A stretch of 64,000 nt of DNA from an uncultured Candidatus Saccharibacteria bacterium. Lineage in GTDB: Bacteria > Patescibacteriota > Minisyncoccia > Phycocordibacterales > SBAW01. The notes under the pieces were generated by a model, which saw nothing but the letters and a program-made list of their open reading frames with translations, was not told the DNA's origin and searched no databases. Location: positions 475,099 through 539,098 of the forward strand of contig CAZYUH010000001.1 of assembly GCA_964650645.1 (NCBI GenBank). Direction: 5' to 3'. The position numbers were made by a program, and so were the translations under genes. This document shows, piece after piece, positions 1 to 64,000 of the stretch. Numbering within the stretch: position 1 is the stretch's first letter; each line of letters opens with the position of its first letter.

Positions 1-407
1 AGCTCGCTTAACAAATGCGGGGGAATCGCCGGCTCGCCGCTCCTGGGGTCGCTGTTGTATTTTTCATGTTGTATGCCAAGCTCATTGAGCGGATAAAACC
101 ACCAAAGGTTCCTGGCTTCCTCGATAAACTCCGGGTTGACATCGAAATTATCGCGATAGCCCTTCTCTGCGAGAAAGCACATCTCGCTCGCGGGTATGCG
201 CCAATCGCAATCGGTTATCGCTTTGGCTATCTTTTCAAGGTTCTCTTCGAAACGCGGGCGGGTGAGGAACGCGAGCACCTCCTCATTTCCTCCTCGCTCC
301 CGTATTTTCTTAATGAAGAGTTCGAGCAATCTCATGCCCATACCCATGCCGCGCACCATCGTTCCAACTTCCGTTCTTCTGGCCATTATGGCCTCCTGTG
401 CGCCCAT
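1..407 (-). CDS. hypothetical protein, N-terminal part (runs off the window start); possible acetyl-CoA-binding-like motif RGMGMG
   Basis: Reverse-strand ATG at 407..405; open to position 1; protein-like composition; not in the ORF track because it has no stop. The opposite-strand ORF 15..467 is low-complexity (HAHTHAAHH) and judged spurious. Confidence 0.3.
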   Translation of the reverse strand, partial: MGAQEAIMARRTEVGTMVRGMGMGMRLLELFIKKIRERGGNEEVLAFLTRPRFEENLEKIAKAITDCDWRIPASEMCFLAEKGYRDNFDVNPEFIEEARNLWWFYPLNELGIQHEKYNSDPRSGEPAIPPHLLSE

Positions 408-469
408 CCTGCCTCCCCAATGGAGACGCTCGGGTCTGTTGAAATTATACTATTTTTAAAAAATTAGTC

Positions 470-492
470 AAGCATCAAGAATGCTTTTTTTT
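470..492. terminator. rho-independent terminator (AAGCAT-caaga-ATGCTT + T8)
   Basis: 6-bp stem followed by tttttttt, directly downstream of the minus-strand gene ending at 494. Confidence 0.6.
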
Positions 493-493
493 G

Positions 494-1180
494 CTAGCGA
501 GCACCCGTCGTCGTCGCCTGCGTGGAGGAAGCGAGGGTCTCGAGCTCTGGGACGAGTTCCTGCACTTCGGCAAGGTTCTTGAAGCCGTAGACCGGCGCGT
601 GGCCGCCGACAACCATGGAGGGCAGCCTGCTGCCGTCCACCTTGTTGAGGTGTATGAGGGTCTTGAGCGCGCCGAGGTCGAGGTTGTAATCGAAGGAGTA
701 TACGCGAAGCGTGGGGTAGGTCTGGCGCAGGTAGGTGAGCACGTCGCCCTGGCGGCCGCAGTCCGTGCAGTCGCCCTCGTTGGAGTAGAAATAGAGTATG
801 AAGACGGGCTTCACCTTGGGGCACTTCTCGCTTATCTGGCGCATGAGGAGGTAGTCCTTCATCTGCAGGAGCGAGTACTGCTTCTTTATCTGTATCACTT
901 CCGCGTTGTCGATGCCCAGGTTCTGCTCGGCGACGCTGAGCCGGCCGGCGAGGTTGTTGAGCTCCTCGGAGAGGACCGGGTTCTGCGATATGGCGGCGCA
1001 GTCGAGGTTACCCAAAAGCTCGAACTGCGTCTCGGTCGAGAGGATGTCCACGGAAATCGCCTCCTGCGTGGTGCGGATGTCGGCCAGGCGCCTGGCGTCG
1101 AGCCTGGTCGTCAGGTAGAAAGCCGTGCCGAATATGGCGACCGTGATGATGAATGATAGGAGGTATTTTTGCCAGGCCAT
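494..1180 (-). CDS. membrane-anchored thioredoxin-fold protein (CxxC = CTDC)
   Basis: Internal ATG at 1180 gives MAWQKYLLSFIITVAIFGTAFYL (N-terminal TM); motif SNEGDCTDCG; 16 nt downstream of the GT2 gene, so same operon. Confidence 0.55.
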   Translation of the reverse strand: MAWQKYLLSFIITVAIFGTAFYLTTRLDARRLADIRTTQEAISVDILSTETQFELLGNLDCAAISQNPVLSEELNNLAGRLSVAEQNLGIDNAEVIQIKKQYSLLQMKDYLLMRQISEKCPKVKPVFILYFYSNEGDCTDCGRQGDVLTYLRQTYPTLRVYSFDYNLDLGALKTLIHLNKVDGSRLPSMVVGGHAPVYGFKNLAEVQELVPELETLASSTQATTTGAR

Positions 1181-1196
1181 AGCGTTTAAGGGCGTA

Positions 1197-2432
1197 TTAG
1201 GTGAGCCACCCGCGCTCGCGGGACAGCGCCGCGTCCCACGCGGCGCGCGCGAGCCACATCGGCGCCAAAAGCCCGAAGAGGAAGAAATAGGAGACAAGGT
1301 GCTTGGCGTCGAGCCGGCTGCCGGCGATGCGCTGGCCCAGAAGGACCGCGACGAGGGTCATGAGGAACATGACGACCATCAGGAAGAGCATCATGCCCGT
1401 GTTGAGGTAGAACCAGTCGAACTGGAAGTGCGGCAGGCGGGGCGGTATGCCGGTCAGGTAGTAGTTCGCCGCCTTTTCAATGCCGGCGCTCGCGAGATGG
1501 TAGGCGAGGTAGCACGCGCTGTAGAGGCCCATCGCGAAGGCCGCGAGCCCGAAGGGCAATACCAGCATCCCGAAGTTCCCGTACTTGCGGTTGAAGTACA
1601 TGTGCGCGTAGTCGCGCGAGTTCTCGAGGAATCCGCGCGACCAGCGGGTGCGCTGGCGTATGAGCGCCGGCACCGTGGTGGGCACGTTGGTGTGCACGAG
1701 CGCCGTGTGCACGTTCACCAGCTTGAGCCCGTGCATGTGCATGCGGAAGGCCATCTCCATGTCTTCCGTATGGTGCGCGCGGCGGAAGGGACCCACGATA
1801 TCAAAGAGCGCGCGCCGGTAGATGGAGAACGGCCCGGGCAGGACCGATATCGCGTTCATGTTGTCGAACATCTTCTTGTAGAAGATGCCGAAGGTGTACT
1901 CGACCGCCTGCATGAGCTCGAGCATGGTGCGCGGCTGGTTGACCTTCATGGAAGGGGCGGCGGCGTACGCCTCCGGGTCGGCCTCGAACGCCTTTACCAT
2001 CTCTATGAGGGCGTCCTTCTCCACGAACGAGTCGGCGTCGAGGCAGCCCACGAGCTCCGAGTCGGTGTGCGCGAGCCCGAAGTTGAGCGCCGAGAACTTG
2101 CTGCCCTCGTTCTCCTTCCGGTAGAGCTTCACCTGCGGGTTGCTCGCGAACTCCTGCGCGGCCTCCCACGTGTTGTCGGTCGAGCCGTCGTCGATGATGA
2201 CGATGGAAAGCTTGTCCTTGGGGTAGTCAAGCTGGAGGAGTGAATGGATGGTGGGGGCGAGCGTCGCGCCCTTGTTCCAGCAGGGCACCAATACGGCCAC
2301 GGTGGGGTAGCGCTTGGGGAGGCCGGGGGACTTCACCTCGGGGCGCTTCTCGAAGAAGGAAATGAGCAGAAACACCTCGAAGAAGAGGGCGAAAAAGAGG
2401 GCTGCATATACGCCGAGGGCGCCCGCATCCAT
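1197..2432 (-). CDS. family-2 glycosyltransferase (processive, NodC/cellulose-synthase-like) with C-terminal TM helices
   Basis: DxD-type motif LDADS, QRTRWSRG (QxxRW) motif, multiple C-terminal hydrophobic segments; start placed at ATG 2432 (MDAGALGVYAALFF); track start 2462 is a GTG. Confidence 0.8.
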   Translation of the reverse strand: MDAGALGVYAALFFALFFEVFLLISFFEKRPEVKSPGLPKRYPTVAVLVPCWNKGATLAPTIHSLLQLDYPKDKLSIVIIDDGSTDNTWEAAQEFASNPQVKLYRKENEGSKFSALNFGLAHTDSELVGCLDADSFVEKDALIEMVKAFEADPEAYAAAPSMKVNQPRTMLELMQAVEYTFGIFYKKMFDNMNAISVLPGPFSIYRRALFDIVGPFRRAHHTEDMEMAFRMHMHGLKLVNVHTALVHTNVPTTVPALIRQRTRWSRGFLENSRDYAHMYFNRKYGNFGMLVLPFGLAAFAMGLYSACYLAYHLASAGIEKAANYYLTGIPPRLPHFQFDWFYLNTGMMLFLMVVMFLMTLVAVLLGQRIAGSRLDAKHLVSYFFLFGLLAPMWLARAAWDAALSRERGWLT

Positions 2433-2485
2433 AACCGCCCCACTATAGCATTTTTCGCCCACTTAGGCCATACTTTGGTGGATAT

Positions 2486-3247
2486 ATGCAAGAGCAGACG
2501 CCCGATACCCCGCCGGCCGCAGAACGGGGCCACATCCACCCTATTTCAAGCCTCATCCGGGAGGCCAATCGTATCTTTTTTAACATGGGCTTCACGCTCG
2601 TTGACGGCCCGCTTATAGAAAGCGAGCATTACAACTTCGACGCGCTCAACGTGCCCAAGGACCATCCGGCGCGCGACATGCAGGACACGTTCTTCGTAAA
2701 GGACATGCCCGGGCACGTGCTGCGTACCCATACCTCGGGCCTGCAGATACGCTATATGACCGAGCAGATGCGCAAAGGTGTACTGCCGCCGTACCGCGTC
2801 ATCGCGCCGGGCAAGGTGTTTCGCAATGAGGCGACAGACATGACGCACGAGGCCGAGTTCTTCCAGATAGAAGGCCTTGCCGTGGGGGAGGACATAAGCC
2901 TCGCGCACCTGAAGGGCACGCTCTCCAAATTCTGCAGCGAGATATTCAAGGGTTCCGCGGAGATACGCTTCCGCCCGTCGTTCTTCCCCTTCACCGAGCC
3001 CAGCATCGAGTTCGACGTCCGCGCGGTAGGGGATGACGTTCCGGAGAAGCTGCGCGGCAGGTGGATAGAGCTTGGCGGCGCGGGCATGATACACCCCAAA
3101 GTGCTCGAGGCGTGCGGCGTGGACTCGAAAAAGTACCGGGGATGGGCCTTCGGTCCCGGCCTCGACCGCTTCGCCATGCTCAGGTGGGGCATTGATGACG
3201 TGCGCCTGATGCACTCGGCCGACCTGCGCTTCATCAACCAGTTCTAA
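2486..3247 (+). CDS. pheS: phenylalanine--tRNA ligase alpha subunit, catalytic core only (253 aa)
   Basis: Motifs FFVKDMP...RTHTS, FRNEA, FQIEG, PSFFPFTEPS, GWAFGPGLDR typical of PheS; lacks the N-terminal extension. Confidence 0.9.
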   Translation: MQEQTPDTPPAAERGHIHPISSLIREANRIFFNMGFTLVDGPLIESEHYNFDALNVPKDHPARDMQDTFFVKDMPGHVLRTHTSGLQIRYMTEQMRKGVLPPYRVIAPGKVFRNEATDMTHEAEFFQIEGLAVGEDISLAHLKGTLSKFCSEIFKGSAEIRFRPSFFPFTEPSIEFDVRAVGDDVPEKLRGRWIELGGAGMIHPKVLEACGVDSKKYRGWAFGPGLDRFAMLRWGIDDVRLMHSADLRFINQF

Positions 3248-3250
3248 ATT

Positions 3251-5032
3251 ATGAAAGTATCCCGCAATTGGCTCCAGAAATTCTTCGATGAACCGCTGCC
3301 CGACGCGCAGGCGCTGTCCGATGCGCTCACGTTCCACGTATTCGAGATAGACGGGATAGAAAAGCGCGGCGACGACGACATTCTCGACGTCAAGGTAACG
3401 GCCAACCGCGGGCACGACTGCCTGTGCCACCGCGGAATCGCCAAGGAGCTCTCGGCCATCCTCAGGCTGCCTCTCAAGGACGACCCGTTCGCGCTGCAGT
3501 TCGACATGTCGAAGAAGGCGGAAGCGGTGACCCTCAGCATAGAAGATCCGGCGCTGTGCCGCCGCTACATTGCCGGGCATTTCACCGGCGTGAAGGTGGG
3601 CCCGAGTCCCGCGTGGCTCTCGCAGGCGCTCGAGGCGATGGGCCAGCGAAGCGTCAACAACGTGGTGGACATGACCAATCTCGTGATGTTCAACACGGGC
3701 CAGCCGCTGCACGCGTTCGACGCCAAGCGCCTCGGCTCTCTAAATATCGGCGTGCGCGCCGCGCGCGAGGGTGAATCGCTTGAAGCTTTGGATAAAAAGA
3801 CATACGAGCTTAATTCTTCGCAGCTGGTCATTGCCGCGGCCGGCAGGCCGGTGGGCATCGCGGGCGTCAAGGGCGGCGAGGCCGACAGGATAGACGAGAG
3901 CACGACAGATGTCATCATCGAGGCGGCGACCTTTGACGGCGTCGCCGTGCGCCGGGCGGCCCAGGCGCTCAAGCTGCGCACCGACGCCTCGAGCAGGTTC
4001 GAGCAGGGACTAAGCCCGTACCTGGCCGAGGTCGGCATGCGCCAGATGGCCAAGCTGCTCGTGGATCTTGCCGGCGCTACGTGCGAGGGCTTCGTCGATA
4101 TGTATCCCGATCCGCAGAAGCAGGCGTACGTCGCGGTCACGGTCGAGAAGATAAACGCGGTGCTGGGCACGGCGCTTACCGGCGCGGATATTGCGGACGC
4201 GTTCGCGCGCCTGGGCTTTGCATACAAGGAAGAAGACGGCGTGTTCGAGGTCCAGCCGCCGCCCGAGCGCCTCGATATAACGATCGCCGAAGACCTTATA
4301 GAAGAAGTGGCGCGCATCGTCGGCTACGACAAGATTCCGGCAATCCCGCTGCCTGCGCCCGCCGCGGCGCCGGAAATAAGCAAGAACTTTTACGCGGCGG
4401 AAAAGGCCCGCGAGGAGTGGACGGCCAAGGGCTACAGCGAGGTGTTCACGTCCGTGTTCGCCGACCGCGGCGAGCGCGTCGTGCTCAACAAGGTGGACGG
4501 CGTGCGCCCGTACTTGCGCGACTCGCTCATCCCGGGGCTTACCGCCGCGCTCGCAAAAAACAAGCCCAACCGCGACCTCCTGGGCCTTAAGGAAATAAGG
4601 CTGTTTGAAATCGGCACGGTCTGGAAGGGTGGCAAGGAAGCCGTGATGCTCGGCACGGTGAGCGAGAAGGAGAAAGCGGCCGAGGTGCCGCTGGTCGGGG
4701 CCGAAACCCCCGAAGCGTACGACGACCTCCCGCTCTCGCAGGCGGCGCGCTACAGCGCCTTCTCGAAGTACCCCTGCATCGTGCGCGACATCGCCGTGTG
4801 GGTCCCGCCCGACACCAGCGCCGAGGCGTTCAAAGAGAACGTGCGGGCCGAGGCGGGCGAATTGCTTCAAAATATATTCCTGTTCGACACGTTTTCAAAA
4901 GAGGGGAGGGTGTCGCTCGCGCTGCGCCTGGTGTTCCAGTCGTTCGAGCGCACGCTCACCGAGGCAGAGGCGAATGCCGCGATGGAGAGGGTCGCGTCAA
5001 AGCTCAGGGCGCAGGGTTTCGAAATACGATAA
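3251..5032 (+). CDS. pheT: phenylalanine--tRNA ligase beta subunit (short, 593 aa)
   Basis: Starts MKVSRNWLQKFFDEPLP, 4 nt after the pheS stop; B3/4 and B5 region similarity; short C-terminus. Confidence 0.88.
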   Translation: MKVSRNWLQKFFDEPLPDAQALSDALTFHVFEIDGIEKRGDDDILDVKVTANRGHDCLCHRGIAKELSAILRLPLKDDPFALQFDMSKKAEAVTLSIEDPALCRRYIAGHFTGVKVGPSPAWLSQALEAMGQRSVNNVVDMTNLVMFNTGQPLHAFDAKRLGSLNIGVRAAREGESLEALDKKTYELNSSQLVIAAAGRPVGIAGVKGGEADRIDESTTDVIIEAATFDGVAVRRAAQALKLRTDASSRFEQGLSPYLAEVGMRQMAKLLVDLAGATCEGFVDMYPDPQKQAYVAVTVEKINAVLGTALTGADIADAFARLGFAYKEEDGVFEVQPPPERLDITIAEDLIEEVARIVGYDKIPAIPLPAPAAAPEISKNFYAAEKAREEWTAKGYSEVFTSVFADRGERVVLNKVDGVRPYLRDSLIPGLTAALAKNKPNRDLLGLKEIRLFEIGTVWKGGKEAVMLGTVSEKEKAAEVPLVGAETPEAYDDLPLSQAARYSAFSKYPCIVRDIAVWVPPDTSAEAFKENVRAEAGELLQNIFLFDTFSKEGRVSLALRLVFQSFERTLTEAEANAAMERVASKLRAQGFEIR

Positions 5033-5041
5033 GTAAGGAAT

Positions 5042-5072
5042 CCCCGGACCTGTCAGGTCCGGGGATTTTCTC
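5042..5072. terminator. bidirectional intrinsic terminator (CCCCGGACC-tgtca-GGTCCGGGG + ATTTTCTC)
   Basis: Perfect 9-bp GC stem between convergent pheT (+) and the 151-aa gene (-). Confidence 0.7.
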
Positions 5073-5080
5073 GGCCGCCC

Positions 5081-5536
5081 TTACGAACAGGGGCGGTACA
5101 TGCTCCTCAGGCTCTCTCCCTTAAGCCATAGCAGTTTGCCGCCCGGAGGCGGAAGCCCGCCGCGGGCGTATATCCAGCGCCGCACGGGCGCGGGATACAG
5201 GTCAAGCAGGAAGGCTGTCGCCTCGGCGTCGGGAACGGAGACCGCTGCGCCGTACTGGGCCCGGCCTTCCCTCCATGCCTGGTGGAAGCCGAGCCTCGCC
5301 CGGGGCGTGACGCATATGCGATCCTGCGGCATGATGCCCAGGACGATGGTGCATGCCGATTTGCATGAGCCGTCTATCATCACCGCCTTGCCCGAGTTTC
5401 GAACGGCCTCGTATTTCTCAACGTAGTCGCCTATGCGCCCTCCGTCGTCACCGGCTATTACCGTTACGAAGCGGGCCTCGGCCGCCAGTGGAAATGAACC
5501 AAGCAGGCACAGCGCGAGCGCGAGCCTCTGCAGCAT
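5081..5536 (-). CDS. secreted hypothetical protein (151 aa, signal peptide MLQRLALALCLLGSFPLAAEA)
   Basis: Internal ATG at 5536 preceded by AGGAG (spacing about 7); signal peptide followed by a Cys-containing soluble domain. The upstream part of the listed 409-aa ORF is Arg-rich junk. Confidence 0.5.
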   Translation of the reverse strand: MLQRLALALCLLGSFPLAAEARFVTVIAGDDGGRIGDYVEKYEAVRNSGKAVMIDGSCKSACTIVLGIMPQDRICVTPRARLGFHQAWREGRAQYGAAVSVPDAEATAFLLDLYPAPVRRWIYARGGLPPPGGKLLWLKGESLRSMYRPCS

Positions 5537-5608
5537 GTCTCTACTCCTGTTATGAAGGGTCCGATCCTGCAAAAACCATAGCATATGCCCGCGTTCGCGC
5601 AAAAAAGA

Positions 5609-5633
5609 ATCCCCGGGCCTTTCGGTCCGGGGA
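5609..5633. terminator. intrinsic terminator hairpin, near-copy of the 5042 hairpin (CCCCGGGCC-tttc-GGTCCGGGG)
   Basis: GC stem with one G:T wobble, downstream of the minus gene 5653..6231. Confidence 0.5.
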
Positions 5634-5652
5634 TGCGCCGCTCGTCTTGGGG

Positions 5653-6231
5653 CTATTGTTCGGGGATGATTTCCTCTCCGTCGTATATGAGCACCGTGTA
5701 GCTTCCGCGCGGCGTGACGCACGTGATGATAGGGTCGGGCCCTATGGTCTTGATAGTAAACGAGCTGTCCGGAATGGCCGCGCGTATCCGCAGGAGCAGG
5801 TCGCGCGCGAAGTCCGGCACGCGGCGCTCTTCGCGCCTTTCGATGTACGTCCCGTCGCTCTCGAGCCGGTGCGTAGCCCATTCCGATGAGGGGCGGCACA
5901 GCGTGCGGCCCAGGAGCGTGAACGCGAGCGCCGGCATCGCTGCGGCGGACAGGATCGTGACGCATACGAGGGCCATGCTGTCCCCGTATCCTCCAAGAGC
6001 CGCTTCTCCCGCCGCAACGGTTAAGCAGAATACGGCGACCGATGCGAAGAAACGTATGGTGTCTGACCATGCATCGCCCATGCGCCGCGCGATGAGGCCC
6101 GGCGGGTGCTTGAGAAGCTCGGCGTCCATATAGCGCTGCACGTATCCGTCGTCGTATATGCATGCTCCGGCCGCCTCTAAGAGGGTTGCGTCGCTTGCAC
6201 GGTCTTCCTTGCGGTACCCGGGCTGGGTCAT
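5653..6231 (-). CDS. hypothetical membrane protein (2 TM)
   Basis: ATG 6231 preceded by AGGAGCGACTG; TM segments ASVAVFCLTVAAG and ALVCVTILSAAAMPALAFTLLG. Confidence 0.5.
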   Translation of the reverse strand: MTQPGYRKEDRASDATLLEAAGACIYDDGYVQRYMDAELLKHPPGLIARRMGDAWSDTIRFFASVAVFCLTVAAGEAALGGYGDSMALVCVTILSAAAMPALAFTLLGRTLCRPSSEWATHRLESDGTYIERREERRVPDFARDLLLRIRAAIPDSSFTIKTIGPDPIITCVTPRGSYTVLIYDGEEIIPEQ

Positions 6232-6411
6232 CAGTCGCTCCTATGTTTTGGGGTGTGTCCGGACCCACCATAGCACGGCGCGCTGCGCGCGCAATGCGCG
6301 GCGCCGCCACGGCCTATCCAAGCGCTTTTTATTTGACCATAAAAGCCTTATATAGCAAGGCTTTTTGCGCACCGCCGTCCGTGCAGAGGGGCTCGGAATT
6401 TGGTATACTAA

Positions 6412-8484
<2,073 letters not shown>

Positions 8485-8592
8485 CTCCGTAAAAGCAAGC
8501 GTTCCGGAGTGCGGGAATTTTTTGCTAAAAATTCCCTAACCTCGATTCCGTCGAATCTACGGACACTCCGGAACGCTTGCTTTTGCTCCGTA
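8485..8592. repeat. MITE-like palindromic element: 21-bp near-perfect terminal inverted repeats (AAAAGCAAGCGTTCCGGAGTG / CACTCCGGAACGCTTGCTTTT) flanked by direct CTCCGTA, with a nested 10-bp hairpin
   Basis: Seen directly: arms at 8491-8512 and 8564-8584, direct CTCCGTA at 8485-8491 and 8586-8592, inner GGGAATTTTT-tgct-AAAAATTCCC hairpin; begins right after the gyrB stop codon. Confidence 0.5.
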
Positions 8593-8594
8593 CC

Positions 8595-8627
8595 AAAAAA
8601 CTCCCCGGATATTCCGGGGAGTTTTTT
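8595..8627. terminator. bidirectional terminator (A6-CTCCCCGG-atat-CCGGGGAG-T6)
   Basis: Perfect hairpin flanked by an A-tract and a T-tract between gyrB (+) and the CARDB gene (-). Confidence 0.75.
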
Positions 8628-8654
8628 GCATAGCGTATGTTATTCCGCGAAGCC

Positions 8655-9620
8655 CTAGAACACCTGGTAGGTCGTAACCGCGGTGTTGTTGTAGTCGCTC
8701 GACTCCTGCACCTGGTTCATGGGGTCGACCTCGATGGTCGCCTGGGCCTGGCCGCCGTAGTAGCCGCCCTGCGCCGGCACGACGTCGTAGCCGAGCGTGT
8801 AGACTATCCTGTCGCCCGGGTAGAGCATCTGCTGGCCGCCCGAAGGATAGACGTAGAGGGGCTGGTAGGGAAGCACGGCGTTGAAGGTCCAGCCCGCGGG
8901 CGCCGCGTTGGTGCCGATGTTGGTGATGACGAACTGGAGGCTGATGCGCGAGCCCGCCTGCGCCTGCGTCGGAGCGGCGGTAATCTGCACCGCGAGGTCG
9001 GGCGCGCCGTAAAGATTCTGGGTGCGGCCCGACGGGACGTAAGTCGTCGCGGGCTTGGCGGGCGTCACCGGCTTTGCAGCGGGGGCGGCCGGCTTGGGCT
9101 CGGCGGGCGCGGCCGGGGCGGCTGCGGGCGTGGTGCTCGCGCTCACGGTCGTCTTCGCCGTCCCTTTTACCGCTATGGTGCCGTCGGAGAGGCGGGTCGC
9201 GGCGACGGTAAGCGTGGTCGACGCCTCCTTAACGCCCGGCGCGAGCACGGGGATTATCGGCATGGACGAGGTCGCGTTCACGTAATTGAACGGCGTGTCG
9301 CACTTCACGAGCTGGAAGGCGCCGGTAGGGACGGGCGCGGCGAACGCGAGGCCCGGGGAGCAGGCGTAGGAAACGGCGTACGAGTACTCGCCGTCCTTGC
9401 CCGCATGCTTCCATGAAAGAGGGAACGCCTTGTCGGATACCGACTGCGCGGGGGCGGACGCGGTCAGGGTCTCCTTGGTCTGGCCGATGGAGCCGAAGAA
9501 CGTGGGGAGGTAGAACGCGAGCTGGATAATGCCCCATGCGCCCAGCAATAAAATAGCTATCAGGCCGATGACGGCTATGACGCGCAGGAAGTTCTCCCGG
9601 AACGTAGGTGTGGGTGCCAT
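8655..9620 (-). CDS. membrane-anchored surface protein with Pro/Ala/Thr-rich linker and C-terminal CARDB-like domain
   Basis: Internal ATG 9620 (MAPTPTFRENFLRVIAVIGLIAILLLGAWG signal anchor); linker AAPAAPAEPKPAAPAAKPVTPAKP; C-terminal pattern DLAVQITAAP...ITNIGTNAAP...EVDPMNQVQESSDYNNTA resembles CARDB. Confidence 0.55.
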   Translation of the reverse strand: MAPTPTFRENFLRVIAVIGLIAILLLGAWGIIQLAFYLPTFFGSIGQTKETLTASAPAQSVSDKAFPLSWKHAGKDGEYSYAVSYACSPGLAFAAPVPTGAFQLVKCDTPFNYVNATSSMPIIPVLAPGVKEASTTLTVAATRLSDGTIAVKGTAKTTVSASTTPAAAPAAPAEPKPAAPAAKPVTPAKPATTYVPSGRTQNLYGAPDLAVQITAAPTQAQAGSRISLQFVITNIGTNAAPAGWTFNAVLPYQPLYVYPSGGQQMLYPGDRIVYTLGYDVVPAQGGYYGGQAQATIEVDPMNQVQESSDYNNTAVTTYQVF

Positions 9621-9695
9621 GGGCGGCACTGTAGCATGGCCGTATGCTCTTGTCAATAATCGTAAAAAGTGGTATAACGCTGGTACACACACCGT

Positions 9696-10292
9696 ATGCG
9701 CGCCCTCGCTTTCGCCGCCACCTTCATATGCTTCTTCTTCATGACCTACGCCTTTCTGGGGCTGGTCGACGCCCTGCCTAATCCGCCGGAGTCTGCTGAC
9801 ACCGCGTCGCGCGAGCCTGCCAGCGCGCCGGAGCCTGTCGCGCAGGATGCGCGCGAATTGCCGGTGCGCGTCGTGGTAAAGGACGCGGGCATAGACTCCA
9901 AGGTGCTCAACCCGGCCTCGACCGACCTCGATACGCTTAACGCCGCAGTGGACGAGGCGGCGATGCGCTGGCCCACCTCGGGCCTGCTTGGCCAGAACGG
10001 CACCGTGGCGCTCTTCGGCCACTCGTCGCATTTGCCGGTGGTCTACAACCAGGCGTACAAGACGTTCAACGGGATAGAGCACCTCAAGAAGGGCCAGATC
10101 GTGAGCGTCTATTCGGGCACGGCCGAATACCGCTACGCGGTTACGGGCGTGCGCGTCGCCAGCGCCGAGGAGGACGTCGTCGAGCTTCCGTCCGACGGGA
10201 AGCACCTCGTGCTCATCACCTGCGACAATTTCGGCAGCAAGTCCGACCGCTATGTCGTGACCGCGGATTTCCAGGGCGCGTACGCCCTTTAG
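9696..10292 (+). CDS. sortase-family transpeptidase
   Basis: N-terminal TM; catalytic-triad context ALFGHSS (His), LVLITCDNF (TLxTC Cys), downstream Arg (DRYVVTA); divergent from the CARDB gene. Confidence 0.7.
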   Translation: MRALAFAATFICFFFMTYAFLGLVDALPNPPESADTASREPASAPEPVAQDARELPVRVVVKDAGIDSKVLNPASTDLDTLNAAVDEAAMRWPTSGLLGQNGTVALFGHSSHLPVVYNQAYKTFNGIEHLKKGQIVSVYSGTAEYRYAVTGVRVASAEEDVVELPSDGKHLVLITCDNFGSKSDRYVVTADFQGAYAL

Positions 10293-10334
10293 GCTCTTAA
10301 AATAAGGACATTTTAATCGTCCTGTAGCAAGATA

Positions 10335-10363
10335 TTGACAAAAGGGGTCTAAGGTGATATACT
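10335..10363 (+). promoter_or_regulatory. consensus sigma70 promoter TTGACA-17-TATACT
   Basis: TTGACA 10335-10340, TATACT 10358-10363; about 160 nt upstream of the 10527 ATG. Confidence 0.7.
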
Positions 10364-10423
10364 CAACCTAATACTGCTCTTGGGGATTTTGGGGAGCACG
10401 CGTTGTAGGGGAGCGTTTGGACG

Positions 10424-10489
10424 GCTGGCAAGCCGTACAGGCGCTTTCCTGTAATGGGAAATGCGCCTTGCCGCGGGGCTTAGCCGCGG
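10424..10489 (+). promoter_or_regulatory. structured 5'-leader element related to the 28257 and 53983 repeats (GGCAAGC...GCTTGCC outer stem enclosing a CTTTCC-loop-GGAAA hairpin, then a CCGCGG hairpin)
   Basis: CTGGCAAGCCGTACAGGCGCTTTCCTGTAATGGGAAATGCGCCTTGCCG matches the core of elements A and B. Confidence 0.4.
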
Positions 10490-10526
10490 ATGAATCAGTA
10501 CTTCAACTCAAAAATAGGAGGGCCGC

Positions 10527-12305
10527 ATGGCCAAGCCAATCTACGTAAATGCGAAAGGTCAGCGCGTCGCTGAGGCTGATTCGGGCCAGTGGAGGGAAGT
10601 AAACGCTGCGGGCGAGCCGAAAGGCCCGTTCGCGGATTCTCCATTCAAGCATGGAGCCAATCCCCAGCCTGAATCATCGCCAGCTGCGCGAGCGGATGTG
10701 CCGGACGAAATCCGGCGCGTCGCTTCCGAGCTGGAATCGCTCAAAGCAAAGCTTAACGCCTTGCAGGAGTCGAAACCGGATCGCGGCCAGCTCAACCGGG
10801 CTGTCGAGGAGCTAGTAAGCCTCGCCAAGCAGGTGGGTGAACTGCGTGTCGCCTTTGGCGGCGCGGAACAGATCGAAGCGTTCGTTAAGAGCGTTGGCGA
10901 TCTGGCCGGGCAAATCCAAGAGCTGGACAAGCGCATCAACCAAGTCAGTGACAAGGTGGATGCCACTGCCGATACTCTCAATGAGGCCGGCAGAGGGGTA
11001 GTCGATCGCTTCAAGGCGGTTGAAGCCCGCATCAAGGAGCTCGAAAGCCGTCCGGCTGAAACCGTAGAACCTTCCAATCCTCACCCCCATACATCATCGC
11101 CCCGCGATGATGCGGGGCAAAAGAAGGAGGAGGCAATGCCTCAGACTGAGAATCGAACTGAGACGACGTCTAATTCCCAAGCTTCGCAACCGCCTCGCGG
11201 CGATGCGGGGCAAAAGGAGAAGTTCATGTCATCCTTCAGGTCTAATCCTATCGCGGTTTTCGGAGCTGCGGCGGTCGTTGCTTTCCTTGGCTGGTTGGTA
11301 TTCGGCTTCAGTCATGCGCCGCAGAAGGTAACGACCGCACTGGGCACCGTCGATAACGGCTCTGCCGTTGTTGCCGAGACCCCGGCCCAGCGCGACCGCC
11401 GCTTCGCGGAGATCGCGGGAGCGACCTTCGACCAGCGCATCCAGCCGATCGACAGGGACCTGGAGAAGCTCAAGTCAAAGACTGACGGCTTGACCAGCAA
11501 CCTTTCCGACCTGGGCACCCAGGTTGCCAAGGTTGAAAAGAGCGTCGCGTCGGGCATCGAGAAGGTGATGGCCCAGCTGGAGAAGGTGGTAAACGCCAAG
11601 ACGTCGTCCGATACGGACGAGGTCGAGGCCAAGCGCCTTGCCCAGATTAAGGCAGAATGTTTGCCTGATTCGGAAACGACGAAGGGCTTGGACCTGAAGA
11701 AGGACCTGCCCGAAGAAACGTTCCAGTCTGTCTTGCGCATCTGCCGCGCGGAGAAAGAGGAGAAGATGCGCCAGGCTCAGACGCCTGTCGGGTCCCTTCC
11801 TTCGCCTCAGGCGCGGACGCTTCCCGCGTCCGTGAACGCGGCGGACCTTCCCGAGGCTGCGGATGATTCGTCATTCCAGCCGCAGGGTGCCGATGCATCC
11901 GGGGATGCGGGGGACGGACAGTCCGCCGCTTCCTTGGGAGGCGACGACCTGACGGGGCCCTACGACCCCCGGACGGCCAAGGCAATGTCACCAGGCGTTG
12001 CGCACGTTGCGCAGGCGGGGTACATGGGCCCGGGCGTCGGCGGCCCCGGATTCGGACCTGTAGGTCCCGGGTTCGGGCCTGGTCCCCGCGGCGGCCGTAT
12101 CAGCGGTCCTCGGTGTCCTCGCGGAAGCGCCTTCAATCCGCGGTACGGGAAGTGCATCGGAACCCGATTGCATGATTTACCCGTATCTCCCCAGATGGGG
12201 CAAATACTCAGCACGTGCAGGGATATTGTCACGCGCGAAGTGTGGAAGAACGGACACCTCACCCAGCAGCAGAAGGGAATCGGCTGCCGGCGTCCGGCCT
12301 ACTAA
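10527..12305 (+). CDS. bitopic coiled-coil membrane protein (592 aa), internal duplicated PRxDAGQK motif, Gly/Pro- and Cys-containing C-terminus
   Basis: AGGAGGG RBS 5 nt before the ATG; heptad-like segments on both sides of the single TM (AVFGAAAVVAFLGWLVFGF); no homolog recognised. Confidence 0.6.
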   Translation: MAKPIYVNAKGQRVAEADSGQWREVNAAGEPKGPFADSPFKHGANPQPESSPAARADVPDEIRRVASELESLKAKLNALQESKPDRGQLNRAVEELVSLAKQVGELRVAFGGAEQIEAFVKSVGDLAGQIQELDKRINQVSDKVDATADTLNEAGRGVVDRFKAVEARIKELESRPAETVEPSNPHPHTSSPRDDAGQKKEEAMPQTENRTETTSNSQASQPPRGDAGQKEKFMSSFRSNPIAVFGAAAVVAFLGWLVFGFSHAPQKVTTALGTVDNGSAVVAETPAQRDRRFAEIAGATFDQRIQPIDRDLEKLKSKTDGLTSNLSDLGTQVAKVEKSVASGIEKVMAQLEKVVNAKTSSDTDEVEAKRLAQIKAECLPDSETTKGLDLKKDLPEETFQSVLRICRAEKEEKMRQAQTPVGSLPSPQARTLPASVNAADLPEAADDSSFQPQGADASGDAGDGQSAASLGGDDLTGPYDPRTAKAMSPGVAHVAQAGYMGPGVGGPGFGPVGPGFGPGPRGGRISGPRCPRGSAFNPRYGKCIGTRLHDLPVSPQMGQILSTCRDIVTREVWKNGHLTQQQKGIGCRRPAY

Positions 12306-12307
12306 CA

Positions 12308-12372
12308 GCTACCTGGAGCGGTTCGCCGCTCCAGTTCGGGGCTACTGTTTAAGTAGCCCCTCATTCTCTGAG
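12308..12372 (+). terminator. double-hairpin terminator (CTGGAGCGG-ttcg-CCGCTCCAG; GGGGCTACT-gttta-AGTAGCCCC + T-rich)
   Basis: Two perfect 9-bp hairpins then tcattctct. Confidence 0.6.
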
Positions 12373-12405
12373 CTTAATCTAACAATTGAGCCCGGAGCGT
12401 GAGTA

Positions 12406-12434
12406 TTGACAGTATTATCAAGGTCTTGTAAGTT
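12406..12434 (+). promoter_or_regulatory. sigma70-type promoter TTGACA-17-TAAGTT
   Basis: The track start 12406 is the TTG of the -35 hexamer; the real ATG is 12463, preceded by AGGAG. Confidence 0.65.
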
Positions 12435-12462
12435 GCGTGCGTTTATTAGGAGCGAATATAAT

Positions 12463-13524
12463 ATGACTACCATTATAAAGAACATCATCGGTGCAGCGTT
12501 CGCGCTCATGGCGCTCGCCCTCCCGGTCGGTTCCGCTTTCGCGGCCGATCTTGACCTGGGTAGCTATGACACCGGCTGGTCGGATACGGGTTACTACGAT
12601 TCATACGATGCGTCGTACGACAGCTACTACGACACCGGCTGGACGGACACCGGCTACTACGATACGTACGATGCGTCGTACGATACCGGCTGGGTCGACA
12701 CCGGCTACTACGATACGTACGATGCGTCGTATGACACTGGCTGGGTCGACACCGGCTACTATGACACCTACTCTCCGTCGTACAGCACCGGCTACTCGAT
12801 GCCTTCCTTCGGCGGGATGTCCTTCGGCGGCTCCTCGTTCGGCGGCGGCTACGGCTACGGGATGCCTTCGTTCGGCACGCCCAACTACGCCTACCGCCAG
12901 GCCAACTACCCCCAGTTCCTGCCCCCGTCCAATACGGTAGTCGAGACCAACACCTGCACCGACAACTCCTGCAACTACGTCGACAACAGCATCGTCGACA
13001 ACAGCGTGGTGGACAACAGCGTCGTCGACAACAGCGTCACCATAGAGAACTCCTTCAACAACCAGGAGAAGAAGCGCGAGCGCCGCGACGACTACTGCTA
13101 CGACTACAACTACGGCAACCAGCAGGGCTACGGCCAGCAGGGCTACACCTACGGCTCGTACGCTTACCAGGGCAACTGCTACAGCTACGCCGCCCCGATA
13201 CCGCTGCCGCCGGTCAACACCACCCCGTACATCACGCTCTCGCAGACCCCGTACACCGGCCTCGACCTCGGGCCCTTCGGCGAGGTGCTCTACTGGACCT
13301 TCCTCGTCCTGTGGTGCCTGGGCGCCGCGTACCTGGTCGTCGTCAAGCGCGTCCAGAACAGGCTCGTCGGCTTCCTTAACGGCTTCCTGTTCGGCGGCGC
13401 ATCCGCCGCGGCCGCAGCGCCCGCTGCCCGCGCCGCTCACGCTCCGCAGGCTGCCGCAGCATCCGCTCCGCTCGTAGAAGAGGGCATCGACCCCTTCATC
13501 ATGAGCCAGATCAAGCGCTCCTAA
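12463..13524 (+). CDS. secreted Tyr/Asp/Gly/Thr-rich tandem-repeat protein with C-terminal TM segment
   Basis: Signal peptide MTTIIKNIIGAAFALMALALPVGSAFA; 4 x 17-aa repeats (YDTGWxDTGYYDTYDAS); VDNS pentapeptide repeats; GY/YG-rich tract; TPYTG + hydrophobic + KR near the C-terminus. Confidence 0.65.
   Translation: MTTIIKNIIGAAFALMALALPVGSAFAADLDLGSYDTGWSDTGYYDSYDASYDSYYDTGWTDTGYYDTYDASYDTGWVDTGYYDTYDASYDTGWVDTGYYDTYSPSYSTGYSMPSFGGMSFGGSSFGGGYGYGMPSFGTPNYAYRQANYPQFLPPSNTVVETNTCTDNSCNYVDNSIVDNSVVDNSVVDNSVTIENSFNNQEKKRERRDDYCYDYNYGNQQGYGQQGYTYGSYAYQGNCYSYAAPIPLPPVNTTPYITLSQTPYTGLDLGPFGEVLYWTFLVLWCLGAAYLVVVKRVQNRLVGFLNGFLFGGASAAAAAPAARAAHAPQAAAASAPLVEEGIDPFIMSQIKRS
12571..12780 (+). repeat. 4 x 51-nt tandem direct repeats, coding (inside CDS 12463..13524)
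   Basis: Units tacgatacgtacgatgcgtcgtacgataccggctgggtcgacaccggctac, nearly identical at 12655-12705 and 12706-12756. Confidence 0.8.
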
Positions 13525-13597
13525 TCCCTACAGGGAAGCGCCGTCCGCTAGTCCTAACGTGCAGCGAATCCACTGCATGGCGAGTGCCCCGAGAAAC

Positions 13598-13625
13598 CCC
13601 CGCCCACGGCGGGGGTTTCGCCTTA
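13598..13625 (+). terminator. intrinsic terminator (AAACCCCCGCC-cac-GGCGGGGGTTT)
   Basis: GC hairpin + T-tract after the CDS ending 13524. Confidence 0.7.
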
Positions 13626-13654
13626 TTGCTATCTTCATGCAAGTCGGCTATTAT
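13626..13654 (+). promoter_or_regulatory. sigma70-type promoter TTGCTA-17-TATTAT
   Basis: Upstream of the ATG 13685 (RBS GGAAAGAG). Confidence 0.55.
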
Positions 13655-13684
13655 GGCGGCCATTAGCAGGAAAGAGCATATTTT

Positions 13685-14131
13685 ATGAAGAACTACGCGG
13701 TTTCAGCGGCATCGGCGCTCGCGCTCGCAATGGCGGTACTGGCCCCCTCGTCCGCCCTGGCCTATTGCAACGGGGCGGGGAGCACGTGCGTCCAGAGCAA
13801 CGCCTACTCGAAGCCGTACTACAACAGCCAGTACGTGAACCCGAACGCGTTCGCGGGGCAGTACGGAGGCTACGGCTACGGCGGGTACGCGCCGTACGGC
13901 GGCTATGGCGGGTTCGGCGGCTACTACGGGCAGGGCTACGGGTACGGCTACCAGCAGCCCCTGTACTTCCCGGTCTACAACACGACCTTCCCGGGCTACT
14001 ACGGGTTCGGCGGCTACTACGGCCAGAACTACGGGTACAACAATTACGCCTACAACTACGGATACGACTACGGCTATAACTACGGGTACGACTACGGCGG
14101 GTACGACTACGCCTACGATTACTGGTACTAG
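13685..14131 (+). CDS. small secreted Gly/Tyr-rich low-complexity protein (148 aa)
   Basis: Signal peptide MKNYAVSAASALALAMAVLAPSSALA; remainder about 60% G/Y with GYGYG, YGGY and NYGY repeats; own promoter and terminator. Confidence 0.6.
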   Translation: MKNYAVSAASALALAMAVLAPSSALAYCNGAGSTCVQSNAYSKPYYNSQYVNPNAFAGQYGGYGYGGYAPYGGYGGFGGYYGQGYGYGYQQPLYFPVYNTTFPGYYGFGGYYGQNYGYNNYAYNYGYDYGYNYGYDYGGYDYAYDYWY

Positions 14132-14145
14132 GTAAAGCGCGCCGG

Positions 14146-14176
14146 TCGCAAAAACCCCCGCCACAAAGGCGGGGGT
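14146..14176. terminator. bidirectional terminator (A5-CCCCCGCC-acaaa-GGCGGGGG-T5)
   Basis: Between convergent 13685..14131 (+) and thrS (-). Confidence 0.75.
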
Positions 14177-14185
14177 TTTTCTGGC

Positions 14186-15394
14186 CTAGCTGCGGGTTTT
14201 TATCTCGTCCGCGAGCCTCGTGACGATGTCCTGTATGGGAAACGCGCCCAGCTTGCCCTCGCGGCCTTCAAGGGTGACGGTGCCGGAGGCGACCTCGGCA
14301 TCGCCTATGACCATGAGGTAGGGGACCTTCGCGGTTTTCGCGTTGCGTATCTTCTTGCCGAGGCTCTCGCTTGAATAGTCGGCTTCGGCGCGGATGCCGG
14401 CCTCGCGCAGGCGCTCGAGCGTGTCCTGCGCGAACGCGGCGTGCGCCTCGCCTATGGGGATGACGATGGCCTGCACCGGCGAGAGCCATGTGGGAAGGAT
14501 GCCGTCGAGGTGTTCGAGCAGCACCGCGATGCACCGCTCGAGGGAGCCGGTGATGGCCGAGTGGATCATGACGATGCGCTCCTTTTTTCCTTCTTCATTG
14601 ATGCACGCGAGGTCAAAGCGCTCGGGCTGGTTGAGGTCGAGCTGGATGGTGGCGACCTGCCACTCGCGGCCCGCGGCGTTCTTGGCCATGAAGTCGAGCT
14701 TGGGGCCGTAGAGCGCCGCCTCGCCCGGGCCCTCGAAGAAGTCCGCGCCGCGCTCCACCGCTATCTCGCGCAGGGCGCCTTCGGCGCTGTCCCACACCGC
14801 GGGCGTGCCTATGTATTTTTCCGGCGCCGACGGATCACGGAACGAGAGGCGCACGCGGAGCGTGAACCCGAACTGGCGGTAGAAGCGGTCCACGATGTCC
14901 CAGATCTTCAGGAACTCGTCCTTTATCTGCGACGTGCGGCAGAATACGTGGCTGTCGTCCTGCGTGATGGACAGCACGCGCGTGAGGCCGCCGAGCTCGC
15001 CGGACTGCTCGTCGCGGTAGACCATGGTGGTCTCGGCGTAGCGCTGGGGCATCTCGCGGTAGGAGTGCGGCCGGCGCGCGAATATCTGCGTGTGGTGCGG
15101 GCAGTTCATGGGCTTGAGCGCGTACTCCTTTCCCTCGCGCGAGGTGATGCGGAAGAGGTCGTCGGAGAACTTGTCCCAATGGCCGCTCGTCTCGTACAGG
15201 CTCTTTTTGGTGATGTGGGGGATGGTGACGCGGTCGTAGCCGTGCGCGTTGCGCAGTTCCCAGACGAAGCGGTCTATTTCCTCGCGCACCACGGTGCCCT
15301 TGGGGGTCCACAGCGGGAGCCCCGAGCCCACCAGGTCGCTGAACGTAAAAAGGTCGAGCTCGCGCCCGATGGTCCTGTGATCGCGTTCTTCCAT
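14186..15394 (-). CDS. thrS: threonine--tRNA ligase, catalytic + anticodon-binding domains only (402 aa; no TGS/editing domain)
   Basis: RDHRTIGRELDLF, class II motifs (FRITSREGKEYALKPMNCPHH, FCR...GELGGLTRV); C-terminal anticodon-binding fold. Confidence 0.9.
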   Translation of the reverse strand: MEERDHRTIGRELDLFTFSDLVGSGLPLWTPKGTVVREEIDRFVWELRNAHGYDRVTIPHITKKSLYETSGHWDKFSDDLFRITSREGKEYALKPMNCPHHTQIFARRPHSYREMPQRYAETTMVYRDEQSGELGGLTRVLSITQDDSHVFCRTSQIKDEFLKIWDIVDRFYRQFGFTLRVRLSFRDPSAPEKYIGTPAVWDSAEGALREIAVERGADFFEGPGEAALYGPKLDFMAKNAAGREWQVATIQLDLNQPERFDLACINEEGKKERIVMIHSAITGSLERCIAVLLEHLDGILPTWLSPVQAIVIPIGEAHAAFAQDTLERLREAGIRAEADYSSESLGKKIRNAKTAKVPYLMVIGDAEVASGTVTLEGREGKLGAFPIQDIVTRLADEIKTRS

Positions 15395-15469
15395 ACGTAT
15401 CTCAATACTACATCGATTTTCCCGTTTGGAAAGATAAAAGCGCCGGCCCGTCAGGGCCGGCGCTCCGGC

Positions 15470-15682
15470 TTACGCCAGCGCCGCTTCTTCTTCCTGCCCG
15501 CGCTTCGCGCGCCCGCAATGGGTGCGCCATGCCGCGAACAGCTCGTCGCGCTGCTTTTCCGTGCGGACGAATCCCATGCGCGCCGGCAGGCAGCCGGGAC
15601 ACACCGTTTCTTCGTAGGCGCCGCCGAACAGGTACTTCTTGGCGCATTCTCCGCATTCCCGATACTCCAGACGCTTGCTCAT
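15470..15682 (-). CDS. small zinc-ribbon protein (70 aa; CGEC...CPGC)
   Basis: ATG 15682 preceded by GGGAGGAAGCG; flanked by hairpin terminators at 15436-15463 and 15760-15790. Confidence 0.45.
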   Translation of the reverse strand: MSKRLEYRECGECAKKYLFGGAYEETVCPGCLPARMGFVRTEKQRDELFAAWRTHCGRAKRGQEEEAALA

Positions 15683-15795
15683 CGCTTCCTCCCCGCGCCG
15701 TGCTTCCTCGTCTGAGAACCGTTATACCACCCCGGAAGTGTCCAAGGAAAAGAAAAGGCCGGCCCCTGTGGAGAGGCCGGCTGCTTTGCGGGGAC

Positions 15796-15948
15796 TCAGC
15801 ATCCCCGAACGATATCCCCGAGGTCTCCGCTGCGGTTGAGCCGGACCCGCTCTTCGAATACTTTTCTCATCTTCTGCTCGAGGCTTTCTTCCTTCTCCGT
15901 TTGACGGTCTTTCAGCGGCGAATCGGCGCGTTCTTGCTTCCGTATCAT
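15796..15948 (-). CDS. small charged protein (50 aa, MIRKQERADSPLKDRQTEKEESLEQKMRKVFEERVRLNRSGDLGDIVRGC)
   Basis: Below the track's length cut-off. ATG 15948 with GGAGAG 5 nt upstream; consensus promoter 15984-16012 upstream; hairpin terminator 15760-15790 downstream. Confidence 0.4.
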   Translation of the reverse strand: MIRKQERADSPLKDRQTEKEESLEQKMRKVFEERVRLNRSGDLGDIVRGC

Positions 15949-15983
15949 CGCACTCTCCGTGCTGTAGTAGTGAACCTGTGTTA

Positions 15984-16012
15984 ATTATACTCCCGTTTAC
16001 GCAAAAAGTCAA
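15984..16012 (-). promoter_or_regulatory. consensus promoter on minus strand TTGACT-17-TATAAT
   Basis: + strand shows attata (15984-15989) and agtcaa (16007-16012) with a 17-nt spacer. Confidence 0.65.
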
Positions 16013-16078
16013 TATCCCTCTAACAAAGTTGTATCAAGGTTCAACCTTGATATGGGTGGCTTTGATAGGGGTGCGGAG

Positions 16079-19000
16079 TTACAGGGCCTTGAGCGCCTCG
16101 GTGACTATCGAGAACTCGCCGTTGCGGTTGGAGATGCGGCCCTTTATCGCGATGCAGGCGTCGGGGCGCAGGATGGGCTTGTACTCGGCGTAGCTCTTGG
16201 GGAAGACCACTGCTTCGACCGCGCCCGAGAAGTCGGCAAGCTTTATAAACGCCATCTGGTCGCCATTCTTGGTAAGCAGAACGCGCAGGCTCTCTATCAT
16301 GCCGGCGACCACGGTGGTGGTGCCGGGGTAGGAGCGCTCCTTTATCTGCGCGAGGTTGAGGGGGCGCCGGTCGAGCTTCTCCTTGAACTTGTCCAAAGGG
16401 TGGCCCGAAACGTAGAGGCCCAGCAGCTCCTTCTCCCACGCGAGGCGCTGGTCCTGGGTCGCGGGCGGGGCCGGCGGCACGCGTATCTCGCTCATGCCCT
16501 CGACGTCGGCGAAGAGGGAATCGTGCATCTTCTCGGCGCCGGCGTCGCGGTGGTACTGCAGGAGCTGCTCGATGTGCGCGAGCATCGCGCCGCGCTCGCC
16601 CATGGAGTCGAGCGCCCCGCACATGATGAGGCTCTCGAGCCCCTTCTTGTTGAGCCCGTTGTCGGTGACGCGGGTAAGGAAGTCCGACAGCGAGGCGAAG
16701 GGGCCGTTCGCGCGCCGCTCATTGATGATGGAGTCGGCCACGCCGCGGCCGAAGTTCTTTATGGAATAGAGGCCGAAGCGGATGGAATCGGGGGAGGCCG
16801 GGGAGGTTTCGGAAGCTGTAGGCGTGGCGGAAGCAACAGGTGCCCCGGCGACGCTATCCTCCTCTCTTGCGGATCGGAGCGTCGCCGAAACACCTGTTGC
16901 TTCCGCCGGGCTTGCAGTCTCTGCCTTGCCTGCCGGAGCGCTCCCCAGTATCACCGTGAAGTCGCCGAAGGACTCGTTGACGTCGGGCGCGAGCATGGGG
17001 ATGCCCATGCGCTTGCACTCGGCGACCATGACGGACACCTTCTCCACGTCGCCCGCTTCCGCCGTGAGCACCGCGGTCATGTACTCGACCGGGTAGTTGG
17101 CCTTCATGTAGGCGGTCTGGTAGGAGACGCGCCCGTAGCTCGCAGAGTGCGCCTTGTTGAAGCCGTACGCGGCGAAGGGCTCAATCCATGCCCACACCTG
17201 CTCTGCCTTCTTCTGCGGCCACCCGGAATGCTCGACGCATCCCTTGATGAACTTCTCGCGCTGGGCGGCCATCTCCTCGGGGATCTTCTTGCCGACCGCC
17301 TTGCGGAACTTGTCCACCTCGCCCCAGCTGTAGCCCGCCAGCTGGTTGGCCATGATGAGCAGGTCGTCCTGGTACACGAGGATGCCGTAGGTCTGCCTGA
17401 GGATGGGCTCCATCGCGCGGTCGAGGTAGCGGATGAGCGCGGGGTTGTGCTTGCGCTCGATGTACTGCGGGATGAACTGCATCGGGCCCGGGCGGTAGAG
17501 CGCCACCATCGCGTTGATGTCGTGGATGGTCGTGGGGCGCAGCTCCTTGAGGAAGCGCGTCATGCCCGAGCCGTTGAGCTGGAACGTGGCCTCGGTCTCG
17601 CCGCGCGTGAGCATGTCGAAGGTGCGCTTGTCGTCCAGAGGTATCGCCTCGATGTCTATCCTTTCGCCGCGCGTGCGCTCCACGAGGTTGACCGCGTTGG
17701 CGAGGATGGTGAGGTTGCGTATGCCGAGGAAGTCGAACTTGGTGAGCCCCGCGCCGTCCTCGCCCACGGAGTACATGTCGTACTGCGTGATTATCTTGCC
17801 GCCCTTGGGGTCGAGCTGGAGCGGCGCGAACTCCACCAGCGGCACGGGCGAAATGACGACGCCCGCGGCGTGCACGCCCACGTGGCGCGCGCACCCTTCT
17901 ATCTTCTGGCCGAGGCCTATTATCTCGCGCACCTGCGGGTCGGCCTTGTGCATCTTCGCGAGCTCGGGGTTCTCCTGCATGGCGCGCTCGAGCGTCATGG
18001 GGAAGCCCTGGCTGCCCATCGGGATTTCCTTGGCTATCGCGTCGCCCAGGCCGTAGGGCAGGCCCAGCGCGCGGGCAACGTCGCGCACGACGCCGCGCGC
18101 GAGCATGGTGCCGAAGGTGCCTATCTGCGCCACATGCTCCGTGCCGTACTTGGCGCGGGCGTAGTCTATGACCTCGTCGCGCCTGTCGTCGGCGAAGTCC
18201 ATGTCGATGTCGGGGGCCGAGGGGCGCTCGGGGTTGAGGAAGCGCTCGAAGGGGATCTTGTAGGAAAGCGGCTCGATCTTGGTTATCCGCAGGAGGTAGG
18301 TGACCATGGAGCCCGCGACCGAGCCGCGGATGTTGGTGTAGATGTCGTTCTCGCGCGCGAAGCGTATGAGGTCCTCCACCACCAGGAAGTACGCCGCGTA
18401 GCCCTTGAACTTGATGATGCCCAGCTCGTACTCGAGCCGCTCCATGACGTCGTCGCGGCCCTCGAGCCCGCGCGGCCTGAGGCCCGCCAGGCACAGCTCG
18501 CGCAGGCGGTCGTCGGCGGTCACGCCCTCGGGCAGGGCGAAATGGGGGAACACGAACTTGCCGAGCGTGAGCTCCAGATTGCACTTTTCCGCGATCTCGA
18601 GCGACGCCTTCAGCGCCTCGTCGCCGAGCTTCGCGCGCATCTCGCTTTCGTTCAGGAACGAGTAGTCTATCTCCTCGCCGTCCATGGTCATGCCGTCGTC
18701 CGCCGGGCCGCGGTTCTCTATCGCGCGCATCGTCTCCCATGCGCGGCGGTCCTCCGGGGAAAGGTAGTACGTCTCGTGCGTCGGCATGATGTAGAAGTCG
18801 CCGCCCCAGCGCTTCCTGTGCGCGGCGCTCAGGGACGACTCCGCCCGCTCGAGTGCGACGAGGCCGCCCGCGCGCGCGTCGAGCATCGCGGCGGTGATGG
18901 GGCGGCCCTGGGGGTCCTCGATGTGCGACTCGGTGACGAGCTTCATGAGGTTCTTGTAGCCCTCGAGGTCCTTGGCGTAGAGCAAAATCCGGTGGTGGTC

Positions 19001-19216
19001 CTCAAGCGTCGCGTCGAGCCCGATGATGGGCTTGATGCCTTTCTTATCGCACTCCATGTAGAACTCTATCGCGCCGTAGAGGTTATCCATGTCGGTTAGC
19101 GCGAGCGCCTCGACGCCCTCTTCCTTGGCCTTCTTCACGAGATCGCCGATTTTGGGCAGGGCGCGCAGCAGCGAGAAGTGCGAGTGGACATGCAGCGGTA
19201 CGAAGGAGGCGGCCAT
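16079..19216 (-). CDS. dnaE: DNA polymerase III alpha subunit, with a low-complexity Ala/Ser/Thr/Pro insert
   Basis: PHP domain start (FVPLHVHSHFSLL), polymerase core motifs, OB fold near the C-terminus; insert AGKAETASPAEATGVSATLRSAREEDSVAGAPVASATPTASETSPASPDS. The antisense ORF 16052..19099 is spurious. Confidence 0.95.
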   Translation of the reverse strand: MAASFVPLHVHSHFSLLRALPKIGDLVKKAKEEGVEALALTDMDNLYGAIEFYMECDKKGIKPIIGLDATLEDHHRILLYAKDLEGYKNLMKLVTESHIEDPQGRPITAAMLDARAGGLVALERAESSLSAAHRKRWGGDFYIMPTHETYYLSPEDRRAWETMRAIENRGPADDGMTMDGEEIDYSFLNESEMRAKLGDEALKASLEIAEKCNLELTLGKFVFPHFALPEGVTADDRLRELCLAGLRPRGLEGRDDVMERLEYELGIIKFKGYAAYFLVVEDLIRFARENDIYTNIRGSVAGSMVTYLLRITKIEPLSYKIPFERFLNPERPSAPDIDMDFADDRRDEVIDYARAKYGTEHVAQIGTFGTMLARGVVRDVARALGLPYGLGDAIAKEIPMGSQGFPMTLERAMQENPELAKMHKADPQVREIIGLGQKIEGCARHVGVHAAGVVISPVPLVEFAPLQLDPKGGKIITQYDMYSVGEDGAGLTKFDFLGIRNLTILANAVNLVERTRGERIDIEAIPLDDKRTFDMLTRGETEATFQLNGSGMTRFLKELRPTTIHDINAMVALYRPGPMQFIPQYIERKHNPALIRYLDRAMEPILRQTYGILVYQDDLLIMANQLAGYSWGEVDKFRKAVGKKIPEEMAAQREKFIKGCVEHSGWPQKKAEQVWAWIEPFAAYGFNKAHSASYGRVSYQTAYMKANYPVEYMTAVLTAEAGDVEKVSVMVAECKRMGIPMLAPDVNESFGDFTVILGSAPAGKAETASPAEATGVSATLRSAREEDSVAGAPVASATPTASETSPASPDSIRFGLYSIKNFGRGVADSIINERRANGPFASLSDFLTRVTDNGLNKKGLESLIMCGALDSMGERGAMLAHIEQLLQYHRDAGAEKMHDSLFADVEGMSEIRVPPAPPATQDQRLAWEKELLGLYVSGHPLDKFKEKLDRRPLNLAQIKERSYPGTTTVVAGMIESLRVLLTKNGDQMAFIKLADFSGAVEAVVFPKSYAEYKPILRPDACIAIKGRISNRNGEFSIVTEALKAL

Positions 19217-19271
19217 GCACGGATTATACGCGCGAAGGGCCTACTTGGGCCACCCTTGCTACAATGCGCCA

Positions 19272-19877
19272 ATGCGCACTGAGTGGCTGGTCGGCGTGGA
19301 CGAGGCGGGGCGCGGGCCCCTGGCGGGGCCGGTGGCCGTGGGCGTGGCGGCGGTGCCCGCGCGCTTTGACGTACGGAAGGCGTTTCCGGGCATTAACGAT
19401 TCAAAGAAGATGAGCGAGGCCCTGCGCGAGGAGGCGTACGATGAGGCGCTCGGGCGCGCGCGGGCGGGCGACATCCGCCTGTGCGTACGCTTGGGCGGCG
19501 CTCCTTATATAGACGCGCACGGCATCGCGCGCGCCGTGCGGCGCGCGGCGTGGAGCGGGGTGCGGCAGGTCGCCGCACCCGATGAGTCTTTCGTAAGGCT
19601 CGACGGCCTCCTGAATGCTCCGCCGGAGTACCGGCAGGAAACGATAGTGAAAGGCGACGCGCTCGAGCCGGTGATATCGCTCGCCTCCGTGCTCGCAAAG
19701 GTCCGGCGCGACCGGCTCATGAAGCGGCTCGCCGCGCAGTACCCGCAGTACGGGTTCGAGCTGCACAAGGGCTACGGCACGCGCAGGCACCTCGAGGCGA
19801 TAGGGGAGTTCGGCCTGTGCGCGCTCCACCGGCGCACGTTCTGCGGCTTTCCGCGCCCGCCCGCGGGAAGTGCATAA
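19272..19877 (+). CDS. rnhB: ribonuclease HII
   Basis: Internal ATG 19272 gives MRTEWLVGVDEAGRGPLAGPV (RNase HII DEAGRG motif); divergent from dnaE with a 55-bp spacer. Confidence 0.88.
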   Translation: MRTEWLVGVDEAGRGPLAGPVAVGVAAVPARFDVRKAFPGINDSKKMSEALREEAYDEALGRARAGDIRLCVRLGGAPYIDAHGIARAVRRAAWSGVRQVAAPDESFVRLDGLLNAPPEYRQETIVKGDALEPVISLASVLAKVRRDRLMKRLAAQYPQYGFELHKGYGTRRHLEAIGEFGLCALHRRTFCGFPRPPAGSA

Positions 19878-20001
19878 GCCGATTGACTGGCCGCGGCCGC
19901 GGGCGTACTGTTTTTAGCAGTTGTTCTCGTTTTGCGTACAGCTCCGAGCCGCCGGACTGGTCCGGCATGTGCAATATCTGCAACTACGGGGAAACCGCGT
20001 G

Positions 20002-20241
20002 ATGGAAGCGGAGGAACTGGTCCGACTGCCGGCGAACGCCGGCGCGGTCCAAGTAAAAAAGAAGGCAAAGAGCCCCTGCAAGGGGTGTCAGCACAATATC
20101 AACGGCACGTATGCCGTCGATTACGACGACCATGACGTCGAGATAGGCTGCAGGGCGCGGCAGCGCCTCAGCCGGGGAAAGCTGTTCGTCCCGGTCAAGC
20201 CGACCGAGACGGCGAAAAAAGGCTGCAAGTACCGCCTGTAA
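20002..20241 (+). CDS. small Cys-containing hypothetical protein (79 aa; CKGC...C...C)
   Basis: ATG 20002; CxxC plus two further Cys; followed by hairpin terminator 20278-20325. Confidence 0.35.
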   Translation: MEAEELVRLPANAGAVQVKKKAKSPCKGCQHNINGTYAVDYDDHDVEIGCRARQRLSRGKLFVPVKPTETAKKGCKYRL

Positions 20242-20277
20242 GGCTGATTTTTAGAGTGGAGACAGGGCAAGGGTAAG

Positions 20278-20325
20278 ACCCCCCTCCGTGCCGCGTGCAC
20301 AGGAGGGGGTTTGTCTTTTTGGGGG
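20278..20325 (+). terminator. intrinsic terminator (CCCCCTCC-loop-GGAGGGGG + TTTGTCTTTTT)
   Basis: 8-bp GC stem and T-tract. Confidence 0.65.
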
Positions 20326-20346
20326 TTATTTGCTATATATAGAGCC

Positions 20347-20574
20347 ATGGTAGTCAGGATGAGACACACCCGGGCGCACACGGCTAACCGCCGTTCGCAC
20401 CATGCCCTCAAGGCCCAGAAGCTCGCGGTATGCGAGTGCGGGGCCCCGCGCGTGTCCCATCGCGCATGCCCGTCCTGCGGGCGCTACCGCGGCCGCGTCG
20501 TAGTCGACGTGGCGGCCAAAGCGGCCGCCAAGTCGGCCCGCAAGGCAAAGAGGGATAAGAGCGAGGCGCGCTAA
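20347..20574 (+). CDS. rpmF: 50S ribosomal protein L32 (zinc-binding form) with Lys/Ala-rich C-terminal tail
   Basis: [23 protein letters not shown] aligns with the L32 N-terminus (MAVPxRRTSKxRxRxRRxH); CECG...CPSCG zinc ribbon. Confidence 0.75.
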
Positions 20575-20641
20575 TACGTAGGCGGTTCGCTCTTGATTCT
20601 CTGTTCGGTTCGCGCAGGTTCGCCCGATTGCTCTACACATA

Positions 20642-21562
20642 ATGGCCAACAGGCACCTCTCACGCTCAGTCGTTCTCCAGACACTCTTCGAGTGGGACTT
20701 CCGACATCTCTCGGCGGACGACTGCCTCGAATCCCTCGAGCGCATCGCGGAGGAGTCCGTGCCGCAGGGCGGCGACGCGCCGTTCATGGAGGACCTCCTG
20801 AGGGGCGTGCTCAGCCGCGCCGCGGACCTCGACATGGTCATAGGCAAGGCCGCGCCCGAGTGGCCCATTGACCGCATCGCGCCAGTTGACCGCAACGTCC
20901 TGCGCCTCGGGCTCTACGAGCTCCTGTTCGCCGACCGCGAGAAGGTTCCCGCAAAGGTCGCCATCAACGAGGCGATAGAGCTCGCCAAGAGCTTCGGCGG
21001 CGAGCATTCGGGCCGCTTCGTCAACGGGGTGCTCGGCGCCGTCTACAAGGAATTGGGCGAGCCGGGCAAGGACGAGGTGTCCAAGAAGAAGAAGGAGGTT
21101 CCGTGGGAGGAGATGCCGCAGGAGCGCCTGGTGGGCGCGGTCGTCTACGCCCGCTCGGGCAACGAGCTGTACCTCGCGCTGGTGCACGACATCTTCGGCC
21201 ACTGGACCCTCTCCAAGGGCAAGCTCACTCCCGATGAGACGCCGGAGGCCGGCGTGGTGCGCAAGATAAAGGAGGAGATAGGCTTGAATATCGAGCCCGA
21301 GCTGAGGCTGGGCGAGAACGAGTACGTCGCTTCCGACCCTGCGGCCGGCAAGAAGCGCAAGCACGTCATCTACTTCCTCGCGAAGTCGCCGTTCGCCGAG
21401 GTGGAGCTCGCTAAGAAGGGCGGCTTGGACGACGCGCGCTGGTTCAAGCTCCAGGACGCGCTCGAATTGAATTTTTACGAGGACATGCTTCCCATCGTCA
21501 TGAAGGCTGTCGAGCACCTCGGCGCCGATGCGAAAGGTAGAGCGAAGCTGAACGCTAATTAG
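20642..21562 (+). CDS. nusB: transcription antitermination factor NusB fused to a C-terminal NUDIX hydrolase domain (306 aa)
   Basis: N-terminal about 150 aa contains KVAINEAIELAKSFGGEHSGRFVNGVLGAV (NusB signature); C-terminal part has a Nudix box KGKLTPDETPEAGVVRKIKEEIGLNI and Nudix fold. Confidence 0.85.
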   Translation: MANRHLSRSVVLQTLFEWDFRHLSADDCLESLERIAEESVPQGGDAPFMEDLLRGVLSRAADLDMVIGKAAPEWPIDRIAPVDRNVLRLGLYELLFADREKVPAKVAINEAIELAKSFGGEHSGRFVNGVLGAVYKELGEPGKDEVSKKKKEVPWEEMPQERLVGAVVYARSGNELYLALVHDIFGHWTLSKGKLTPDETPEAGVVRKIKEEIGLNIEPELRLGENEYVASDPAAGKKRKHVIYFLAKSPFAEVELAKKGGLDDARWFKLQDALELNFYEDMLPIVMKAVEHLGADAKGRAKLNAN

Positions 21563-21570
21563 ACACATGT

Positions 21571-22263
21571 ATGGCAGCCGATTTCAATACGTTCCAGCAA
21601 AAGCTCGGGCTCGAGTTTAACGAGCCCGACCTCCTGCGCCAGGCCTTCACGCACCGCTCCTACCTCAACGAGCACCGCGGCGAGGTAAAGGGCCACAACG
21701 AGCGGCTGGAGTTCCTGGGCGACGCCGTTTTGGAGCTCATCGCCACGCACTTTTTGTACGAGAAGTTCCCGACGCAGACCGAGGGCGACCTCACGGCGTA
21801 CCGCGCCGCGCTCGTCAACGCGGTAACGTGCGCCGAAGTGGCGCAGGAGCTGGGCATGAACGACTGCCTCCTCTTGTCGCGCGGCGAGGCGAAAGACACC
21901 GGCCGCGCGCGCGGTATCCTCCTGGCGAACGCCTTCGAGGCGCTTGTCGGCGCTATTTACCTCGACCAGGGCTACGACGCCGCGCGCGAGTTCATCGCGG
22001 CGCACCTGTTCCCGAAAATAGACAACATCATCCAGAAGAAGCTCTGGCTCGACGCCAAGTCGTCCCTGCAGGAGAAAGTGCAGGACGTCGAGGGCGTGAC
22101 GCCGTCCTACAGCGTTTTGCGCGAGTGGGGGCCCGACCACGACAAGCACTTCGTCGTGGGCGTGCACGTGAAGGACAGGCTTTTGGCGCAGGGCGAGGGC
22201 AAGAGCAAGCAGGAGGCCGAGCAGGACGCCGCGCGCGCGGCGCTCGACGCGCGCGGGTGGTAG
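21571..22263 (+). CDS. rnc: ribonuclease III
   Basis: ERLEFLGDAVLEL catalytic signature and C-terminal dsRBD (KSKQEAEQDAARAAL). Confidence 0.92.
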   Translation: MAADFNTFQQKLGLEFNEPDLLRQAFTHRSYLNEHRGEVKGHNERLEFLGDAVLELIATHFLYEKFPTQTEGDLTAYRAALVNAVTCAEVAQELGMNDCLLLSRGEAKDTGRARGILLANAFEALVGAIYLDQGYDAAREFIAAHLFPKIDNIIQKKLWLDAKSSLQEKVQDVEGVTPSYSVLREWGPDHDKHFVVGVHVKDRLLAQGEGKSKQEAEQDAARAALDARGW

Positions 22264-22337
22264 CCGGCACGGGGCACGCGGCGCTATACTGCCCGTAGAG
22301 ACGCCCGTTCCGTATCCTTGAACCCCAGGAGGACTTA

Positions 22338-22745
22338 ATGCGCTTGCTTGCCGCGCCCGTTCTTGCTGCCGCGCTGTGCGCCGCGACTCCCGCGTGCGCG
22401 CAGACCGTCCAGCTTTTCTCCCTCGTCGACACTCTTGTCGCGCTGTACGGCGACTTCAACGGGGTGCCGGTCCGCGAGGTGGAGCGCAGGCTCTGCCGGG
22501 AGCTTCTGCTTGTTTCGCCGGAAAAGGTGCGCCCCTGCGCGGAGGAAAGCGCGCGGCGCAACGACGCGTTCGATAAGGCCGTCAAGAGCGTCGAGTCGGC
22601 GCGCAAGGAGGGCTCTCTTGACGAGCGGCGGCGTCTGCTCGAATCGGCGGCGTCATCCCTCTTGTTCGTCAAGAGCGACTTGTATCGGTGGACCAGGCTG
22701 TACTTCCGCGAGACCGCGGAAAGGCTTGGAGGGCGCGGGACGTGA
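22338..22745 (+). CDS. small secreted hypothetical protein (135 aa)
   Basis: AGGAGG RBS 7 nt upstream; signal peptide MRLLAAPVLAAALCAATPACA; terminator hairpin 22758-22795 downstream. Confidence 0.55.
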   Translation: MRLLAAPVLAAALCAATPACAQTVQLFSLVDTLVALYGDFNGVPVREVERRLCRELLLVSPEKVRPCAEESARRNDAFDKAVKSVESARKEGSLDERRRLLESAASSLLFVKSDLYRWTRLYFRETAERLGGRGT

Positions 22746-22805
22746 GTCCGCGCCAACGGGCCCGGCGGCAATCCGCCGGGCCTTTTTCTTGCTACAATAG
22801 GCGCA

Positions 22806-25010
22806 ATGCGGCTCAAATCGATAGAGCTCACGGGCTTCAAGTCTTTCGCCAGGAAGACGCCCCTTAGCTTCGAGTCGTCCATAACCGCCATCGTCGGCCC
22901 CAACGGCTCGGGCAAATCGAACGTCGCCGAGGCGTTCCGCTTCGCCCTGGGCGAGCAGTCCATGAAGAGCATGCGCGGCAGGCGCGGCGAGGACCTCATT
23001 TGGAACGGCTCGGCGCACGTGCCGCGCGGCGGGCGCGCCTCGGTCAAGCTCGTCTTCGACAACGCCGACCGCATGCTCAACCTCGATTTCGACGAGGTGT
23101 CGATAGAGCGCGTGGTGCACCGCGACGGCGGCAACGACTACCTGCTCAACAACTCCCCGGTGCGCCTGCGCGACGTCGCGGAACTCCTGGCGGGCGCCAA
23201 CATTGGCGCGTCGGGCCACCACATCATCTCCCAGGGCGAGGCGGACAGGATACTGTCGGCCGGCGCGCGCGAGCGGCGCGAGATGGTCGAGGACGCGCTC
23301 GGGCTCACCGCCTACCTGTACAAGCGCGAGGAGGCGCAGCGCAAACTGGAGAAGACCGGCGAGAACAGCGCCAAGGTCGAGGCCCTGCGCCGCGAGCTCG
23401 CGCCCCACCTGAAGTTCCTGAACGGCCAGGTGCGCAAGATAGAGGAGGCGCAGGGCCTGCGCGACGAGCTGAAAGCGCGCTACCTCGAGTACTTCAAGCG
23501 CGAGAGCGTGTACCTGAAGCTCAATGAGGCCGAGATTGCCGGGGCGCTCGACGCTCCCGAGCGCGAGCGCGCCGAGCTCGATTCGCGCGTCGAGCGCCTG
23601 CGCGCCGACCTCTCGCGCCAGCACGGCGGCGACGCCCAGACCCGGGAGCTCATGCGCCTCGAGCAGGAAGGCCGCGCGGCCGCGCATAGGCGCCAGGAAA
23701 TTCACCGCGAGCTGGGCCGCATCGAGGGCTCCATTGCCGCGCACGAGGCCATGGGGCAGGCAGAGGAGTCCATACCGGCGTCCGAGGCGCGCGCCTTCGG
23801 CGAGCGGGTGCTGGCCGAATTGGAGCTTCCGTACAACGACATGGAGGCGTTCAAGAAGCGCGTGTCGGCGCTCATCATACTCGCTGGGGAGTTCCTGCGC
23901 CGGCTTTCGCGCGCGAGCGATGCGAAGGGCGAGAGCGCCGCCGGGCTCAGGGCGAAGAAAGCCTCGCTCGAAGAGGAGCTCAAGGCGCTCGGCGCGGCCG
24001 AGGACGAGGCTGCCAGGGCGGTGGCAAGCCTGCGCCAGGCGATAGAGAGCGAGAAGGACGCCTCGCGCGACGCCGAGCGCGAGCTCTTCTCCGCCATGGC
24101 GCGCCGCAGCGAGCTTGAGGCGCGGCTTTCGGGCCTGCGCGCGCGCCGCGACGCGCTCGCGCGCGAGCGCGAGGCGCTCAGGCGTGAATTGGGGGAGGCT
24201 GCGGCGCTCGTGGGCGCCGATATCGCGGGCTACGAGACGCACGCCCTTGAAGGCTTCGATGCGGACGCCGCGCTCGAGGAGCGCTCCAAGCAGGAGGAGC
24301 GCCGCCGCAAGCTGGAGCGCATGAAGATAAAGCTGGAGGAGTCGGGGCTGGGGAACTCGTCGGACATCCTGCGCGAGCACAAGGACACGGCCGAGCGCGA
24401 CGAATTCCTGGCCCGCGAGCTCGCCGACCTCGCGCAGAGCCGTGAATCGCTCGAGGGCCTCATAGGGGAGCTTACCGCCACGCTCGAGTCGCGCTTCAGC
24501 GAAGGGGTCGAGAAGATAAACCGTGAATTCGACGCCTTCTTCAAGCTCATGTTCGGCGGCGGCGCGGCGTCCCTGCAGGTGGTGAGGGAGAGGAAACCGC
24601 GGCGCGGAGCCTCAGAAGAAGAGGGCGGCGATGACGAGGACGATGCCGCGGCAGAGCAGGGGATAGACCTCTCCGTGTCCCTGCCGCACAAGCGCGTTAA
24701 GGGCATACAGATGCTCTCGGGCGGCGAGCGCGCGCTTACGTCCATCGCCCTCATATTCGCGATGAGCCAGGTCAACCCGCCGCCGTTTTTGATACTGGAC
24801 GAGACCGAGGCGGCGCTCGACGAGGCCAATAGCCGGCGCTACGGCGACATGATAGAGACGCTCGCGAAGCGCTCCCAGCTCATCGTCATTACCCACAACC
24901 GCGAGACCATGAGCCGCGCGGGCATTTTATACGGCATCACCATGGGCTCAGACGGCGGCTCCAGGCTCTTGTCGGTCAAATTCGACGAAGCGGTGGCGGT
25001 GGCGAAGTAA
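22806..25010 (+). CDS. smc: SMC-family chromosome segregation ATPase, short form (734 aa)
   Basis: N-terminal Walker A (GPNGSGKSN), long coiled coil, C-terminal signature LSGGERALTSIAL and Walker B (LILDETEAALD); TACAAT -10 hexamer 6 nt upstream of the ATG suggests a leaderless mRNA. Confidence 0.85.
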   Translation: MRLKSIELTGFKSFARKTPLSFESSITAIVGPNGSGKSNVAEAFRFALGEQSMKSMRGRRGEDLIWNGSAHVPRGGRASVKLVFDNADRMLNLDFDEVSIERVVHRDGGNDYLLNNSPVRLRDVAELLAGANIGASGHHIISQGEADRILSAGARERREMVEDALGLTAYLYKREEAQRKLEKTGENSAKVEALRRELAPHLKFLNGQVRKIEEAQGLRDELKARYLEYFKRESVYLKLNEAEIAGALDAPERERAELDSRVERLRADLSRQHGGDAQTRELMRLEQEGRAAAHRRQEIHRELGRIEGSIAAHEAMGQAEESIPASEARAFGERVLAELELPYNDMEAFKKRVSALIILAGEFLRRLSRASDAKGESAAGLRAKKASLEEELKALGAAEDEAARAVASLRQAIESEKDASRDAERELFSAMARRSELEARLSGLRARRDALAREREALRRELGEAAALVGADIAGYETHALEGFDADAALEERSKQEERRRKLERMKIKLEESGLGNSSDILREHKDTAERDEFLARELADLAQSRESLEGLIGELTATLESRFSEGVEKINREFDAFFKLMFGGGAASLQVVRERKPRRGASEEEGGDDEDDAAAEQGIDLSVSLPHKRVKGIQMLSGGERALTSIALIFAMSQVNPPPFLILDETEAALDEANSRRYGDMIETLAKRSQLIVITHNRETMSRAGILYGITMGSDGGSRLLSVKFDEAVAVAK

Positions 25011-25058
25011 GAAAGCGGTGGTATAGTACCCTTCAGGCTCGTACAGAGGAGGTGTCCA

Positions 25059-25244
25059 ATGGCTCAGAAGGTGGCGAAAGCTGACGCAGGCGACTATAGC
25101 TTCGAGCTTCACAAGAAGGAGAACGGCGAATTCGCATGCTTCCGCAGCGACGTGTCCGATCCGATGCGGAATCTCGAGGAGGTGACGGATATACAGCAAA
25201 TCCCCCCGCAGGTCTTCTCCATCTTCAGGAACTGCATGCACTAA
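25059..25244 (+). CDS. small hypothetical protein (61 aa)
   Basis: GAGGAGG RBS 5 nt upstream; hairpin terminator 25247-25285 downstream. Confidence 0.45.
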   Translation: MAQKVAKADAGDYSFELHKKENGEFACFRSDVSDPMRNLEEVTDIQQIPPQVFSIFRNCMH

Positions 25245-25289
25245 CGCAAACGCCCCGGCATTACGCCGGGGCTTCCTTTTTGCCGCACG

Positions 25290-27284
25290 CTAGCGCACCA
25301 GCTCGAAATCCAGGGTGCGGGCCGCAAGGTCCGCGCCTATTAATTTTACCTTTACCGCGTCGCCCAGCGTGTACTTGCGCTTGTTGCGCTCGCCGACGAG
25401 CGCGTAGTCCTTCTGCGAGTAATTGTAGAAATCGTCGCCTATGGAGCGCACGCGCACCAGGCCTTCGGCCGCGGACTCCTTCTCCTCCACGTACAGGCCC
25501 CAGTCGGTGACGCCCGAGATGACGCCGTCGAAGACCTCGCCGATGCGGCCCATGAGGAACTCGACCTGCTTGTAGCGGATGGATTCGCGCTCGGCGTCGA
25601 CGGCCTTGGCTTCCTGCTCTGATGCGAGGATGCACATGCGCTCGAGGCCCTCGTAGTCGGCCGCCGATATCGGCTCGCCGCCCAGGTGCGATGCGAGTAT
25701 GCGGTGCACGAGCATGTCCGGGTAGCGGCGTATGGGCGAGGTGAAGTGCGTGTAGTACTCGAACGCGAGGCCGAAGTGCCCGATGTTGCGGGTGGTGTAG
25801 ATGGCCTTGGCCATTGAGCGCAGGGTCGCGGTGCGTATCAGGTGCTCTTCGGGCTTGCCCTTTATCTGCTCGAGCAGGCTCTGTATGTCCTTGGCGTTTA
25901 TCTTGTGCTTGGGGCGGCCGAACTCGTAGCCTATGGCGCGCACGAAGGTCTGCAGCTCTGCGATGCGGTCGGCCTTGGGCTCGTCGTGGATGCGGTAGAG
26001 GAACGCGAAGCGCTTCTGCGGCGCGCCCTCGGCGAGCTTCGAGACGTATTTCGCGACCTCGCGGTTGGCGAGCAACATGAACTCCTCGATGAGCCAGTTG
26101 GTGTCGATGCGGACCTTGCGGACGATGCGCAGCGGCTTGCCCGTCTCCTCGTCGAGCTCGAACTTGACCTCGTTGTCGCCGAAGTCTATGGCGCCGTCCT
26201 CCTGGCGCTCCGCGCGCATCTTCTTTGCCAGGGCGAAGAGCTGGTTGAGCTCCAGAAGGTACGGCCCGGCCTGGGTGTCCAGCACCTCCTGCGCCTCCTC
26301 GTAGGTAAAGCGCTTCTTGGAACGGATGACCGACTTGGTGAACGTGCGGCTCACCACGTGCGCGTCGCGGTCGAGTATGAATACGGCCGAAAAGGCCAGG
26401 CGGTCCACGTCGGCCTTGAGCGACGCGACGCCGCCGGAGATCTGGTGGGGGAGCATGGGGATGGTCGCGTCTACCAGGTAGACCGACGTGCCGCGGTTGC
26501 GCGCCTCCTTGTCTATGGCGGTGCCCGGGGCGCAATAATAGCTCGCGTCGGCGATGTGCACGCCCACCTCGAACGTGCCGTCAGGGAGCGCGCGCACGGA
26601 GAGCGCGTCGTCGAAGTCCTTCGCGTCCTTGGGGTCTATGGTCATGACGTCCAGGCCGCGGAAGTCGGCCCGCTTGGGGAGCTCAGACGCGATAATCTCG
26701 TCGTGGCGCTTCTCGTAGCTGTCGGCCTCCGCTTCTGCCTCGGGCGGGAAGCTGGTGCGGAAGCCCTTCTCCATAACGATGGCGTTCATCTCGGTGCGGT
26801 GCTCGCCCGCCTTGCCGATCACCTCGATGACCTCGCCGACGGGATCCGCGGCGCCGTCAAAGGACACGAGCCGCACGATTACCTTTGAGCCGTCCTGCGC
26901 CGGCTGCGCGAGCTTGAAGGGGCGGTAGACTTTCTGGTCTGCAGCGATGGCGGCGCCGTCCTTTACGGTGGCGACGAACTCGGTCTTGGCGCGCGAGACT
27001 ACGCGGACGACCTTGCCGGACATGCGTGCGGGCTTGGGCGCCTGGCCGCGGAACGCGCGGGGCTGTATGAGGCCGCGCAGCTCCACCTCGACCTCGTCGC
27101 CGTTGAGCGCGCCGCCCAAGTCGCGGGTGTCTATCTCTATGTCCTCCTTTTCCTTGGGAGCGCCCTTGGGCAGGGGCGCCTGGCCTTCGGGGAGCGGCCA
27201 CGGCAGGTAGCCCACGCCCTTGCGGGTGACCTGCACGATGCCGCGTACCGTCTTCTTATGGCGCTGTTCGGGGGCCTTGGTCAT
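25290..27284 (-). CDS. rnr: ribonuclease R / RNB-family 3'-5' exoribonuclease
   Basis: Cold-shock/OB N-terminus, RNB catalytic domain, C-terminal S1 domain (VGERNKRKYTLGDAVKVKLIGADLAARTLDFELV); start placed at internal ATG 27284, alternative 27326. Confidence 0.82.
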   Translation of the reverse strand: MTKAPEQRHKKTVRGIVQVTRKGVGYLPWPLPEGQAPLPKGAPKEKEDIEIDTRDLGGALNGDEVEVELRGLIQPRAFRGQAPKPARMSGKVVRVVSRAKTEFVATVKDGAAIAADQKVYRPFKLAQPAQDGSKVIVRLVSFDGAADPVGEVIEVIGKAGEHRTEMNAIVMEKGFRTSFPPEAEAEADSYEKRHDEIIASELPKRADFRGLDVMTIDPKDAKDFDDALSVRALPDGTFEVGVHIADASYYCAPGTAIDKEARNRGTSVYLVDATIPMLPHQISGGVASLKADVDRLAFSAVFILDRDAHVVSRTFTKSVIRSKKRFTYEEAQEVLDTQAGPYLLELNQLFALAKKMRAERQEDGAIDFGDNEVKFELDEETGKPLRIVRKVRIDTNWLIEEFMLLANREVAKYVSKLAEGAPQKRFAFLYRIHDEPKADRIAELQTFVRAIGYEFGRPKHKINAKDIQSLLEQIKGKPEEHLIRTATLRSMAKAIYTTRNIGHFGLAFEYYTHFTSPIRRYPDMLVHRILASHLGGEPISAADYEGLERMCILASEQEAKAVDAERESIRYKQVEFLMGRIGEVFDGVISGVTDWGLYVEEKESAAEGLVRVRSIGDDFYNYSQKDYALVGERNKRKYTLGDAVKVKLIGADLAARTLDFELVR

Positions 27285-27337
27285 GCTCGGCCGCCCTTCG
27301 TTACTCAGAGGCATTAATGGGGCCATTCTAGCGCATT

Positions 27338-27366
27338 TGTTGACCAAACGCCAGCGGCCTGCTAGA
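27338..27366 (+). promoter_or_regulatory. sigma70-type promoter TTGACC-17-TAGAGT for rpsP
   Basis: In the 139-bp divergent region between rnr and rpsP. Confidence 0.5.
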
Positions 27367-27423
27367 GTAGGGCCACGCCCGCTAGGGGCCCTTTTTCGGA
27401 AGGATAAAGAATACTTTAGATAC

Positions 27424-27843
27424 ATGCTAGCAATCCGACTCACCCGCGTAGGCAAGAAGAAGGACGCCTCTTTCCGCGTGGTCGTCATAGACTCCAAGCG
27501 CAAGGTCCAGGCCGGCAACTACCTCGAGATGGTGGGCTCTTACGACCCGCGCTCTAACAGGGCCGACCTGAAGGCGGACCGCATCAAGCATTGGCTGTCC
27601 GTGGGCGCCAAGCCGTCGGACACGGTGCACAACCTCTTCGTTTCAAACAAGATAATCGACGCCAAGAAGATCAACGTGCTTCCTAAGAAAGTCCTGCCGA
27701 AGCCCGAAGCGCCCGCCGCCGAGGCCGCTCCCGAGGCCGCCGCTGCCGCCGAGACCGCCGAAGAGAAGGCTGCAGAGGCTCCCGTTGACGAGGCTCCCGC
27801 AGCAGAGGATAACGCTGTTGTAGAGGAAAAGCCGGCAGAGTAG
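27424..27843 (+). CDS. rpsP: 30S ribosomal protein S16 with Ala/Glu/Pro-rich C-terminal extension
   Basis: MLAIRLTRVGKKKDASFRVVVIDSKRK...MVGSYDPR matches S16; real ATG at 27424. Confidence 0.9.
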   Translation: MLAIRLTRVGKKKDASFRVVVIDSKRKVQAGNYLEMVGSYDPRSNRADLKADRIKHWLSVGAKPSDTVHNLFVSNKIIDAKKINVLPKKVLPKPEAPAAEAAPEAAAAAETAEEKAAEAPVDEAPAAEDNAVVEEKPAE

Positions 27844-27881
27844 AATTAAGGAGGGTTTACTATAAAATAAAATATCCAGTT

Positions 27882-28256
27882 ATGGCCACGGAGAAGGACC
27901 AGGAGTTTTTGGAATTCGTCGTCAAGGGGCTCGTCGAGCATCCCGAGGACATAAAAGTGAGCCGGGTCGTGGACGAGATGGGCGTTCTCCTGACGCTCGA
28001 CCTCAATGCCGAGGATATGGGCAAGGTCATAGGCCGCTCGGGCAATACCGCCAAGGCCATCCGCACCCTCCTGCGCGTCGTCGGGATGAAGCACAACGCG
28101 CGCGTCAATTTAAAGATTAACGAGCCGGTCGGCGGCCAGCGCAGCATGGACGCCGGCGGCTCAGCGGCCCAGGGCTGGGACGGCACCCACGAGGCGCCCG
28201 CCACTCCCGCCATGAAGTCCATAGACGAGGCCATGGGCGAGCTCGATAATTTCTAA
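27882..28256 (+). CDS. KH-domain RNA-binding protein (KhpA/YlqC-like)
   Basis: GxxG loop VIGRSGNTAKAIRTLL; conserved position after rpsP. Confidence 0.85.
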   Translation: MATEKDQEFLEFVVKGLVEHPEDIKVSRVVDEMGVLLTLDLNAEDMGKVIGRSGNTAKAIRTLLRVVGMKHNARVNLKINEPVGGQRSMDAGGSAAQGWDGTHEAPATPAMKSIDEAMGELDNF

Positions 28257-28378
28257 AGCTCCGCGAAATCGGCCGGCAAGCGATACCCGACTTTTCTGAT
28301 GAAAATCGGCTGATCCTCATTCCCGAGGGTCGTCAGACGATGCCTGCGGAGCCGCTTGCCGGCCGATTTCGCTTCGAC
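28257..28378 (+). repeat. structured intergenic element, copy A: CTCCGC / GAAATCGGCCGGCAAGCG stems enclosing a CCGAC-TTTTC-tgat-GAAAA-TCGG hairpin; begins at the stop codon
   Basis: Second copy at 53983..54092 (about 80% identical over about 110 nt) and a related core at 10424..10489; 18-bp inverted repeat GAAATCGGCCGGCAAGCG / CGCTTGCCGGCCGATTTC. Confidence 0.55.
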
Positions 28379-28380
28379 AC

Positions 28381-28416
28381 GCGAAAGCCGCCTGCAGGGC
28401 GGCTTTCGCTTTTGCG
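28381..28416 (+). terminator. intrinsic terminator (GAAAGCCGCC-tgcag-GGCGGCTTTC + GCTTTTG)
   Basis: 10-bp stem followed by a T-run. Confidence 0.65.
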
Positions 28417-28438
28417 CGTTCCGCGCTACCTTGGGTGC

Positions 28439-28873
28439 ATGGAGAAGGGGCTTATACGCGTATCGGTCATCGCCTTCTGCCATGACGGCAAGGGCAGGTA
28501 TCTCCTGGGCAAGCGCTCGGCGAATTGCCGCGACGAGCAGGGCAGATGGGATCCGGTCGCGGGCGGCGGCCTCAAGTTCGGGGAGACGGTAGAGGATGCC
28601 GCGCGCCGCGAAATAATGGAAGAAGGCTGCGCGGAAGCGAAAGAGCTGGAATTTCTCGGGTATCGAAACGTCTTCCGCGAGCAGGACGGCCAGCCGACGC
28701 ACTGGGTGGCCATGGACTTCAGGGCGCTTATAGACCCGGCGGAGGCGAAGATAGGCGAGCCGCACAAGTGCGATGAGCAGAAGTGGGTTACTATCGATGA
28801 GCTTGAAAGGATGCCCGACCTGCACTCGCAATTCCCAGTATTTATAGAAAGCTACCGAAGCAAACTTGTATGA
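28439..28873 (+). CDS. NUDIX hydrolase (144 aa)
   Basis: Nudix box GGGLKFGETVEDAARREIMEEGCAE; start at internal ATG 28439 (MEKGLIRVSVIAF); the 5' part of the track ORF lies over repeat A. Stop overlaps the trmD ATG (ATGA). Confidence 0.8.
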   Translation: MEKGLIRVSVIAFCHDGKGRYLLGKRSANCRDEQGRWDPVAGGGLKFGETVEDAARREIMEEGCAEAKELEFLGYRNVFREQDGQPTHWVAMDFRALIDPAEAKIGEPHKCDEQKWVTIDELERMPDLHSQFPVFIESYRSKLV

Positions 28874-29520
28874 ATTTCCACGTCGTAACGCTCTTTCCGG
28901 AGGTTGTCGAGGCGTACGCGCAGGCCTCGATACTCGGCCGCGCGCAGAAGCAGAAGCTCCTGAAAGTGAAGGCTTACCAGCTGCGCGATTACGCCGGCAA
29001 CAAGTGGGGTAAGGTGGACGAGCGCCCCTACGGCGGCGGCCCGGGCATGGTCCTGCGCGCCGAGCCCGTCATAAAGGCGGTGGAGAAGATCAGGAAGGGC
29101 AAGGCGAAAGTGAAGGTGCTCGTCACTTCCGCGGGCGGCAAGCCGCTCACCAATGCCTATGCGAAGGCCCTTTTGAAGAACAAGGACGTCGTCATCGTCT
29201 GCGGCCGCTACGAAGGCATCGACGCGCGCGCCATGAAGGCGCTCAGGGCCGAGGAGGTATCCGTAGGCCCGTACATCCTGACGGGCGGCGAGGTGCCGGC
29301 CATGGCGATCATCGACTGCGCCGCGCGCCAGATAAGGGGCGTGCTCGGAAAGTTCGAGAGCCTGGAAGAGAGCAGGGTAGCGAGCCACGATATCTACACC
29401 CGCCCCGAGGTCCTGGAGGTGAAGGGCAAAAAGTACCGCGTGCCCAAGGTCCTGCTGAGCGGCCATCATGCCAAAAAAGACGAATGGAAGAATGAGCGGC
29501 GCTCGAATCCCGGTGCATAA
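28870..29520 (+). CDS. trmD: tRNA (guanine37-N1)-methyltransferase
   Basis: SPOUT/TrmD motifs (VVIVCGRYEGIDARA, GPYILTGGEVPAMAIID). Confidence 0.9.
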   Translation: MNFHVVTLFPEVVEAYAQASILGRAQKQKLLKVKAYQLRDYAGNKWGKVDERPYGGGPGMVLRAEPVIKAVEKIRKGKAKVKVLVTSAGGKPLTNAYAKALLKNKDVVIVCGRYEGIDARAMKALRAEEVSVGPYILTGGEVPAMAIIDCAARQIRGVLGKFESLEESRVASHDIYTRPEVLEVKGKKYRVPKVLLSGHHAKKDEWKNERRSNPGA

Positions 29521-29603
29521 CCCGCATTGACCCATAGTCCCGCTTTGATACGCTCATGGAGGTGTTCGTTCCCGCACCTTTTCATGCAAAGGAGGATGAC
29601 CGC

Positions 29604-29885
29604 ATGTCCCAGGTAAAGCAGAATCGGGCGCATTCGGCAGGACAGGAGAACGGCAGGCTTGTCGCAGGCGCGCTGGTTATGGTTAAGCGGAGCTTCAGCG
29701 CCGTGCCGGCCTCCGGCTCAAGGGCGAAAATACGCATTTCCGCCGGCACTACGGGCATAATCGAGGACGGCGTCGTAAAGTCGTGCGTCGTAGGGGAGCC
29801 GGACCTCCCTTTCATCAGCTTTGAAAAGCCCGGCGGCCGCGTCGTGTGCGTCGCCGCCGACCCTTCCGCTATAGCGCCGCTGTAG
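29604..29885 (+). CDS. hypothetical protein (93 aa)
   Basis: GGAGGA RBS 7 nt before ATG 29604; occupies the position usually taken by rplS but has no L19 similarity. Confidence 0.4.
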   Translation: MSQVKQNRAHSAGQENGRLVAGALVMVKRSFSAVPASGSRAKIRISAGTTGIIEDGVVKSCVVGEPDLPFISFEKPGGRVVCVAADPSAIAPL

Positions 29886-29906
29886 CGCATAGGGCCCGAT
29901 TCCAGA

Positions 29907-29935
29907 GCCGCCGGCGCATGCCGGCGGCTTTTTCC
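29907..29935 (+). terminator. intrinsic terminator (GCCGCCGGC-gcat-GCCGGCGGC + TTTTTCC)
   Basis: Perfect 9-bp hairpin. Confidence 0.7.
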
Positions 29936-29950
29936 TTGTGGACGGGCCGT

Positions 29951-29978
29951 TTGACAGCCCTGCATATATGGCTATACT
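29951..29978 (+). promoter_or_regulatory. consensus promoter TTGACA-16-TATACT upstream of rpoBC (about 280-nt leader)
   Basis: TTGACA 29951-29956, TATACT 29973-29978. Confidence 0.65.
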
Positions 29979-30255
29979 GAATAGCGAAACCAACGGGCAG
30001 GCCGCGGGGGCCATGAGTGAGTATCGAGTGGGGGTTTCGATACAACTAAAGAGGTGTGGATACTTTCACCTAAAGCTTCATAAGGAAGCAGGGGAGCCCT
30101 TTGGGCGACCCGGATTTTTCGTGTTTTGGCTGTGTGCATAAGTCAGTTGACTCCTAAGCATTTGTGCGAATAGCCATTGCCAGGAAAGAGAGAGGTGGGT
30201 GCGTCGGGCGCAGGTGCGGGTCCCTTTATCAACGTCCCTTCATCTTACAATCATC

Positions 30256-37107
<6,852 letters not shown>

Positions 37108-37127
37108 CGCGAAAAATTATAAAAAAG

Positions 37128-37158
37128 ATAAAGGCCGCGGATGGAAATCCGCGGCCTT
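37128..37158. terminator. terminator hairpin (AAGGCCGCGGAT-ggaa-ATCCGCGGCCTT)
   Basis: 12-bp stem between convergent rpoBC and the GNAT gene. Confidence 0.6.
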
Positions 37159-37163
37159 GTCCG

Positions 37164-37805
37164 TTATTCGTCACCTTCGAGCTTCCAGGCAAGGCTATGG
37201 CTTGTCTGCCCGCCGCCCGCTTCTTCCTTGCGGAAGGCGCCGGCTTCGAATCTCTTCCAAGCCTCCCGCCATTCATTTGCATGCGCCTCGAGTATGAGCT
37301 CGTCGTGGAACGCGCCGCGGCGCAGCGTGTGCTTCTTGAGCCGGGCGACGACCTTGTACCCGCACTTCTCGCTATACGCCTTGCTGCGGCCGTTGAAGGC
37401 TATGACCCTCGATTCGACCTTGCGCAGCCCCAGCTCATTGAATGCCCAGTTAAGGAGCAGCATCTTGGCATCGCTGCCGAAGCCTTTGTTGCAGTGGTCC
37501 TCGAGCATGACGGCCCCGGTTACGGCCCGGCGGTTTATCCAGTCTATCCTGTGGAGCCCCATGGTTCCGACAGGGGTCCGTTTCCCATCCTTGAGCGCTA
37601 TGACGAACACGGCGTTGTTGTCGGACGTGTTCGCCCTCTCTACCCACTCCAGTTCTTGCTTCTCGCCTATGGGCATGGCGCGTCCGAGGTATTGCCGGCT
37701 TTCAGGCTCGTTCTGGAGCCTTAGCGCGAGCGGTATGTGCGCCCGCCCGGGCACGATAAGCGAGCAGCGGGCGTTTGCATGCGTTAGGAACGGCGGCATC
37801 TGCAT
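37164..37805 (-). CDS. GNAT-family N-acetyltransferase (RimJ/RimL-like)
   Basis: NKGFGSDAKMLLLNWAFNELGLRKVESRVIAFNGRSKAYSEKCGYK; ATG 37805 with AGGAG 6 nt upstream. Confidence 0.75.
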   Translation of the reverse strand: MQMPPFLTHANARCSLIVPGRAHIPLALRLQNEPESRQYLGRAMPIGEKQELEWVERANTSDNNAVFVIALKDGKRTPVGTMGLHRIDWINRRAVTGAVMLEDHCNKGFGSDAKMLLLNWAFNELGLRKVESRVIAFNGRSKAYSEKCGYKVVARLKKHTLRRGAFHDELILEAHANEWREAWKRFEAGAFRKEEAGGGQTSHSLAWKLEGDE

Positions 37806-37988
37806 ATGAATCTCCTGTTGTGAAAGAACCGCGCTGGTACGAAAAGCTCCGGCTTTCGTCCAGCCGGAGTCCTTCAATACTGAGCGTGAGGAGATGTATT
37901 AAATGACTGCGCTTGGACGAATTGCACGGGCAAGGGCCCCCGAGATGGAGGTCCATGCATGCTTATTCATCTGTGCGCAGCGATTCTG

Positions 37989-38017
37989 CATATTCCACAT
38001 ATATCCTGCAAATGCAT
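37989..38017 (-). promoter_or_regulatory. minus-strand promoter TTGACA-17-TATATG with an about 175-nt structured leader before the GNAT gene
   Basis: + strand catata (37989-37994) and tgtcaa (38012-38017); leader contains a GC hairpin + TTTTCG (37836-37870). Confidence 0.45.
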
Positions 38018-38044
38018 TCCTGTCAATATAAAGAAAAAAGCCGC

Positions 38045-38068
38045 CTCCGTAAGGAGTGCGGCCTTTTC
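38045..38068 (-). terminator. terminator (GCCGC-loop-GCGGC, T-tract on minus strand)
   Basis: Downstream of the 31-aa peptide gene. Confidence 0.5.
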
Positions 38069-38084
38069 GATGCGCCCCGGCTTT

Positions 38085-38180
38085 CTAGAAGAAGTCGAAG
38101 CTGACCAGTGTGGAGCAGAAAAGGATAGCGCCGAAGAAGAAAGGAGAGACGAAGACGGTGAGCGCGACGGTCTTGAACAT
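38085..38180 (-). CDS. 31-aa hydrophobic peptide (MFKTVALTVFVSPFFFGAILFCSTLVSFDFF)
   Basis: ATG 38180 with GGAGG 7 nt upstream; consensus promoter 38211-38239; terminator 38045-38068; below the track's length cut-off. Confidence 0.45.
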   Translation of the reverse strand: MFKTVALTVFVSPFFFGAILFCSTLVSFDFF

Positions 38181-38210
38181 CGAAACCTCCTGAATGAACT
38201 GTATAGATTA

Positions 38211-38239
38211 ATTATACACCCAAATAGTATACTTGTCAA
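38211..38239 (-). promoter_or_regulatory. consensus minus-strand promoter TTGACA-17-TATAAT
   Basis: + strand attata 38211-38216 and tgtcaa 38234-38239. Confidence 0.65.
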
Positions 38240-38319
38240 GTATGTTGGGTGTGGGGTAAAAAAGCTTGCAGGACACAAGAAAAGCGCCGCTCCCGAAGGA
38301 TGCGGCGCTTGTGTATGGG

Positions 38320-38547
38320 TTATGGGTGTTTTATTAAGGCTATCACTGTCCCAAAACAAGCTATACCTATTAGAACCAGAATTACATACTCCACTAGTTT
38401 CCTCCTGGTATTGGCGGGCGTCTCCCGTTCCTTCTCGTCGGGCTCTTCAGCCAGGAGCCTTTTACAGAAAGGACACTGTGCTTTGTCTTTTCCTCCTCTT
38501 GCTCCTTTTATGAGCAGTCCGCAATGGGGGCATGCAACGGTCTTCAT
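38320..38547 (-). CDS. small zinc-ribbon (CPHC...CPFC) protein with C-terminal TM helix (75 aa)
   Basis: ATG overlaps the stop of the upstream gene (ATGA at 38544-38547); terminator hairpin 38280-38306 downstream. Confidence 0.55.
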   Translation of the reverse strand: MKTVACPHCGLLIKGARGGKDKAQCPFCKRLLAEEPDEKERETPANTRRKLVEYVILVLIGIACFGTVIALIKHP

Positions 38548-38732
38548 TCTTCTCTCCGTCCTGTGCCGTCATTCTCCGGGCGCTTCTCTATGAGGTGGAA
38601 TATTATGCCGGCGCCCGCTAAGATGCCGGCAACCTCTCCGCCGGATCCCAACAGGGAGCGCCCTGCGAGCGCAAGCAGCGCCATTAGGGCGAACATGAGG
38701 ATGCTCACCTTCCTGTAATGCTTGGCGGGCAT
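38544..38732 (-). CDS. small membrane protein (62 aa)
   Basis: ATG 38732 preceded by GAGGAGGAATAGGAG, which is made up of the EEE* codons of the upstream gene (translational coupling). Confidence 0.5.
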   Translation of the reverse strand: MPAKHYRKVSILMFALMALLALAGRSLLGSGGEVAGILAGAGIIFHLIEKRPENDGTGRREE

Positions 38733-38737
38733 CTCCT

Positions 38738-38849
38738 ATTCCTCCTCGTCGGGTTCGTCCATGAGCGGCTTGAGGGGCTTGCCGCAGTGCGGGCACTCGT
38801 AGTCGTCTTCATCCACTACGCCATCGCATTCATCGCAATACTCATCCAA
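38738..38849 (-). CDS. tiny acidic zinc-ribbon protein (CDEC...CPHC; 37 aa from the TTG start, 48 aa if ATG 38882)
   Basis: Promoter TTGACA-17-TATTTG (38886-38914, minus) ends 3 nt before ATG 38882. A TTG at 38849 with upstream AAAGAAAGGGA fits better as the start. Confidence 0.35.
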
Positions 38850-38932
38850 CGGGAATCCCTTTCTTTTCCAATGAGCCTGCATACACAAATACGCTTAAAT
38901 AAAGGTCATGTCAAGTGGTATACTATGGCTAC

Positions 38933-40576
38933 ATGGATACCGAGGTGCAGCAGGTGAAGGACCGCGTCAACATCGCCGAGGTGGTGGGGCAGTACGTGCA
39001 GCTGAGGCGCGCGGGGCGCAACTTCTCGGGCCGCTGCCCGTTCCACAACGAGCGCACGCCTTCCTTTATGGTGTCTCCCGAGCGCGGCACCTACATATGC
39101 TTCGGGTGCGGCGAGAAGGGCGACGTGTTCAGCTTCCTCCAGAAGATGGACGGCACCGACTTCCCGACGGTCCTCAAGCAGCTGGCAGAGAAGGCGGGCG
39201 TCACGCTCAAGCCCCGCGCGCGCGACCCGCGCGCCGCAGAGGCGCGCGAGCAGGAGAAGGAGAGGGAAGAGAGGCTCCGCGAGGCCTGCGAAGAGGCGGT
39301 GGCGTTCTATGAGGCGGAGCTTGCGAAGCGCGCCGACGTCCTGGAGTATCTGAAGGCGCGCGGCGTGACGCAAGAAAGCGCCAAGTCGTGGCGGCTGGGC
39401 TACGCGCCCGCCGCGTGGGAGGCGCTGTCGAAGCATCTCGTCGCGAAGGGGTTCGGGCACCCCGATATCGTCGAGGCGGGCTTCGCCGTGCGCTCGGAAA
39501 AGCGGCCGGGCGAGATATTCGACCGCTTCCGCGGGCGCATCATCTTCCCCATATTCGACGCGGGCGGCGCGCCCATTGCCGTGTCGGGCCGGTTCTATGA
39601 GAAGATTCCGGGGCAGTCGGACGGCGCGGAGCCCGCGAAATACGTGAATTCGCCCGAGACGGCGCTGTTCAGGAAGTCCAGGGTCCTGTACGGGTTCGAC
39701 CGCGCGCGCGCGGCTATTCGCCGCGCCGACTGCATCCTCTTAGTAGAGGGCCAGTTCGACCTCGTCATGGCCCACCAGTCGGGCCTGCCGTTCGCCGTGG
39801 CGCTCTCCGGCACGGCGCTTACGCAGGAACACCTTGCCCTTCTCGGGCGCCTTTCCAAGCGGCTCGTGCTCGCGCTCGATGCCGACGCGGCAGGCCTGCG
39901 CTCGGGGCTCAAGTCGGCGCTCATGGCCATGCAGGCGGGCTTCGACGTGAAAGTGCCCGCGTTCGCGCCCGGGAAGGATCCGGCCGACGTCGCGCGCGAC
40001 AACCCCGAGCTCCTCAAGGCGGCGGTGCGCACCTCGGCGACCGCCATAGAGTTCTTCATGGACGCCCTGCGCCCCGCGGCACGGGACGCGCGCGCGTACC
40101 AGAAGGCGGTCGAGCTCCAGGTGTTGCCGCTCGTCGCGGCCGTCGAAAGCACCATTGAGCGCGAGCATTTCATACGCATCATCGCGCAGAAGCTCAGCGT
40201 GCCTGAGGCGGCGGTCCGCGACGAAGTCGCCAAGCGGCCGAGCCTGCCCGAGGAGGATTCACCGCTTCTTCACCAGCCGGACGCACAATTGGCATCTGAT
40301 CCGCTAGGGAGCTTGAGCCCGCTCGACAGGAAGGCCGCCATGCTCGTATTCAATTTCAGCCGCGATTCCGCGGAGCGCGGGCGGCTGGACGCCCTCGTGG
40401 GCGCCGACCGCGCGGCGCGCCTGGAGGCCGACCTTGCGGAGCAGGCCGAGGCCCTGCGGTTCAGGTTCGAGGCCGAGGTGGGGGAGCATACGACGCCTGA
40501 AGCCATAGCGGCGGACATGCTCGCCGACATCGAGCGCGTGGCGGCGCGCGAGCGCATCAAGCTGAGGTTCCTGTAG
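38933..40576 (+). CDS. dnaG: DNA primase
   Basis: Zinc finger CPFHNERTPSF...CFGCG, TOPRIM (LLVEGQFDLV...DADAAG); TATACT at 38919-38924 only 8 nt before the ATG, so leaderless. Confidence 0.9.
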   Translation: MDTEVQQVKDRVNIAEVVGQYVQLRRAGRNFSGRCPFHNERTPSFMVSPERGTYICFGCGEKGDVFSFLQKMDGTDFPTVLKQLAEKAGVTLKPRARDPRAAEAREQEKEREERLREACEEAVAFYEAELAKRADVLEYLKARGVTQESAKSWRLGYAPAAWEALSKHLVAKGFGHPDIVEAGFAVRSEKRPGEIFDRFRGRIIFPIFDAGGAPIAVSGRFYEKIPGQSDGAEPAKYVNSPETALFRKSRVLYGFDRARAAIRRADCILLVEGQFDLVMAHQSGLPFAVALSGTALTQEHLALLGRLSKRLVLALDADAAGLRSGLKSALMAMQAGFDVKVPAFAPGKDPADVARDNPELLKAAVRTSATAIEFFMDALRPAARDARAYQKAVELQVLPLVAAVESTIEREHFIRIIAQKLSVPEAAVRDEVAKRPSLPEEDSPLLHQPDAQLASDPLGSLSPLDRKAAMLVFNFSRDSAERGRLDALVGADRAARLEADLAEQAEALRFRFEAEVGEHTTPEAIAADMLADIERVAARERIKLRFL

Positions 40577-40628
40577 GGCTTTCTGCAGAACCTCCCATTT
40601 TTGCCGGTAATGTGATATAATAATGAAA

Positions 40629-41879
<1,251 letters not shown>

Positions 41880-41985
41880 CACCCGGCCCCGTTATGCCGC
41901 TTGAATATCGAAGGGATTCGTACTAAAATCTTCATTTGGTGCGAAGGCGCCATTAACGCATCCTTCAGATTCAAAGCATAAGCAT

Positions 41986-42486
41986 ATGGACCACGGAAAG
42001 AAATTCGCCACCGCCTTCAACTGCATGGACGGCCGCTGCCAGGACGAGGTGCGCCGCTTCGCGTGCTCGCACTCGGGCGCGGGGTACGTCGACATGGTCG
42101 CGCTCGCCGGCATGGACGGCGTGCTGGCTGGCAAGACCCCGGCAGTGCCGCTCGACTCGGCGGCGGCCATAGCGCTGGCGCGCTACGAGGCAGAGGTGTC
42201 CACTAAGACGCACGGCTCGACGCGCGCGTTCGTCATAGGGCACACGGGGTGCGCCGGCAACCCGGTGACCGACGAGGAGCATATGCATGACATACGCAAG
42301 GCGGTCGAGACCGTGCGCTCGTGGGGGCTGTTCGAGTCCGTCGAAGGCCTCATGGCCATGCCCGACGCGCTGGGCGAATGGTGCCTGTATTCGGTGGAGG
42401 GCGCCGCGCCGGTGAAGGTGGTAACGGGCAGGCGCGGATGGGGCATCATCCGCTTCCCGATGCTGCGCCCGCAGGCGCGGCCGTAG
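41986..42486 (+). CDS. hypothetical protein with beta-carbonic-anhydrase-like CxDxR / HxxCG signatures
   Basis: NCMDGRC (residues 12-18) and VIGHTGCAGN (residues 84-93); weak, from motifs only. Confidence 0.3.
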   Translation: MDHGKKFATAFNCMDGRCQDEVRRFACSHSGAGYVDMVALAGMDGVLAGKTPAVPLDSAAAIALARYEAEVSTKTHGSTRAFVIGHTGCAGNPVTDEEHMHDIRKAVETVRSWGLFESVEGLMAMPDALGEWCLYSVEGAAPVKVVTGRRGWGIIRFPMLRPQARP

Positions 42487-42579
42487 CCGCCCGAAGGCCC
42501 GCTTCCTGAGAACTCCCGCCGCGACGGCGGTTTTTTTCTGCCTGATTCCTTCATGCGGCCGCTTGGTATACTAAAGGGG

Positions 42580-43446
42580 ATGGCGGCGAAACGAGCCAAG
42601 CAGAACGCGCTCCCCATACGGCACTGGAGCCACTCGAGCCTCATGGCGTTCCTTAGGAACCCCCTGGCGTGGCACAAGCGCTATGTCGAGATGGTGTTCG
42701 ATACGCCGTCGGGGCCCGCGGGCGTGGTGGGCCGCGCCTGCCACAAGGCGCTGGAGCACTATTATTCGGGCATGGGAAGCGAAGCAGCCGTCGAGCTGGG
42801 GCTCGAGTACCTGCGAGGGGTGGCGGACTTCGAGATCAATTTCGGCAAGGCGGTAACGACCAAGGCGGCCCGCCGCAAGAAGCGCGAGAGCATGGAGCGC
42901 GAGTACGCGCAGGCCGCGGGCTTCTTCCTTTCGAACCCGCCCCGGTACAAGGTGGTGGCGGTCGAGCACAAGGCGACCGTCGAGGTGAGCGGCCTGCCCC
43001 TTCCCATAAAGGCGGTGTCGGACCTGGTGGCGGTCTCCAAGGTGGACCCTAAGGGGCTCGATATCGTCGACTACAAGTTCGTCGCGGCGTTCAGCCCCAC
43101 CAAGGCCGACAAGGCGCTCTTCGTCATGCAGGCGATATTCAACTACTACGCGGTCAAGAAGACGTTCGGCAAGCCGGTGCGGCGCTTCATCGTCCACGAG
43201 GTGAAGGTTACGCGCAATGCCGACGGCCGCCCGCAGGTGCGCCGCTACATCATCGATTTCAGGACGTTCAGGCGCGAGTTCATCGTGTTCAACCGGCTCT
43301 TGCGCGACGCCACCGCGGCGCTCGCGGGCATGCGCGTGTTCCTCCCCAACCCTTCCGACATTTTCGAGGGCGAGAACAGCTTCGACATCTACCGCATCAA
43401 CCTGCCCATGGAAGAGTCGGACGCCCGCTTCCGGCCCGACGAATGA
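42580..43446 (+). CDS. PD-(D/E)XK nuclease superfamily protein (RecB/Cas4-like fold, no Fe-S cysteines)
   Basis: N-terminal WSHSSLMAFLRNPLAWHKRY, GRACHKALEHYY, ...VSDLVAV...IVDYKF..., terminal QAIFNYYAV (QxxxY); leaderless (TATACT 42567-42572, ATG 42580). Confidence 0.55.
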   Translation: MAAKRAKQNALPIRHWSHSSLMAFLRNPLAWHKRYVEMVFDTPSGPAGVVGRACHKALEHYYSGMGSEAAVELGLEYLRGVADFEINFGKAVTTKAARRKKRESMEREYAQAAGFFLSNPPRYKVVAVEHKATVEVSGLPLPIKAVSDLVAVSKVDPKGLDIVDYKFVAAFSPTKADKALFVMQAIFNYYAVKKTFGKPVRRFIVHEVKVTRNADGRPQVRRYIIDFRTFRREFIVFNRLLRDATAALAGMRVFLPNPSDIFEGENSFDIYRINLPMEESDARFRPDE

Positions 43447-43450
43447 AAAA

Positions 43451-43473
43451 CCCCCGGCCGTTCGGCCGGGGGT
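43451..43473. terminator. bidirectional terminator (A5-CCCCCGGCC-gttc-GGCCGGGGG-TTTC)
   Basis: Between the convergent nuclease (+) and DsbA-like (-) genes. Confidence 0.7.
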
Positions 43474-43485
43474 TTCATTGTGCGC

Positions 43486-44262
43486 TTACTGCGTCTCCGG
43501 AGAGGAAGTGGGCTGGGGCGCGCCGGCCTCGACCGTGCCGCCCGCTGCCGAGCCGCCGGCCGGGGCGACGTCGGCGCCGCCCGGGACCGAGGAGAGGACC
43601 GCGTCAATGGCCGCGCGCATCGAGGAGTACGGCTGGGCGCCCGAGAGCGCTACCGCGTCCTCGCCGACCATGATGAGCGTGTAGGGCGTGCCCTGGCCGC
43701 CGGCCTTTATAGCCTCGTTGTAGCTGTCGGTAATCTTCTTGGTGAACTTGCCTGAAGAAAGGCAGGCGTTGAAGGTGTCGGTGTTAAGGCCGACCTGGCC
43801 CGCGATGACGGGGAGCTGTGCGAGGTCCAGCCCGTTATTGGACGGCGTTACCTCGAACAGCTTGCTGATGTAGGAGAAGTACGCCGTATCGCCGCCCTGG
43901 TCCGCCGCGCACTCGGCCGCCTCGGCTTCTTTAGGGGCCTTGGGGTGGATGGATGCGAGAGGGAAGGGGCGCAGGACCCATGCCACCTTGCCGGAAGGGC
44001 CGTAGTACTCCATTACCTGGTGCATGGTGGCATCGAAGAGCTTGCAGTGCTGGCACTCGAGGTCCATGTACTCGACGACCTTGACCGGCGCGTCCGGGTT
44101 GCCGAGGATGTGGTCCAGGGCAGGGTCGTAGGCGCGCACGTTCTGCGGGTTGTCGGTGTTGGACGGGGTGGCCGTGCCCGACTTGCCGGCCCAGAAGACC
44201 GCGCCCGCGATAACGAGCCCTGCGACGACGATGGTAATAGGCAGTGCGTAATTTCTGTTCAT
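43486..44262 (-). CDS. membrane-anchored DsbA-like thiol:disulfide oxidoreductase (CQHC)
   Basis: N-terminal TM, thioredoxin fold with a CxxC motif, Ala/Gly/Pro-rich C-terminal tail. Confidence 0.7.
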   Translation of the reverse strand: MNRNYALPITIVVAGLVIAGAVFWAGKSGTATPSNTDNPQNVRAYDPALDHILGNPDAPVKVVEYMDLECQHCKLFDATMHQVMEYYGPSGKVAWVLRPFPLASIHPKAPKEAEAAECAADQGGDTAYFSYISKLFEVTPSNNGLDLAQLPVIAGQVGLNTDTFNACLSSGKFTKKITDSYNEAIKAGGQGTPYTLIMVGEDAVALSGAQPYSSMRAAIDAVLSSVPGGADVAPAGGSAAGGTVEAGAPQPTSSPETQ

Positions 44263-44363
44263 ATGGGACTATTGTAGCCCCGCTATGCCCGCCTGCAAAC
44301 TACTTGACACTAATGCTTAATTAATTTTAAATATTCACAGATTTCAAAAACAGGAGTAGTCTT

Positions 44364-44642
44364 GTGACCTTATTCAAACGCCGCATCCTATGCGCCCTTA
44401 TGTTTCTCGCTGGCGCCGCGTTCTGCAATATCGCCTTCCAGTACCTTGGGTTCGTTCCCGGCTTGGTGGTGACCGAGCGCTCCAGCGTCTGCGGGCATGC
44501 AAGGCAAGGGCTGCCGGACTGGGATGCGTTCCTCAACTACGTCAGTTTCGTCGGGCTCCTCCTGCTTTCGTTCGTCCTTATCCAGCAGGTCGTCGAGCGC
44601 GCGGCAGAGAAGCCGCGCAATGGGTATGAGCGGCGCGAATGA
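44364..44642 (+). CDS. small membrane protein (92 aa; GTG start)
   Basis: AGGAG 7 nt before the GTG; promoter TTGACA 44304-44309; terminator hairpin 44654-44689. Confidence 0.4.
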   Translation: MTLFKRRILCALMFLAGAAFCNIAFQYLGFVPGLVVTERSSVCGHARQGLPDWDAFLNYVSFVGLLLLSFVLIQQVVERAAEKPRNGYERRE

Positions 44643-44687
44643 CGCCGCAATGCGGCCCCGCTTCATACGGAAGCGGGGCCTTTTCCT

Positions 44688-45260
44688 TTAAAAGGGGAGC
44701 GTGTGGGTGATGGAGGGCGCGTCGGAAGCCTCCTCCCATTTGGAGGTGTCGAGCTTGATGTCGCGCACGCCGTCGTAATCCTTGTACTTGAGCCTCTTGT
44801 GCTTCATGGCGTAGCGGTACAGCTCGTCGGTTATCGCGACGTCGTCGAGGCAGTACTGCATGACCTTCTCCTTGAGCCCCTGCTTCCACCATTCAACGGC
44901 CTCGAGCCCGTGGCCGGTCTTCTTCTTGCCGAGCGTCGCCTCGGCGACGCCGTCGAGCTTGAGCCTGCGGCCCAATACCGCGCGTATCTCCTTGAGGAGG
45001 TCGACGCTCTTGAACTTCGTGAGGTCGCCGGCGTAGTACTTGTTGAGGATGGGGATGTCGAAGTGGTCCGAGTTGTAGCCCACCAGGAGGTCGGCGCTCT
45101 CCATGAGCGGCCAGAGCTTCCCGAGGTCCTCCTTGTAGTAGCCGGTGAGCTTTTTCGTCTCGGAGTCGTACGCGCCCACGACCGTGACCTCGAGCTGGCT
45201 GAAGTCGCCGTTGCCCTTGAACACCCCCTCCGTTTCTATGTCAAACGTGATGCGCCGCAT
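44688..45260 (-). CDS. DEDD-family 3'-5' exonuclease (RNase H-like fold)
   Basis: Exo motifs FDIETEG, YNSDHFDIP, HGLEAVEWW...YCLDDV; its ATG directly follows the hisS stop. Confidence 0.7.
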   Translation of the reverse strand: MRRITFDIETEGVFKGNGDFSQLEVTVVGAYDSETKKLTGYYKEDLGKLWPLMESADLLVGYNSDHFDIPILNKYYAGDLTKFKSVDLLKEIRAVLGRRLKLDGVAEATLGKKKTGHGLEAVEWWKQGLKEKVMQYCLDDVAITDELYRYAMKHKRLKYKDYDGVRDIKLDTSKWEEASDAPSITHTLPF

Positions 45261-46505
45261 TTAATTATCGTTCAGCAGAAAATCCGCTAACGCCTCAAGG
45301 GGCAGGGTCTCTTCGCGGCCGCTTTCGAGATTGCGCACGGTGTAGTGCCCCTGCGCCAGCTCATCCTCGCCGACGACCATGAGCCACGGGATGCGGTGCC
45401 GGGCGGCGGCCTTTATCTGGTCGCCGAGCTTCTTCTCGCCGAAGTCGACGGCGACGTTGACGCCGGCGCGCCTGAGCGCTCCCGCCAGGGACTGCACCTG
45501 GTAGGCGAGCTCGGGCGAGGGCGTGGCGATGTAGAGCCGGGTGGGCGGGGCGTACGGGGGGATGAGGCCGCGCACCTCGAGGAAGAGCCGCATGGTCTCG
45601 TCGCCCATCCCGAAGCCCGCGCCCGGGAGGGGCTCGTTGTCAAAGAGGCTGGTGAGGTTGTCGTAGCGCCCGCCGCCGAACATCGCGCGGTTGTTATCGG
45701 GGTGCGCGTCGAACACCTCGAAGACCATGCCGGTGTAGTACGCGAAGCCGCGCACGATGGACGGGTCCCAGACGATGTTGCCAAGCCCCGCGTCCCTGAG
45801 CTGGGCGAGCATTTCGGCGATATCCTCCGGCGGCTCCTCGGGCAGTATCGCGCTCTCGGGCACGCTCAATTCGGAGAGCGCGTGGAGGAAGGCCTCGCGC
45901 GGCATCTTCTCGCGCTTGTCCAGGAGCGCGAAGAGCTTCGCGGCATCGCCCTCGCCAAGCCCCAGCTCGGCAATGGCGCCGTTTATGTGGGCGCGCGAGC
46001 CGACGCGGATAATAAAGTCGCTCTCGGACGCGCCGAACGCCATGACCATGCCGTAGGCGACGGCGAGTATCTCGGCGTCGGCCGCGGGGGAGCGCGAGCC
46101 GAACAGGTCCACGTTGAGCTGCCAGAACTCGCGCAGGCGGCCGCGCTGGGGCCGCTCGTAGCGGAAGCAGTTGGGGATGGAATAGTAGCGAAGCGGCATC
46201 CCCAGCTCGCGCCGGCGCGCCGCCACCATGCGCGCCACCGTCGGGGTCATCTCGGGCCTGAGCGTCACCTCGCGCTCGCCGCGGTCCGCGAAGGTGTACG
46301 TCTGCTCGGACACCATTTCCTCGTTGTCGGCGCCCTTCGCGCGGTACAGGCTCGCGGGCTCCAGGATGGACGCCCCGTATTCGACGTAGCCGGCACGTTC
46401 GGCGACCTCGCGCCAGATTTTGAAGATGTAATTCTGGAGCGCCTGGTCCTCGGGATAGAAGTCGCGCACGCCCTTATAGGGCTCGGTAGGGAGTTTTTTG
46501 GACAT
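45261..46505 (-). CDS. hisS: histidine--tRNA ligase
   Basis: Class II motifs (RYYSIPNCFRYERPQRGRLREFWQ), HisRS-specific motifs and anticodon-binding domain. Confidence 0.92.
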   Translation of the reverse strand: MSKKLPTEPYKGVRDFYPEDQALQNYIFKIWREVAERAGYVEYGASILEPASLYRAKGADNEEMVSEQTYTFADRGEREVTLRPEMTPTVARMVAARRRELGMPLRYYSIPNCFRYERPQRGRLREFWQLNVDLFGSRSPAADAEILAVAYGMVMAFGASESDFIIRVGSRAHINGAIAELGLGEGDAAKLFALLDKREKMPREAFLHALSELSVPESAILPEEPPEDIAEMLAQLRDAGLGNIVWDPSIVRGFAYYTGMVFEVFDAHPDNNRAMFGGGRYDNLTSLFDNEPLPGAGFGMGDETMRLFLEVRGLIPPYAPPTRLYIATPSPELAYQVQSLAGALRRAGVNVAVDFGEKKLGDQIKAAARHRIPWLMVVGEDELAQGHYTVRNLESGREETLPLEALADFLLNDN

Positions 46506-46639
46506 GTTTTGGAAATTCGGGGCCTTGCTGGTATTCTAGCAGTAATATGAGGGGTTTGCCTCATACGGCGGCCTGCTTTCCCGGAGGAAAGCGGCGCCTT
46601 TCCGCCCCGCCGCCCCAGGCCACGGACGATATTCTGCAC

Positions 46640-47434
46640 ATGCCCGGTACTCCTCCCATCAAACGAAATACCTCAGGACAAGTCCTCAATCTCTACAAGA
46701 AGCTCGGCGAGACGCCCCGGGAGCGCCTTGAGCGCCTCCGCGCGCAGAAGCCCCACTATGCGCACGAAGTCCTTTCCTACGCCGGGCGGCTCGACCCCAT
46801 GGCCGAGGGCGTCCTCTTGTGCCTCGTAGGCTCGGCCAACAAGCGCCGCGATGCGTACCTTGACCTGTCCAAGGAGTACGTGCTCGACATACTCTTCGGA
46901 TTCTCCACCGATACGTACGACATCCTGGGGCGCGTCATGGAGACGGGCGACGCGTCGGGCCTGAGCAAGAAGCTGCTCCTGCGGGCGCTCGATGAGTTCA
47001 GGGGGCAGCTGAGCCAGGAGTATCCGCCGTACTCGAGCAAGCCGGTGGAGGGCAAGTCGCTGTTCGAGTGGGCGCGCGCCAACGCGCTGTCCTCCATACT
47101 CCTGCCGACCCGCAGCGTGACCATATACGACATCGAGATAGAGAAGCTCTACAAGGTGAAGGAGCCGCAGCTTTTGCAGTACATAGAGGAGAGCGTCGGC
47201 CGCGTCGGCGGCGACTTCAGGCAGGAGGAGATACTCGCGGCCTGGCACAAGAACCTCAAGAAGAAGGGCGACCGCGAGTTCCCGTGCGCGACGGTGCGCA
47301 TCGCCTGTTCCTCCGGCACCTACGCACGCTCCATTGCTCACGGCGTCGGAGGGCACCTGGGCGTCCCCGCGCTCGCGCTCCATATTTTGCGCACCCGGGC
47401 GGGGGAGTACGAGGTAGAAAAGAGCCTCAAATAG
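46640..47434 (+). CDS. truB: tRNA pseudouridine55 synthase (PUA domain absent)
   Basis: Catalytic Asp motif GRLDPMAEGVLLCLVG; start at internal ATG 46640. Confidence 0.82.
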   Translation: MPGTPPIKRNTSGQVLNLYKKLGETPRERLERLRAQKPHYAHEVLSYAGRLDPMAEGVLLCLVGSANKRRDAYLDLSKEYVLDILFGFSTDTYDILGRVMETGDASGLSKKLLLRALDEFRGQLSQEYPPYSSKPVEGKSLFEWARANALSSILLPTRSVTIYDIEIEKLYKVKEPQLLQYIEESVGRVGGDFRQEEILAAWHKNLKKKGDREFPCATVRIACSSGTYARSIAHGVGGHLGVPALALHILRTRAGEYEVEKSLK

Positions 47435-47479
47435 CCTGCCGGAGCGGCGCCTGTACAAAACGGGCCGCGCGGGGTATTT

Positions 47480-48088
47480 TTGCAATGGAGTATCCGCAAT
47501 AGAGCCCGGGAGGAGCCTTTGGCATTGGCATTCAAGAGGGCGCCCCTGGCGCCGACAGTACGCGAGTCCGGCTGGACGGCCGTCGGGTTTCCCGACTCGT
47601 ATTCCATCGCGCTCGAGGCGTGCGTGCGCCCGTCGGACTCGCTAGAGTCCGCCATAGCAAGCGGCGCGGGCGACACGTCGGGGCTGGTGTCCGAGCGGCT
47701 ATGCCGCGCGCAGGAAGAGGCTCCCAGGGAGTCCGGCCGCCCGCGCAGGGAGGTCCTGCTCGTGTGCTTCGGCGCGTTCGTGAGGCAGCGCGTCTTCGAT
47801 AAATTCGCCGCGCAGGTCATGAGCGAGGAAGGAGTGCGGTACATGGGGCTCAGGACCCTGCTTGCCATCGGGAGCCAGCACGGCGACCTGTGCCGCGCAC
47901 GGGGAATGAGCCGCATGCGGCTCGTGTCCCTGGCGCGCCACGTGCAGCACGATTCCTTATGGCGCGTTCCCGTGCTCCATCAGGAGGACTGGGGGGACGG
48001 CATTGCCAGCGCGCTGAAGCTCGAGCCGTATGACTACGGCTGGAGCGCCGAGCACGTGTTCGGGTTCGAGAGGGACGCGGACACATGA
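47480..48088 (+). CDS. hypothetical protein (TTG start; uncertain)
   Basis: Only long ORF with coding-like GC3 and balanced composition in this gap; followed by a +-oriented terminator (48108-48148); no RBS or ATG start seen. Confidence 0.3.
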   Translation: MQWSIRNRAREEPLALAFKRAPLAPTVRESGWTAVGFPDSYSIALEACVRPSDSLESAIASGAGDTSGLVSERLCRAQEEAPRESGRPRREVLLVCFGAFVRQRVFDKFAAQVMSEEGVRYMGLRTLLAIGSQHGDLCRARGMSRMRLVSLARHVQHDSLWRVPVLHQEDWGDGIASALKLEPYDYGWSAEHVFGFERDADT

Positions 48089-48107
48089 AGCAGACGCGCT
48101 TCGGGCC

Positions 48108-48148
48108 GCGCTCATGCGCAAGGAAAGGCCGCCCCTTCGGGGCGGCCT
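48108..48148. terminator. bidirectional terminator (GGCCGCCCC-ttcg-GGGGCGGCC + TTTATTTTT)
   Basis: Perfect 9-bp hairpin between 47480..48088 (+) and nrdB (-). Confidence 0.7.
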
Positions 48149-48173
48149 TTATTTTTCCAAGAAGGGGGCGGCC

Positions 48174-49166
48174 CTACCAATCGAGTTCGCCGGTCTTGTA
48201 CTCGGTCACGCGCGTCTCGAAGAAGTTCTTCTCCTTGGGCATGTCCATTATCTCGCTCATCCACGGGAAGGGGTTGTCCTTGTGGTACTGGCGCTCGAGC
48301 CCGATGCGCTCCAGGCGTCTGTCGGCAATATGCTCGACGTACTGCTTGACCGTCGCGGGCACGAGGCCCACCACGCCGCGCGGCAGGGCGTCATCGGCGT
48401 ACTTCTTCTCGAGCTCGACGGCGGCCTTTATGTTGTCGGTGAGCGTCTTCCTGAACTCGGGCGTCCATATCTCAGGGTTCTCCTGCACTATCGTGTTGAT
48501 GAGGTCGACGCCGAACGCGAGGTGCACCGATTCGTCGCGCAGGATGAACTGGAACTGCTCGCCGATGCCGACCATGCGGTTCTTGCGGAGCATCGAGAGC
48601 ATCATCGCGAAGCCGGCGTAGAAGAACACGCCCTCCATGATGACGTAGAAGCCTACGAGGTCGTGCACGAACTTCTGGATGTTCTCGGTGCCCTGGGTGG
48701 TGAAGCTGTCGTCGAACACCGACTTGGTGAGGTTGACCACGAACTCGTCCTTCTCCTTGATGGAGGGGATGGTCTCGTACATCTTGTATATCTCGTCGGG
48801 GTTGAGGCCGAGCGTGTCGCAGCAGTAGATGAACGTGTCGGTGTGCACGGCCTCCTCGTAGGCCTGGCGCAGGAGGTACTGGCGGCACTCGGGGTTGGTG
48901 ATGTGCTTGTAAATGGCCAGCACGAGGTTGTTGGCGGTCAGCGACTCGGCCGTCGAGAAGAACCCGAGGTTCCACAGTATCATGCGGCGCTCGTCCTCGG
49001 AGAGCGCGCCCGGCTTCTTCCAGAGCTCTACGTCCTGCTGCATGGACACCTCCTCGGGCACCCAGTTGTTGGCGACGCCCTTCTTGTAGTGCGTGCGCGC
49101 CCACTTGTACTTCATCGGCAGGATCTTGTTCGGATCCGTCGTGCTTGCGCCGTTTATCACTCCCAT
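48174..49166 (-). CDS. nrdB: ribonucleotide reductase class Ia beta (small) subunit
   Basis: Di-iron ligand motifs (EEAVHTDTF...MEGVFFYAGFA...RDESVHLAF), conserved Tyr-radical region. Confidence 0.9.
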   Translation of the reverse strand: MGVINGASTTDPNKILPMKYKWARTHYKKGVANNWVPEEVSMQQDVELWKKPGALSEDERRMILWNLGFFSTAESLTANNLVLAIYKHITNPECRQYLLRQAYEEAVHTDTFIYCCDTLGLNPDEIYKMYETIPSIKEKDEFVVNLTKSVFDDSFTTQGTENIQKFVHDLVGFYVIMEGVFFYAGFAMMLSMLRKNRMVGIGEQFQFILRDESVHLAFGVDLINTIVQENPEIWTPEFRKTLTDNIKAAVELEKKYADDALPRGVVGLVPATVKQYVEHIADRRLERIGLERQYHKDNPFPWMSEIMDMPKEKNFFETRVTEYKTGELDW

Positions 49167-49368
49167 ACCGCGTGGCTGAAATTTAATCGGTTCATTGGCT
49201 TTATTTTACCCGCCCCGCATGGGGCGGGGCAAGTATAATCCATATAGCGGCACTTATTTCTCCCCGTGCAAGGAGTTGACACCGTGCTTCGGGAGGTGTG
49301 TAATAGCTCATGGACTGACGCGGGCCCATAAAAGGGCCCTCGTATCCTTTGCTCGAGAGGGGGAGAGT

Positions 49369-49680
49369 ATGGATTTTAATATAAATGTTCTTATCGCGCT
49401 GTCGGGGCTCGCGCTCCTGTGCGTCTGCCTTGCCGTCCACGGATATGTGCAGGCGGAGATCGGCCTGTTTTTCCTAGCGGGCCTCGTGTCTCCCGAGTCC
49501 GGCCTGCACGAGGTGCGGCCGCTGCGCCTGCCCAAGATCGATGCGCTCGACCTGCGGGGCGGCTCCGAGTTCGAGCGCTTCCTCGCCGCCCGGCTCAGGA
49601 AAAGGGAGCTTGAGCGCGCCGCTGCGCCCAGGCCCGGCGGGTTCGAGCCGTTCCCGCCCGGCTGGTATGCCGCCTGCTAG
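49369..49680 (+). CDS. small membrane protein (103 aa) encoded between nrdA and nrdB on the opposite strand
   Basis: Promoter TTGACA-17-TGTAAT (49276-49304), strong purine RBS GAGAGGGGGAGAG before ATG 49369, TM helix LIALSGLALLCVCLAV. Confidence 0.4.
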   Translation: MDFNINVLIALSGLALLCVCLAVHGYVQAEIGLFFLAGLVSPESGLHEVRPLRLPKIDALDLRGGSEFERFLAARLRKRELERAAAPRPGGFEPFPPGWYAAC

Positions 49681-49756
49681 GGCCTGTGCGGCCAAAAGGC
49701 CCAAACGAAAAGACCCCGCGTCTAGTTTGGGGCCTTTTCTTTATGTATTCGCTTGG

Positions 49757-52700
49757 TTACGCGCTGCAGGACTCGCAGGCCTCGCTCAATACTTCGAGCT
49801 TGGGGCGGTTCGTCACCGCGACCTTTCCGGCGCCGAACGAGGGGATGCCGGCCGAGCCGCCCAAGGGCGACGCGGCGGCCGCTTCGAACATCGAGCCCGG
49901 GGCGTACGGCGCCTGCTTTGCCTGCTCGATGAGCTCCAGCTGGCCCGCCGCGACCTGCTCGTTCTCCACCTCGGCGACCACCTGGCCGACGCTCATCATC
50001 GAGACGGCTTCCTGGGCGCTGTGCGCGTGCATGGCCTGCGCCATGAGGGTGTCCTGGCTTACCGCGGCCGCGGTTTCCTGCAGTGTCACCGGGCTTGGCA
50101 TGGGCGCCGGGGAGGGCGCTCCCGTGCCTGCGCCGGCGGCGTGCTTGGCGCTGTCTATAGTCGACTTCTCGACGCGCGACGCGCCGAGCGAGCGCAGGTA
50201 GTAGGTGGTCTTCAATCCCATGCTCCACGCGTACTGGTAGATTTCCGAGAGCACGCGGCCCGAGGTGCCGCCGTAGAATATGTTCAAGGACTGCGACTGG
50301 TCGATCCAGCGGCCGCGGTAGGCGGCGGCCTTGATGAGCCACTGCGGCTCCATCTCGAACACCTCCTTGTACTTCTCGCGCACCTGCGGCGGGATTTCCA
50401 GTATCGACTGCACGGAGCCGTCGTGGAACTTGATCTTCTCGAGCATGTCCTGGTTCCACAGCCCGAGCGCCTTGAGGTCGGCAACGAGGAACTCGTTGAC
50501 TATCATGAAGTCGCCGGCCATGTTGGACTTCACGTAGATGTTCTTGTAAATGGGCTCGACGGTGGGATAGCAGCCGGCGATGTTGGCCGTGGTGGCCGTG
50601 GGCGCGTGGGCCTGGGTGTTGGAGTTGCGCATGCCCCACTGGCGCACGGCCTCGCGCACCAGGCGCCAGTCGAGCGTCTCGTGGCGCGGCACGTCAATCT
50701 TCTGGCCGCGCTCCTGCTCCAAGAGGGCGAGCGTGTCCTGCGGGAGTATGCCGCGGTCCCACTTGGAGCCCTTGTAGGTCTCGTAGGTGCCGCGCTCCTT
50801 GGCGAGCAGGGCGGAGGAGAGCACCGCGTGGTAGGAGATGACCTCCTGGCTCTCGTCGCTGAACTTGACCGCCTGGTCGGTATCGAAGTTGATGCCCATC
50901 TTGTAGAGCGCGTCCATGAGCCCGCGAAGCCCTAAGCCCACGGGGCGGTGGCGCATGTTGGAGTTCTTCGTCTTTTCGGTCGGGTAGAAGTTGACGTCGA
51001 TGACGTTGTCGAGCATGCGCATGGCGACCGGCACCACGCGCGCCACCAGGTCGCGGTCGAACTTAGCGTCGGCAGTCACGAAGGCGCCGAGGTTGAGGCT
51101 CCCGAGGTTGCACACGGCGGTCTCGGTCTTGCTGGTGTTGAGCGTTATCTCGGTGCAGAGGTTGGAGGAGTGCACGACGCCCACGTGGTCCTGAGGCGAG
51201 CGCACGTTGGAGGGGTCCTTCCATGTTATCCACGGGTGGCCCGTCTCGAAGAGCATGGTGATGTGCTTGCGCCACAGCTCCTGCGCGCGGATGACCTTAT
51301 GGAGCTTTATCTTCCCCTCCTGGGCCATCTGCTCGTAGCGCTCGTACGCCTCGTCGAAGCGCTTGCCGTACAGGTCGTGGAGGTCGACGACGTCCGACGG
51401 GCTGAACAGCGTCCATGTGCCGTCCTCCTTCAGGCGCTTCATGAACAAATCCGGTATCCAGGTAGCGGTGTTGAGGTCGTGCGCGCGGCGGCGCTCGTCG
51501 CCGGTGTTCTTGCGCAGGTCGATGAAGTCCTCTATTTCAAGGTGCCAGTACTCGAGGTACACGGCCGTGGCGCCGCGGCGGCGCCCCGAGCGGTTGATGG
51601 AGATGGTGACGTCGTTCTGGATGCGCAGGAACGGCACCACGCCCTGGCTTTCCACGCCGGTCTTCGATACCAGCGAGCCCGCGGCGCGGATGTAGGACCA
51701 GTCGACGCCCAGGCCGCCCGCGTACTTCAAAAGCTGGGCGCCGTCCTTGTACTCGTCGAATATGGAATGGAGGTCGTCCGGCACGGTGGAAAGGAAGCAC
51801 GAGGAGAGCTGGGGCACGGTGGTGCCGGCATGGTAGAGCGTGGGGGAGGACGGCATGTAGTACATGGCCGACATTATCTCGTAGAACTCTATGGCCTGGG
51901 CCTCGCGCGCCTCGGGTGTCTTCTCGGCCAGGGCGCAGCCCATGGCGACGCGCATCCAGAACATCTGCGGGGTCTCGAGGAGCTTGCGGGTCTTCACTTC
52001 CTTTGAAAGGTAGTTGGAGTGCAGGGTCTGGAGGCCGAGGTACTTGAAGTCGTTGTCGCGCTCGATGACGAGGGCGTCGGCGAGCTTGGCCAAGTCGAAC
52101 GAAAGAAGCTCCTTGTCAAACCAGCCGGTCTCGACGCCGCGGGCAATATTGCGCGCGAAGGCCGCCTTGTGCTCGTCCTCGAGCTTTGAGTAGTCGGCTA
52201 TGTCGCCTATGGCCTCGCGGTACATGTGCTGCAAAAGGAGGCGCGCGGCGACGTAGGAGTAGGCCGGGTCGCGCTCGATGAGCGAGCGGGTCACCATGAT
52301 GAGCACGTCGTGGATGTCCTTGGTCTTGATGCCGTCGTACATTTCCTGGCGCACGCGCGATATGACGGTCGGCGCGTCGATGACGCTCTCGTAGCCCGCA
52401 GAGGCGAACGCGAGGGTGCGCGCGAGCTTCGCCTCGGAGAAGGGCTCGCGGGCGCCGCCGCGCTTCTCAATAAGAAGGGCGTTCTCCTCTATCTTCTCCG
52501 CGACCTCCTGCTTTGCCTCCTCGCGGGCCTTGGCGTGCTCGTAGCGGTAGATGATGTAGTCCTTGGCGACGCCGAAGTACCCGCGCTCCATGAGCGCGTT
52601 CTCAACGAGGTCCTGCACGTCCTCGACGGTGGGGATGAACGCCGTGTTGCCGTACTTTGCTTCCAGGGTATCGACGACCGCCTTGGTAATGGCGATGGCG

Positions 52701-52819
52701 TCGCGGTCGTGGCTGTCGCCCAGCACTGCGGCGAACGCCTTCTGCACCGCGACGGTTATCTTTGCGGGCTCGAAATCCGCTATGGACCCGTTGCGCTTCT
52801 TGACTTTAGGCGTTGCCAT
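49757..52819 (-). CDS. nrdA: ribonucleotide reductase class Ia alpha subunit (ATP-cone N-terminus, long low-complexity C-terminal tail ending CESCSA)
   Basis: ATP-cone VKKRNGSIADFEPAKI; active-site region NLCTEI...; C-terminal redox Cys pair. Confidence 0.95.
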   Translation of the reverse strand: MATPKVKKRNGSIADFEPAKITVAVQKAFAAVLGDSHDRDAIAITKAVVDTLEAKYGNTAFIPTVEDVQDLVENALMERGYFGVAKDYIIYRYEHAKAREEAKQEVAEKIEENALLIEKRGGAREPFSEAKLARTLAFASAGYESVIDAPTVISRVRQEMYDGIKTKDIHDVLIMVTRSLIERDPAYSYVAARLLLQHMYREAIGDIADYSKLEDEHKAAFARNIARGVETGWFDKELLSFDLAKLADALVIERDNDFKYLGLQTLHSNYLSKEVKTRKLLETPQMFWMRVAMGCALAEKTPEAREAQAIEFYEIMSAMYYMPSSPTLYHAGTTVPQLSSCFLSTVPDDLHSIFDEYKDGAQLLKYAGGLGVDWSYIRAAGSLVSKTGVESQGVVPFLRIQNDVTISINRSGRRRGATAVYLEYWHLEIEDFIDLRKNTGDERRRAHDLNTATWIPDLFMKRLKEDGTWTLFSPSDVVDLHDLYGKRFDEAYERYEQMAQEGKIKLHKVIRAQELWRKHITMLFETGHPWITWKDPSNVRSPQDHVGVVHSSNLCTEITLNTSKTETAVCNLGSLNLGAFVTADAKFDRDLVARVVPVAMRMLDNVIDVNFYPTEKTKNSNMRHRPVGLGLRGLMDALYKMGINFDTDQAVKFSDESQEVISYHAVLSSALLAKERGTYETYKGSKWDRGILPQDTLALLEQERGQKIDVPRHETLDWRLVREAVRQWGMRNSNTQAHAPTATTANIAGCYPTVEPIYKNIYVKSNMAGDFMIVNEFLVADLKALGLWNQDMLEKIKFHDGSVQSILEIPPQVREKYKEVFEMEPQWLIKAAAYRGRWIDQSQSLNIFYGGTSGRVLSEIYQYAWSMGLKTTYYLRSLGASRVEKSTIDSAKHAAGAGTGAPSPAPMPSPVTLQETAAAVSQDTLMAQAMHAHSAQEAVSMMSVGQVVAEVENEQVAAGQLELIEQAKQAPYAPGSMFEAAAASPLGGSAGIPSFGAGKVAVTNRPKLEVLSEACESCSA

Positions 52820-53069
52820 GATGGGAAGGGGGAATTAGGTGCTAAAAATGACTCCTCGTGCTCCTGCGAAGTATCGTAGGAGTTTCATTATCGCCCCGCG
52901 CGCGTGAAATCGGCCTGTGCATAACCAATCAGAGAACCAAATTCATCAAAATGCAACCAATTTTGCGCGAAACGGCGCAAAAGCGGGCCTTTTTGCCCTA
53001 AAAATGCCTTGTTTTTGGCTGTTTTCTCCCACCGCGAATGAGGGGCTAGTTGGGCTGTTTTGGGGTGTA

Positions 53070-53098
53070 TTGACAAATAGTTTTATAGGGTGTATAAT
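53070..53098 (+). promoter_or_regulatory. consensus promoter TTGACA-17-TATAAT
   Basis: Drives the small membrane gene at 53153; lies in an AT-richer patch (52880-53140). Confidence 0.65.
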
Positions 53099-53152
53099 TA
53101 GTGTGAAGTGGGCAGATAGGCTGTTCACGTTTTTCCGATGGGGGTAATTAGA

Positions 53153-53383
53153 ATGTTCGTTTCATACTGCGCTTGCGTTCCAGTGCTTCTGTTCGCCGCG
53201 CTCAAGGCGTACTCCGTATTCCATTTCCATTTCGGCCTGAGCGTGCGGCAATCGCAGGCGATTGCGGTGCTGGCCTACCTGGCGGTCCTGTTCGCGGTAA
53301 ACGCGCTGGCGTGGTCGGTATACGGGAAGAAAGAAGCCGTGCCGAAGTATGAGCTCGTTAAGGATCTTCCTAAAAGTTCTTGA
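53153..53383 (+). CDS. small membrane protein (76 aa, 2 TM)
   Basis: ATG 53153; hydrophobic segments CACVPVLLFAALKAY and AIAVLAYLAVLFAVNALAW; double-hairpin terminator 53395-53445. Confidence 0.45.
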   Translation: MFVSYCACVPVLLFAALKAYSVFHFHFGLSVRQSQAIAVLAYLAVLFAVNALAWSVYGKKEAVPKYELVKDLPKSS

Positions 53384-53394
53384 ACAGGCGGCGC

Positions 53395-53445
53395 AAGCCG
53401 CCCTAAAGGCCCCGCACGTGCGGGGCCTTTTCTTTTCAAGCGGGA
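53395..53445 (+). terminator. double-hairpin terminator (GGCGGC-gcaa-GCCGCC; GGCCCCG-cacgtg-CGGGGCC + TTTTCTTTTC)
   Basis: Sequence-visible stems and T-tract. Confidence 0.7.
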
Positions 53446-53460
53446 GTGTACAATAGGGGC

Positions 53461-53982
53461 ATGCATACCATAAGGCCCAAGGAGGACCAGAACTTCTGGA
53501 ACTTCCTCTTTTCCGTATTCTTTATCATCGTGCTGGTCGCGGGGCTCTGGGTCATGCGCGACGTGCGCGGCGGGTTCCTGACCTCGGTGCCGGCGTTCGA
53601 CGCCTTCATGATGGCCTTCGCCGCGTTCCGCATCACGCGCCTCGTGGTGTACGACAAGATAACCCGCTGGTTCCGCGAGCTCTTCGCGAAGAGGGCCGTA
53701 GTGGAGCGCGACGGCGTGCCGTACGTGGAAGTGACGCCGTACTCCAAGGGCTTTGCCGCCACGGTCTACGACCTCCTCAGCTGCCCGTGGTGCATCGGCA
53801 TCTGGTCCTCGGCCATAGTCGTGTTCGCGTACTTCATATTCCCGTGGGCGTGGTCGGTCATCTTCTTCCTCGCCATCGCGGGCGCAGGCTCGCTCCTGCA
53901 GGTTATCGCGAACGGTGTCGGCTGGCGCGCCGAGATCCTCAAGATGGAGGCCCAGGAGCAGAAGCGCGACCTGCGCTTGTAA
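53461..53982 (+). CDS. DUF1360-family membrane protein (CPWCIGIW motif)
   Basis: ATG 53461 after AGGGGC; TM helices and the conserved LSCPWCIGIWSS segment. Confidence 0.6.
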   Translation: MHTIRPKEDQNFWNFLFSVFFIIVLVAGLWVMRDVRGGFLTSVPAFDAFMMAFAAFRITRLVVYDKITRWFRELFAKRAVVERDGVPYVEVTPYSKGFAATVYDLLSCPWCIGIWSSAIVVFAYFIFPWAWSVIFFLAIAGAGSLLQVIANGVGWRAEILKMEAQEQKRDLRL

Positions 53983-54092
53983 AGGCTCCGCAAATCCTGA
54001 CCGGCAAGCGGTACCCGGCTTTTCTGGGGAAAACCGGCTGATCCTCGGTCGCCGCCTGCGGAGCCGCTTGCCGGTCAGATTCGCTCCGCATC
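53983..54092 (+). repeat. structured intergenic element, copy B (homolog of 28257..28378), begins at the stop codon; flanked by direct GCTCCGC
   Basis: GCTCCGCaaatcctgaCCGGCAAGCGGTACCCGGCTTTTCTGGGGAAAACCGGCTGATCCTC...CTGCGGAGCCGCTTGCCGGtcagattcGCTCCGC; compensatory A:T -> G:C change in the inner hairpin relative to copy A. Confidence 0.55.
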
Positions 54093-54127
54093 AAAAAAAC
54101 TCCCCGAGGGGAGTTTTTTCGCGAAAT
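54093..54127. terminator. bidirectional terminator (A7-CTCCCC-gag-GGGGAG-T6), same type as the one after gyrB
   Basis: Perfect hairpin with flanking A-tract and T-tract. Confidence 0.75.
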
Positions 54128-54143
54128 TGATTCCGCGGAGCCT

Positions 54144-54614
54144 TTAGAACCTGACCGGAATCTCGAGCGACTTGTCGTTCTCGGGGAGGCCGGAGGGGTT
54201 GTCGTTGCGCAGCACTACGGTGCCCACGGAGCCCGCGGGCTGGGCCGGGAAGGGGAGCGTTATCATGAACGGCACGTACTCCTCGGTCATCCAGTCGCCC
54301 TGCGCCTGCGCCGGGCCTTCGGCTATGACCGCGCCCGCCGCGTCCTTTATCTGGACGGGGAAGGAGGCCTCGAAGTACCAGGTGCCGCGCGCGCGGCCCC
54401 ACATGGTGAGCGGCGAGGAGATCGAGTCGTTGTCCTTGAGGGACTCGACGACCAGCAAGTCCTCGTAGGAGGGGTTCGGCGCCGGCGGCGTCGTGGCCGC
54501 CTGGCCGTCGCCCAGCGTCGGGGCCTTGGTGTTGCCCGGGAGCATGAAAAGGATAATGGCCGCGATAATGATAAGTATGCCCACTATGATGACCGCCCAT
54601 CCTGTCTTGTTCAT
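54144..54614 (-). CDS. membrane-anchored hypothetical protein (N-terminal TM, Pro/Thr linker, beta-rich domain)
   Basis: ATG 54614; TATACT -10 ends 6 nt upstream, so leaderless; last gene of the GH130 operon direction. Confidence 0.5.
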   Translation of the reverse strand: MNKTGWAVIIVGILIIIAAIILFMLPGNTKAPTLGDGQAATTPPAPNPSYEDLLVVESLKDNDSISSPLTMWGRARGTWYFEASFPVQIKDAAGAVIAEGPAQAQGDWMTEEYVPFMITLPFPAQPAGSVGTVVLRNDNPSGLPENDKSLEIPVRF

Positions 54615-54639
54615 ATGCAAAGTATACCCGCGGCGCGCC

Positions 54640-55395
54640 TTACCGCAATAGGAACTCTATGAGCGTGGCGGTCTCCTGCGGGCTGAAGACCGGGTGGGCG
54701 CGCACGCCGGTCTTTACCACCACCGCGTCATTGCCGCCCTCTTCCAGGGCGTCGCCCACGTAGAGCATGTCTTTTGCGGGAATGCCCGAAATCTCGCTGA
54801 GGCGCTTGATGCCGTATGCCTTGTCTATGCCCTTGCGGGTGATGTCGACCGACGTCGAGCCGCCCGTGGCCACCGAGAACTCGGGGAGGCGCTTTTCAAC
54901 GGCCTCGCGCAGGACGCGGCGCTTCTCGCCCGAGGGGTCCCATTTGAGCTTCTCGTCGAGCGGCGCCTCCTGCCCCAGTCCCGAGAACACTATTTCCGCG
55001 CCGCGGTCCTCGATGCGCTCGCCCCATACGCGCTCCGGCTCCTGCGCGAGGCCGGCGTCTCCAAGCGCCTCCTTGAGCCCCGCGAGGATGCGCCCGCGCT
55101 CTTCTTCCGTAAAGGCGTAGTCGTAGTGCGGGTGCCACGAGCCTGTCTTGTGAACGAAGCACTGCGCCGCGTTGTCGGGAAAGAGGTAGAGGTTGCGCAG
55201 GGGCGCATCGTCGGAGAGCGCCGAGAGGAACTGCTTCTCGAACTGCGGGAAGCCGGCGCCGGACATGACGGCCACCGGCATCCTCGAAAGGAGGCGCGAT
55301 ACGAGCGCGCCCATTTCGGGGCTCAGCGGCTGCTTTGACTCGGCGAGCGTGCCGTCGAGGTCGAAGGCGACGAGTTTCGGGAGCGGCGTGGTCAT
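54640..55395 (-). CDS. HAD-superfamily hydrolase (subfamily IIB, Cof/phosphomannomutase-like)
   Basis: Internal ATG 55395 (MTTPLPKLVAFDLDGTLAESKQPL: DxDGT motif I); ...SGAGFP..., C-terminal GDALEEGGNDAVV (motif IV). ATGA overlap with the upstream GH130 gene. Confidence 0.72.
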   Translation of the reverse strand: MTTPLPKLVAFDLDGTLAESKQPLSPEMGALVSRLLSRMPVAVMSGAGFPQFEKQFLSALSDDAPLRNLYLFPDNAAQCFVHKTGSWHPHYDYAFTEEERGRILAGLKEALGDAGLAQEPERVWGERIEDRGAEIVFSGLGQEAPLDEKLKWDPSGEKRRVLREAVEKRLPEFSVATGGSTSVDITRKGIDKAYGIKRLSEISGIPAKDMLYVGDALEEGGNDAVVVKTGVRAHPVFSPQETATLIEFLLR

Positions 55396-57317
55396 GACAG
55401 GGTATCGGGCAGGAGTATCTTCAGGAGCTTCTTGAGCGACATCTTCGCGACGCCGATCACGGTGTCGGCACCGCCGTAGTATACAAGAAGCGTGTCGCCG
55501 CGCAGCACCGCCCCGCAGGAGAACACGACGTTGCGTATCTGGCCCACGCGCTCGTACTCCTCTATGGGCTCGAATATCGTGTCGACGCTGCGCGAGAGCA
55601 CGATGGCGGGGTTCTTGAGGTCCAGAAGCACCGCGCCCAGCCGGTAGGTGCTCGTCTTTGATACGCCGTGGTAGATGAGCAGCCAGCCCTTGGGGGTCTT
55701 TATAGGCGGCCCGGCGATGCCGACCTTCTTGGAGTCCCACATGCCGGCGCGCGGGCCCATGAGCTCGATGCAGCGCGTGAGCCTGCTCTTCTTGAAATCG
55801 AGCGTGTCGAGGAAGTCCGCGCAGATCATGGGGTCGATGCGGTGCATGAGCATGTACTGGCCGCCGACCTTCTCTTCAAGGAGGCACGTGTCCTTGTCCT
55901 GCACGTTGTCGGGCGTGACGAGCTGGGGCGCGCTCCACTTGTCGAAGCGCTTCGCGACGAAATCCTTCACTGAAATGCTCGAGAGCGCGGCGCGCCACGG
56001 GTCGGCGCCGTTGTAGGCGGTATAGGCGAGGTAGATGGTGTTGCCGATGCGGGTGAGCCGCGGGTCCTCGCAGCCCGAGCCCGAGCCGGGCGGCCCCTTC
56101 TTCATCTCGAACTCCTCGCGCGGCAGGTAGGCGGGCGTCGCCATGCGCTCCAGTATCTTCGTGCCGTTCTTGGTAGAGGCGTACCCGAGTACGGACGTGT
56201 TGTCGTCGCCGAGCGCCCGGTACAAAAGGTGCACGGTGCCGTCGATGTCTATCGCGGCCGCGTTGAAGACCGCCCGGTTCTCCCACGTATGCTCCGGCAC
56301 GGGGGAAAGGAGGGGGTTCTCCTTGGCCCTCTTGGCAAGCTCGACGCGGCGCGCGGGGATTATGGCCGAGAGGAGGTCGGGGAGGTTCACCGACGCGCGG
56401 GCGCATACGGTGTCGGCGCCTCCGTAGTAGATGTCCACGCGCCCGTTCTTTTCAATGAGCGCGCCGGTGGGGAAGACGATGTTGGGCACGATGCCGTAGC
56501 GCTCGTAGATCTCCTCGGGCACCATGATGGGGCCGCGCGTGGCGCCCGCTATCCGGTAAGGGTCGTTCAGGTCAAGGAGGAGCGCCTCGATGCCGAAGAC
56601 CCGCTCGCCGCCGCCGAAGTAGTTCTGTATGTAGGAATAGAACATGAGCCAGCCGTCCTTGGTCTTTATTGGCGCGGAGCCCACCTCGACGTGGTCGTGC
56701 TCGAAGCGCAGGGGGTTGATGACATGGTCGTCGAGGTTCGCGTGCCACTTCTCCCAGAAGGAGAGGTCCCACAGCTCCTCCATTTCGTCGCACTGGGCTA
56801 TGGCTATCTTGGCCGGCGGCTCGTCGGTGTGCGCGGTGAGGATGACGGTTATCTTGCCGTTGATACGCTCCGGGAAGAGCGCCATCGCCTTGGCGTTGAA
56901 CGGCGTGATGAGGTGGCGCTCCTCTATGGTCTCGAGGTCCTTTGAGATAGCGCATGCGACCTTGATGTTGCCCGGGCCGAACGGCATGCCGCCGAGCGCC
57001 GTGTAGAAGATATAGTACTTGCCCTCGAAGAACGTCGCGCGCGGGTCCTCGCAGCCGTACTTCTCCCAGGGCTCTTCCGGCACGATGAACTGCCGGCGGT
57101 TCTGGAAGTGGCGGCCGTCGAGCGTGAGCGCCTTGCCGATAGTCGAGACGCCGTCGGGCGCCATGAGCGCGTCGGGGCGCCCGAGCGCGCGGTACAGGAC
57201 GTGCGTGATTGCGCCCTTTTTTACGGGCGAGGGGTTGAAGGTGCCGTGCGCCTCCCATGGCTTGTCGCCGATGGGGGAGATGAGGGGGTTGTGGCCGCTG
57301 CGCTTGATAACGTACAT
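55392..57317 (-). CDS. tandem double GH130-family (DUF377) glycoside phosphorylase/hydrolase (two complete 5-bladed-propeller units in one 641-aa polypeptide)
   Basis: Each half carries GCEDPR(A/L) and YYGGADT signatures (YGCEDPRATFFEGKYYIFYTALG / VDIYYGGADTV; GSGCEDPRLTRIG / LLVYYGGADTV). Start at internal ATG 57317; the upstream part of the ORF is Arg-rich junk. Confidence 0.78.
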   Translation of the reverse strand: MYVIKRSGHNPLISPIGDKPWEAHGTFNPSPVKKGAITHVLYRALGRPDALMAPDGVSTIGKALTLDGRHFQNRRQFIVPEEPWEKYGCEDPRATFFEGKYYIFYTALGGMPFGPGNIKVACAISKDLETIEERHLITPFNAKAMALFPERINGKITVILTAHTDEPPAKIAIAQCDEMEELWDLSFWEKWHANLDDHVINPLRFEHDHVEVGSAPIKTKDGWLMFYSYIQNYFGGGERVFGIEALLLDLNDPYRIAGATRGPIMVPEEIYERYGIVPNIVFPTGALIEKNGRVDIYYGGADTVCARASVNLPDLLSAIIPARRVELAKRAKENPLLSPVPEHTWENRAVFNAAAIDIDGTVHLLYRALGDDNTSVLGYASTKNGTKILERMATPAYLPREEFEMKKGPPGSGSGCEDPRLTRIGNTIYLAYTAYNGADPWRAALSSISVKDFVAKRFDKWSAPQLVTPDNVQDKDTCLLEEKVGGQYMLMHRIDPMICADFLDTLDFKKSRLTRCIELMGPRAGMWDSKKVGIAGPPIKTPKGWLLIYHGVSKTSTYRLGAVLLDLKNPAIVLSRSVDTIFEPIEEYERVGQIRNVVFSCGAVLRGDTLLVYYGGADTVIGVAKMSLKKLLKILLPDTLS

Positions 57318-57331
57318 GCTCGTATTATATG

Positions 57332-58465
57332 TCAGGCTTTTACGGGCACGAGGTCCGCGCGCTGGCCGTGGGCCAGTTTCAGCAGGAAGTCGTCGAGATT
57401 GGCGCGCGCGGCGGCCACGTACTTGTCGCCGCCGCCGTAGTACACCAAGAGGTCCTCGCCGACGATGACCGCGCCCGAGACGTACACGACGCCGGGCTTC
57501 CAGTCGTTCTCGTACCACTCATCGGGCTCCAGCACGGGCTCCTTCGAGCGGTGCAGGATTTTCTTGGGGTTCTTGAGGTCAAGGAGCATCGCGCCCACCT
57601 TGTACTTGTGCGGCTCGCGCTCGTCTATGGCGTGGTAGAACAGGAGCCACCCGTCCTTGGTGCGAAGCGGCGGCGCGCCCGCGCCGCGCAGGCGGCTGTC
57701 CCACGCCTTGGGGCGCTGGGCGCGCTCGAAGCGGCTGCGTATGTAGGCGGAGTCGTTCGCGTCGCCCGGCTGTATGTAGGCGATCTGTATCTCGGGCTCC
57801 AGGTTGTGCAAGATGCCGTAGCGCCCGCGTATCTTCTCGGGGAAGAGCACCCAGTTCTTCTGCACCTCGCCGGGCGGCGAGAGGTACACGCCGCGCTCCC
57901 AATTGAAAAATCCCTGCTCGAGCTCGGTGAGCGGCAGGAAGGAGAGCATCATGCGCACGTTGCTCCATCCCTCGAACGAAGTGAACGTCATGCAGACGTG
58001 CCCGTCGATGACGACGGCGCGCGGGTCTTCCGTGCCGCCCCAGCCGCCGCCCGAGCCGTGCGTCGTGGTGTCGTAGGAGAGCGGCGCGTACTTCCTCGCA
58101 CCGCGCCGCGCGCGCTCCAGGCTCGCGGGCGACGGGTCGTAGGCGGGGGAGCTTGAGCGCGTAAAATGCACGCCGTCGTCGCTGTGCGCGTAGCCGATGC
58201 GCGATACGCCGTCCTGCCCTATGGCGCGGTACAGGAGGTGCACCTTGCCGCCGTGCACGAACGCCGCCGGGTTGAACACCGCCTCGGACTCCCACCAGTT
58301 CGCGGGATCGGGCGAAAGAACGGGGTTGTTTTCCGCGCGCTCGAGCCTGAGGCTGGGCTTGTAGGCGGCGTAGAGCCTGCCTAGGATATAGAAAACGGCC
58401 AACAGGCACGCAAAAAGAAGGGCGACGACGAGGAATGGGAGATACCAGGCGCTAAGCGCGTCCAT
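57332..58465 (-). CDS. GH130-family (DUF377) glycoside phosphorylase/hydrolase with N-terminal membrane anchor
   Basis: TM LPFLVVALLFACLLAVFYILG; GGTEDPRAVVIDG and LLVYYGGGDKYV signatures. Confidence 0.78.
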   Translation of the reverse strand: MDALSAWYLPFLVVALLFACLLAVFYILGRLYAAYKPSLRLERAENNPVLSPDPANWWESEAVFNPAAFVHGGKVHLLYRAIGQDGVSRIGYAHSDDGVHFTRSSSPAYDPSPASLERARRGARKYAPLSYDTTTHGSGGGWGGTEDPRAVVIDGHVCMTFTSFEGWSNVRMMLSFLPLTELEQGFFNWERGVYLSPPGEVQKNWVLFPEKIRGRYGILHNLEPEIQIAYIQPGDANDSAYIRSRFERAQRPKAWDSRLRGAGAPPLRTKDGWLLFYHAIDEREPHKYKVGAMLLDLKNPKKILHRSKEPVLEPDEWYENDWKPGVVYVSGAVIVGEDLLVYYGGGDKYVAAARANLDDFLLKLAHGQRADLVPVKA

Positions 58466-58805
58466 ACCGGTCCTCTATCCTTGTAATGTCGCGCTCGTCG
58501 AAGTCGCCGAAGGCTATCTCGAGGAACTCAACGCCCTCGGGGCCGGCTTCCATGCGGTGCGCGCGCCCGGCAGGGCAGAAGAACTGCGCTCCCGGGGCGG
58601 CCTCGTGCGTCTCGCTGCCGAGCGTCACGCGCCCGGAGCCCGCGAGGATGCGCCAGAACTCGCCGCGGTGCTCGTGAGTCTGCAGGCTGAACGCCTCGCC
58701 GGGGCGCACGGCGATGATCTTGACGGTCGAGGGCTCGTTGAGGGTGAAGCGCTCATAGCCTCCCCACGGACGCGCGTCCTTCTCGTACCCTGAAAGGCCT
58801 TCCAT
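58452..58805 (-). CDS. cupin-domain protein (small mannose-6-phosphate isomerase-like cupin)
   Basis: Two-motif cupin (G(X)5HxH...E / P.G..H: SLQTHEHRGEFWRILAGSG...FCPAGRAHRMEAG); ATG 58805 with AAGGGG RBS; overlaps the GH130 start by 14 nt. Confidence 0.6.
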   Translation of the reverse strand: MEGLSGYEKDARPWGGYERFTLNEPSTVKIIAVRPGEAFSLQTHEHRGEFWRILAGSGRVTLGSETHEAAPGAQFFCPAGRAHRMEAGPEGVEFLEIAFGDFDERDITRIEDRYGRA

Positions 58806-59128
58806 GCCCCTTATTGTACGCCTCAAATCAAGCGGCTCATGGAAGGCCGAGTGGATAGCCGCTCGCGCCGGAGGGCCAGGACGCCTTTGGCGGCCCGGCC
58901 CTCCGGCTCAGGTGCTTAATTGTTCCATCTTGTTCTTTTCGACCGCGTTATGGCTTGTATGCCTGTTATAACCTCGCGCTGTCTTTCAAAGTGACGGCGG
59001 CCGCCATGCGGCTCATGTGCGCCGTCCTTCCAGTAGCGCGGCTTTTCCCGCCTGCGCTACATCGCACATGCTAGCAAGGCGCGATAAAGCCAGGATGAAT
59101 ATCCGCATGAAGGAATCGCATTAAGCGC

Positions 59129-60166
59129 TCATGCCTTCCTGTCCGAGAAGTCGAGCGTCGTCTTGCTCGACTCCTGCGCATGGCGCGCCGCGGCGCCGCC
59201 CAGCGGCAGCATGACGGATACCGTCGTGCCGCCCCGGCGCTTCTGGCTCTTGCGGCGGCTCTCGACGAGTATCTTGCCGCGGTGCGCGCGCACCATCTCG
59301 TTGACGATGGTAAGCCCCAGTCCCGAGCCCTCTTCCTGGCCGCGGCGGTTGCGCGACCCGTCCGCGCGGTAGAACGGCTCGAATACGTGCAGCAATTCCT
59401 CGTGCGTCATCCCCACGCCCGTATCCGCGACCTCGAAGAGCACCATGCCTTCCTGCGGCCTGAGGGTCACGGTGACGCTCCCGCCGTCCTTTTGGGGAGT
59501 GTAGGAGAGCGCGTTCTTCACGATATTGCTTATGACCTGCTCGAGCGCTACGGCATTGCCCCAGACTATCGAGCCGCGCTCGCAGCGCGCAGAGAGCTTG
59601 ATGCCGCGCTCGCGCGCAAGGGCCTGGTGGCGCGCGACGACCGCTTCGGTGAGCGGGATGAGGTCGAGGTTCTTGAATTGCATGCGCTCGGGGCGGGCGA
59701 GCGCGTTTAGGGAGAGCAGGTTGTTAATGATGTCGGAGATGCGGTTGAGCTCCCCGATTATCTCCTTGAACGTGGCGCCGAGCTCCTCCCTGAGCGCGGG
59801 GTCCATGAGCGCCACCTCGCTGTTGGTCTTTATTATGGAAAGCGGCGTGCGCAATTCGTGGGCGATGTTGGAGATGAAGAGCTTCTGGTGGCGCAGGTTG
59901 TCGCGCGCGGGCTTCAGGCTCAGCCGTATCAGCATGCCCGAGGCGGCGATGGAGAGCGCCAAGAGGACCGTGAGCATGACAAGGCTCTGGCCGGCGCTTG
60001 CCGCCACGAATAAGAGCGCGCCTATGCACAGGAGGGTGAAGCCGAGCTGGAGAGCGACGATATGGACGGCGGTGCGGAAGAAGATGTCGCTCTGGTAGCT
60101 ATGCGCGTACCTCCCCCATAAGGCGGTAGCCCACGCCGCGAACTGTCTCAAATAGTTGTTCACCAT
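59129..60166 (-). CDS. sensor histidine kinase (2 TM, HisKA + HATPase_c)
   Basis: H-box NIAHELRTPL; N, G1, G2 boxes (VISNIVKNALSY, DTGVGM, GSGLGLTIV). Annotated start overlaps the regulator gene by 68 nt. Confidence 0.8.
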   Translation of the reverse strand: MVNNYLRQFAAWATALWGRYAHSYQSDIFFRTAVHIVALQLGFTLLCIGALLFVAASAGQSLVMLTVLLALSIAASGMLIRLSLKPARDNLRHQKLFISNIAHELRTPLSIIKTNSEVALMDPALREELGATFKEIIGELNRISDIINNLLSLNALARPERMQFKNLDLIPLTEAVVARHQALARERGIKLSARCERGSIVWGNAVALEQVISNIVKNALSYTPQKDGGSVTVTLRPQEGMVLFEVADTGVGMTHEELLHVFEPFYRADGSRNRRGQEEGSGLGLTIVNEMVRAHRGKILVESRRKSQKRRGGTTVSVMLPLGGAAARHAQESSKTTLDFSDRKA

Positions 60167-60788
60167 CGTCGTTTTGGCCGAGCTTCTTGCGCAGGTTCTT
60201 CATGTGCACGTCGAGCACGTTGCTCCAGGAGAGGGAATTGAAGTCCCACACGTGGTCGAACAGCTTCTCGCGCGAAAGGACCTCGTTGGGCTGGCGCATG
60301 AAGCACTCCAGCAGCGAGAACTCCTTGAGCGTGAGCGATATCTCCTCGCCGTCGCGCTTGACCGTGCGCGTGGCCATGTCCATCTCCAAGGGGCCGACCT
60401 TGAGCGTGACGGGCTTCTGCTGCGCGGGGCGGCGCAGGACGGCGTTGATGCGCGAGAGCAGCTCCTCGAAGGAGAACGGCTTGACGATGTAGTCGTCGGC
60501 GCCCTTGTTGAGCAGGTCCACCTTGTGCTCTGTCTCGTTGCGCGCGGTGAGTATGACAATGGGCGTCACGACGCCCTCGCGGCGCACGGACTCGGTGATG
60601 GTCGCGCCGTCGAGCCCCGGGAGCATGAGGTCGAGTATGATGAGGTCGTACTCGTTGCGGTAGAGGAGTATGCGGCTGCGGGCCTTCTCGGGGTCGGGAA
60701 GCCAGTCGACCGCGAACCCCTTGAGTTCCAGCCCCTTCTTAAGGGCTTTCGCCAAGCGCTCCTCGTCTTCGACGATAAGTAAGTGCAT
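60099..60788 (-). CDS. OmpR-family response regulator
   Basis: Receiver DLIILDLMLPGLDG, winged-helix C-terminus (...VRGVGYRL); TACACT -10 immediately upstream of the ATG suggests a leaderless mRNA. Confidence 0.85.
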   Translation of the reverse strand: MHLLIVEDEERLAKALKKGLELKGFAVDWLPDPEKARSRILLYRNEYDLIILDLMLPGLDGATITESVRREGVVTPIVILTARNETEHKVDLLNKGADDYIVKPFSFEELLSRINAVLRRPAQQKPVTLKVGPLEMDMATRTVKRDGEEISLTLKEFSLLECFMRQPNEVLSREKLFDHVWDFNSLSWSNVLDVHMKNLRKKLGQNDDGEQLFETVRGVGYRLMGEVRA

Positions 60789-60900
60789 AGGGGAGTGTAT
60801 GAACGATTAATACCACTACAGTGTGACCCAAACAACCTGAACTATTCATGAATTGTTCCGTTAGATGAAAAAATACCGCCCGGTTGAGCGGTATTCCGGC

Positions 60901-61566
60901 TTATGCTGACTTGAAGAGCGCCCAGTCGCGGGGCATGAGCCATTGCGCGATGTGCAGTATGCCGTAGGTGATGAAGAACGCCGAGGCTACGTCGATGGTG
61001 TAGTGGATGTGCGCCAGAAGGACGACCGCGGCGAAGAAGAGGGAGGCGGCGAGGAAGAACGCGGCCTCGCGCTTCTGTATGCGCCACAGGGCGAGCGCGC
61101 CCAGGAACGGCATGCCGGTGTGCGCCGAGAAGAACTGGTCCGCGCCGAAGAAGGAGCGCACGATGGTGTCGCCGAAGTCGGTCACGTACTGCGCCTCCGG
61201 CGGGCCCAGGTGCGTCATGAGCGTGAAGAGCGAGCGGATGACGATGAACAGCGCTACCGCCTTGAGCGCGAAGGGAATCCGCTTGGGGCGGCTGAATATT
61301 ATCGAGGCGCTCACCGCGGCGACGACGAAAGTGCCGTACACGAACACGCCGTCAAGATCGAAGACGGGGATATTGGAGAGGATGATGTCCTGGACGCCGG
61401 CGCCGGCGCGGGCCGTCGCCTGCGCTATCGCCCAGAAATTCACGCAGAGCGCGGCGCCAAGCGCCGCGCTCCCGGCCGCCGCGGAAGCGATGAAGCCGGG
61501 CTCTCGGAAGGCGTCCCGGTACCGTCTGGCCACTATTGAAACCACCCTCCAATGATACAATGCCAC
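60901..61566 (-). CDS. PAP2-like integral membrane protein with sphingomyelin-synthase/AUR1-type motifs (GADQFFSAHTG, HYTIDV)
   Basis: 6 predicted TM segments; conserved SGHT- and HYTxDV-like motifs; GTG start overlapping the divergent DedA start. Confidence 0.5.
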   Translation of the reverse strand: MALYHWRVVSIVARRYRDAFREPGFIASAAAGSAALGAALCVNFWAIAQATARAGAGVQDIILSNIPVFDLDGVFVYGTFVVAAVSASIIFSRPKRIPFALKAVALFIVIRSLFTLMTHLGPPEAQYVTDFGDTIVRSFFGADQFFSAHTGMPFLGALALWRIQKREAAFFLAASLFFAAVVLLAHIHYTIDVASAFFITYGILHIAQWLMPRDWALFKSA

Positions 61567-62183
61567 TGCAGATACCCGCCATGTCCCCCTTTACGCTCGA
61601 AGGCTCCATAGCGCTCCTCTCGGCCTGGGGCTACGCCGTCCTGCTTCCCTTGTCGATAATCGAGGGCCCCATCGTGGGCATCTTCGCGGGCTTCCTGGTG
61701 TCATTGGGGCAGATGAACTGGGCCATCGCGTTCGCGGTGCTGTTCGCGGGGGACATGATAGGCGACGTCATCTACTACTATGTCGGCCGGTGGGGCCACG
61801 GGCCGTGGGCGCACCGCCTGGCGGCGCGCTTCGGGGTGACGCAGGAGCGCCTGGAAAAATTCGACGCGGCGTTCCATAAGCACGCGGTCAAGATACTCCT
61901 CATAAACAAGACGCAGGCGCTCGGCTCGCTCACGCTGTACTACGCGGGCGCGGTGCGCATGCCGATGTTCACGTTCCTGTGGGTCAACACGGTAGGCACC
62001 ATACCAAAAAACGCGCTGTTCCTGGCCGCCGGCTACTATTTCGGGGAGAGCTACCGGAGCATCGACAGGTACCTGGGCTACGCGGGCTGGGCGACGCTCG
62101 CGATACCCGTCCTTCTCATCGCGGGCTACTGGCTCTTCAAACTCTACTACAAGGGCCGCAACGAGGTCGAGGAGATCGTATGA
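61560..62183 (+). CDS. DedA/VTT-domain membrane protein
   Basis: Characteristic hydrophobic profile and G(Y/F)xxGxxxP-like segment (LLPLSIIEGPIVGIFAGF); stop overlaps the GT4 start (ATGA). Confidence 0.72.
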   Translation: MPLQIPAMSPFTLEGSIALLSAWGYAVLLPLSIIEGPIVGIFAGFLVSLGQMNWAIAFAVLFAGDMIGDVIYYYVGRWGHGPWAHRLAARFGVTQERLEKFDAAFHKHAVKILLINKTQALGSLTLYYAGAVRMPMFTFLWVNTVGTIPKNALFLAAGYYFGESYRSIDRYLGYAGWATLAIPVLLIAGYWLFKLYYKGRNEVEEIV

Positions 62184-63214
62184 AGAGGCTCCTCATCGTG
62201 ACCGACACCTGGGCGCCGAAAATCGACGGCGTCGTGCGCTCCATAGAGTTCCGCGCGCGCGAGCTCGAGCGGATGGGGTTTGCCGTAACGGTCGCGCATC
62301 CGGGACAGTTCAGGACGGTGCCGTTTCCGCTGTACCCGGAGCTGAGGCTCGCAGTGTTTCCCAAGCGGCGCCTGCGCGGGACGATTGCCGCCCTGCGGCC
62401 CGATTACATACATATAGAAACGGAAGGGACGCTCGGGCTCGCCGCGCGCTCGCTGTGCCGGCGCCAGGGCCTGCGCTTCACGTCCTCGTACCATACCCAC
62501 TTCCAGCTGTACGCCGACGTGTACGCCCGCCTGCCTATCCGCTTTCTGCTGGTGCCCGCCGCCGCGGCCCTGCGCTGGTTCCATGGCGCGGCCGCGCGCA
62601 CGTTCGTCTCGACCGAGAGCCTGCGCGAGGAGCTTGCGCGCCAGGGGTTCAAGAACCTTGCCGTGTGCCCGCTCGGGGTGGATACGAGCCTGTTCGTCCG
62701 CGCTCCGCAGGGGCATGACCGCGGGCTCGCGCGCCCGGTGTTCGCGTTCTTCAGCCGCGTCGCCCCCGAGAAGAGCCCGGAGGAATTCCTGAAGCTCGAT
62801 TTGCCGGGCACCAAGCTCGTCATCGGCGACGGGCCTGACCGCAAGCGCCTGGAGAAGAAATATCCTAAGGCCGTGTTCGCGGGCTTCCAGCGCGGGCGCG
62901 ATTTGGCGGACTGGCTTTCGTCGGTGGACGTCGTCGTGATGCCGTCGCGCACCGAGACCTTCGGGCTCGTGGTCATCGAGTCGCTCGCGATGGGCATCCC
63001 GGTGGCGGCGCACGACGTGATGGGCCCGCGCGACATCGTGAAAAGCGGCGTGCACGGGTGCCTGTCCGAGGACTTGCGCGAAGCGGCGCTCAAGTGCCTC
63101 GATATACCGCGCGAGGCGTGCCGCGCCCGCGCGCTCGAGTTCTCGTGGAAAGCGTCGGCCGAGGCGTACGCGGGGAACCTGGAGCCGGCGGGGGAGTCTG
63201 GCGCACACAAGTAA
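62180..63214 (+). CDS. family-4 glycosyltransferase (GT-B; EX7E motif)
   Basis: Internal ATG 62180 (MKRLLIVTDTWAPKIDGV) with GAGGAGA RBS; C-terminal PSRTETFGLVVIESLAMGIPVAAHD. Confidence 0.8.
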   Translation: MKRLLIVTDTWAPKIDGVVRSIEFRARELERMGFAVTVAHPGQFRTVPFPLYPELRLAVFPKRRLRGTIAALRPDYIHIETEGTLGLAARSLCRRQGLRFTSSYHTHFQLYADVYARLPIRFLLVPAAAALRWFHGAAARTFVSTESLREELARQGFKNLAVCPLGVDTSLFVRAPQGHDRGLARPVFAFFSRVAPEKSPEEFLKLDLPGTKLVIGDGPDRKRLEKKYPKAVFAGFQRGRDLADWLSSVDVVVMPSRTETFGLVVIESLAMGIPVAAHDVMGPRDIVKSGVHGCLSEDLREAALKCLDIPREACRARALEFSWKASAEAYAGNLEPAGESGAHK

Positions 63215-63270
63215 AAGGCCCGGCTGGTGTACAGCCGGGCTCTTGCCTGCGTCATCTCGCCCGCTCCTTT

Positions 63271-63423
63271 TTAGGGGCCGACGGGCGGGACCATTGTCGC
63301 CAGCGCGAAGGCTGTCAGCAGGAAGATAATGATGATCGGCCATATGCGCGCCGTCCGATCCGGTTGCGCGGACTCGTCGGAAAACCGGCCAGCCTCTTCA
63401 AGGGCGTCAGGGTGTCGTTTCAT
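63271..63423 (-). CDS. small membrane protein (50 aa)
   Basis: ATG 63423 with GGAGG 8 nt upstream; TM IWPIIIIFLLTAFALATMV; hairpin 63217-63247 downstream. Confidence 0.35.
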   Translation of the reverse strand: MKRHPDALEEAGRFSDESAQPDRTARIWPIIIIFLLTAFALATMVPPVGP

Positions 63424-63541
63424 TAAGCAGCCTCCGTAGCATGCGTGTGGGCCCCGCTACTAGTTAGACACCCGCGGGACGAAAAGGTCAAGCGTGCCGC
63501 GCAGCGCGGCCGAAAACCAGTGCTAGGATGGGGAAACAGCC

Positions 63542-64000
63542 ATGAGGTTCCCGAGGCTAAAAGCGCTTTTGTTCGCGGCCGTAGCGGGCGTTGTCGCCGT
63601 GGCCGGGGTGCGCTATGCGCAGCTCGGGCTTGTCGATATGGCGCCCCAGCAGGCGGCCGCCGTGCTCGGTGCCGCGGCCGCTTCCGGAGATGCTCCCGAC
63701 GCGACCCTCCAATGGGTCATCGCGGGCGGCTACGCGCTCGTCTTCTTCGGCATGATGATAGAGGGGCCGATTGTTACTGCGGCCGCGGCATTCGCCGCGT
63801 CGCTCGGGTATTTCAACATCTGGGCAGTGCTCGCGCTTTCCATTGCAGGCGACCTCACGGTGGACTCGTGCCTGTTCTTCGCGGGCCGGATGCTGCGCAC
63901 GAGGGTCGTGGAGCGCTACGGGCACCGCGTGGGGCTTTCGAGTGCGCGCATGCGCCGCATCGAGCAGGTGCTCAAGACCCACCCGCGCAAGGCTATTGTC
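63542..64000 (+). CDS. second DedA/VTT-domain membrane protein (C-terminus beyond window)
   Basis: MRFPRLKALLFAAVAGVVAVAG...MMIEGPIVTAAAAFAASLGYFNIWAVLALSIAGDLTVD; open to the window end. The antisense ORF 63557..63982 is spurious. Confidence 0.6.
   Translation, partial: MRFPRLKALLFAAVAGVVAVAGVRYAQLGLVDMAPQQAAAVLGAAAASGDAPDATLQWVIAGGYALVFFGMMIEGPIVTAAAAFAASLGYFNIWAVLALSIAGDLTVDSCLFFAGRMLRTRVVERYGHRVGLSSARMRRIEQVLKTHPRKAIV

Follow-up and report, generated by a model that had tools for sequence, protein, structure and literature searches.

A dnaG-adjacent island of small ORFs in a CPR bacterium that probably encodes acidic zinc-ribbon micro-proteins with accessory hydrophobic modules

Introduction

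[quoted passage not shown] They include HVO_2753, HVO_0758 and about 40–49 others of Haloferax volcanii, and most have unknown or pleiotropic functions (PMC6562870, PMC10716476, PMC11241148). Most of them consist of little beyond two Cys knuckles, and they are often acidic. The motifs may be metal-free or bind other metals (PMC6562870, PMC10716476, PMC11241148); five of 14 such four-Cys proteins were zinc-free, and AlphaFold2 cannot decide metal binding (PMC11241148).

Larger proteins and proteins with known partners offer further comparisons. In TcaA (NF053815), as in the g3 protein described below, a short linker joins a cytoplasmic ribbon to a single membrane helix, but TcaA also has a large extracellular domain, whereas g3 ends three residues after its helix and would be tail-anchored. 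CdpC, the FtsZ1 anchor of Haloferax, combines zinc ribbons, a disordered linker and a membrane element that tethers a partner, and its family is reported to be fast-evolving (bioRxiv 10.64898/2026.07.16.738847); it is archaeal, much larger than g3 and uses an amphipathic helix, and the likeness is one of design only, with no homology claimed. The gyrase inhibitor YacG, Rpo12/RpoP and Spt4 are of similar size and have a four-Cys ribbon, followed in YacG by an acidic tail. All of them bind large enzymes of DNA or RNA metabolism.

Annotation of CPR genomes systematically overlooks small proteins, and roughly half of the CPR genes are without known function. Here we analyzed three abutting minus-strand ORFs, g1, g2 and g3, that adjoin the primase gene dnaG in an uncultured CPR (Patescibacteria) bacterium; the window is the whole stretch of 64,000 nucleotides that was analyzed. 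With 37–48 aa and the knuckles CDECDG and CPHCG, g1 falls within the C(P)XCG class, and so does the 42-aa form of g3 found in two related lineages (CPHC and CPFC; referred to as g3'). The g3 of the window (75 aa, with an added helix) has knuckles of the same kind (CPHCG and CPFC) and lies just outside the size limit. C(P)XCG is a descriptive class and no homologous family, and a sequence relationship to g1 or g3 was not found. The present case also differs from the haloarchaeal one in that the host is a CPR bacterium and one copy, g3, is fused to a membrane anchor.

Gene structure and regulatory signals

The trio runs from position 38849 or 38882, depending on the start of g1, to 38320 of the window, and is flanked by rpoBC, a GNAT acetyltransferase gene, dnaG and rpoD, with no lysin or phage context. 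The features of the locus are the following.

38886..38914, minus strand: candidate promoter of the micro-operon, tentatively read from the sequence
38736..38849, minus strand: g1, acidic zinc-ribbon micro-protein (ORF, gene calls, relatives)
38741..38747, minus strand: GAGGAGG, RBS of g2, inside the last codons of g1 (read from the sequence)
38544..38732, minus strand: g2, 62-aa hydrophobic protein (ORF, gene calls, clusters)
38320..38547, minus strand: g3, 75-aa protein (ORF; called as 75 aa in L020–L027)
38446..38547, minus strand: zinc ribbon of g3, CPHC-x15-CPFC (sequence)
38411..38449, minus strand: linker of g3 that copies the g1/g2 junction (junction alignment)
38332..38397, minus strand: C-terminal hydrophobic helix of g3, residues 51–72 (sequence)
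38274..38314, minus strand: intrinsic terminator that closes the micro-operon, made up of a GC-rich hairpin (UUCG loop) and the U-rich tract behind it
38034..38239, minus strand: neighboring cassette, outside the trio (sequence, promoter scan, gene calls)

Re-reading of the sequence confirmed the sequence-only reading in its account of three tiny ORFs that abut or overlap and of the two signals that would couple them. The GAGGAGG of g2 (38747..38741) is built from the g1 codons GAG GAG GAA (EEE), ends 8 nt before the g2 ATG and is conserved in two other lineages, B and C. The gap between g1 and g2 is 3 nt, and an ATGA is common to the g2 stop and the g3 start. An RBS inside the upstream gene together with overlapping or abutting stop and start codons is, by sequence, the arrangement of a translationally coupled operon. 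Independent gene callers report the trio as 48, 62 and 75 aa, and the three ORFs are probably real, tightly packed, co-transcribed small-protein genes.

The g1 frame ends with TAG (38738..38736) and has three in-frame starts, TTG 38888 (50 aa), ATG 38882 (48 aa) and TTG 38849 (37 aa), among which the gene callers choose ATG 38882. The start is most likely TTG 38849, because lineage C has ATG at the homologous codon and ATC in place of the upstream ATG, and because the 11-codon extension is devoid of the GC3 bias of coding sequence. In the protein, a PLMDE motif and then an acidic tail come after the Cys layout CDEC-x10-CPHC. The g2 frame (ATG at 38732, TGA at 38546..38544) encodes a basic N-terminus, MPAKHYRK, and a charged C-terminus. 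It had been taken for a single-pass membrane protein; hydropathy analysis gave two hydrophobic segments, at about residues 9–24 and 33–48, separated by GSGG, and g2 looks more like a helical hairpin. The g3 frame extends from ATG 38547..38545 to the stop at 38322..38320. AlphaFold2 predicted a beta-hairpin ribbon for g1 and g3 (pLDDT about 70), which in g3 is followed by a low-confidence linker and a helix of residues 44–73 (pLDDT about 87–90).

A promoter back-to-back with that of dnaG had been proposed for the micro-operon. The perfect −35 TTGACA (38914..38909) does adjoin the extended −10 of dnaG, TGgTATACT (38916..38924, plus strand), but the −10 candidate that follows after a 17-nt spacer, TATTTG (38891..38886), is weak and is replaced by TACTTA, TACATA or TAAACA in relatives, and the promoter scan did not flag the candidate. 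Lineages B, C, D and E all share the −35 unchanged, but this element is at the same time part of the dnaG promoter region. The hairpin terminator said to close the trio was upheld: the hairpin GCGCCGCATCCTTCGGGAGCGGCG (38308..38285), followed by CTTTTCTT, folds with −24.3 kcal/mol (z = −5.06), and none of 200 shuffled sequences folds as well. One copy of the terminator 24-mer is present in the window and two are present in lineages B and C, all of them downstream of a small-ORF cassette.

The neighboring cassette has a perfect TTGACA-17-TATAAT promoter (38239..38211), an AGGAGG RBS, a 31-aa hydrophobic ORF, g4 (38085..38180), and its own hairpin terminator (38034..38062). The g4 ORF was called as a 31-aa gene in L013 and L020–L027, and homologs were found in lineages B, C and D and in L001. 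A 184-aa plus-strand ORF (37959..38513) preferred by some gene callers was rejected as spurious; it runs antisense across g3, a terminator, a promoter and g4, and is not conserved in L018 or L028. An Rfam search of 37000..39200 gave nothing near threshold.

The ORFs evolve like coding sequence

The locus was compared across five closely related lineages, with the window in lineage A. Several of the contigs have low coverage (1.3–3.5) and were recovered in three to six independent assemblies. Among contigs that are otherwise 100% identical, strain variation was limited to 10 uninformative C-to-T changes in dnaG at a contig end.

A check in relatives for loss of the frames or for a non-coding pattern of substitution, which the sequence-only reading had called for, came out coding-like. 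In the pooled comparison, the window and L028 of lineage C differ by 38.6 synonymous (Sd) and 62.4 non-synonymous (Nd) substitutions, a small sample that corresponds to a pN/pS of 0.46 (binomial P=1.3e-4), and the annotated frame is free of stops. Four other frames gave pN/pS values of 0.94–1.27; the antisense frame that shares the wobble positions gave 0.50 but contains stops. The single values were 0.26 for g1 against lineage C and, for g2, 0.36 against lineage B and 0.63 against lineage C; pairwise dN/dS was 0.11–0.52. The g1 proteins of lineages A and B are 92% identical, while the DnaG proteins are 82.4% identical.

The annotated frames are open in all sampled lineages except for g3 of lineage B (L018), which has a 1-nt insertion. 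Apart from that gene, indel lengths are divisible by three, as with the 15 nt gained or lost in the g3 loop, and intact genes retain the full set of eight Cys. Base composition is of the coding type in g1 (GC1/2/3 of 0.71/0.26/0.74) and in g2, which has a GC3 of 0.71 and, like g1, a low GC2. Within the window, the pattern CxxC-x(6–25)-CxxC is found in three of the 358 six-frame ORFs of 30–100 aa, and two of these three are g1 and g3. Taken on sequence grounds, g1, g2 and g3 evolve as coding sequence does.

g3 looks like a fusion of g1-type and g2-type parts

The linker of g3 is homologous to the junction formed by the g1 tail, the g1 stop and the g2 start: 32 of 38 nt are identical, a value reached by none of 2000 shuffles. 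At the protein level, the alignment of g3 with the g1–g2 read-through scored 76 (shuffle maximum, 49), and tblastn gave E=4.9e-5. Since the linker matches the junction so closely, g3 has the appearance of an in-frame fusion that joins a g1-type tail to a g2-type start. The ribbons themselves are related as well. BLASTP matched g1' to g3' (E=2e-4) with identical Cys spacing, g3' matched the g1 locus in tblastn (E=7.5e-4), and the CxxC-x10-CPxC ribbons of g1 and g3 are apparently paralogs.

The origin of the membrane half of g3 is less clear-cut. Its similarity to the first hydrophobic segment of g2 is marginal (reached by 28–52 of 1000 shuffles), so the helix may have come from elsewhere, with only the junction copied; neither the relatives nor the remainder of the window gave a DNA match to this AT-rich part. 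The GC3 of g3 is only 0.45 and its membrane segment has 36% GC, both atypical for this genome, and the only copies, at 99–100% identity, are too alike to show selection. On these grounds the membrane half could be a young, weakly expressed or decaying extension. The exact g3 protein is not on record, and a variant with 99% identity is.

Gene content varies between lineages

The order g1–g2–g3 is kept in lineages A, B and C, and the gene content around it varies. Lineages B and C have g1, g2 and the 42-aa g3', which has an acidic tail and no membrane segment; the membrane segment is confined to lineage A. They also have two extra TM cassettes that end in the terminator repeat. Lineage D has one 58-aa ribbon gene with a g3'-type terminator, and lineage E has a single ribbon gene composed of a g1 head, an EEDYE tail and a g3'-type terminator. 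As both have lost g2 and g3, these two genes are dispensable. The coupling sites shift too: the ATGA overlap lies between g2 and g3 in A and B but between g1 and g2 in C, with 21 nt separating g2 from g3. In L019, recombination has produced a mosaic within g2. The trio is thus not conserved as a unit. The genes look like interchangeable parts of a fast-recombining island of small genes in a few close lineages rather than parts of a fixed three-protein machine.

Beyond these lineages the trio was not detected. Tblastn of the three peptides against 12 species-level loci (DnaG 61–79% identical) gave nothing significant, and the trio is thus absent from these relatives. Word-indexed searches of 5.8 billion proteins returned only one, four and two clusters. 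The relatives of g1 are P0006, P0007 and P0012; g2 matched four clusters at 82–98% identity, with a homolog of 53 aa in lineage C. When a g1 profile was run exhaustively with HMMER against 1.84 billion representatives, 57 matches were obtained. P0007 and P0012 are the sole true small relatives among them; P0048 (39 aa) lies in an unrelated context beside a chemoreceptor gene, and the others are repeat proteins with several ribbons. Of two metagenome scans based on g1 alignments, the first returned nothing and the second only unrelated proteins, DsbA-like and others, that have YECPHCG in common. Homology of g2 to small TM ORFs upstream of dnaG in the distant relatives L011, L003 and L007, or to the 53-aa and 74-aa cassette proteins, was likewise considered and dropped, being not significant or inconsistent.

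The ribbons resemble generic zinc ribbons below family thresholds

Searches of Pfam, NCBIfam, PHROGs and PADLOC with g1, g2 and g3 gave only sub-threshold matches to generic ribbons, and none at all for g2. The nearest Pfam models share with g1 the CxxC...CxxC beta-hairpin ribbon of about 23–26 residues. The g1 scores against them were below the gathering thresholds (Zn_ribbon_3, PF13248, 22.2 bits versus 27; DZR, PF12773, 18.5 versus 27.3; Zn_Ribbon_1, PF13240, 16.4 versus 25). The alignment covers the whole Zn_ribbon_3 model (positions 4–26 of 26), whereas the PLMDE motif and the acidic DYE tail of g1 lie outside all three models. g3 reached 15.7 bits with Zn_ribbon_3 (threshold, 27) and 11.6 bits with TcaA NF053815 (cut-off, 550).

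Specific assignments were not supported. Against the archaeal RNA polymerase subunit P (Rpo12, NF001605/NF001606), g3' scored 21.4 bits versus 72 and g1 13.7 versus 63, and the matches to YacG (E=0.43) and Rpo12 (E=0.94) were insignificant. In rubredoxin, two CxxCG/CPxCG knuckles lie about 29 residues apart around an aromatic core; the spacing is 10 residues in g1 and g3' and 15 in the g3 of the window, and the PDB matches to rubredoxin were also insignificant (E=0.45–0.93). Neither g1 nor g3 has the HxxxCxxC of zinc-binding anti-sigma factors (ZAS), and no anti-sigma Pfam family was matched. PADLOC gave only LmuB fragments (12.6–13.5 bits), and the PHROG matches were all of the ribbon type (E at least 1.4e-4) and nearly all of unknown function, neither of which places the proteins among defense or lysis systems. 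The single low E-value of the PDB sequence search, 7e-06 for a designed C2H2 zinc-finger array, was set aside, as no matched stretch passed on its own. Foldseek with the g1 model found no match at E≤0.001; the nearest shapes were RanBP2/NZF-type mini ribbons.

Discussion

Taken together, the results make it likely that g1, g2 and g3 are genuine co-transcribed small-protein genes of a modular, recombining small-ORF island with an acidic ribbon core and accessory hydrophobic modules. The products are most likely cytoplasmic zinc-ribbon micro-proteins that are optionally tethered to the membrane. The island of cassettes lies between dnaG and the GNAT gene in one narrow Paceibacteria-like CPR clade, and its conserved core would be a single acidic four-Cys micro-protein with the pattern CxxC-x10-CPxC, a hydrophobic-acidic motif (PLMDE or RLLAE) and an acidic tail often ending in DYE. 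In this scheme g1 and the N-terminal half of g3 are paralogous copies of the core, and g2 and the C-terminal half of g3 are accessory modules. The lineage of the window would have gained, within g3, an in-frame copy of the g1-tail/stop/g2-start junction and then a membrane helix. The resulting chain of cytoplasmic ribbon, acidic linker, RRK and C-terminal anchor would correspond to g1 and g2 as two chains. The present data show how the genes are built, that they evolve in a coding-like way, the paralogy of the ribbons, the homology of the junction and the varying gene content. We infer metal binding, the membrane topology, an interaction between g1 and g2, and the binding of a partner: the ribbon and its acidic tail may bind a cytoplasmic partner, which would probably be basic, and the hydrophobic modules may optionally hold the ribbon at the membrane.

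It could be argued that the three frames are open by chance, in a GC-rich intergenic or regulatory stretch that precedes dnaG, and that their conservation reflects a function of the DNA or RNA. GC-rich genomes yield many spurious ORFs, of which the 184-aa frame on the opposite strand, even called as a gene, is an example; the region also overlaps the dnaG promoter, and the GC3 of g3 is low. However, the synonymous bias is seen in the annotated frame only, which is free of stops, the Cys codons are invariant, indels come in multiples of three, g1 and g2 have a coding-type GC3, the double CxxC pattern is rare among the small ORFs of the window, and there is no Rfam match, which makes chance frames unlikely. 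We also hold it improbable that the products form an obligate three-subunit membrane complex for metal binding or signaling, kept in fixed proportions by translational coupling. The tight packing, the shared RBS, the ATGA overlap and the constant gene order in lineages A, B and C would fit such a complex, but g3 is without a membrane segment in B and C, D and E keep a ribbon gene and miss g2 and g3, and the coupling junctions differ between lineages. The sequence-only reading was right in that two ORFs carry four-Cys motifs and two carry hydrophobic segments; the two ribbons, however, are paralogs rather than distinct subunits.

In size and layout g2 is similar to small membrane toxins and to class II holins, and the locus is variable and patchily distributed as addiction modules are. 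A toxin–antitoxin-like or holin-like module, in which g2 would damage the membrane and the ribbon protein g1 would counteract or regulate it, is nevertheless quite improbable: no PADLOC, PHROG, Pfam or NCBIfam family was matched, lysin or phage genes are lacking at the flanks, the putative antitoxin g1 persists without g2 in D and E, and a fused ribbon and anchor such as g3 is unsuited to a toxin–antitoxin pair. The surroundings of g1, which sits among genes for enzymes of DNA and RNA metabolism, always head-to-head with dnaG–rpoD and near the fused rpoBC gene, would suit an accessory factor of transcription or replication, whose acidic ribbon binds RNA polymerase, a sigma factor or primase in the manner of Rpo12, Spt4 or YacG. 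Weak matches to RpoP (NF001606, 21.4 bits, E=1.6e-4), Spt4 and YacG point the same way. Yet these matches are far below the curated cut-offs and typical of any CPxC ribbon, the fold search gave nothing significant, and relatives that are equally close and share this rpoBC–dnaG arrangement lack the gene; we regard this role as very unlikely.

The modular island remains our preferred reading. A bolder version of it, to which we give little credence, is a cassette-shuffling locus in which heads, tails, anchors and the shared terminator are recombined between co-occurring strains. The resulting soluble, split and membrane-fused adaptors would titrate or localize primase, the sigma factor or the fused beta-beta' RNA polymerase in reduced-genome episymbionts. 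If this were true, the split g1 plus g2 and the fused g3 would be a natural Rosetta-stone pair and a new bacterial membrane-tethering system of micro-proteins.

As the family is limited to one small clade, is partly dispensable and offers no functional lead, its practical impact is limited to annotation and small-protein evolution. In these respects, the comparison of five lineages reveals unannotated ORFs of 37–75 aa under purifying selection, and the locus illustrates how small genes are born and remodeled by duplication, in-frame fusion across a stop and a start, and loss of cassettes. The split and fused forms suggest that a zinc-ribbon micro-protein is paired with a membrane peptide.

Gene layout and expression signals

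Three abutting minus-strand genes for micro-proteins (g1, g2 and g3) occupy the interval between dnaG and a GNAT acetyltransferase gene, and the core genes flanking the locus are a fused rpoB-rpoC, dnaG and rpoD. In relatives, too, the Rpb2 and Rpb1 Pfam domains lie within one product (2237-2283 aa).

30199..37107, plus strand, fused rpoB-rpoC gene, single ORF of 2302 aa
37164..37877, minus strand, GNAT acetyltransferase gene
38034..38239, minus strand, g4 cassette with a perfect TTGACA-17-TATAAT promoter, AGGAGG RBS and its own terminator
38085..38180, minus strand, g4, very hydrophobic 31-aa ORF MFKTVALTVFVSPFFFGAILFCSTLVSFDFF
38320..38547, minus strand, g3, 75 aa, MKTVACPHCGLLIKGARGGKDKAQCPFCKRLLAEEPDEKERETPANTRRKLVEYVILVLIGIACFGTVIALIKHP
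38544..38732, minus strand, g2, 62 aa, MPAKHYRKVSILMFALMALLALAGRSLLGSGGEVAGILAGAGIIFHLIEKRPENDGTGRREE
end 38736, minus strand, g1, start at ATG 38882 (48 aa) or TTG 38849 (37 aa), (MQAHWKRKGFP)LDEYCDECDGVVDEDDYECPHCGKPLKPLMDEPDEEE
38933, plus strand, ATG of dnaG

A sequence-only reading had proposed that g1-g3 form a micro-operon for a three-protein membrane metal-binding or signalling complex. Its account of the gene junctions was borne out: the last Glu codons of g1 supply the GAGGAGG (38741..38747) of the g2 RBS, 8 nt from the g2 ATG; the g2 stop overlaps the g3 start in ATGA; and downstream of g3 come a UUCG-loop hairpin (-24.3 kcal/mol; z = -5.06 for the fold against shuffles) and a U-rich tract. 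The promoter that it placed upstream held in part. The -35 is a perfect TTGACA (38909..38914) abutting the extended -10 of dnaG, but the -10 candidate, TATTTG, is poor and different in every relative, and the promoter candidate was absent from the output of a consensus promoter scan, leaving it less secure than the other operon signals.

The start of g1 is most likely TTG 38849, since lineage C (a related group of contigs) has ATG at this position and ATC where the window has the upstream ATG, the 11-codon extension shows flat GC across codon positions, and a transcript driven by the -10 candidate would begin at about that upstream ATG. The extended -10 of dnaG (TGgTATACT, 38916..38924, plus strand) ends only 8 nt before its ATG, upstream of which no Shine-Dalgarno sequence was found, so the dnaG mRNA may have little or no leader. 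Gene callers place the dnaG start further upstream, at GTG 38915 (553 aa).

Of the 358 ORFs of 30-100 aa in the six frames of the window, only three have the double CxxC pattern, and g1 and g3 are two of these. The third (15470..15682, minus strand, 70 aa, MSKRLEYRECGECAKKY...VCPGC...) closely precedes a class II aminoacyl-tRNA synthetase gene (14186..15394, minus strand) and had no match in Pfam. A 184-aa ORF (37959..38513, plus strand) runs antisense across g3 and its terminator and across g4 and its promoter. Four public assemblies (L014-L017) annotate it as a gene; the relative loci L018 and L028 do not conserve it, and it is almost certainly a spurious call.

Distribution in relatives

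Ranked by DnaG, the closest species-level genomes (61-79% identity) are MAGs of uncultured CPR/Patescibacteria that carry the labels Saccharibacteria, Nomurabacteria, Kaiserbacteria, Adlerbacteria or Paceibacterota. None of these encodes g1, g2 or g3; in several, different small hydrophobic ORFs occupy this position. A search of 5.8 billion proteins found only one cluster for g3, four for g2 and two for g1, and one further true relative, P0012, came from an exhaustive HMMER search of 1.84 billion representatives with a g1 profile. The fetched contigs fell into five lineages, in all of which the genes stand head-to-head with dnaG (primes mark the counterparts in lineage C and, for g3', also in B).

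Lineage A: window, L013-L017 and L020-L027, 99-100% identical; g1, g2 and g3 (75 aa)
Lineage B: L018, DnaG 82.4%; g1, g2 and a g3 homologue with a 1-nt insertion
Lineage C: L028-L030, three assemblies; g1' (39 aa), g2' (53 aa) and intact g3' (42 aa)
Lineage D: L031-L036, six assemblies, DnaG 84.1%; one 58-aa ribbon gene only
Lineage E: L044, upstream DNA identical to the window; g1 head, ...EEDYE tail and g3'-type terminator

The g3' product, MKTIACPHCKLTIGEDEVRCPFCHRLLAEGSEEEEFDEEDYE, has no membrane segment. The lineage D gene (MDTCPHCNGVIDEDDHECPHCGKEAQPLMDEP...EGDYE) is followed by the terminator that in B and C comes after g3'; in E, the promoter of the next cassette directly follows the g3'-type terminator. 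D and E have the appearance of g1-g3' recombinants. The proposed trio looks real and coding-like but is not constant; D and E keep one ribbon gene. In lineage B, the ATG frame of the g3 homologue (L018 3441..3576) is broken by an extra T ahead of a C5 run, and the 41-aa ORF that remains starts at TTG and misses the first Cys; either the homologue is a pseudogene or the extra base is an assembly error.

The near-identical lineage A mosaic L019 differs from the window within g2 (16 substitutions at 1162..1350, all in g2 and clustered within about 85 nt), with g1 and the 5' end of g3 identical, suggesting either a recombination mosaic or a local hypervariable stretch. L016 differs from the window at 10 positions, all of them C-to-T and close to the contig end (window 39579..39863), which looks like the result of damage or faulty assembly rather than of variation between strains. 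Positions 1..55 of L028, a low-coverage contig, repeat its positions 399..453 (3' end of g2'), probably a chimeric assembly end.

Homologues of g4 (27 aa) occur in B, C and D, and a g4-like ORF lies upstream of dnaG in L001 (5503..5628, minus strand), whose DnaG is only 79% identical; conservation of the g4 peptide therefore reaches further than that of g1-g3. Two more cassettes for small hydrophobic proteins, absent from the window, occur in B, C and D (L018 3590..4345; L028 600..1365; L032 830..1600), encoding a signal/TM peptide of 53-54 aa (start MKRMPVLLVCSA...) and a TM protein of about 74 aa (start VKKAYLVLSA...), both without a Pfam match. Both cassettes end in the 24-nt terminator core of window g3, GCGCCGCATCCTTCGGGAGCGGCG.

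Coding evidence and predicted structure

As far as sequence comparison can tell, g1-g3 are coding. Between the window and lineage C, the annotated frame gave pN/pS 0.46 with zero stops (pooled ungapped blocks) and a synonymous excess (binomial P 1.3e-4), the pattern whose absence in relatives the sequence-only reading had named as its refutation. Four of the five other frames gave 0.94-1.27; the fifth, antisense and wobble-sharing, gave 0.50, but contained stops. Nei-Gojobori pairwise dN/dS was 0.19-0.35 for g1, 0.31-0.52 for g2 and 0.11-0.36 for the ribbon part of g3. Indels came in multiples of three (e.g. 15 nt in the g3 loop), the L018 g3 insertion excepted, and every Cys is invariant wherever the genes are intact. 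Between A and B, g1 (92% identity) is better conserved than DnaG (82%). GC3 was 0.74 for g1 and 0.71 for g2, sharing the bias of the genome's genes (core genes 0.89-0.93, GNAT gene 0.78); g3 does not share it (0.45), its helix segment having 36% GC in a 63% GC window.

The AlphaFold2 models agree with a ribbon-linker-anchor layout: a beta-hairpin ribbon (pLDDT about 70), a low-confidence linker and, in g3, a helix at residues 44-73 (pLDDT about 87-90). By the positive-inside rule, with RRK just before this helix and only three residues beyond it, the ribbon would be cytoplasmic and the helix a C-terminal anchor. For g2, two hydrophobic peaks around GSGG, a basic N-terminus and a charged C-terminus suggest a hairpin with both ends cytoplasmic.

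Paralogy of g1 and g3 and a probable g3 fusion

Judged by their similarity (BLASTP E=2e-4; tblastn E=7.5e-4), g1 and g3 are paralogous ribbons. Both g1' and g3' read CxxC-x10-CPxC, then a hydrophobic-acidic motif and an acidic tail, and the g1 variant P0006 ends in the same EEDYE as g3'. Window g3 diverges from g3' after ...RLLAE. There, its linker DNA (gaagagcccgacgagaaggaacgggagacgcccgccaa) is identical at 32/38 nt to the g1 end, stop and g2 start (gacgaacccgacgaggaggaataggagatgcccgccaa), with TAG changed to CGG and ATG to ACG, a match score reached by 0/2000 shuffles. The g3 protein is also colinear with a g1-stop-g2 read-through (score 76 against a shuffle maximum of 49; tblastn E=4.9e-5). 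Because the linker copies the junction and the read-through aligns colinearly, we read g3 of the window lineage as a ribbon, tail and anchor fused in frame after the pattern of the g1/g2 pair. The g3 helix may be of different origin from g2 TM1, since their similarity is only marginal.

Comparison with known families and interpretation

No library (Pfam, NCBIfam, PHROGs, PADLOC, PDB, Foldseek, Rfam) gave an above-threshold match. The best Pfam hit was Zn_ribbon_3 (22.2 bits, threshold 27), and NCBIfam gave RpoP (21.4 against a cut-off of 72) and TcaA (11.6 against 550). PHROGs and PADLOC yielded no meaningful match for g1-g3 and Rfam none in their region; Foldseek had none at E<=0.001, and it and the PDB sequence search returned only generic mini ribbons. 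The nearest known kind are the one-domain C(P)XCG zinc-finger micro-proteins of haloarchaea, whose motifs can be metal-free or hold other metals (PMC6562870, PMC10716476, PMC11241148). The ribbon-linker-anchor design of g3 is analogous to TcaA N-termini and, more loosely, to the CdpC zinc-finger membrane anchor (bioRxiv 10.64898/2026.07.16.738847).

Given the gene content across lineages and the absence of family matches, four rival explanations are each contradicted or unsupported: an obligate three-part complex, which lineages with one ribbon gene would not assemble; chance ORFs, set against the substitution pattern; a toxin-antitoxin or holin-like pair; and an accessory factor of RNA polymerase or primase, whose genes flank the locus. 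What the sequence-only reading observed was confirmed, and its interpretation was partly supported.

We propose instead that the conserved element is a single acidic zinc-ribbon micro-protein gene, divergent from dnaG, with g2 and the g3 membrane tail as accessories that would be gained and lost via recombination between co-occurring strains. The product would be a cytoplasmic putative zinc-ribbon adaptor, its acidic tail possibly binding a partner. We consider the structural and evolutionary description of the family fairly probable; an optional membrane tether for the ribbon is put forward tentatively. g1-g3 is an unannotated, clade-restricted small zinc-ribbon protein family with optional membrane modules, and its split/fused pair is instructive: judging by the split (g1+g2) and fused (g3) forms, the ribbon may act at the membrane if an anchor is present and otherwise as a soluble protein.

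Follow-up and report, generated by a model that had tools for sequence, protein, structure and literature searches.

Hairpin modules between stop codons and terminators in a lineage of Patescibacteria: a probable mobile or mosaic palindromic repeat

In the DNA analyzed here, a stretch of 64,000 nucleotides referred to as the window, a palindromic module termed copy B occupies positions 53983-54092 of the plus strand, between the stop codon of a DUF1360 gene and an intrinsic terminator. Copy B is probably a lineage-restricted, non-autonomous palindromic (foldback) mobile or mosaic repeat of the MITE/REPIN/BIME kind. It belongs to a family of modules of approximately 110 nt with no ORF inside. 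The arms of these modules differ in sequence between copies, and convergent spacers are filled by modules joined to one another, to remnants, and to a portable terminator. Protein neighbours assign the window to Paceibacterota or Candidatus Adlerbacteria-like Patescibacteria, and the loci for comparison (designated L with a number) come from assemblies of relatives.

The DUF1360 gene (53461-53982, plus strand) encodes a protein of 173 aa (Pfam PF07098, E=9.5e-24), the same length as its homologues. Its TAA stop is located at 53980-53982 and copy B abuts it, starting at the first following base (53983) as described in the initial annotation. The bases A-G, read from the sequence, precede the 5' heptamer GCTCCGC (53985-53991), a motif match that is found on the 5' side of nearly all family members. 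The outer stem is composed of a 5' arm of 19 nt (AATCCTGACCGGCAAGCGG, 53993-54011) and a 3' arm (54064-54082), both supported by the inverted-repeat search and by the folds; the 5' arm shows compensated differences relative to copy A and the L041 module. The inverted-repeat search placed the long repeat of copy B at 53997-54011 and 54064-54078, with 15/15 positions complementary. The dinucleotide TA lies between the 5' arm and hairpin 1 (54015-54037; CCGG-C-TTTTC TGGG GAAAA CCGG), which is A/T-rich and carries a bulged C. The following linker, CTGATCC (54038-54044), forms a junction that is conserved in the alignment and reads TAACC, TCAAGCC, or TACGC in other subfamilies. Next comes the variable hairpin-2 region (54045-54057), which is 25 nt long in copy A. 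The corresponding region of the L042 module (3880-4047) has about 60 extra nt, possibly a nested insertion. An internal GCGGAGC (54058-54064), detected as a minus-strand motif match, is the reverse complement of the flanking heptamers. The alignment indicated that this internal motif is present in the A, B, L041, and L006_1 types, reads ACGGA in the C type, and is absent in the L011/L037 type. Pairing of the 5' heptamer with the internal GCGGAGC in a pseudoknot was rejected, as the 19-bp outer stem would preclude it sterically and not all types have the internal complement. The 3' heptamer GCTCCGC (54083-54089), also reported in the initial annotation as a direct repeat of the 5' one, is followed by ATC up to position 54092, and the consensus GCTCCGYAYC recurs in copies B and C, L006_1, and L037.

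Copy B is followed by the bidirectional intrinsic terminator A7-CTCCCC-GA-GGGGAG-T6 (54093-54119), which had been noticed previously; it is located between convergent genes and is paired in both the MFE and centroid folds. The fold of copy B plus the terminator had an energy of -73.3 kcal/mol (z=-4.7), and none of 200 shuffled sequences was as good. The remaining part of the spacer (54120-54143) appears to be a remnant of a minus-strand module, AGGCTCCGC-GGAATCAATTT-CGCG on the minus strand, which follows the stop of the convergent Gmad2-domain gene and resembles the post-gyrB spacer (BLAST, 8582-8661, 71%). The spacer ends in GCGGAGCCT, which abuts this stop. At the position of the remnant, the relative L006 has an intact module starting with GCGGAATCAAATTTTGCAGG. 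The Gmad2-domain gene (54144-54620, minus strand; Pfam PF10648) has its stop at 54144-46, read as TTA on the plus strand, and its synteny was observed in L002, L003, and L006. A 15-nt inverted repeat (53977-91 with 54135-49), which takes in the two stop codons, delimits the spacer from one stop to the other. The initial annotation had missed the inverted heptamers, namely the internal GCGGAGC at 54058-64 and another (54135-41) that lies inside the remnant, at the distal end of the spacer. Upstream of the DUF1360 gene, a perfect match to a sigma-70-like promoter (TTGACA-17-TATAAT, 12/12) is present at 53070-53098, preceding a small ORF (53138-53383), and a strong terminator hairpin (53405-53430) lies after this ORF and just before the DUF1360 gene.

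BLAST analysis of the copy B region against the window detected copy A at 28251-28376, with 74.4% identity over 129 nt (E=6e-18), and a weaker likeness of the 3' flank, terminator, and far side of copy B to the post-gyrB spacer. The mean column identity of copies A and B was 78% by MAFFT, and global alignment gave 86% of the shorter sequence against a mean of 63% and a maximum of 71% for shuffled sequences. The earlier estimate of about 80% identity was therefore confirmed, at 74-86% depending on the alignment method. Copy A (28257-28377, plus strand; arms at 28263-82 and 28353-72) lies immediately downstream of the TAA that ends a KhpA-type KH-domain gene and is followed by a different terminator at about 28381-28413. 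The differences between the two copies were compensated both in the outer stem (GGCC/GGCC in A, GACC/GGTC in B) and in hairpin 1 (CCGA/TCGG in A, CCGG/CCGG in B). A hammerhead was considered for the CUGAUGA..GAAA of copy A and rejected, the motif not being kept in copy B (CUGGGGAAAA). Copy C (8485-8595, plus strand; arms at 8491-8511 and 8564-84) is a diverged member located after the TAA of gyrB and followed by a terminator of the ACTCCCC type of copy B (8594-8628). Its arm sequence is unrelated to those of A and B, with the order of parts being the same and the heptamers reading CTCCGT on the 5' side and GCTCCGT on the 3' side. The post-gyrB spacer (8485-8654) contains a remnant (..ATTCCGCGAAGCC) abutting the stop of a convergent CARDB-domain gene, and the spacer as a whole is homologous in layout to that of copy B.

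Copies A, B, and C were the only three long-range hairpins of the module type identified in the window by the inverted-repeat search and model R1, and the inverted-repeat arms of these copies, 15-21 nt long, were 100% complementary. Model R1 found the three copies together with two copies in L006, those in L011, L037, L041, and L042, and a truncated copy in L007, at 37-112 bits. Their common layout consists of a heptamer, a perfect outer stem of 18-23 bp, the A/T-rich hairpin 1, a short linker, the variable hairpin 2, the 3' arm, and a second heptamer. The outer-stem sequence varies widely between copies; hairpin 1 and the linker are conserved, and a strand-specific bulged pyrimidine occurs in hairpin 1 of three of the five subfamilies. 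In the whole window, Rfam gave no match at the gathering threshold, and at E<=10 there were only terminator-like partial matches far below that threshold. The longest inverted repeat of the window (16816-16917; arms of 40 nt, 83% complementary, 22 nt apart) is a separate feature, lying inside a large minus-strand ORF (16079-19216) that corresponds to DnaE in syntenic loci.

We also searched for copies beyond these loci. In about 512 kb of sequence from other Paceibacterota and from viral loci, no new copies were detected by model R2. A metagenome scan with a pattern of the 3' junction plus terminator gave two matches, one of which was real (L037) and the other due to chance (L036). The viral contig scans returned no match with the first pattern and seven with the second, none of them a copy by model R2, and no match to the module was obtained by BLAST against plasmids and phages. 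With three copies per 64 kb and absence from about 500 kb of other Paceibacterota loci, the copy number and spread of the family are modest. In the full-text literature, we found no description of such repeats in Patescibacteria or the Candidate Phyla Radiation (CPR), only incidental co-mentions with MITE or REP terms, and a MITE review did not mention Patescibacteria.

The orthologous sites of relatives were empty, filled, or occupied by another module. The DUF1360/Gmad2 site was empty in L002 and L003 (DUF1360 82% identical), where the two genes overlap by 4 nt and there is neither an element nor a terminator. In L004 (DUF1360 71%), the site reads TAG-AGCTTCGC-ATAAC-terminator, with one heptamer and no module. 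L006, the closest relative (DUF1360 86%), has at this site a module of the same architecture with a wholly different outer stem and the same terminator after it, and a further intact module that follows the Gmad2 stop on the minus strand. Another module variant was identified at the DUF1360 site of L011 (DUF1360 74%). Among 27 loci of species-representative genomes, 25 had an empty DUF1360 site; the module was present only in L011 and the heptamer only in L010, which is the same as L004. The gyrB/CARDB site was empty in L038 (gyrB 92% identical), with a spacer of 47 nt and a different terminator. In L041 (gyrB 98% identical), an A-type module in the opposite orientation (6991-7099, minus strand) fills the whole 109-nt spacer from stop to stop; its interior is identical to that of copy A, its arms are compensated, and no recognizable intrinsic terminator was found in this spacer. 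Plus-strand modules of the L011 subfamily are located at the gyrB site in L042 (gyrB 93%) and L037, and the KhpA site was empty in L060 (KhpA 95% identical).

The gyrB and KhpA proteins of the window were 100% identical to proteins on one 754-kb contig. Within the species, copy C was present in 7/7 and an identical copy A in 10/10 strain-level contigs, and no insertion polymorphism was found for A or C among the strain-level contigs recovered. The contigs of L001 (9797-9834) and L007 (7152-7235) end inside modules, which is consistent with repeats breaking assemblies; the L008 contig ends 47 nt past the DUF1360 stop.

The sequence relationships among modules did not follow their loci. The pairwise identities were 80-86% in the subfamily of A, B, and L041 and 73-84% in that of L011, L037, and L042 (L011-L037, 84%; L011-L042, 79%; L037-L042, 73%), and each of these subfamilies spans different loci. 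Conversely, copy B and the L006 module at the orthologous site (L006_1) were 65% identical, which equals the shuffle baseline (mean 63%, maximum 71%). Thus, one subfamily occurs at several loci and one locus harbors several subfamilies. Together with the empty, filled, and swapped sites, this spread speaks for DNA that moves or is exchanged rather than for a UTR conserved by vertical descent. The initial annotation had called for a search for empty sites and had named the same sequence at orthologous positions with conserved flanks as the finding that would speak against insertion; empty sites were found in L002/L003, L004, L038, L060, and the 25 genome loci, and the sites of relatives were empty, occupied by another subfamily, or, in L041, occupied by an A/B-type copy in the opposite orientation.

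The flanking GCTCCGC had been interpreted as a target-site duplication (TSD). This interpretation was not supported, since the same type of heptamer is present at every locus and missing from most empty sites. Heptamers of the type RYTCCGY and close variants flank the members across loci and genomes: GCTCCGC and GCTTCGA in copy A, ATTCCGT and ACTCCGC in L006_1, GCTCCGC and GCTGCGC in L011, and GCTGCAC and GCTCCCC in L041. L042 is an exception, with inverted flanking hexamers (GGGAGC ... GCTCCC) rather than direct ones. The homology among A, B, and L041 extends from the stop codon to just past the 3' heptamer, which places both heptamers inside the repeated unit. Alignment of the copies with their flanks, which the initial annotation had proposed, thus yielded ends that take in both heptamers and no ordinary TSD. 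The heptamer was absent from the empty sites of L002, L038, and L060 and from 24 other DUF1360 sites, and a solo copy was found only in L004. Being present with every copy and lacking at most empty sites, the heptamer comes with the element. From its sequence distribution, we regard it as a part of the element or as a candidate junction or core site. The solo heptamer of L004 fits either a preferred target or the footprint of a deletion between two direct repeats. Hairpins stimulate deletion between direct repeats. Two sequences, GGAATCAATTTCGCG behind the Gmad2 stop of the window and AAAAACAAGGGTG in L007, resemble what a deletion would leave if the base of a stem were retained. Over the whole window, the motif GCTYCGY shows no enrichment, with 66 matches found and about 100 expected. 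The TAA of the DnaE-like gene (16040-16078, minus strand) is followed by CTCCGCACC, a heptamer-like motif without a module, which may be due to chance or may be a footprint. Insertion into overlapping stops with TA duplication (IS630/Correia-like) was also considered and was uninformative: any spacer between TAA or TAG stops is trivially flanked by TA, and the far end of copy A has no TA. The MITE reading of the initial annotation was therefore retained in part, in that the modules are small and multicopy, have inverted arms, and vary in presence at orthologous sites, but lack a target-site duplication.

Two occurrences of the terminator pattern AAAAACTCCCC..GGGGAGTTTTT were found in the window, one after copy B and one after the gyrB element, each beside a module, and none in 100 shuffled sequences; the near identity of the two terminators noted earlier was thereby verified. 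Among 60 loci, the ACTCCCC terminator type was observed only beside modules (L006, L042, and strain contigs), and L037 has a near-identical variant of it. The combination of this terminator and a module was found at two loci in at least four genomes, with the terminator joined to four different module subfamilies. Modules without it comprise A and L011, which have other terminators, and L041, which has none. The proposal that the element and terminator move as a unit was thus supported in part, by the restriction of this terminator type to module neighbourhoods, but not by the variety of its partner subfamilies or by the modules of A, L011, and L041. The modules and the terminator look like a mosaic of separable parts.

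The secondary structure was evaluated by a covariation test, in which 93.3% of cells were paired and 26/32 pairs had changed on both sides, a result reached by 0/500 shuffles; sliding the partners as a control gave at most 56% paired. In the helix of hairpin 1 (helix 2 of the test), 7/10 pairs had changed on both sides. Among about 190 cells of the outer stem, there were only 2 G-U pairs versus 9 other mismatches, and both strands folded equally well, as RNA and as DNA. C-A and U-C mismatches were found in L011 and L037, the more mismatched and presumably older copies. The almost exclusively Watson-Crick pairing, the equal folding of both strands, and the mismatches of the presumably older copies suggest that complementarity is made or maintained in DNA and decays with age, which fits the pattern better than long-term selection on an RNA helix. 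It is unlikely that the module is a selected cis-acting 3'UTR RNA (a 3'-end stabilizer, RNase III site, or terminator helper) that was recruited repeatedly, with mobility being secondary or recombinational. Such an RNA would agree with the strong compensatory covariation of a hypervariable stem sequence, with the sense orientation of 11/11 modules relative to the gene they follow (5' end next to its stop codon, 3' end towards the terminator), and with the fixation of A and C, which are invariant within the species. It would also agree with the L041 module, which fills a whole convergent spacer without a separate terminator, and with the presence of the genes for RNase III (21571-22263) and RNase R in the window. 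However, modules are missing from the same genes in close relatives, G-U pairs are almost absent in spite of the covariation, both strands fold equally, disruptive mismatches build up in diverged copies, the host genes (KhpA, DUF1360, gyrB, Gmad2, and CARDB) are functionally unrelated, and no Rfam match was obtained. The sense orientation and the position after stops could reflect selection on the transcript instead, and the orientation taken with the strand-specific bulge hints at either strand-specific recognition or selection on the transcript. A riboswitch or attenuator was ruled out, as copy B has no downstream gene, its neighbour being convergent.

Another explanation, which we consider quite improbable, is that the module is a substrate of single-stranded-hairpin recombination or transposition of the attC, IS200/IS605, or REP-RAYT-end kind, in which the bulged hairpin is read, the heptamers are cut, and GCGGAGC acts as a guide. 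The arms are hypervariable yet perfectly complementary with a conserved fold, a bulged pyrimidine is present in hairpin 1 of three of the five subfamilies, the same heptamer stands at both junctions with an internal complement that partly covaries (GCTCCGC/GCGGAGC in A and B, CTCCGT/ACGGA in C), and a solo heptamer exists in L004, all of which such a substrate would explain. On the other hand, the L011/L037/L042 and L006_2 types lack the internal complement, which is mismatched in L007, neither attC R''/R' boxes nor a GTAG REP head are present in the sequence, the window and the fetched loci yielded no integrase or Y1 transposase, and housekeeping genes such as gyrB are not cassettes. It is very doubtful that the modules are substrates of a new structure-guided insertion system in CPR, in which the bulged hairpin 1 would be read and the heptamers cut with the help of GCGGAGC, with placement after stops; if true, this would be a stop-codon-homing, hairpin-dependent mobile element able to bring or replace a terminator. 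A chance palindrome or assembly artefact has a negligible probability: short GC-rich palindromes are common and the heptamer motif is not enriched, but the E-value of the A-B match, the identical copies in 7-10 independent assemblies, and the related copies in other genomes refute it.

The mobile or mosaic reading of copy B thus remains the preferred one, with the absence of an ordinary TSD, the low number of three copies per 64 kb, and the invariance of A and C within the species counting against it. A possible mechanism is that a trans-acting enzyme encoded outside the window would recognize the folded single strand and move or copy the module, with the heptamers serving as junction sites for movement. 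The short direct repeats and the hairpin would then favor precise or partial deletion, leaving solo heptamers and stem-base remnants. The module would be co-transcribed in the 3'UTR and would probably fold there into an extended dsRNA stem ahead of the terminator; this stem could alter mRNA 3'-end stability or, by analogy with Correia elements, be cut by the RNase III encoded in the window. The scan of window genes and the genes called in the fetched loci revealed no transposase, recombinase, or reverse transcriptase, and PF01797 (Y1 transposase) had no match in the loci examined. The scanned window genes are housekeeping ones (gyrB, ribonucleotide reductase, DnaG, sigma-70, RNase III, and RNase R). 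Homologous recombination of the flanking genes, and not transposition, could account for part of the spacer swapping between strains.

We compared the modules with known systems. Correia elements of Neisseria and ERIC/IRU of enterobacteria are similarly about 100-150 nt long and non-coding, with inverted ends forming a long stem; they are intergenic, often at gene 3' ends, co-transcribed, variable in presence between strains, and plausible RNase III substrates (PMC2649163, PMC10969869), and the RNA hairpins of Correia elements are cut by RNase III (PMC2649163). Unlike Correia elements, which have a conserved inverted-repeat sequence and a TA duplication, the modules have hypervariable arms, no locus-specific duplication, a conserved heptamer at both ends, and a fixed orientation relative to the stop codon and terminator. 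REPINs, the documented analogue of palindromic repeats (PMC3116915), and the REP-RAYT and BIME systems share with the modules the form of extragenic palindromic doublets with long hairpins after stops or between convergent genes, the mosaics with other motifs, and a lineage-restricted distribution that is stable within species (PMC3116915, PMC3337134). In contrast to REPINs, the modules come with no RAYT gene in the loci examined, have a far lower density (3 per 64 kb), and form a three-way structure with two inner hairpins rather than two inverted REPs. In Streptococcus pneumoniae, SPRITE is a terminator-like element and BOX, RUP, and SPRITE cluster (PMC10969869); they resemble the present family as a portable rho-independent terminator-like repeat and as modular, clustering, and nesting repeats (PMC10969869, PMC3049150). 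Their sequences are unrelated and from another phylum, however, and the terminator here is a separable partner of the hairpin module. Integron attC sites likewise stand directly after stop codons, combine a variable sequence with a conserved hairpin containing extrahelical bases, and have short core repeats at their junctions. This identity was rejected, as the modules have no RYYYAAC ... GTTRRRY boxes, integrase, or cassette array, and their neighbours are housekeeping genes (gyrB, KhpA, DUF1360, and ribonucleotide reductase). New relative to Correia/ERIC, REPIN/BIME, and SPRITE are the hypervariable complementary arms, the heptamers replacing a TSD, the fixed post-stop orientation, and the portable terminator partner. 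Arms that vary widely yet stay complementary, a heptamer at each junction, and an unchanging orientation point to a mechanism that depends on structure.

The genomes of CPR/Patescibacteria are very small and tightly packed. In some relatives, the genes flanking the copy B site overlap. Inserts of 110-270 nt between stops, consisting of a single module or two and in some cases including a terminator, indicate that hairpin DNA, whether selfish or recruited, is active in genomes as compact as these. Through the modules, core genes such as gyrB differ in their 3'UTRs and terminators among strains with 98% identity in the gyrB protein. The modules also break metagenomic assemblies and could serve as fine-scale strain markers.

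Two further gene arrangements were observed elsewhere in the window. The product encoded at 20642-21562 (306 aa), just upstream of the RNase III gene, has NusB and NUDIX domains in syntenic loci, an unusual fusion. A single ORF of about 2300 aa at 30199-37107, the syntenic product of which has RpoB (Rpb2_1-7) and RpoC (Rpb1_1, Rpb1_2 ...) domains, appears to be an rpoB-rpoC fusion.

Follow-up and report, generated by a model that had tools for sequence, protein, structure and literature searches.

A conserved Paceibacterota (CPR) operon with three GH130 units and its proposed role in cytoplasmic beta-1,2-mannoside metabolism

What do three GH130 units, a small cupin and a HAD protein do together in one gene cluster of a CPR bacterium, on which sugar do they act, and in which direction? 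The window analysed here is a stretch of 64 kb, and its minus strand carries four close-packed genes from 58805 to 54640: a PMI-type cupin (58452..58805, 117 aa, ATG at 58805), a single GH130 protein, called GH130a here (57332..58465, 377 aa), a tandem GH130-GH130 fusion (55392..57317, 641 aa) and a HAD-IIB protein (54640..55395, 251 aa). Gene models and family matches confirmed the co-linear cluster of the original prediction, whose limits coincide with the start codon of the first gene and the stop codon of the last. The three GH130 units that it described, one membrane-anchored and two fused, were also recovered, by PF04041 matches and by a hydrophobic helix in GH130a. It had further described overlapping start and stop codons; these were found between the cupin 3' end and the GH130a start (14 nt) and between the tandem GH130 stop and the HAD start (4 nt, ATGA), but GH130a and the tandem gene are separated by a 14-nt spacer. 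We favour, with moderate confidence, the explanation that the cluster is a conserved Paceibacterota operon in which the triad of GH130 paralogues forms the core of a cytoplasmic beta-1,2-mannoside metabolism.

Ahead of the cupin gene lie 323 bp of intergenic DNA (58806..59128, minus strand), presumed from their position to hold the operon promoter. A GC-rich hairpin at about 58868-58905 was seen there by sequence reading. Searches of the region gave neither a consensus sigma-70 site nor a match to Rfam. Upstream of it there is a co-directional two-component system on the minus strand, with a histidine kinase (59129..60166; Pfam HisKA/HATPase_c) and an OmpR-type response regulator (60099..60788; Response_reg/Trans_reg_C), which reached no specific NCBIfam equivalog. 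It neighbours the cluster in 8-11 of 80 related loci and may regulate the operon. On the other side, 19 nt past the HAD stop, a gene in the same direction (54144..54620, minus strand) encodes an N-terminally anchored protein with a Gmad2 Ig-like domain (PF10648, 5.5e-12). This gene is possibly co-transcribed with the operon; it is adjacent in just 7 of the 80 loci and is outside the conserved module.

The comparison set was 80 species-level relatives within the Paceibacterota, bacteria with small genomes. In these, tblastn placed the partner genes on the strand that carries the tandem gene, and linkage was taken by best-ORF count. GH130a was linked to the tandem gene in 77/80 loci, the cupin in 68/80 and a PgmH-type HAD in 51/80, and the complete four-gene set was present in 48/80, in two different gene orders; the 80 loci are from related genomes, so these counts are not independent events. 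Some of the 29 loci that lack the PgmH-type HAD have a Cof-type HAD instead. In one relative (P0121) the three GH130 units are fused in one 971-aa protein in the order A-like, N-like and phosphorylase-type. Because of this fusion and the linkage of GH130a in 77/80 loci, we regard the three units as functionally linked.

The substrate was proposed originally as beta-1,4 or generic mannan, and the residues point to another class. The pair E136/K184, which is the beta-1,2-mannoside determinant (PMC12814180), and the -1/+1 subsite residues are kept in all three GH130 units through 80 homologues. Among solved structures, each unit has its best match in Teth514_1788 or Teth514_1789, and the L2 loop is short in every unit. 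It means that, judged by residue signature, the substrate class is beta-1,2-mannoside and not beta-1,4 mannan.

The tandem protein matched PF04041 in two copies (2e-89). Its C-terminal unit (55392..56342, minus strand; aa 326-641 plus stop) carries D418, E417, K475, R493, K531 and H550, and 80/80 homologues have the phosphate-site Arg, Lys/Arg and His. Its best solved relatives are 7FIP (Teth514_1789, 6.6e-59, 44% identity) and 9FJ8 (3.6e-55). The Arg/His pair is the criterion for GH130 phosphorylases (PMC7660257), and by this pattern the C-terminal unit is of canonical beta-1,2-mannoside phosphorylase type, the sole one of the three with a phosphate site. So the phosphorylase assignment made earlier for the GH130 units held for this unit but not for the other two, as the N-terminal unit lacks the ligands and GH130a lacks the Arg.

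The N-terminal unit (56343..57317, minus strand; aa 1-325) keeps D91, E90 and K143, and its best solved relative is 9FJ8 (1e-38). Its phosphate ligands are replaced by T164, H209 and S228, and E211 and D165 are invariant. In 80/80 homologues the R202 equivalent is Thr, Ser or Ala, the His is Ser, and Glu stands at the G244 position. This invariant Glu aligns with Glu268 of the mannosidase BT3780, its catalytic-base candidate, whose mutation caused a 200-fold activity loss (PMC4599007); a Thr-Asp pair falls within the BT3780 Glu227 loop, where the alignment is ambiguous. Since the phosphate site is lost and Glu occupies the Glu268 position, the N-terminal unit is most likely hydrolase-like. Conservation is also higher in this unit than in the other two (median identity 59%), and therefore it is not a decaying copy.

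GH130a (PF04041, 3.8e-35; best solved relative 9FJ8, Teth514_1788, 8e-51) has beta-1,2-type subsites at E146, D147 and K203. N221 takes the place of the phosphate Arg, H278 is retained and R260 is conserved. In 77 homologues the R202 equivalent was Ser in 39, Asn in 18, Ala in 12, Gly in 3, Arg in 3 and Thr in 1, with the His in 73/77 and Arg at position 243 in 75/77. The N-terminal transmembrane anchor (58379..58435, minus strand; aa 11-29, FLVVALLFACLLAVFYILG) has a mean Kyte-Doolittle hydropathy of 2.87, with no Lys or Arg before the helix and four after it, which is in accord with the positive-inside rule and a predicted N-out/C-in orientation. The catalytic domain is thus predicted to be cytoplasmic. 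An anchor helix was found in 31/76 GH130a homologues examined, 27 of which have more Lys/Arg on the C-terminal side, and Nomurabacteria-type homologues carry a poly-Lys tail instead of the helix. By sequence reading, no N-terminal hydrophobic (signal-like) segment was seen in the tandem protein, the HAD or the cupin.

The cupin had been called PMI-like, and this was borne out. It matched PF01050 (4.1e-20, 72.6 bits against a cut-off of 23.6, model positions 11-116 of 116), and within the GMP/PMI model TIGR01479 the match is confined to the C-terminal PMI domain (positions 359-467). It shares the RPWG (R12), SLQxHxxRxExW and HR motifs with the type II PMI domain of GMP/PMI, has putative metal ligands at Q42, H44, E49 and H83, and in 69 cupin sequences its RPWG, SLQxH..RxEFW and HR motifs show conservation of 90% or more. 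Unlike GMP/PMI it stands alone, and it scores below the TIGR01479 equivalog cut-off (68 against 373) because it has no guanylyltransferase domain. No close relative with solved structure was found; the best PDB matches were oxalate decarboxylase cupins (1e-7). A protein may have a type II PMI domain and still lack PMI activity: for E. coli ManC, an inactive C-terminal domain is reported.

The HAD protein had been left between PMM and Cof families, and only the former agreed with the data. It has the nucleophile D12 with D14 and motif IV GDALEEGGND (D215, D223), and matched TIGR01484 (HAD-IIB; 1.8e-15, 57.6 against 41.8) and PF03332 (PMM; 8.9e-8, 32.6 bits against 22.4). The top structure match was 4BND, the alpha-phosphoglucomutase of L. 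lactis (5.3e-41, full length, 33% identity), followed by PMM1/PMM2 (1e-13 to 1e-11), and all of the best 16 structure matches were 4BND (two chains) or eukaryotic-type PMMs, which have the DxDGT nucleophile and GDxxxxGGND motif IV in common with it. A generic Cof phosphatase was ruled out, with a TIGR00099 score of 38.6, far under the cut-off of 137, and best structure matches to mutases only. By these matches the HAD belongs to the eukaryotic-PMM/PgmH mutase clade.

The sugar specificity of this mutase is a separate matter. By motif conservation in 52 sequences, the HAD has the cap motif GQ.A....K..WDP...KR, as in APGM and not as in PMM. Nogly et al. 2013 are said to have found the L. lactis APGM strictly specific for glucose-1-phosphate, and Neves 2006 reportedly also describes it as glucose-phosphate specific. 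Because the closest solved relative is so described, it is from gene context that we infer action on mannose phosphates, and in this the HAD would differ from the L. lactis enzyme. The HAD might instead be a general alpha-phosphoglucomutase and the cupin a protein of other role or an inactive PMI, both mere neighbours, with Man-1-P used elsewhere, for example in nucleotide-sugar synthesis as proposed for Thermoanaerobacter. The nearest solved relative with its shared cap motif, the lack of the PgmH-type HAD in 29/80 loci with Cof-type replacement in some, and a Thermoanaerobacter GH130 pair linked to ManC and not to PMM/PMI are compatible with this. However, cupin (68/80) and HAD (51/80) remain linked despite rearranged gene order, genes in the window overlap at their start and stop codons, and the cupin matches the PMI domain specifically with its motifs kept, so we think such loose association very unlikely.

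Under the favoured operon model, the C-terminal unit would convert beta-1,2-Man(n) and Pi reversibly to alpha-Man-1-P and Man(n-1). The N-terminal unit would bind the same sugar with carboxylates replacing the phosphate site, and most likely hydrolyses (or transglycosylates) a beta-1,2-mannosidic bond beyond the reach of the phosphorylase. GH130a would sit at the inner membrane face, where it probably has an acceptor close to the membrane to work on or to prime. The PgmH/PMM-type HAD would interconvert Man-1-P and Man-6-P, and the stand-alone type II PMI cupin Man-6-P and Fru-6-P. The route could run either way, because no step uses ATP or GTP and the known enzymes of the three classes are reversible. 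Phosphorolysis followed by PMM and PMI to Fru-6-P, as had been proposed for this locus, is an established catabolic scheme of other GH130 systems (PMC4264767), and the genes for it are co-linear here, but only one of the three GH130 units has the phosphate Arg/His pair.

Where the sugar comes from is suggested by the neighbours. There is no transporter and no secreted glycanase among the conserved neighbours of the 80 loci, and sugar-1-phosphate nucleotidyltransferases and glycosyltransferases (GT2/GT4) adjoin the cluster in several relatives; for these reasons an endogenous beta-1,2-oligomannoside or mannan, as reserve or envelope precursor, is the more likely substrate than an imported one. 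The original prediction was salvage of host or environmental mannan, which in its full form is purely catabolic: imported mannosides are phosphorolysed by all GH130 units, and Man-1-P enters glycolysis through PMM and PMI without ATP. The established scheme, the one canonical phosphorylase unit with linked mutase and isomerase genes, and the hydrolase-like unit, which also suits breakdown, would fit it. Nevertheless the surroundings of the operon in the window yielded neither a transporter nor a binding protein nor a secreted mannanase, the phosphate Arg is missing from two of the three units, GH130a is predicted to be tethered at the cytoplasmic membrane face, and the signature is for beta-1,2, a rare linkage, and not for beta-1,4 plant mannan. 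Identities of 54-81% over many free-water and soil CPR lineages would also be odd for a niche substrate. We consider salvage unlikely.

The same neighbours bear on a mainly anabolic role, in which cupin and HAD convert Fru-6-P to Man-1-P, the GH130 units without the Arg serve as mannosyltransferases with Man-1-P or nucleotide-mannose as donor, a beta-1,2-mannosylated envelope glycan or glycolipid is formed at the membrane, and the phosphorylase unit only edits or recycles it. The triple fusion in P0121 lies directly after ManC in an operon also with GT2, UDP-glucose dehydrogenase and epimerase, an RfaE-domain-II-like nucleotidyltransferase adjoins or heads the operon in 31/80 loci, and GT4, PAP2, DedA and BacA genes recur nearby. 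All tested beta-1,2-specific GH130 phosphorylases are also GDP-mannose glycosyltransferases, and fewer phosphate contacts with a short L2 loop, as in all units here, predict a transferase (PMC12814180). But the authors of PMC12814180 doubt the physiological relevance of this activity, R202A in Uhgb_MS abolishes and does not favour it, and the carboxylates in the phosphate site of the N-terminal unit should repel a nucleotide-sugar diphosphate. The 64-kb window contains no nucleotidyltransferase, and beside the operon neither ManC nor any other evident priming transferase is encoded. We regard a mainly anabolic role as quite unlikely.

The beta-1,4 pathways, such as that of the B. thetaiotaomicron 1,4-beta-mannosyl-GlcNAc phosphorylase, are alike in leading from phosphorolysis over Man-1-P and PMM/PMI to Fru-6-P without ATP. 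Their GH130 enzymes differ from the units here by a Tyr/Arg pair and a long, inward-folded L2 loop. The beta-1,4 loci carry glycoside hydrolases, and their PMM and PMI belong to the alpha-D-phosphohexomutase and type I PMI families, not to HAD mutases and 117-aa cupins.

Teth514_1788/1789 of Thermoanaerobacter sp. are closer. The C-terminal unit is 42-44% identical to them, with the same Glu/Lys beta-1,2 pair, short L2 loop and equal Arg, Lys/Arg and His site, while the NCBIfam equivalog cut-off of 450 was not reached in this comparison (scores 418.6 and 213.8). Both systems have several GH130 paralogues side by side; here, in contrast, the phosphate site is confined to one of three paralogues, a fusion joins two of them, the third is membrane-tethered, and a PMI cupin and a PgmH-type mutase are the partners, whereas Thermoanaerobacter has an ABC transporter, GH5, ManC and GT4.

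The N-terminal unit resembles the GH130_3 mannosidases BT3780 and BACOVA_03624 (PDB 5A7V, 3QC2) in lacking the Arg/His phosphate ligands and retaining the catalytic Asp and the beta-1,2 Lys, and resembles BT3780 in the Glu at the Glu268 position and, with ambiguous alignment, in an acidic residue in the Glu227 loop. Unlike them, it is predicted to be cytoplasmic, is fused to a phosphorylase-type unit, and in overall sequence stands much nearer to GH130_6 phosphorylases (1e-38) than to BT3780, which it matches only in part (4e-10); its NF058598 score was 157.6, far under the cut-off of 550. Therefore a hydrolase-type site would lie outside the sole subfamily with characterised hydrolases.

The mannogen cycle of Leishmania (GT108, MTP1-7) also has paralogous five-bladed propellers acting on beta-1,2-mannan with different phosphate sites, its paralogues being strict transferases or phosphorylases. 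None of the GH130 units belongs to GT108, and no MTP structure was among their PDB matches at E <= 1e-3. The switch residue is His or Arg in GT108 but Asn/Ser/Ala or Thr/Ser/Ala here, and the hydrolase-like unit has no counterpart in the GT108 literature compared. Our literature search found no report of beta-1,2-mannan from CPR bacteria. The Leishmania cycle is reversible, cytosolic and runs via Man-1-P, and by analogy the operon described here may work in a similar way.

Four co-directional genes on the minus strand make up the operon: a cupin (58452..58805, 117 aa), a membrane-anchored GH130 named GH130a (57332..58465, 377 aa), a tandem, two-copy GH130 (55392..57317, 641 aa) and a HAD protein (54640..55395, 251 aa). 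The six-frame ORF list and the start-codon check gave exactly the limits of the original prediction, and the families it had named were borne out by Pfam and NCBIfam (PF01050 for the cupin, PF04041 for the GH130 proteins and PF03332/TIGR01484 for the HAD protein). The genes had been described as overlapping, which is right for two of the three junctions: the 3' end of the cupin overlaps the GH130a start by 14 nt and the HAD start overlaps the tandem stop in an ATGA, while GH130a and the tandem are separated by a 14-nt spacer. A fifth co-directional gene, encoding a Gmad2 Ig-like domain protein (54144..54620), lies 19 nt downstream of the operon. Upstream of it Pfam identified an OmpR-type two-component system (59129..60788), and assignment to a specific type such as PhoBR was rejected because no equivalog cut-off was reached. 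No riboswitch or known RNA was found upstream of the operon, and no consensus promoter or terminator stands out there, the counts being those of shuffled sequence. A GC-rich inverted repeat, CCGGAGGGCC...GGCCCTCCGG, is located at 58868..58905 on the minus strand between the histidine kinase and cupin genes, with no T-run after it.

Several other features were observed in the window. A fused rpoB-rpoC gene was present as a 2302-aa ORF (30199..37107, plus strand) with Rpb2 at aa 38-1066 and Rpb1 at aa 1085-2187. NusB (aa 7-136) and a NUDIX hydrolase (aa 164-285) were joined in one 306-aa protein (20642..21562, plus strand), a fusion of which we know of no earlier example. The ribonucleotide reductase large subunit (49757..52819, minus strand) contained ATP-cone and class I domains and a C-terminal extension of about 170 aa, which is rich in Ala, Ser, Gly and Pro and ends in CESCSA. 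A perfect sigma-70 consensus (TTGACA, 17 nt, TATAAT; 53070..53098, plus strand) lies ahead of an 81-aa membrane ORF (53138..53383), and downstream of this ORF is a GC-rich hairpin of 11 bp that ends in a T-rich tail (53405..53430, plus strand); together they would form a very clean small transcription unit adjoining a DUF1360 gene.

Pfam model PF04041 (gathering score 26) matched GH130a at 3.8e-35 and the tandem protein at 2e-89 in two copies, here called the N-unit (aa 1-325) and the C-unit (aa 326-641). Among solved GH130 structures all three units were closest to 9FJ8 and 7FIP (1e-36 to 7e-59), matches over the full length running from 1e-38 to 7e-59, and the beta-1,4 enzymes gave far weaker PDB matches. 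These two structures are Thermoanaerobacter Teth514_1788, a 1,2-beta-oligomannan phosphorylase, and Teth514_1789, a beta-1,2-mannobiose phosphorylase. The equivalog model for beta-1,2-mannobiose phosphorylase (NF052550, cut-off 450) was not reached by the tandem (418.6, two copies summed) or by GH130a (213.8). Membership of GT108 was rejected, because the units had no sequence match to that family; no MTP chain appeared in the PDB matches at E <= 1e-3 for the N-unit or <= 1e-5 for the other units, a negative that rests on MTP structures such as 6Q4Y and 6Q50 being, as we assume, in the PDB copy searched.

The residue criteria published for GH130 concern the proton-donor Asp, the +1 pair and the phosphate site (PMC7660257, PMC12814180, PMC4599007). 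Sequences of each unit, taken from the window and its related loci (n=77-80 per unit), were aligned with reference sequences transcribed from alignments, those of Uhgb_MS and Uhgb_MP being partial. The catalytic proton donor (D104 of Uhgb_MP, D142 of BT3780) corresponds to D147 in GH130a, D91 in the N-unit and D418 in the C-unit, and neither this Asp nor the Asn of the FNP motif varied among the homologues (77-80 per unit). The GGAD Asp of the -1 subsite was kept in all homologues but one GH130a (76/77). In the +1 subsite a Glu/Lys pair (E136/K184 of Uhgb_MS) marks beta-1,2 and a Tyr/Arg pair beta-1,4 specificity (PMC12814180, PMC7660257). The Glu/Lys pair, expected of beta-1,2-mannoside phosphorylases (GH130_4/_6; EC 2.4.1.339/340), was found in every homologue (80/80 for each tandem unit, 77/77 for GH130a), and beta-1,4-mannan specificity was rejected on this pair together with the much weaker matches of the beta-1,4 enzymes. 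The Trp of the Trp120 loop of Teth514_1789 was present in only 11 of 80 C-units, so that it allows no inference on chain length for these units.

The three units differ in the phosphate site. In known phosphorylases it consists of an Arg (R168 in Uhgb_MP, R202 in Uhgb_MS), a second basic residue (R242) and a His, the Arg/His pair of Uhgb_MP being R168/H231, and in hydrolases Glu227 and Glu268 stand in place of this pair (PMC7660257, PMC12814180, PMC4599007). The original prediction proposed a phosphorolytic route and pointed to the Arg/His residues as its check: the C-unit carries both in all 80 homologues (R493/H550), GH130a keeps the His (73/77, H278) without the Arg, and the N-unit has neither. 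At the R202 position GH130a has Ser, Asn or Ala in 69 of 77 sequences and Arg in three (N221 in the window), and the N-unit Thr, Ser or Ala in 80/80 (T164); the His of the YHG motif is Ser in all 80 N-units (S228). The R242 equivalent is Lys or Arg in the C-unit (80/80, K531), hydrophobic in GH130a (L259) and His in the N-unit (77/80, H209). The residue just before G244 is Val or Ile in the C-unit, Arg in GH130a (75/77, R260) and variable in the N-unit, while G244 itself is Gly in the C-unit (80/80, G533), Gly or Ser in GH130a and Glu in the N-unit (80/80, E211). Pairwise HMMER alignments agreed that the Arg is replaced in GH130a and both Arg and His in the N-unit.

For comparison with hydrolases, the sequences of BT3780 and BACOVA_03624 were rebuilt from PDB alignments via a bridging relative and then realigned, and the BT3780 numbering was verified against four published residues (N74, R89, E141 and D142). 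E211 of the N-unit aligns with Glu268 of BT3780, a position that is Gly in all C-units and in the reference phosphorylases. An invariant Thr-Asp (T164-D165) is found in the Glu227 loop of the N-unit, which MAFFT and HMMER place differently. Like the N-unit, the BT3780-type mannosidases have lost the basic phosphate ligands and carry a carboxylate at the Glu268 position. We read the C-unit as a putative canonical beta-1,2-mannoside phosphorylase. The N-unit is probably a beta-1,2-mannoside enzyme of the hydrolase type, or in any case one that does not phosphorolyse. GH130a could be either a transferase or a phosphorylase of reduced activity.

A decaying pseudo-domain was rejected as a reading of the N-unit: none of its sugar-binding residues has been lost, and it is better conserved than the other two units, with a median identity to the window of 59% (C-unit 55%, GH130a 47%). 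GH130_3 is the only subfamily with characterised hydrolases, and its model NF058598 gave a score of 157.6 (cut-off 550). The match of the N-unit to 5A7V, of the BT3780 type, was 3.9e-10 and covered aa 20-107 only, whereas that to 9FJ8 was 1e-38 over the full length. The hydrolase-type site of the N-unit thus appears to have arisen in a GH130_6-like lineage, outside GH130_3.

With the N-unit as query, HMMER found 1118 matches at E <= 1e-10 among 1.84 billion representative proteins, and the domains of the best 150 were classed by the same alignment columns. Among these 150 there were 10 fusions of an N-like with a phosphorylase-type unit, 17 stand-alone N-like proteins, one fusion in reverse order (phosphorylase-type, then N-like) and three double N-like proteins. 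One further protein among them, the 971-aa P0121 (8001..10916 in the related locus L083), had a GH130a-type (A-like), an N-like and a phosphorylase-type unit fused in that order. A ManC-type nucleotidyltransferase is encoded directly before P0121, and the operon also contains a 652-aa GT2 synthase, a UDP-glucose dehydrogenase and an epimerase. Further neighbours are a PBP1C-like gene, an alpha-2-macroglobulin gene and IspA, all common in Proteobacteria, so that this contig may not be of CPR origin. Two units are fused in the operon and all three in this one relative, and the GH130 triad is a unit.

The membrane anchor proposed for GH130a was recovered as one N-terminal hydrophobic helix (aa 11-29). 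In the window, and in 27 of the 31 homologues that have such a helix (76 homologues examined), the Lys or Arg residues are placed C-terminal to it, so the positive-inside rule predicts a cytoplasmic catalytic domain. Nomurabacteria-type genomes (within loci L031-L080) have, instead of the helix, a Lys-rich tail of 30-70 aa, such as MAALKKKKKILKKKVAVKKK..., which cannot be a secretion signal. This poly-Lys tail could be another route to the same place or serve a different partner; helix and tail alike predict a location at the membrane's inner face. In A-like relatives, extensions of about 280 aa at the N-terminus had no Pfam match.

The HAD protein was closest to 4BND, the L. lactis alpha-phosphoglucomutase (APGM/PgmH), at 5e-41 over the full length with 33% identity. 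After it came only eukaryotic-type PMMs (1e-13 to 5e-5), all 16 best PDB matches being APGM or PMMs. The protein has a DxDGT nucleophile (D12/D14) and the PMM-type motif IV GDxxxxGGND (GDALEEGGND), and the motif in its cap, GQ.A....K..WDP...KR, is of the APGM and not of the PMM type. A phosphomannomutase or Cof-like hydrolase had been suggested, and the HMM comparison favoured the former: PF03332 scored 32.6 (cut-off 22.4) and TIGR01484 57.6 (cut-off 41.8), while the Cof model TIGR00099 stayed far below its cut-off (38.6 against 137, aa 168-217 only). A generic Cof phosphatase was rejected on this score and on the PDB matches, which are mutases. APGM is reportedly specific for glucose phosphates. 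The predicted function of the HAD protein as a mutase is well supported, and that as a phosphomannomutase rests on context. The cupin is PMI-like, as was proposed: PF01050 matched at 4e-20 (72.6 bits, cut-off 23.6) over model positions 11-116 of 116, and the motifs RPWG, SLQxH..RxEFW and HR were conserved at 90% or more in 69 sequences. It had no close solved relative in the PDB search, and our literature search found no characterised stand-alone type II PMI cupin. We infer that the cupin would act as PMI and the HAD protein on mannose phosphates.

The exact 641-aa tandem protein was present on Logan metagenome contigs, flanked there by the same genes. With each GTDB species represented by one genome, 298 stretches encoded relatives, and the best 80 of these 298 were full-length matches with 54-81% identity. 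Judged by record title, nearly all of the 80 came from CPR/Patescibacteria MAGs, while some bore only generic or other labels, and the lineages included Paceibacterota, Adlerbacteria, Kaiserbacteria, Nomurabacteria and Taylorbacteria. The tblastn matches of the partner genes lay on the strand of the tandem in these loci. By best-ORF count, GH130a was linked to the tandem in 77, the cupin in 68 and the PgmH-type HAD in 51 of these best 80 loci, and all four genes occurred together in 48, counts that are not independent since the 80 loci belong to related genomes. Two gene orders were found: cupin-GH130a-tandem-HAD, as in the window, and HAD-cupin-GH130a-tandem in Nomurabacteria-type genomes. 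The linkage was kept despite rearrangement, which argues for a functional unit.

When all ORFs of the 80 loci were clustered, the recurrent neighbours included no transporter, solute-binding protein or secreted glycanase. In 31 of 80 loci (Nomurabacteria-type, within L032-L080; e.g. 5169..5681 in L070) the first gene of the operon encodes a cytidylyltransferase-like protein of about 170 aa. Its best match was RfaE domain II, the D-glycero-beta-D-manno-heptose-1-phosphate adenylyltransferase (2.9e-19, below cut-off), and such an RfaE-II-like nucleotidyltransferase of the relatives could make nucleotide-mannose. The Pfam-scanned ORFs of the window included no ManC or RfaE-II-like nucleotidyltransferase, and tblastn gave no match of the RfaE-II-like gene there. 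In eight loci (L071, about 5667..6460, and seven others) the missing PgmH-type HAD is replaced by a Cof-type HAD-IIB gene (253 aa, PF08282 1.3e-18), which is placed between the nucleotidyltransferase and the cupin. Genes for envelope and lipid-carrier functions recur just upstream of the cluster. In the window there are a PAP2-like membrane protein (60901..61566, minus strand), a VTT/DedA protein (61536..62183, plus strand) and a GT4 glycosyltransferase ending at 63214 (plus strand). BacA/UppP is found in 11 related loci and also adjoins a GH130 tandem in L084 (1009..1782).

GH130 beta-1,2-mannoside phosphorylases, GH130 hydrolases and the route from Man-1-P to Fru-6-P are already known. [quoted passage not shown] Our literature search found no description of the three-state triad, of a hydrolase-type site outside GH130_3, of the membrane or poly-Lys tether, of the wide conservation in Paceibacterota, or of the association of these units with a PgmH-type mutase and a stand-alone PMI cupin, and no paper tying GH130 to Parcubacteria or Paceibacteria. 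One paper mentions two GH130 genes in a Microgenomates genome, and a few GH130-GH130 fusions have been counted in CAZy without further study (PMC7660257). The three related units form a natural series in which the phosphate site is full, without its Arg, or replaced by a carboxylate, and this series bears on the interconversion of phosphorylase, hydrolase and transferase activities in the GH130 fold.

CPR bacteria have very few metabolic genes, and their carbon storage and acquisition are poorly known. In the proposed mechanism, the isomerase, mutase and phosphorylase would link a beta-1,2-mannoside module to Fru-6-P, a chain that we hold to be slightly on the probable side. These steps would use no ATP or GTP, and the gene set could move hexose in either direction between beta-1,2-mannoside and fructose-6-phosphate. 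Such ATP-free transfer, together with the conservation, makes it a candidate carbon buffer or envelope-glycan pathway in CPR. The known enzymes of these three classes catalyse reversible reactions, so the direction cannot be given by sequence. The original prediction had the pathway salvage host or environmental mannans; its catabolic scheme as such is an established idea for GH130 (PMC4264767).

Within this chain we consider the substrate somewhat more likely to be endogenous than imported, and an endogenous, membrane-proximal beta-1,2-mannoside fits several observations better than imported mannan. Neither uptake genes nor secreted enzymes were found among the recurrent neighbours or near the operon in the window; linkages of the beta-1,2 type are rare, and the proteins are highly conserved across CPR lineages from many habitats; one unit is membrane-tethered; and the relatives are repeatedly linked to sugar-1-phosphate nucleotidyltransferases and to glycosyltransferases, with GT2 or GT4 genes adjoining them. 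We speculate further, with considerable doubt, that Paceibacterota might synthesise a cytoplasmic, membrane-associated beta-1,2-mannan of their own and turn it over, as a bacterial counterpart of mannogen, the reserve polymer of Leishmania. The GH130 triad would then divide three roles (membrane-tethered primer/extender, phosphorylase and hydrolase), and the PMI cupin, HAD mutase and phosphorylase would form an ATP-free, reversible link to glycolysis. If this is true, hydrolysis would have arisen twice and independently in GH130, the second time outside GH130_3 in the hydrolase-type site of the N-unit. The Thermoanaerobacter cluster includes an ABC transporter and a GH5, whereas neither is linked to the CPR cluster. 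The operon's GH130 proteins, unlike the Leishmania MTPs, are not members of GT108; in function they come nearest to the mannogen cycle of Leishmania, where synthesis and phosphorolysis are shared out among paralogues that differ in their phosphate sites.
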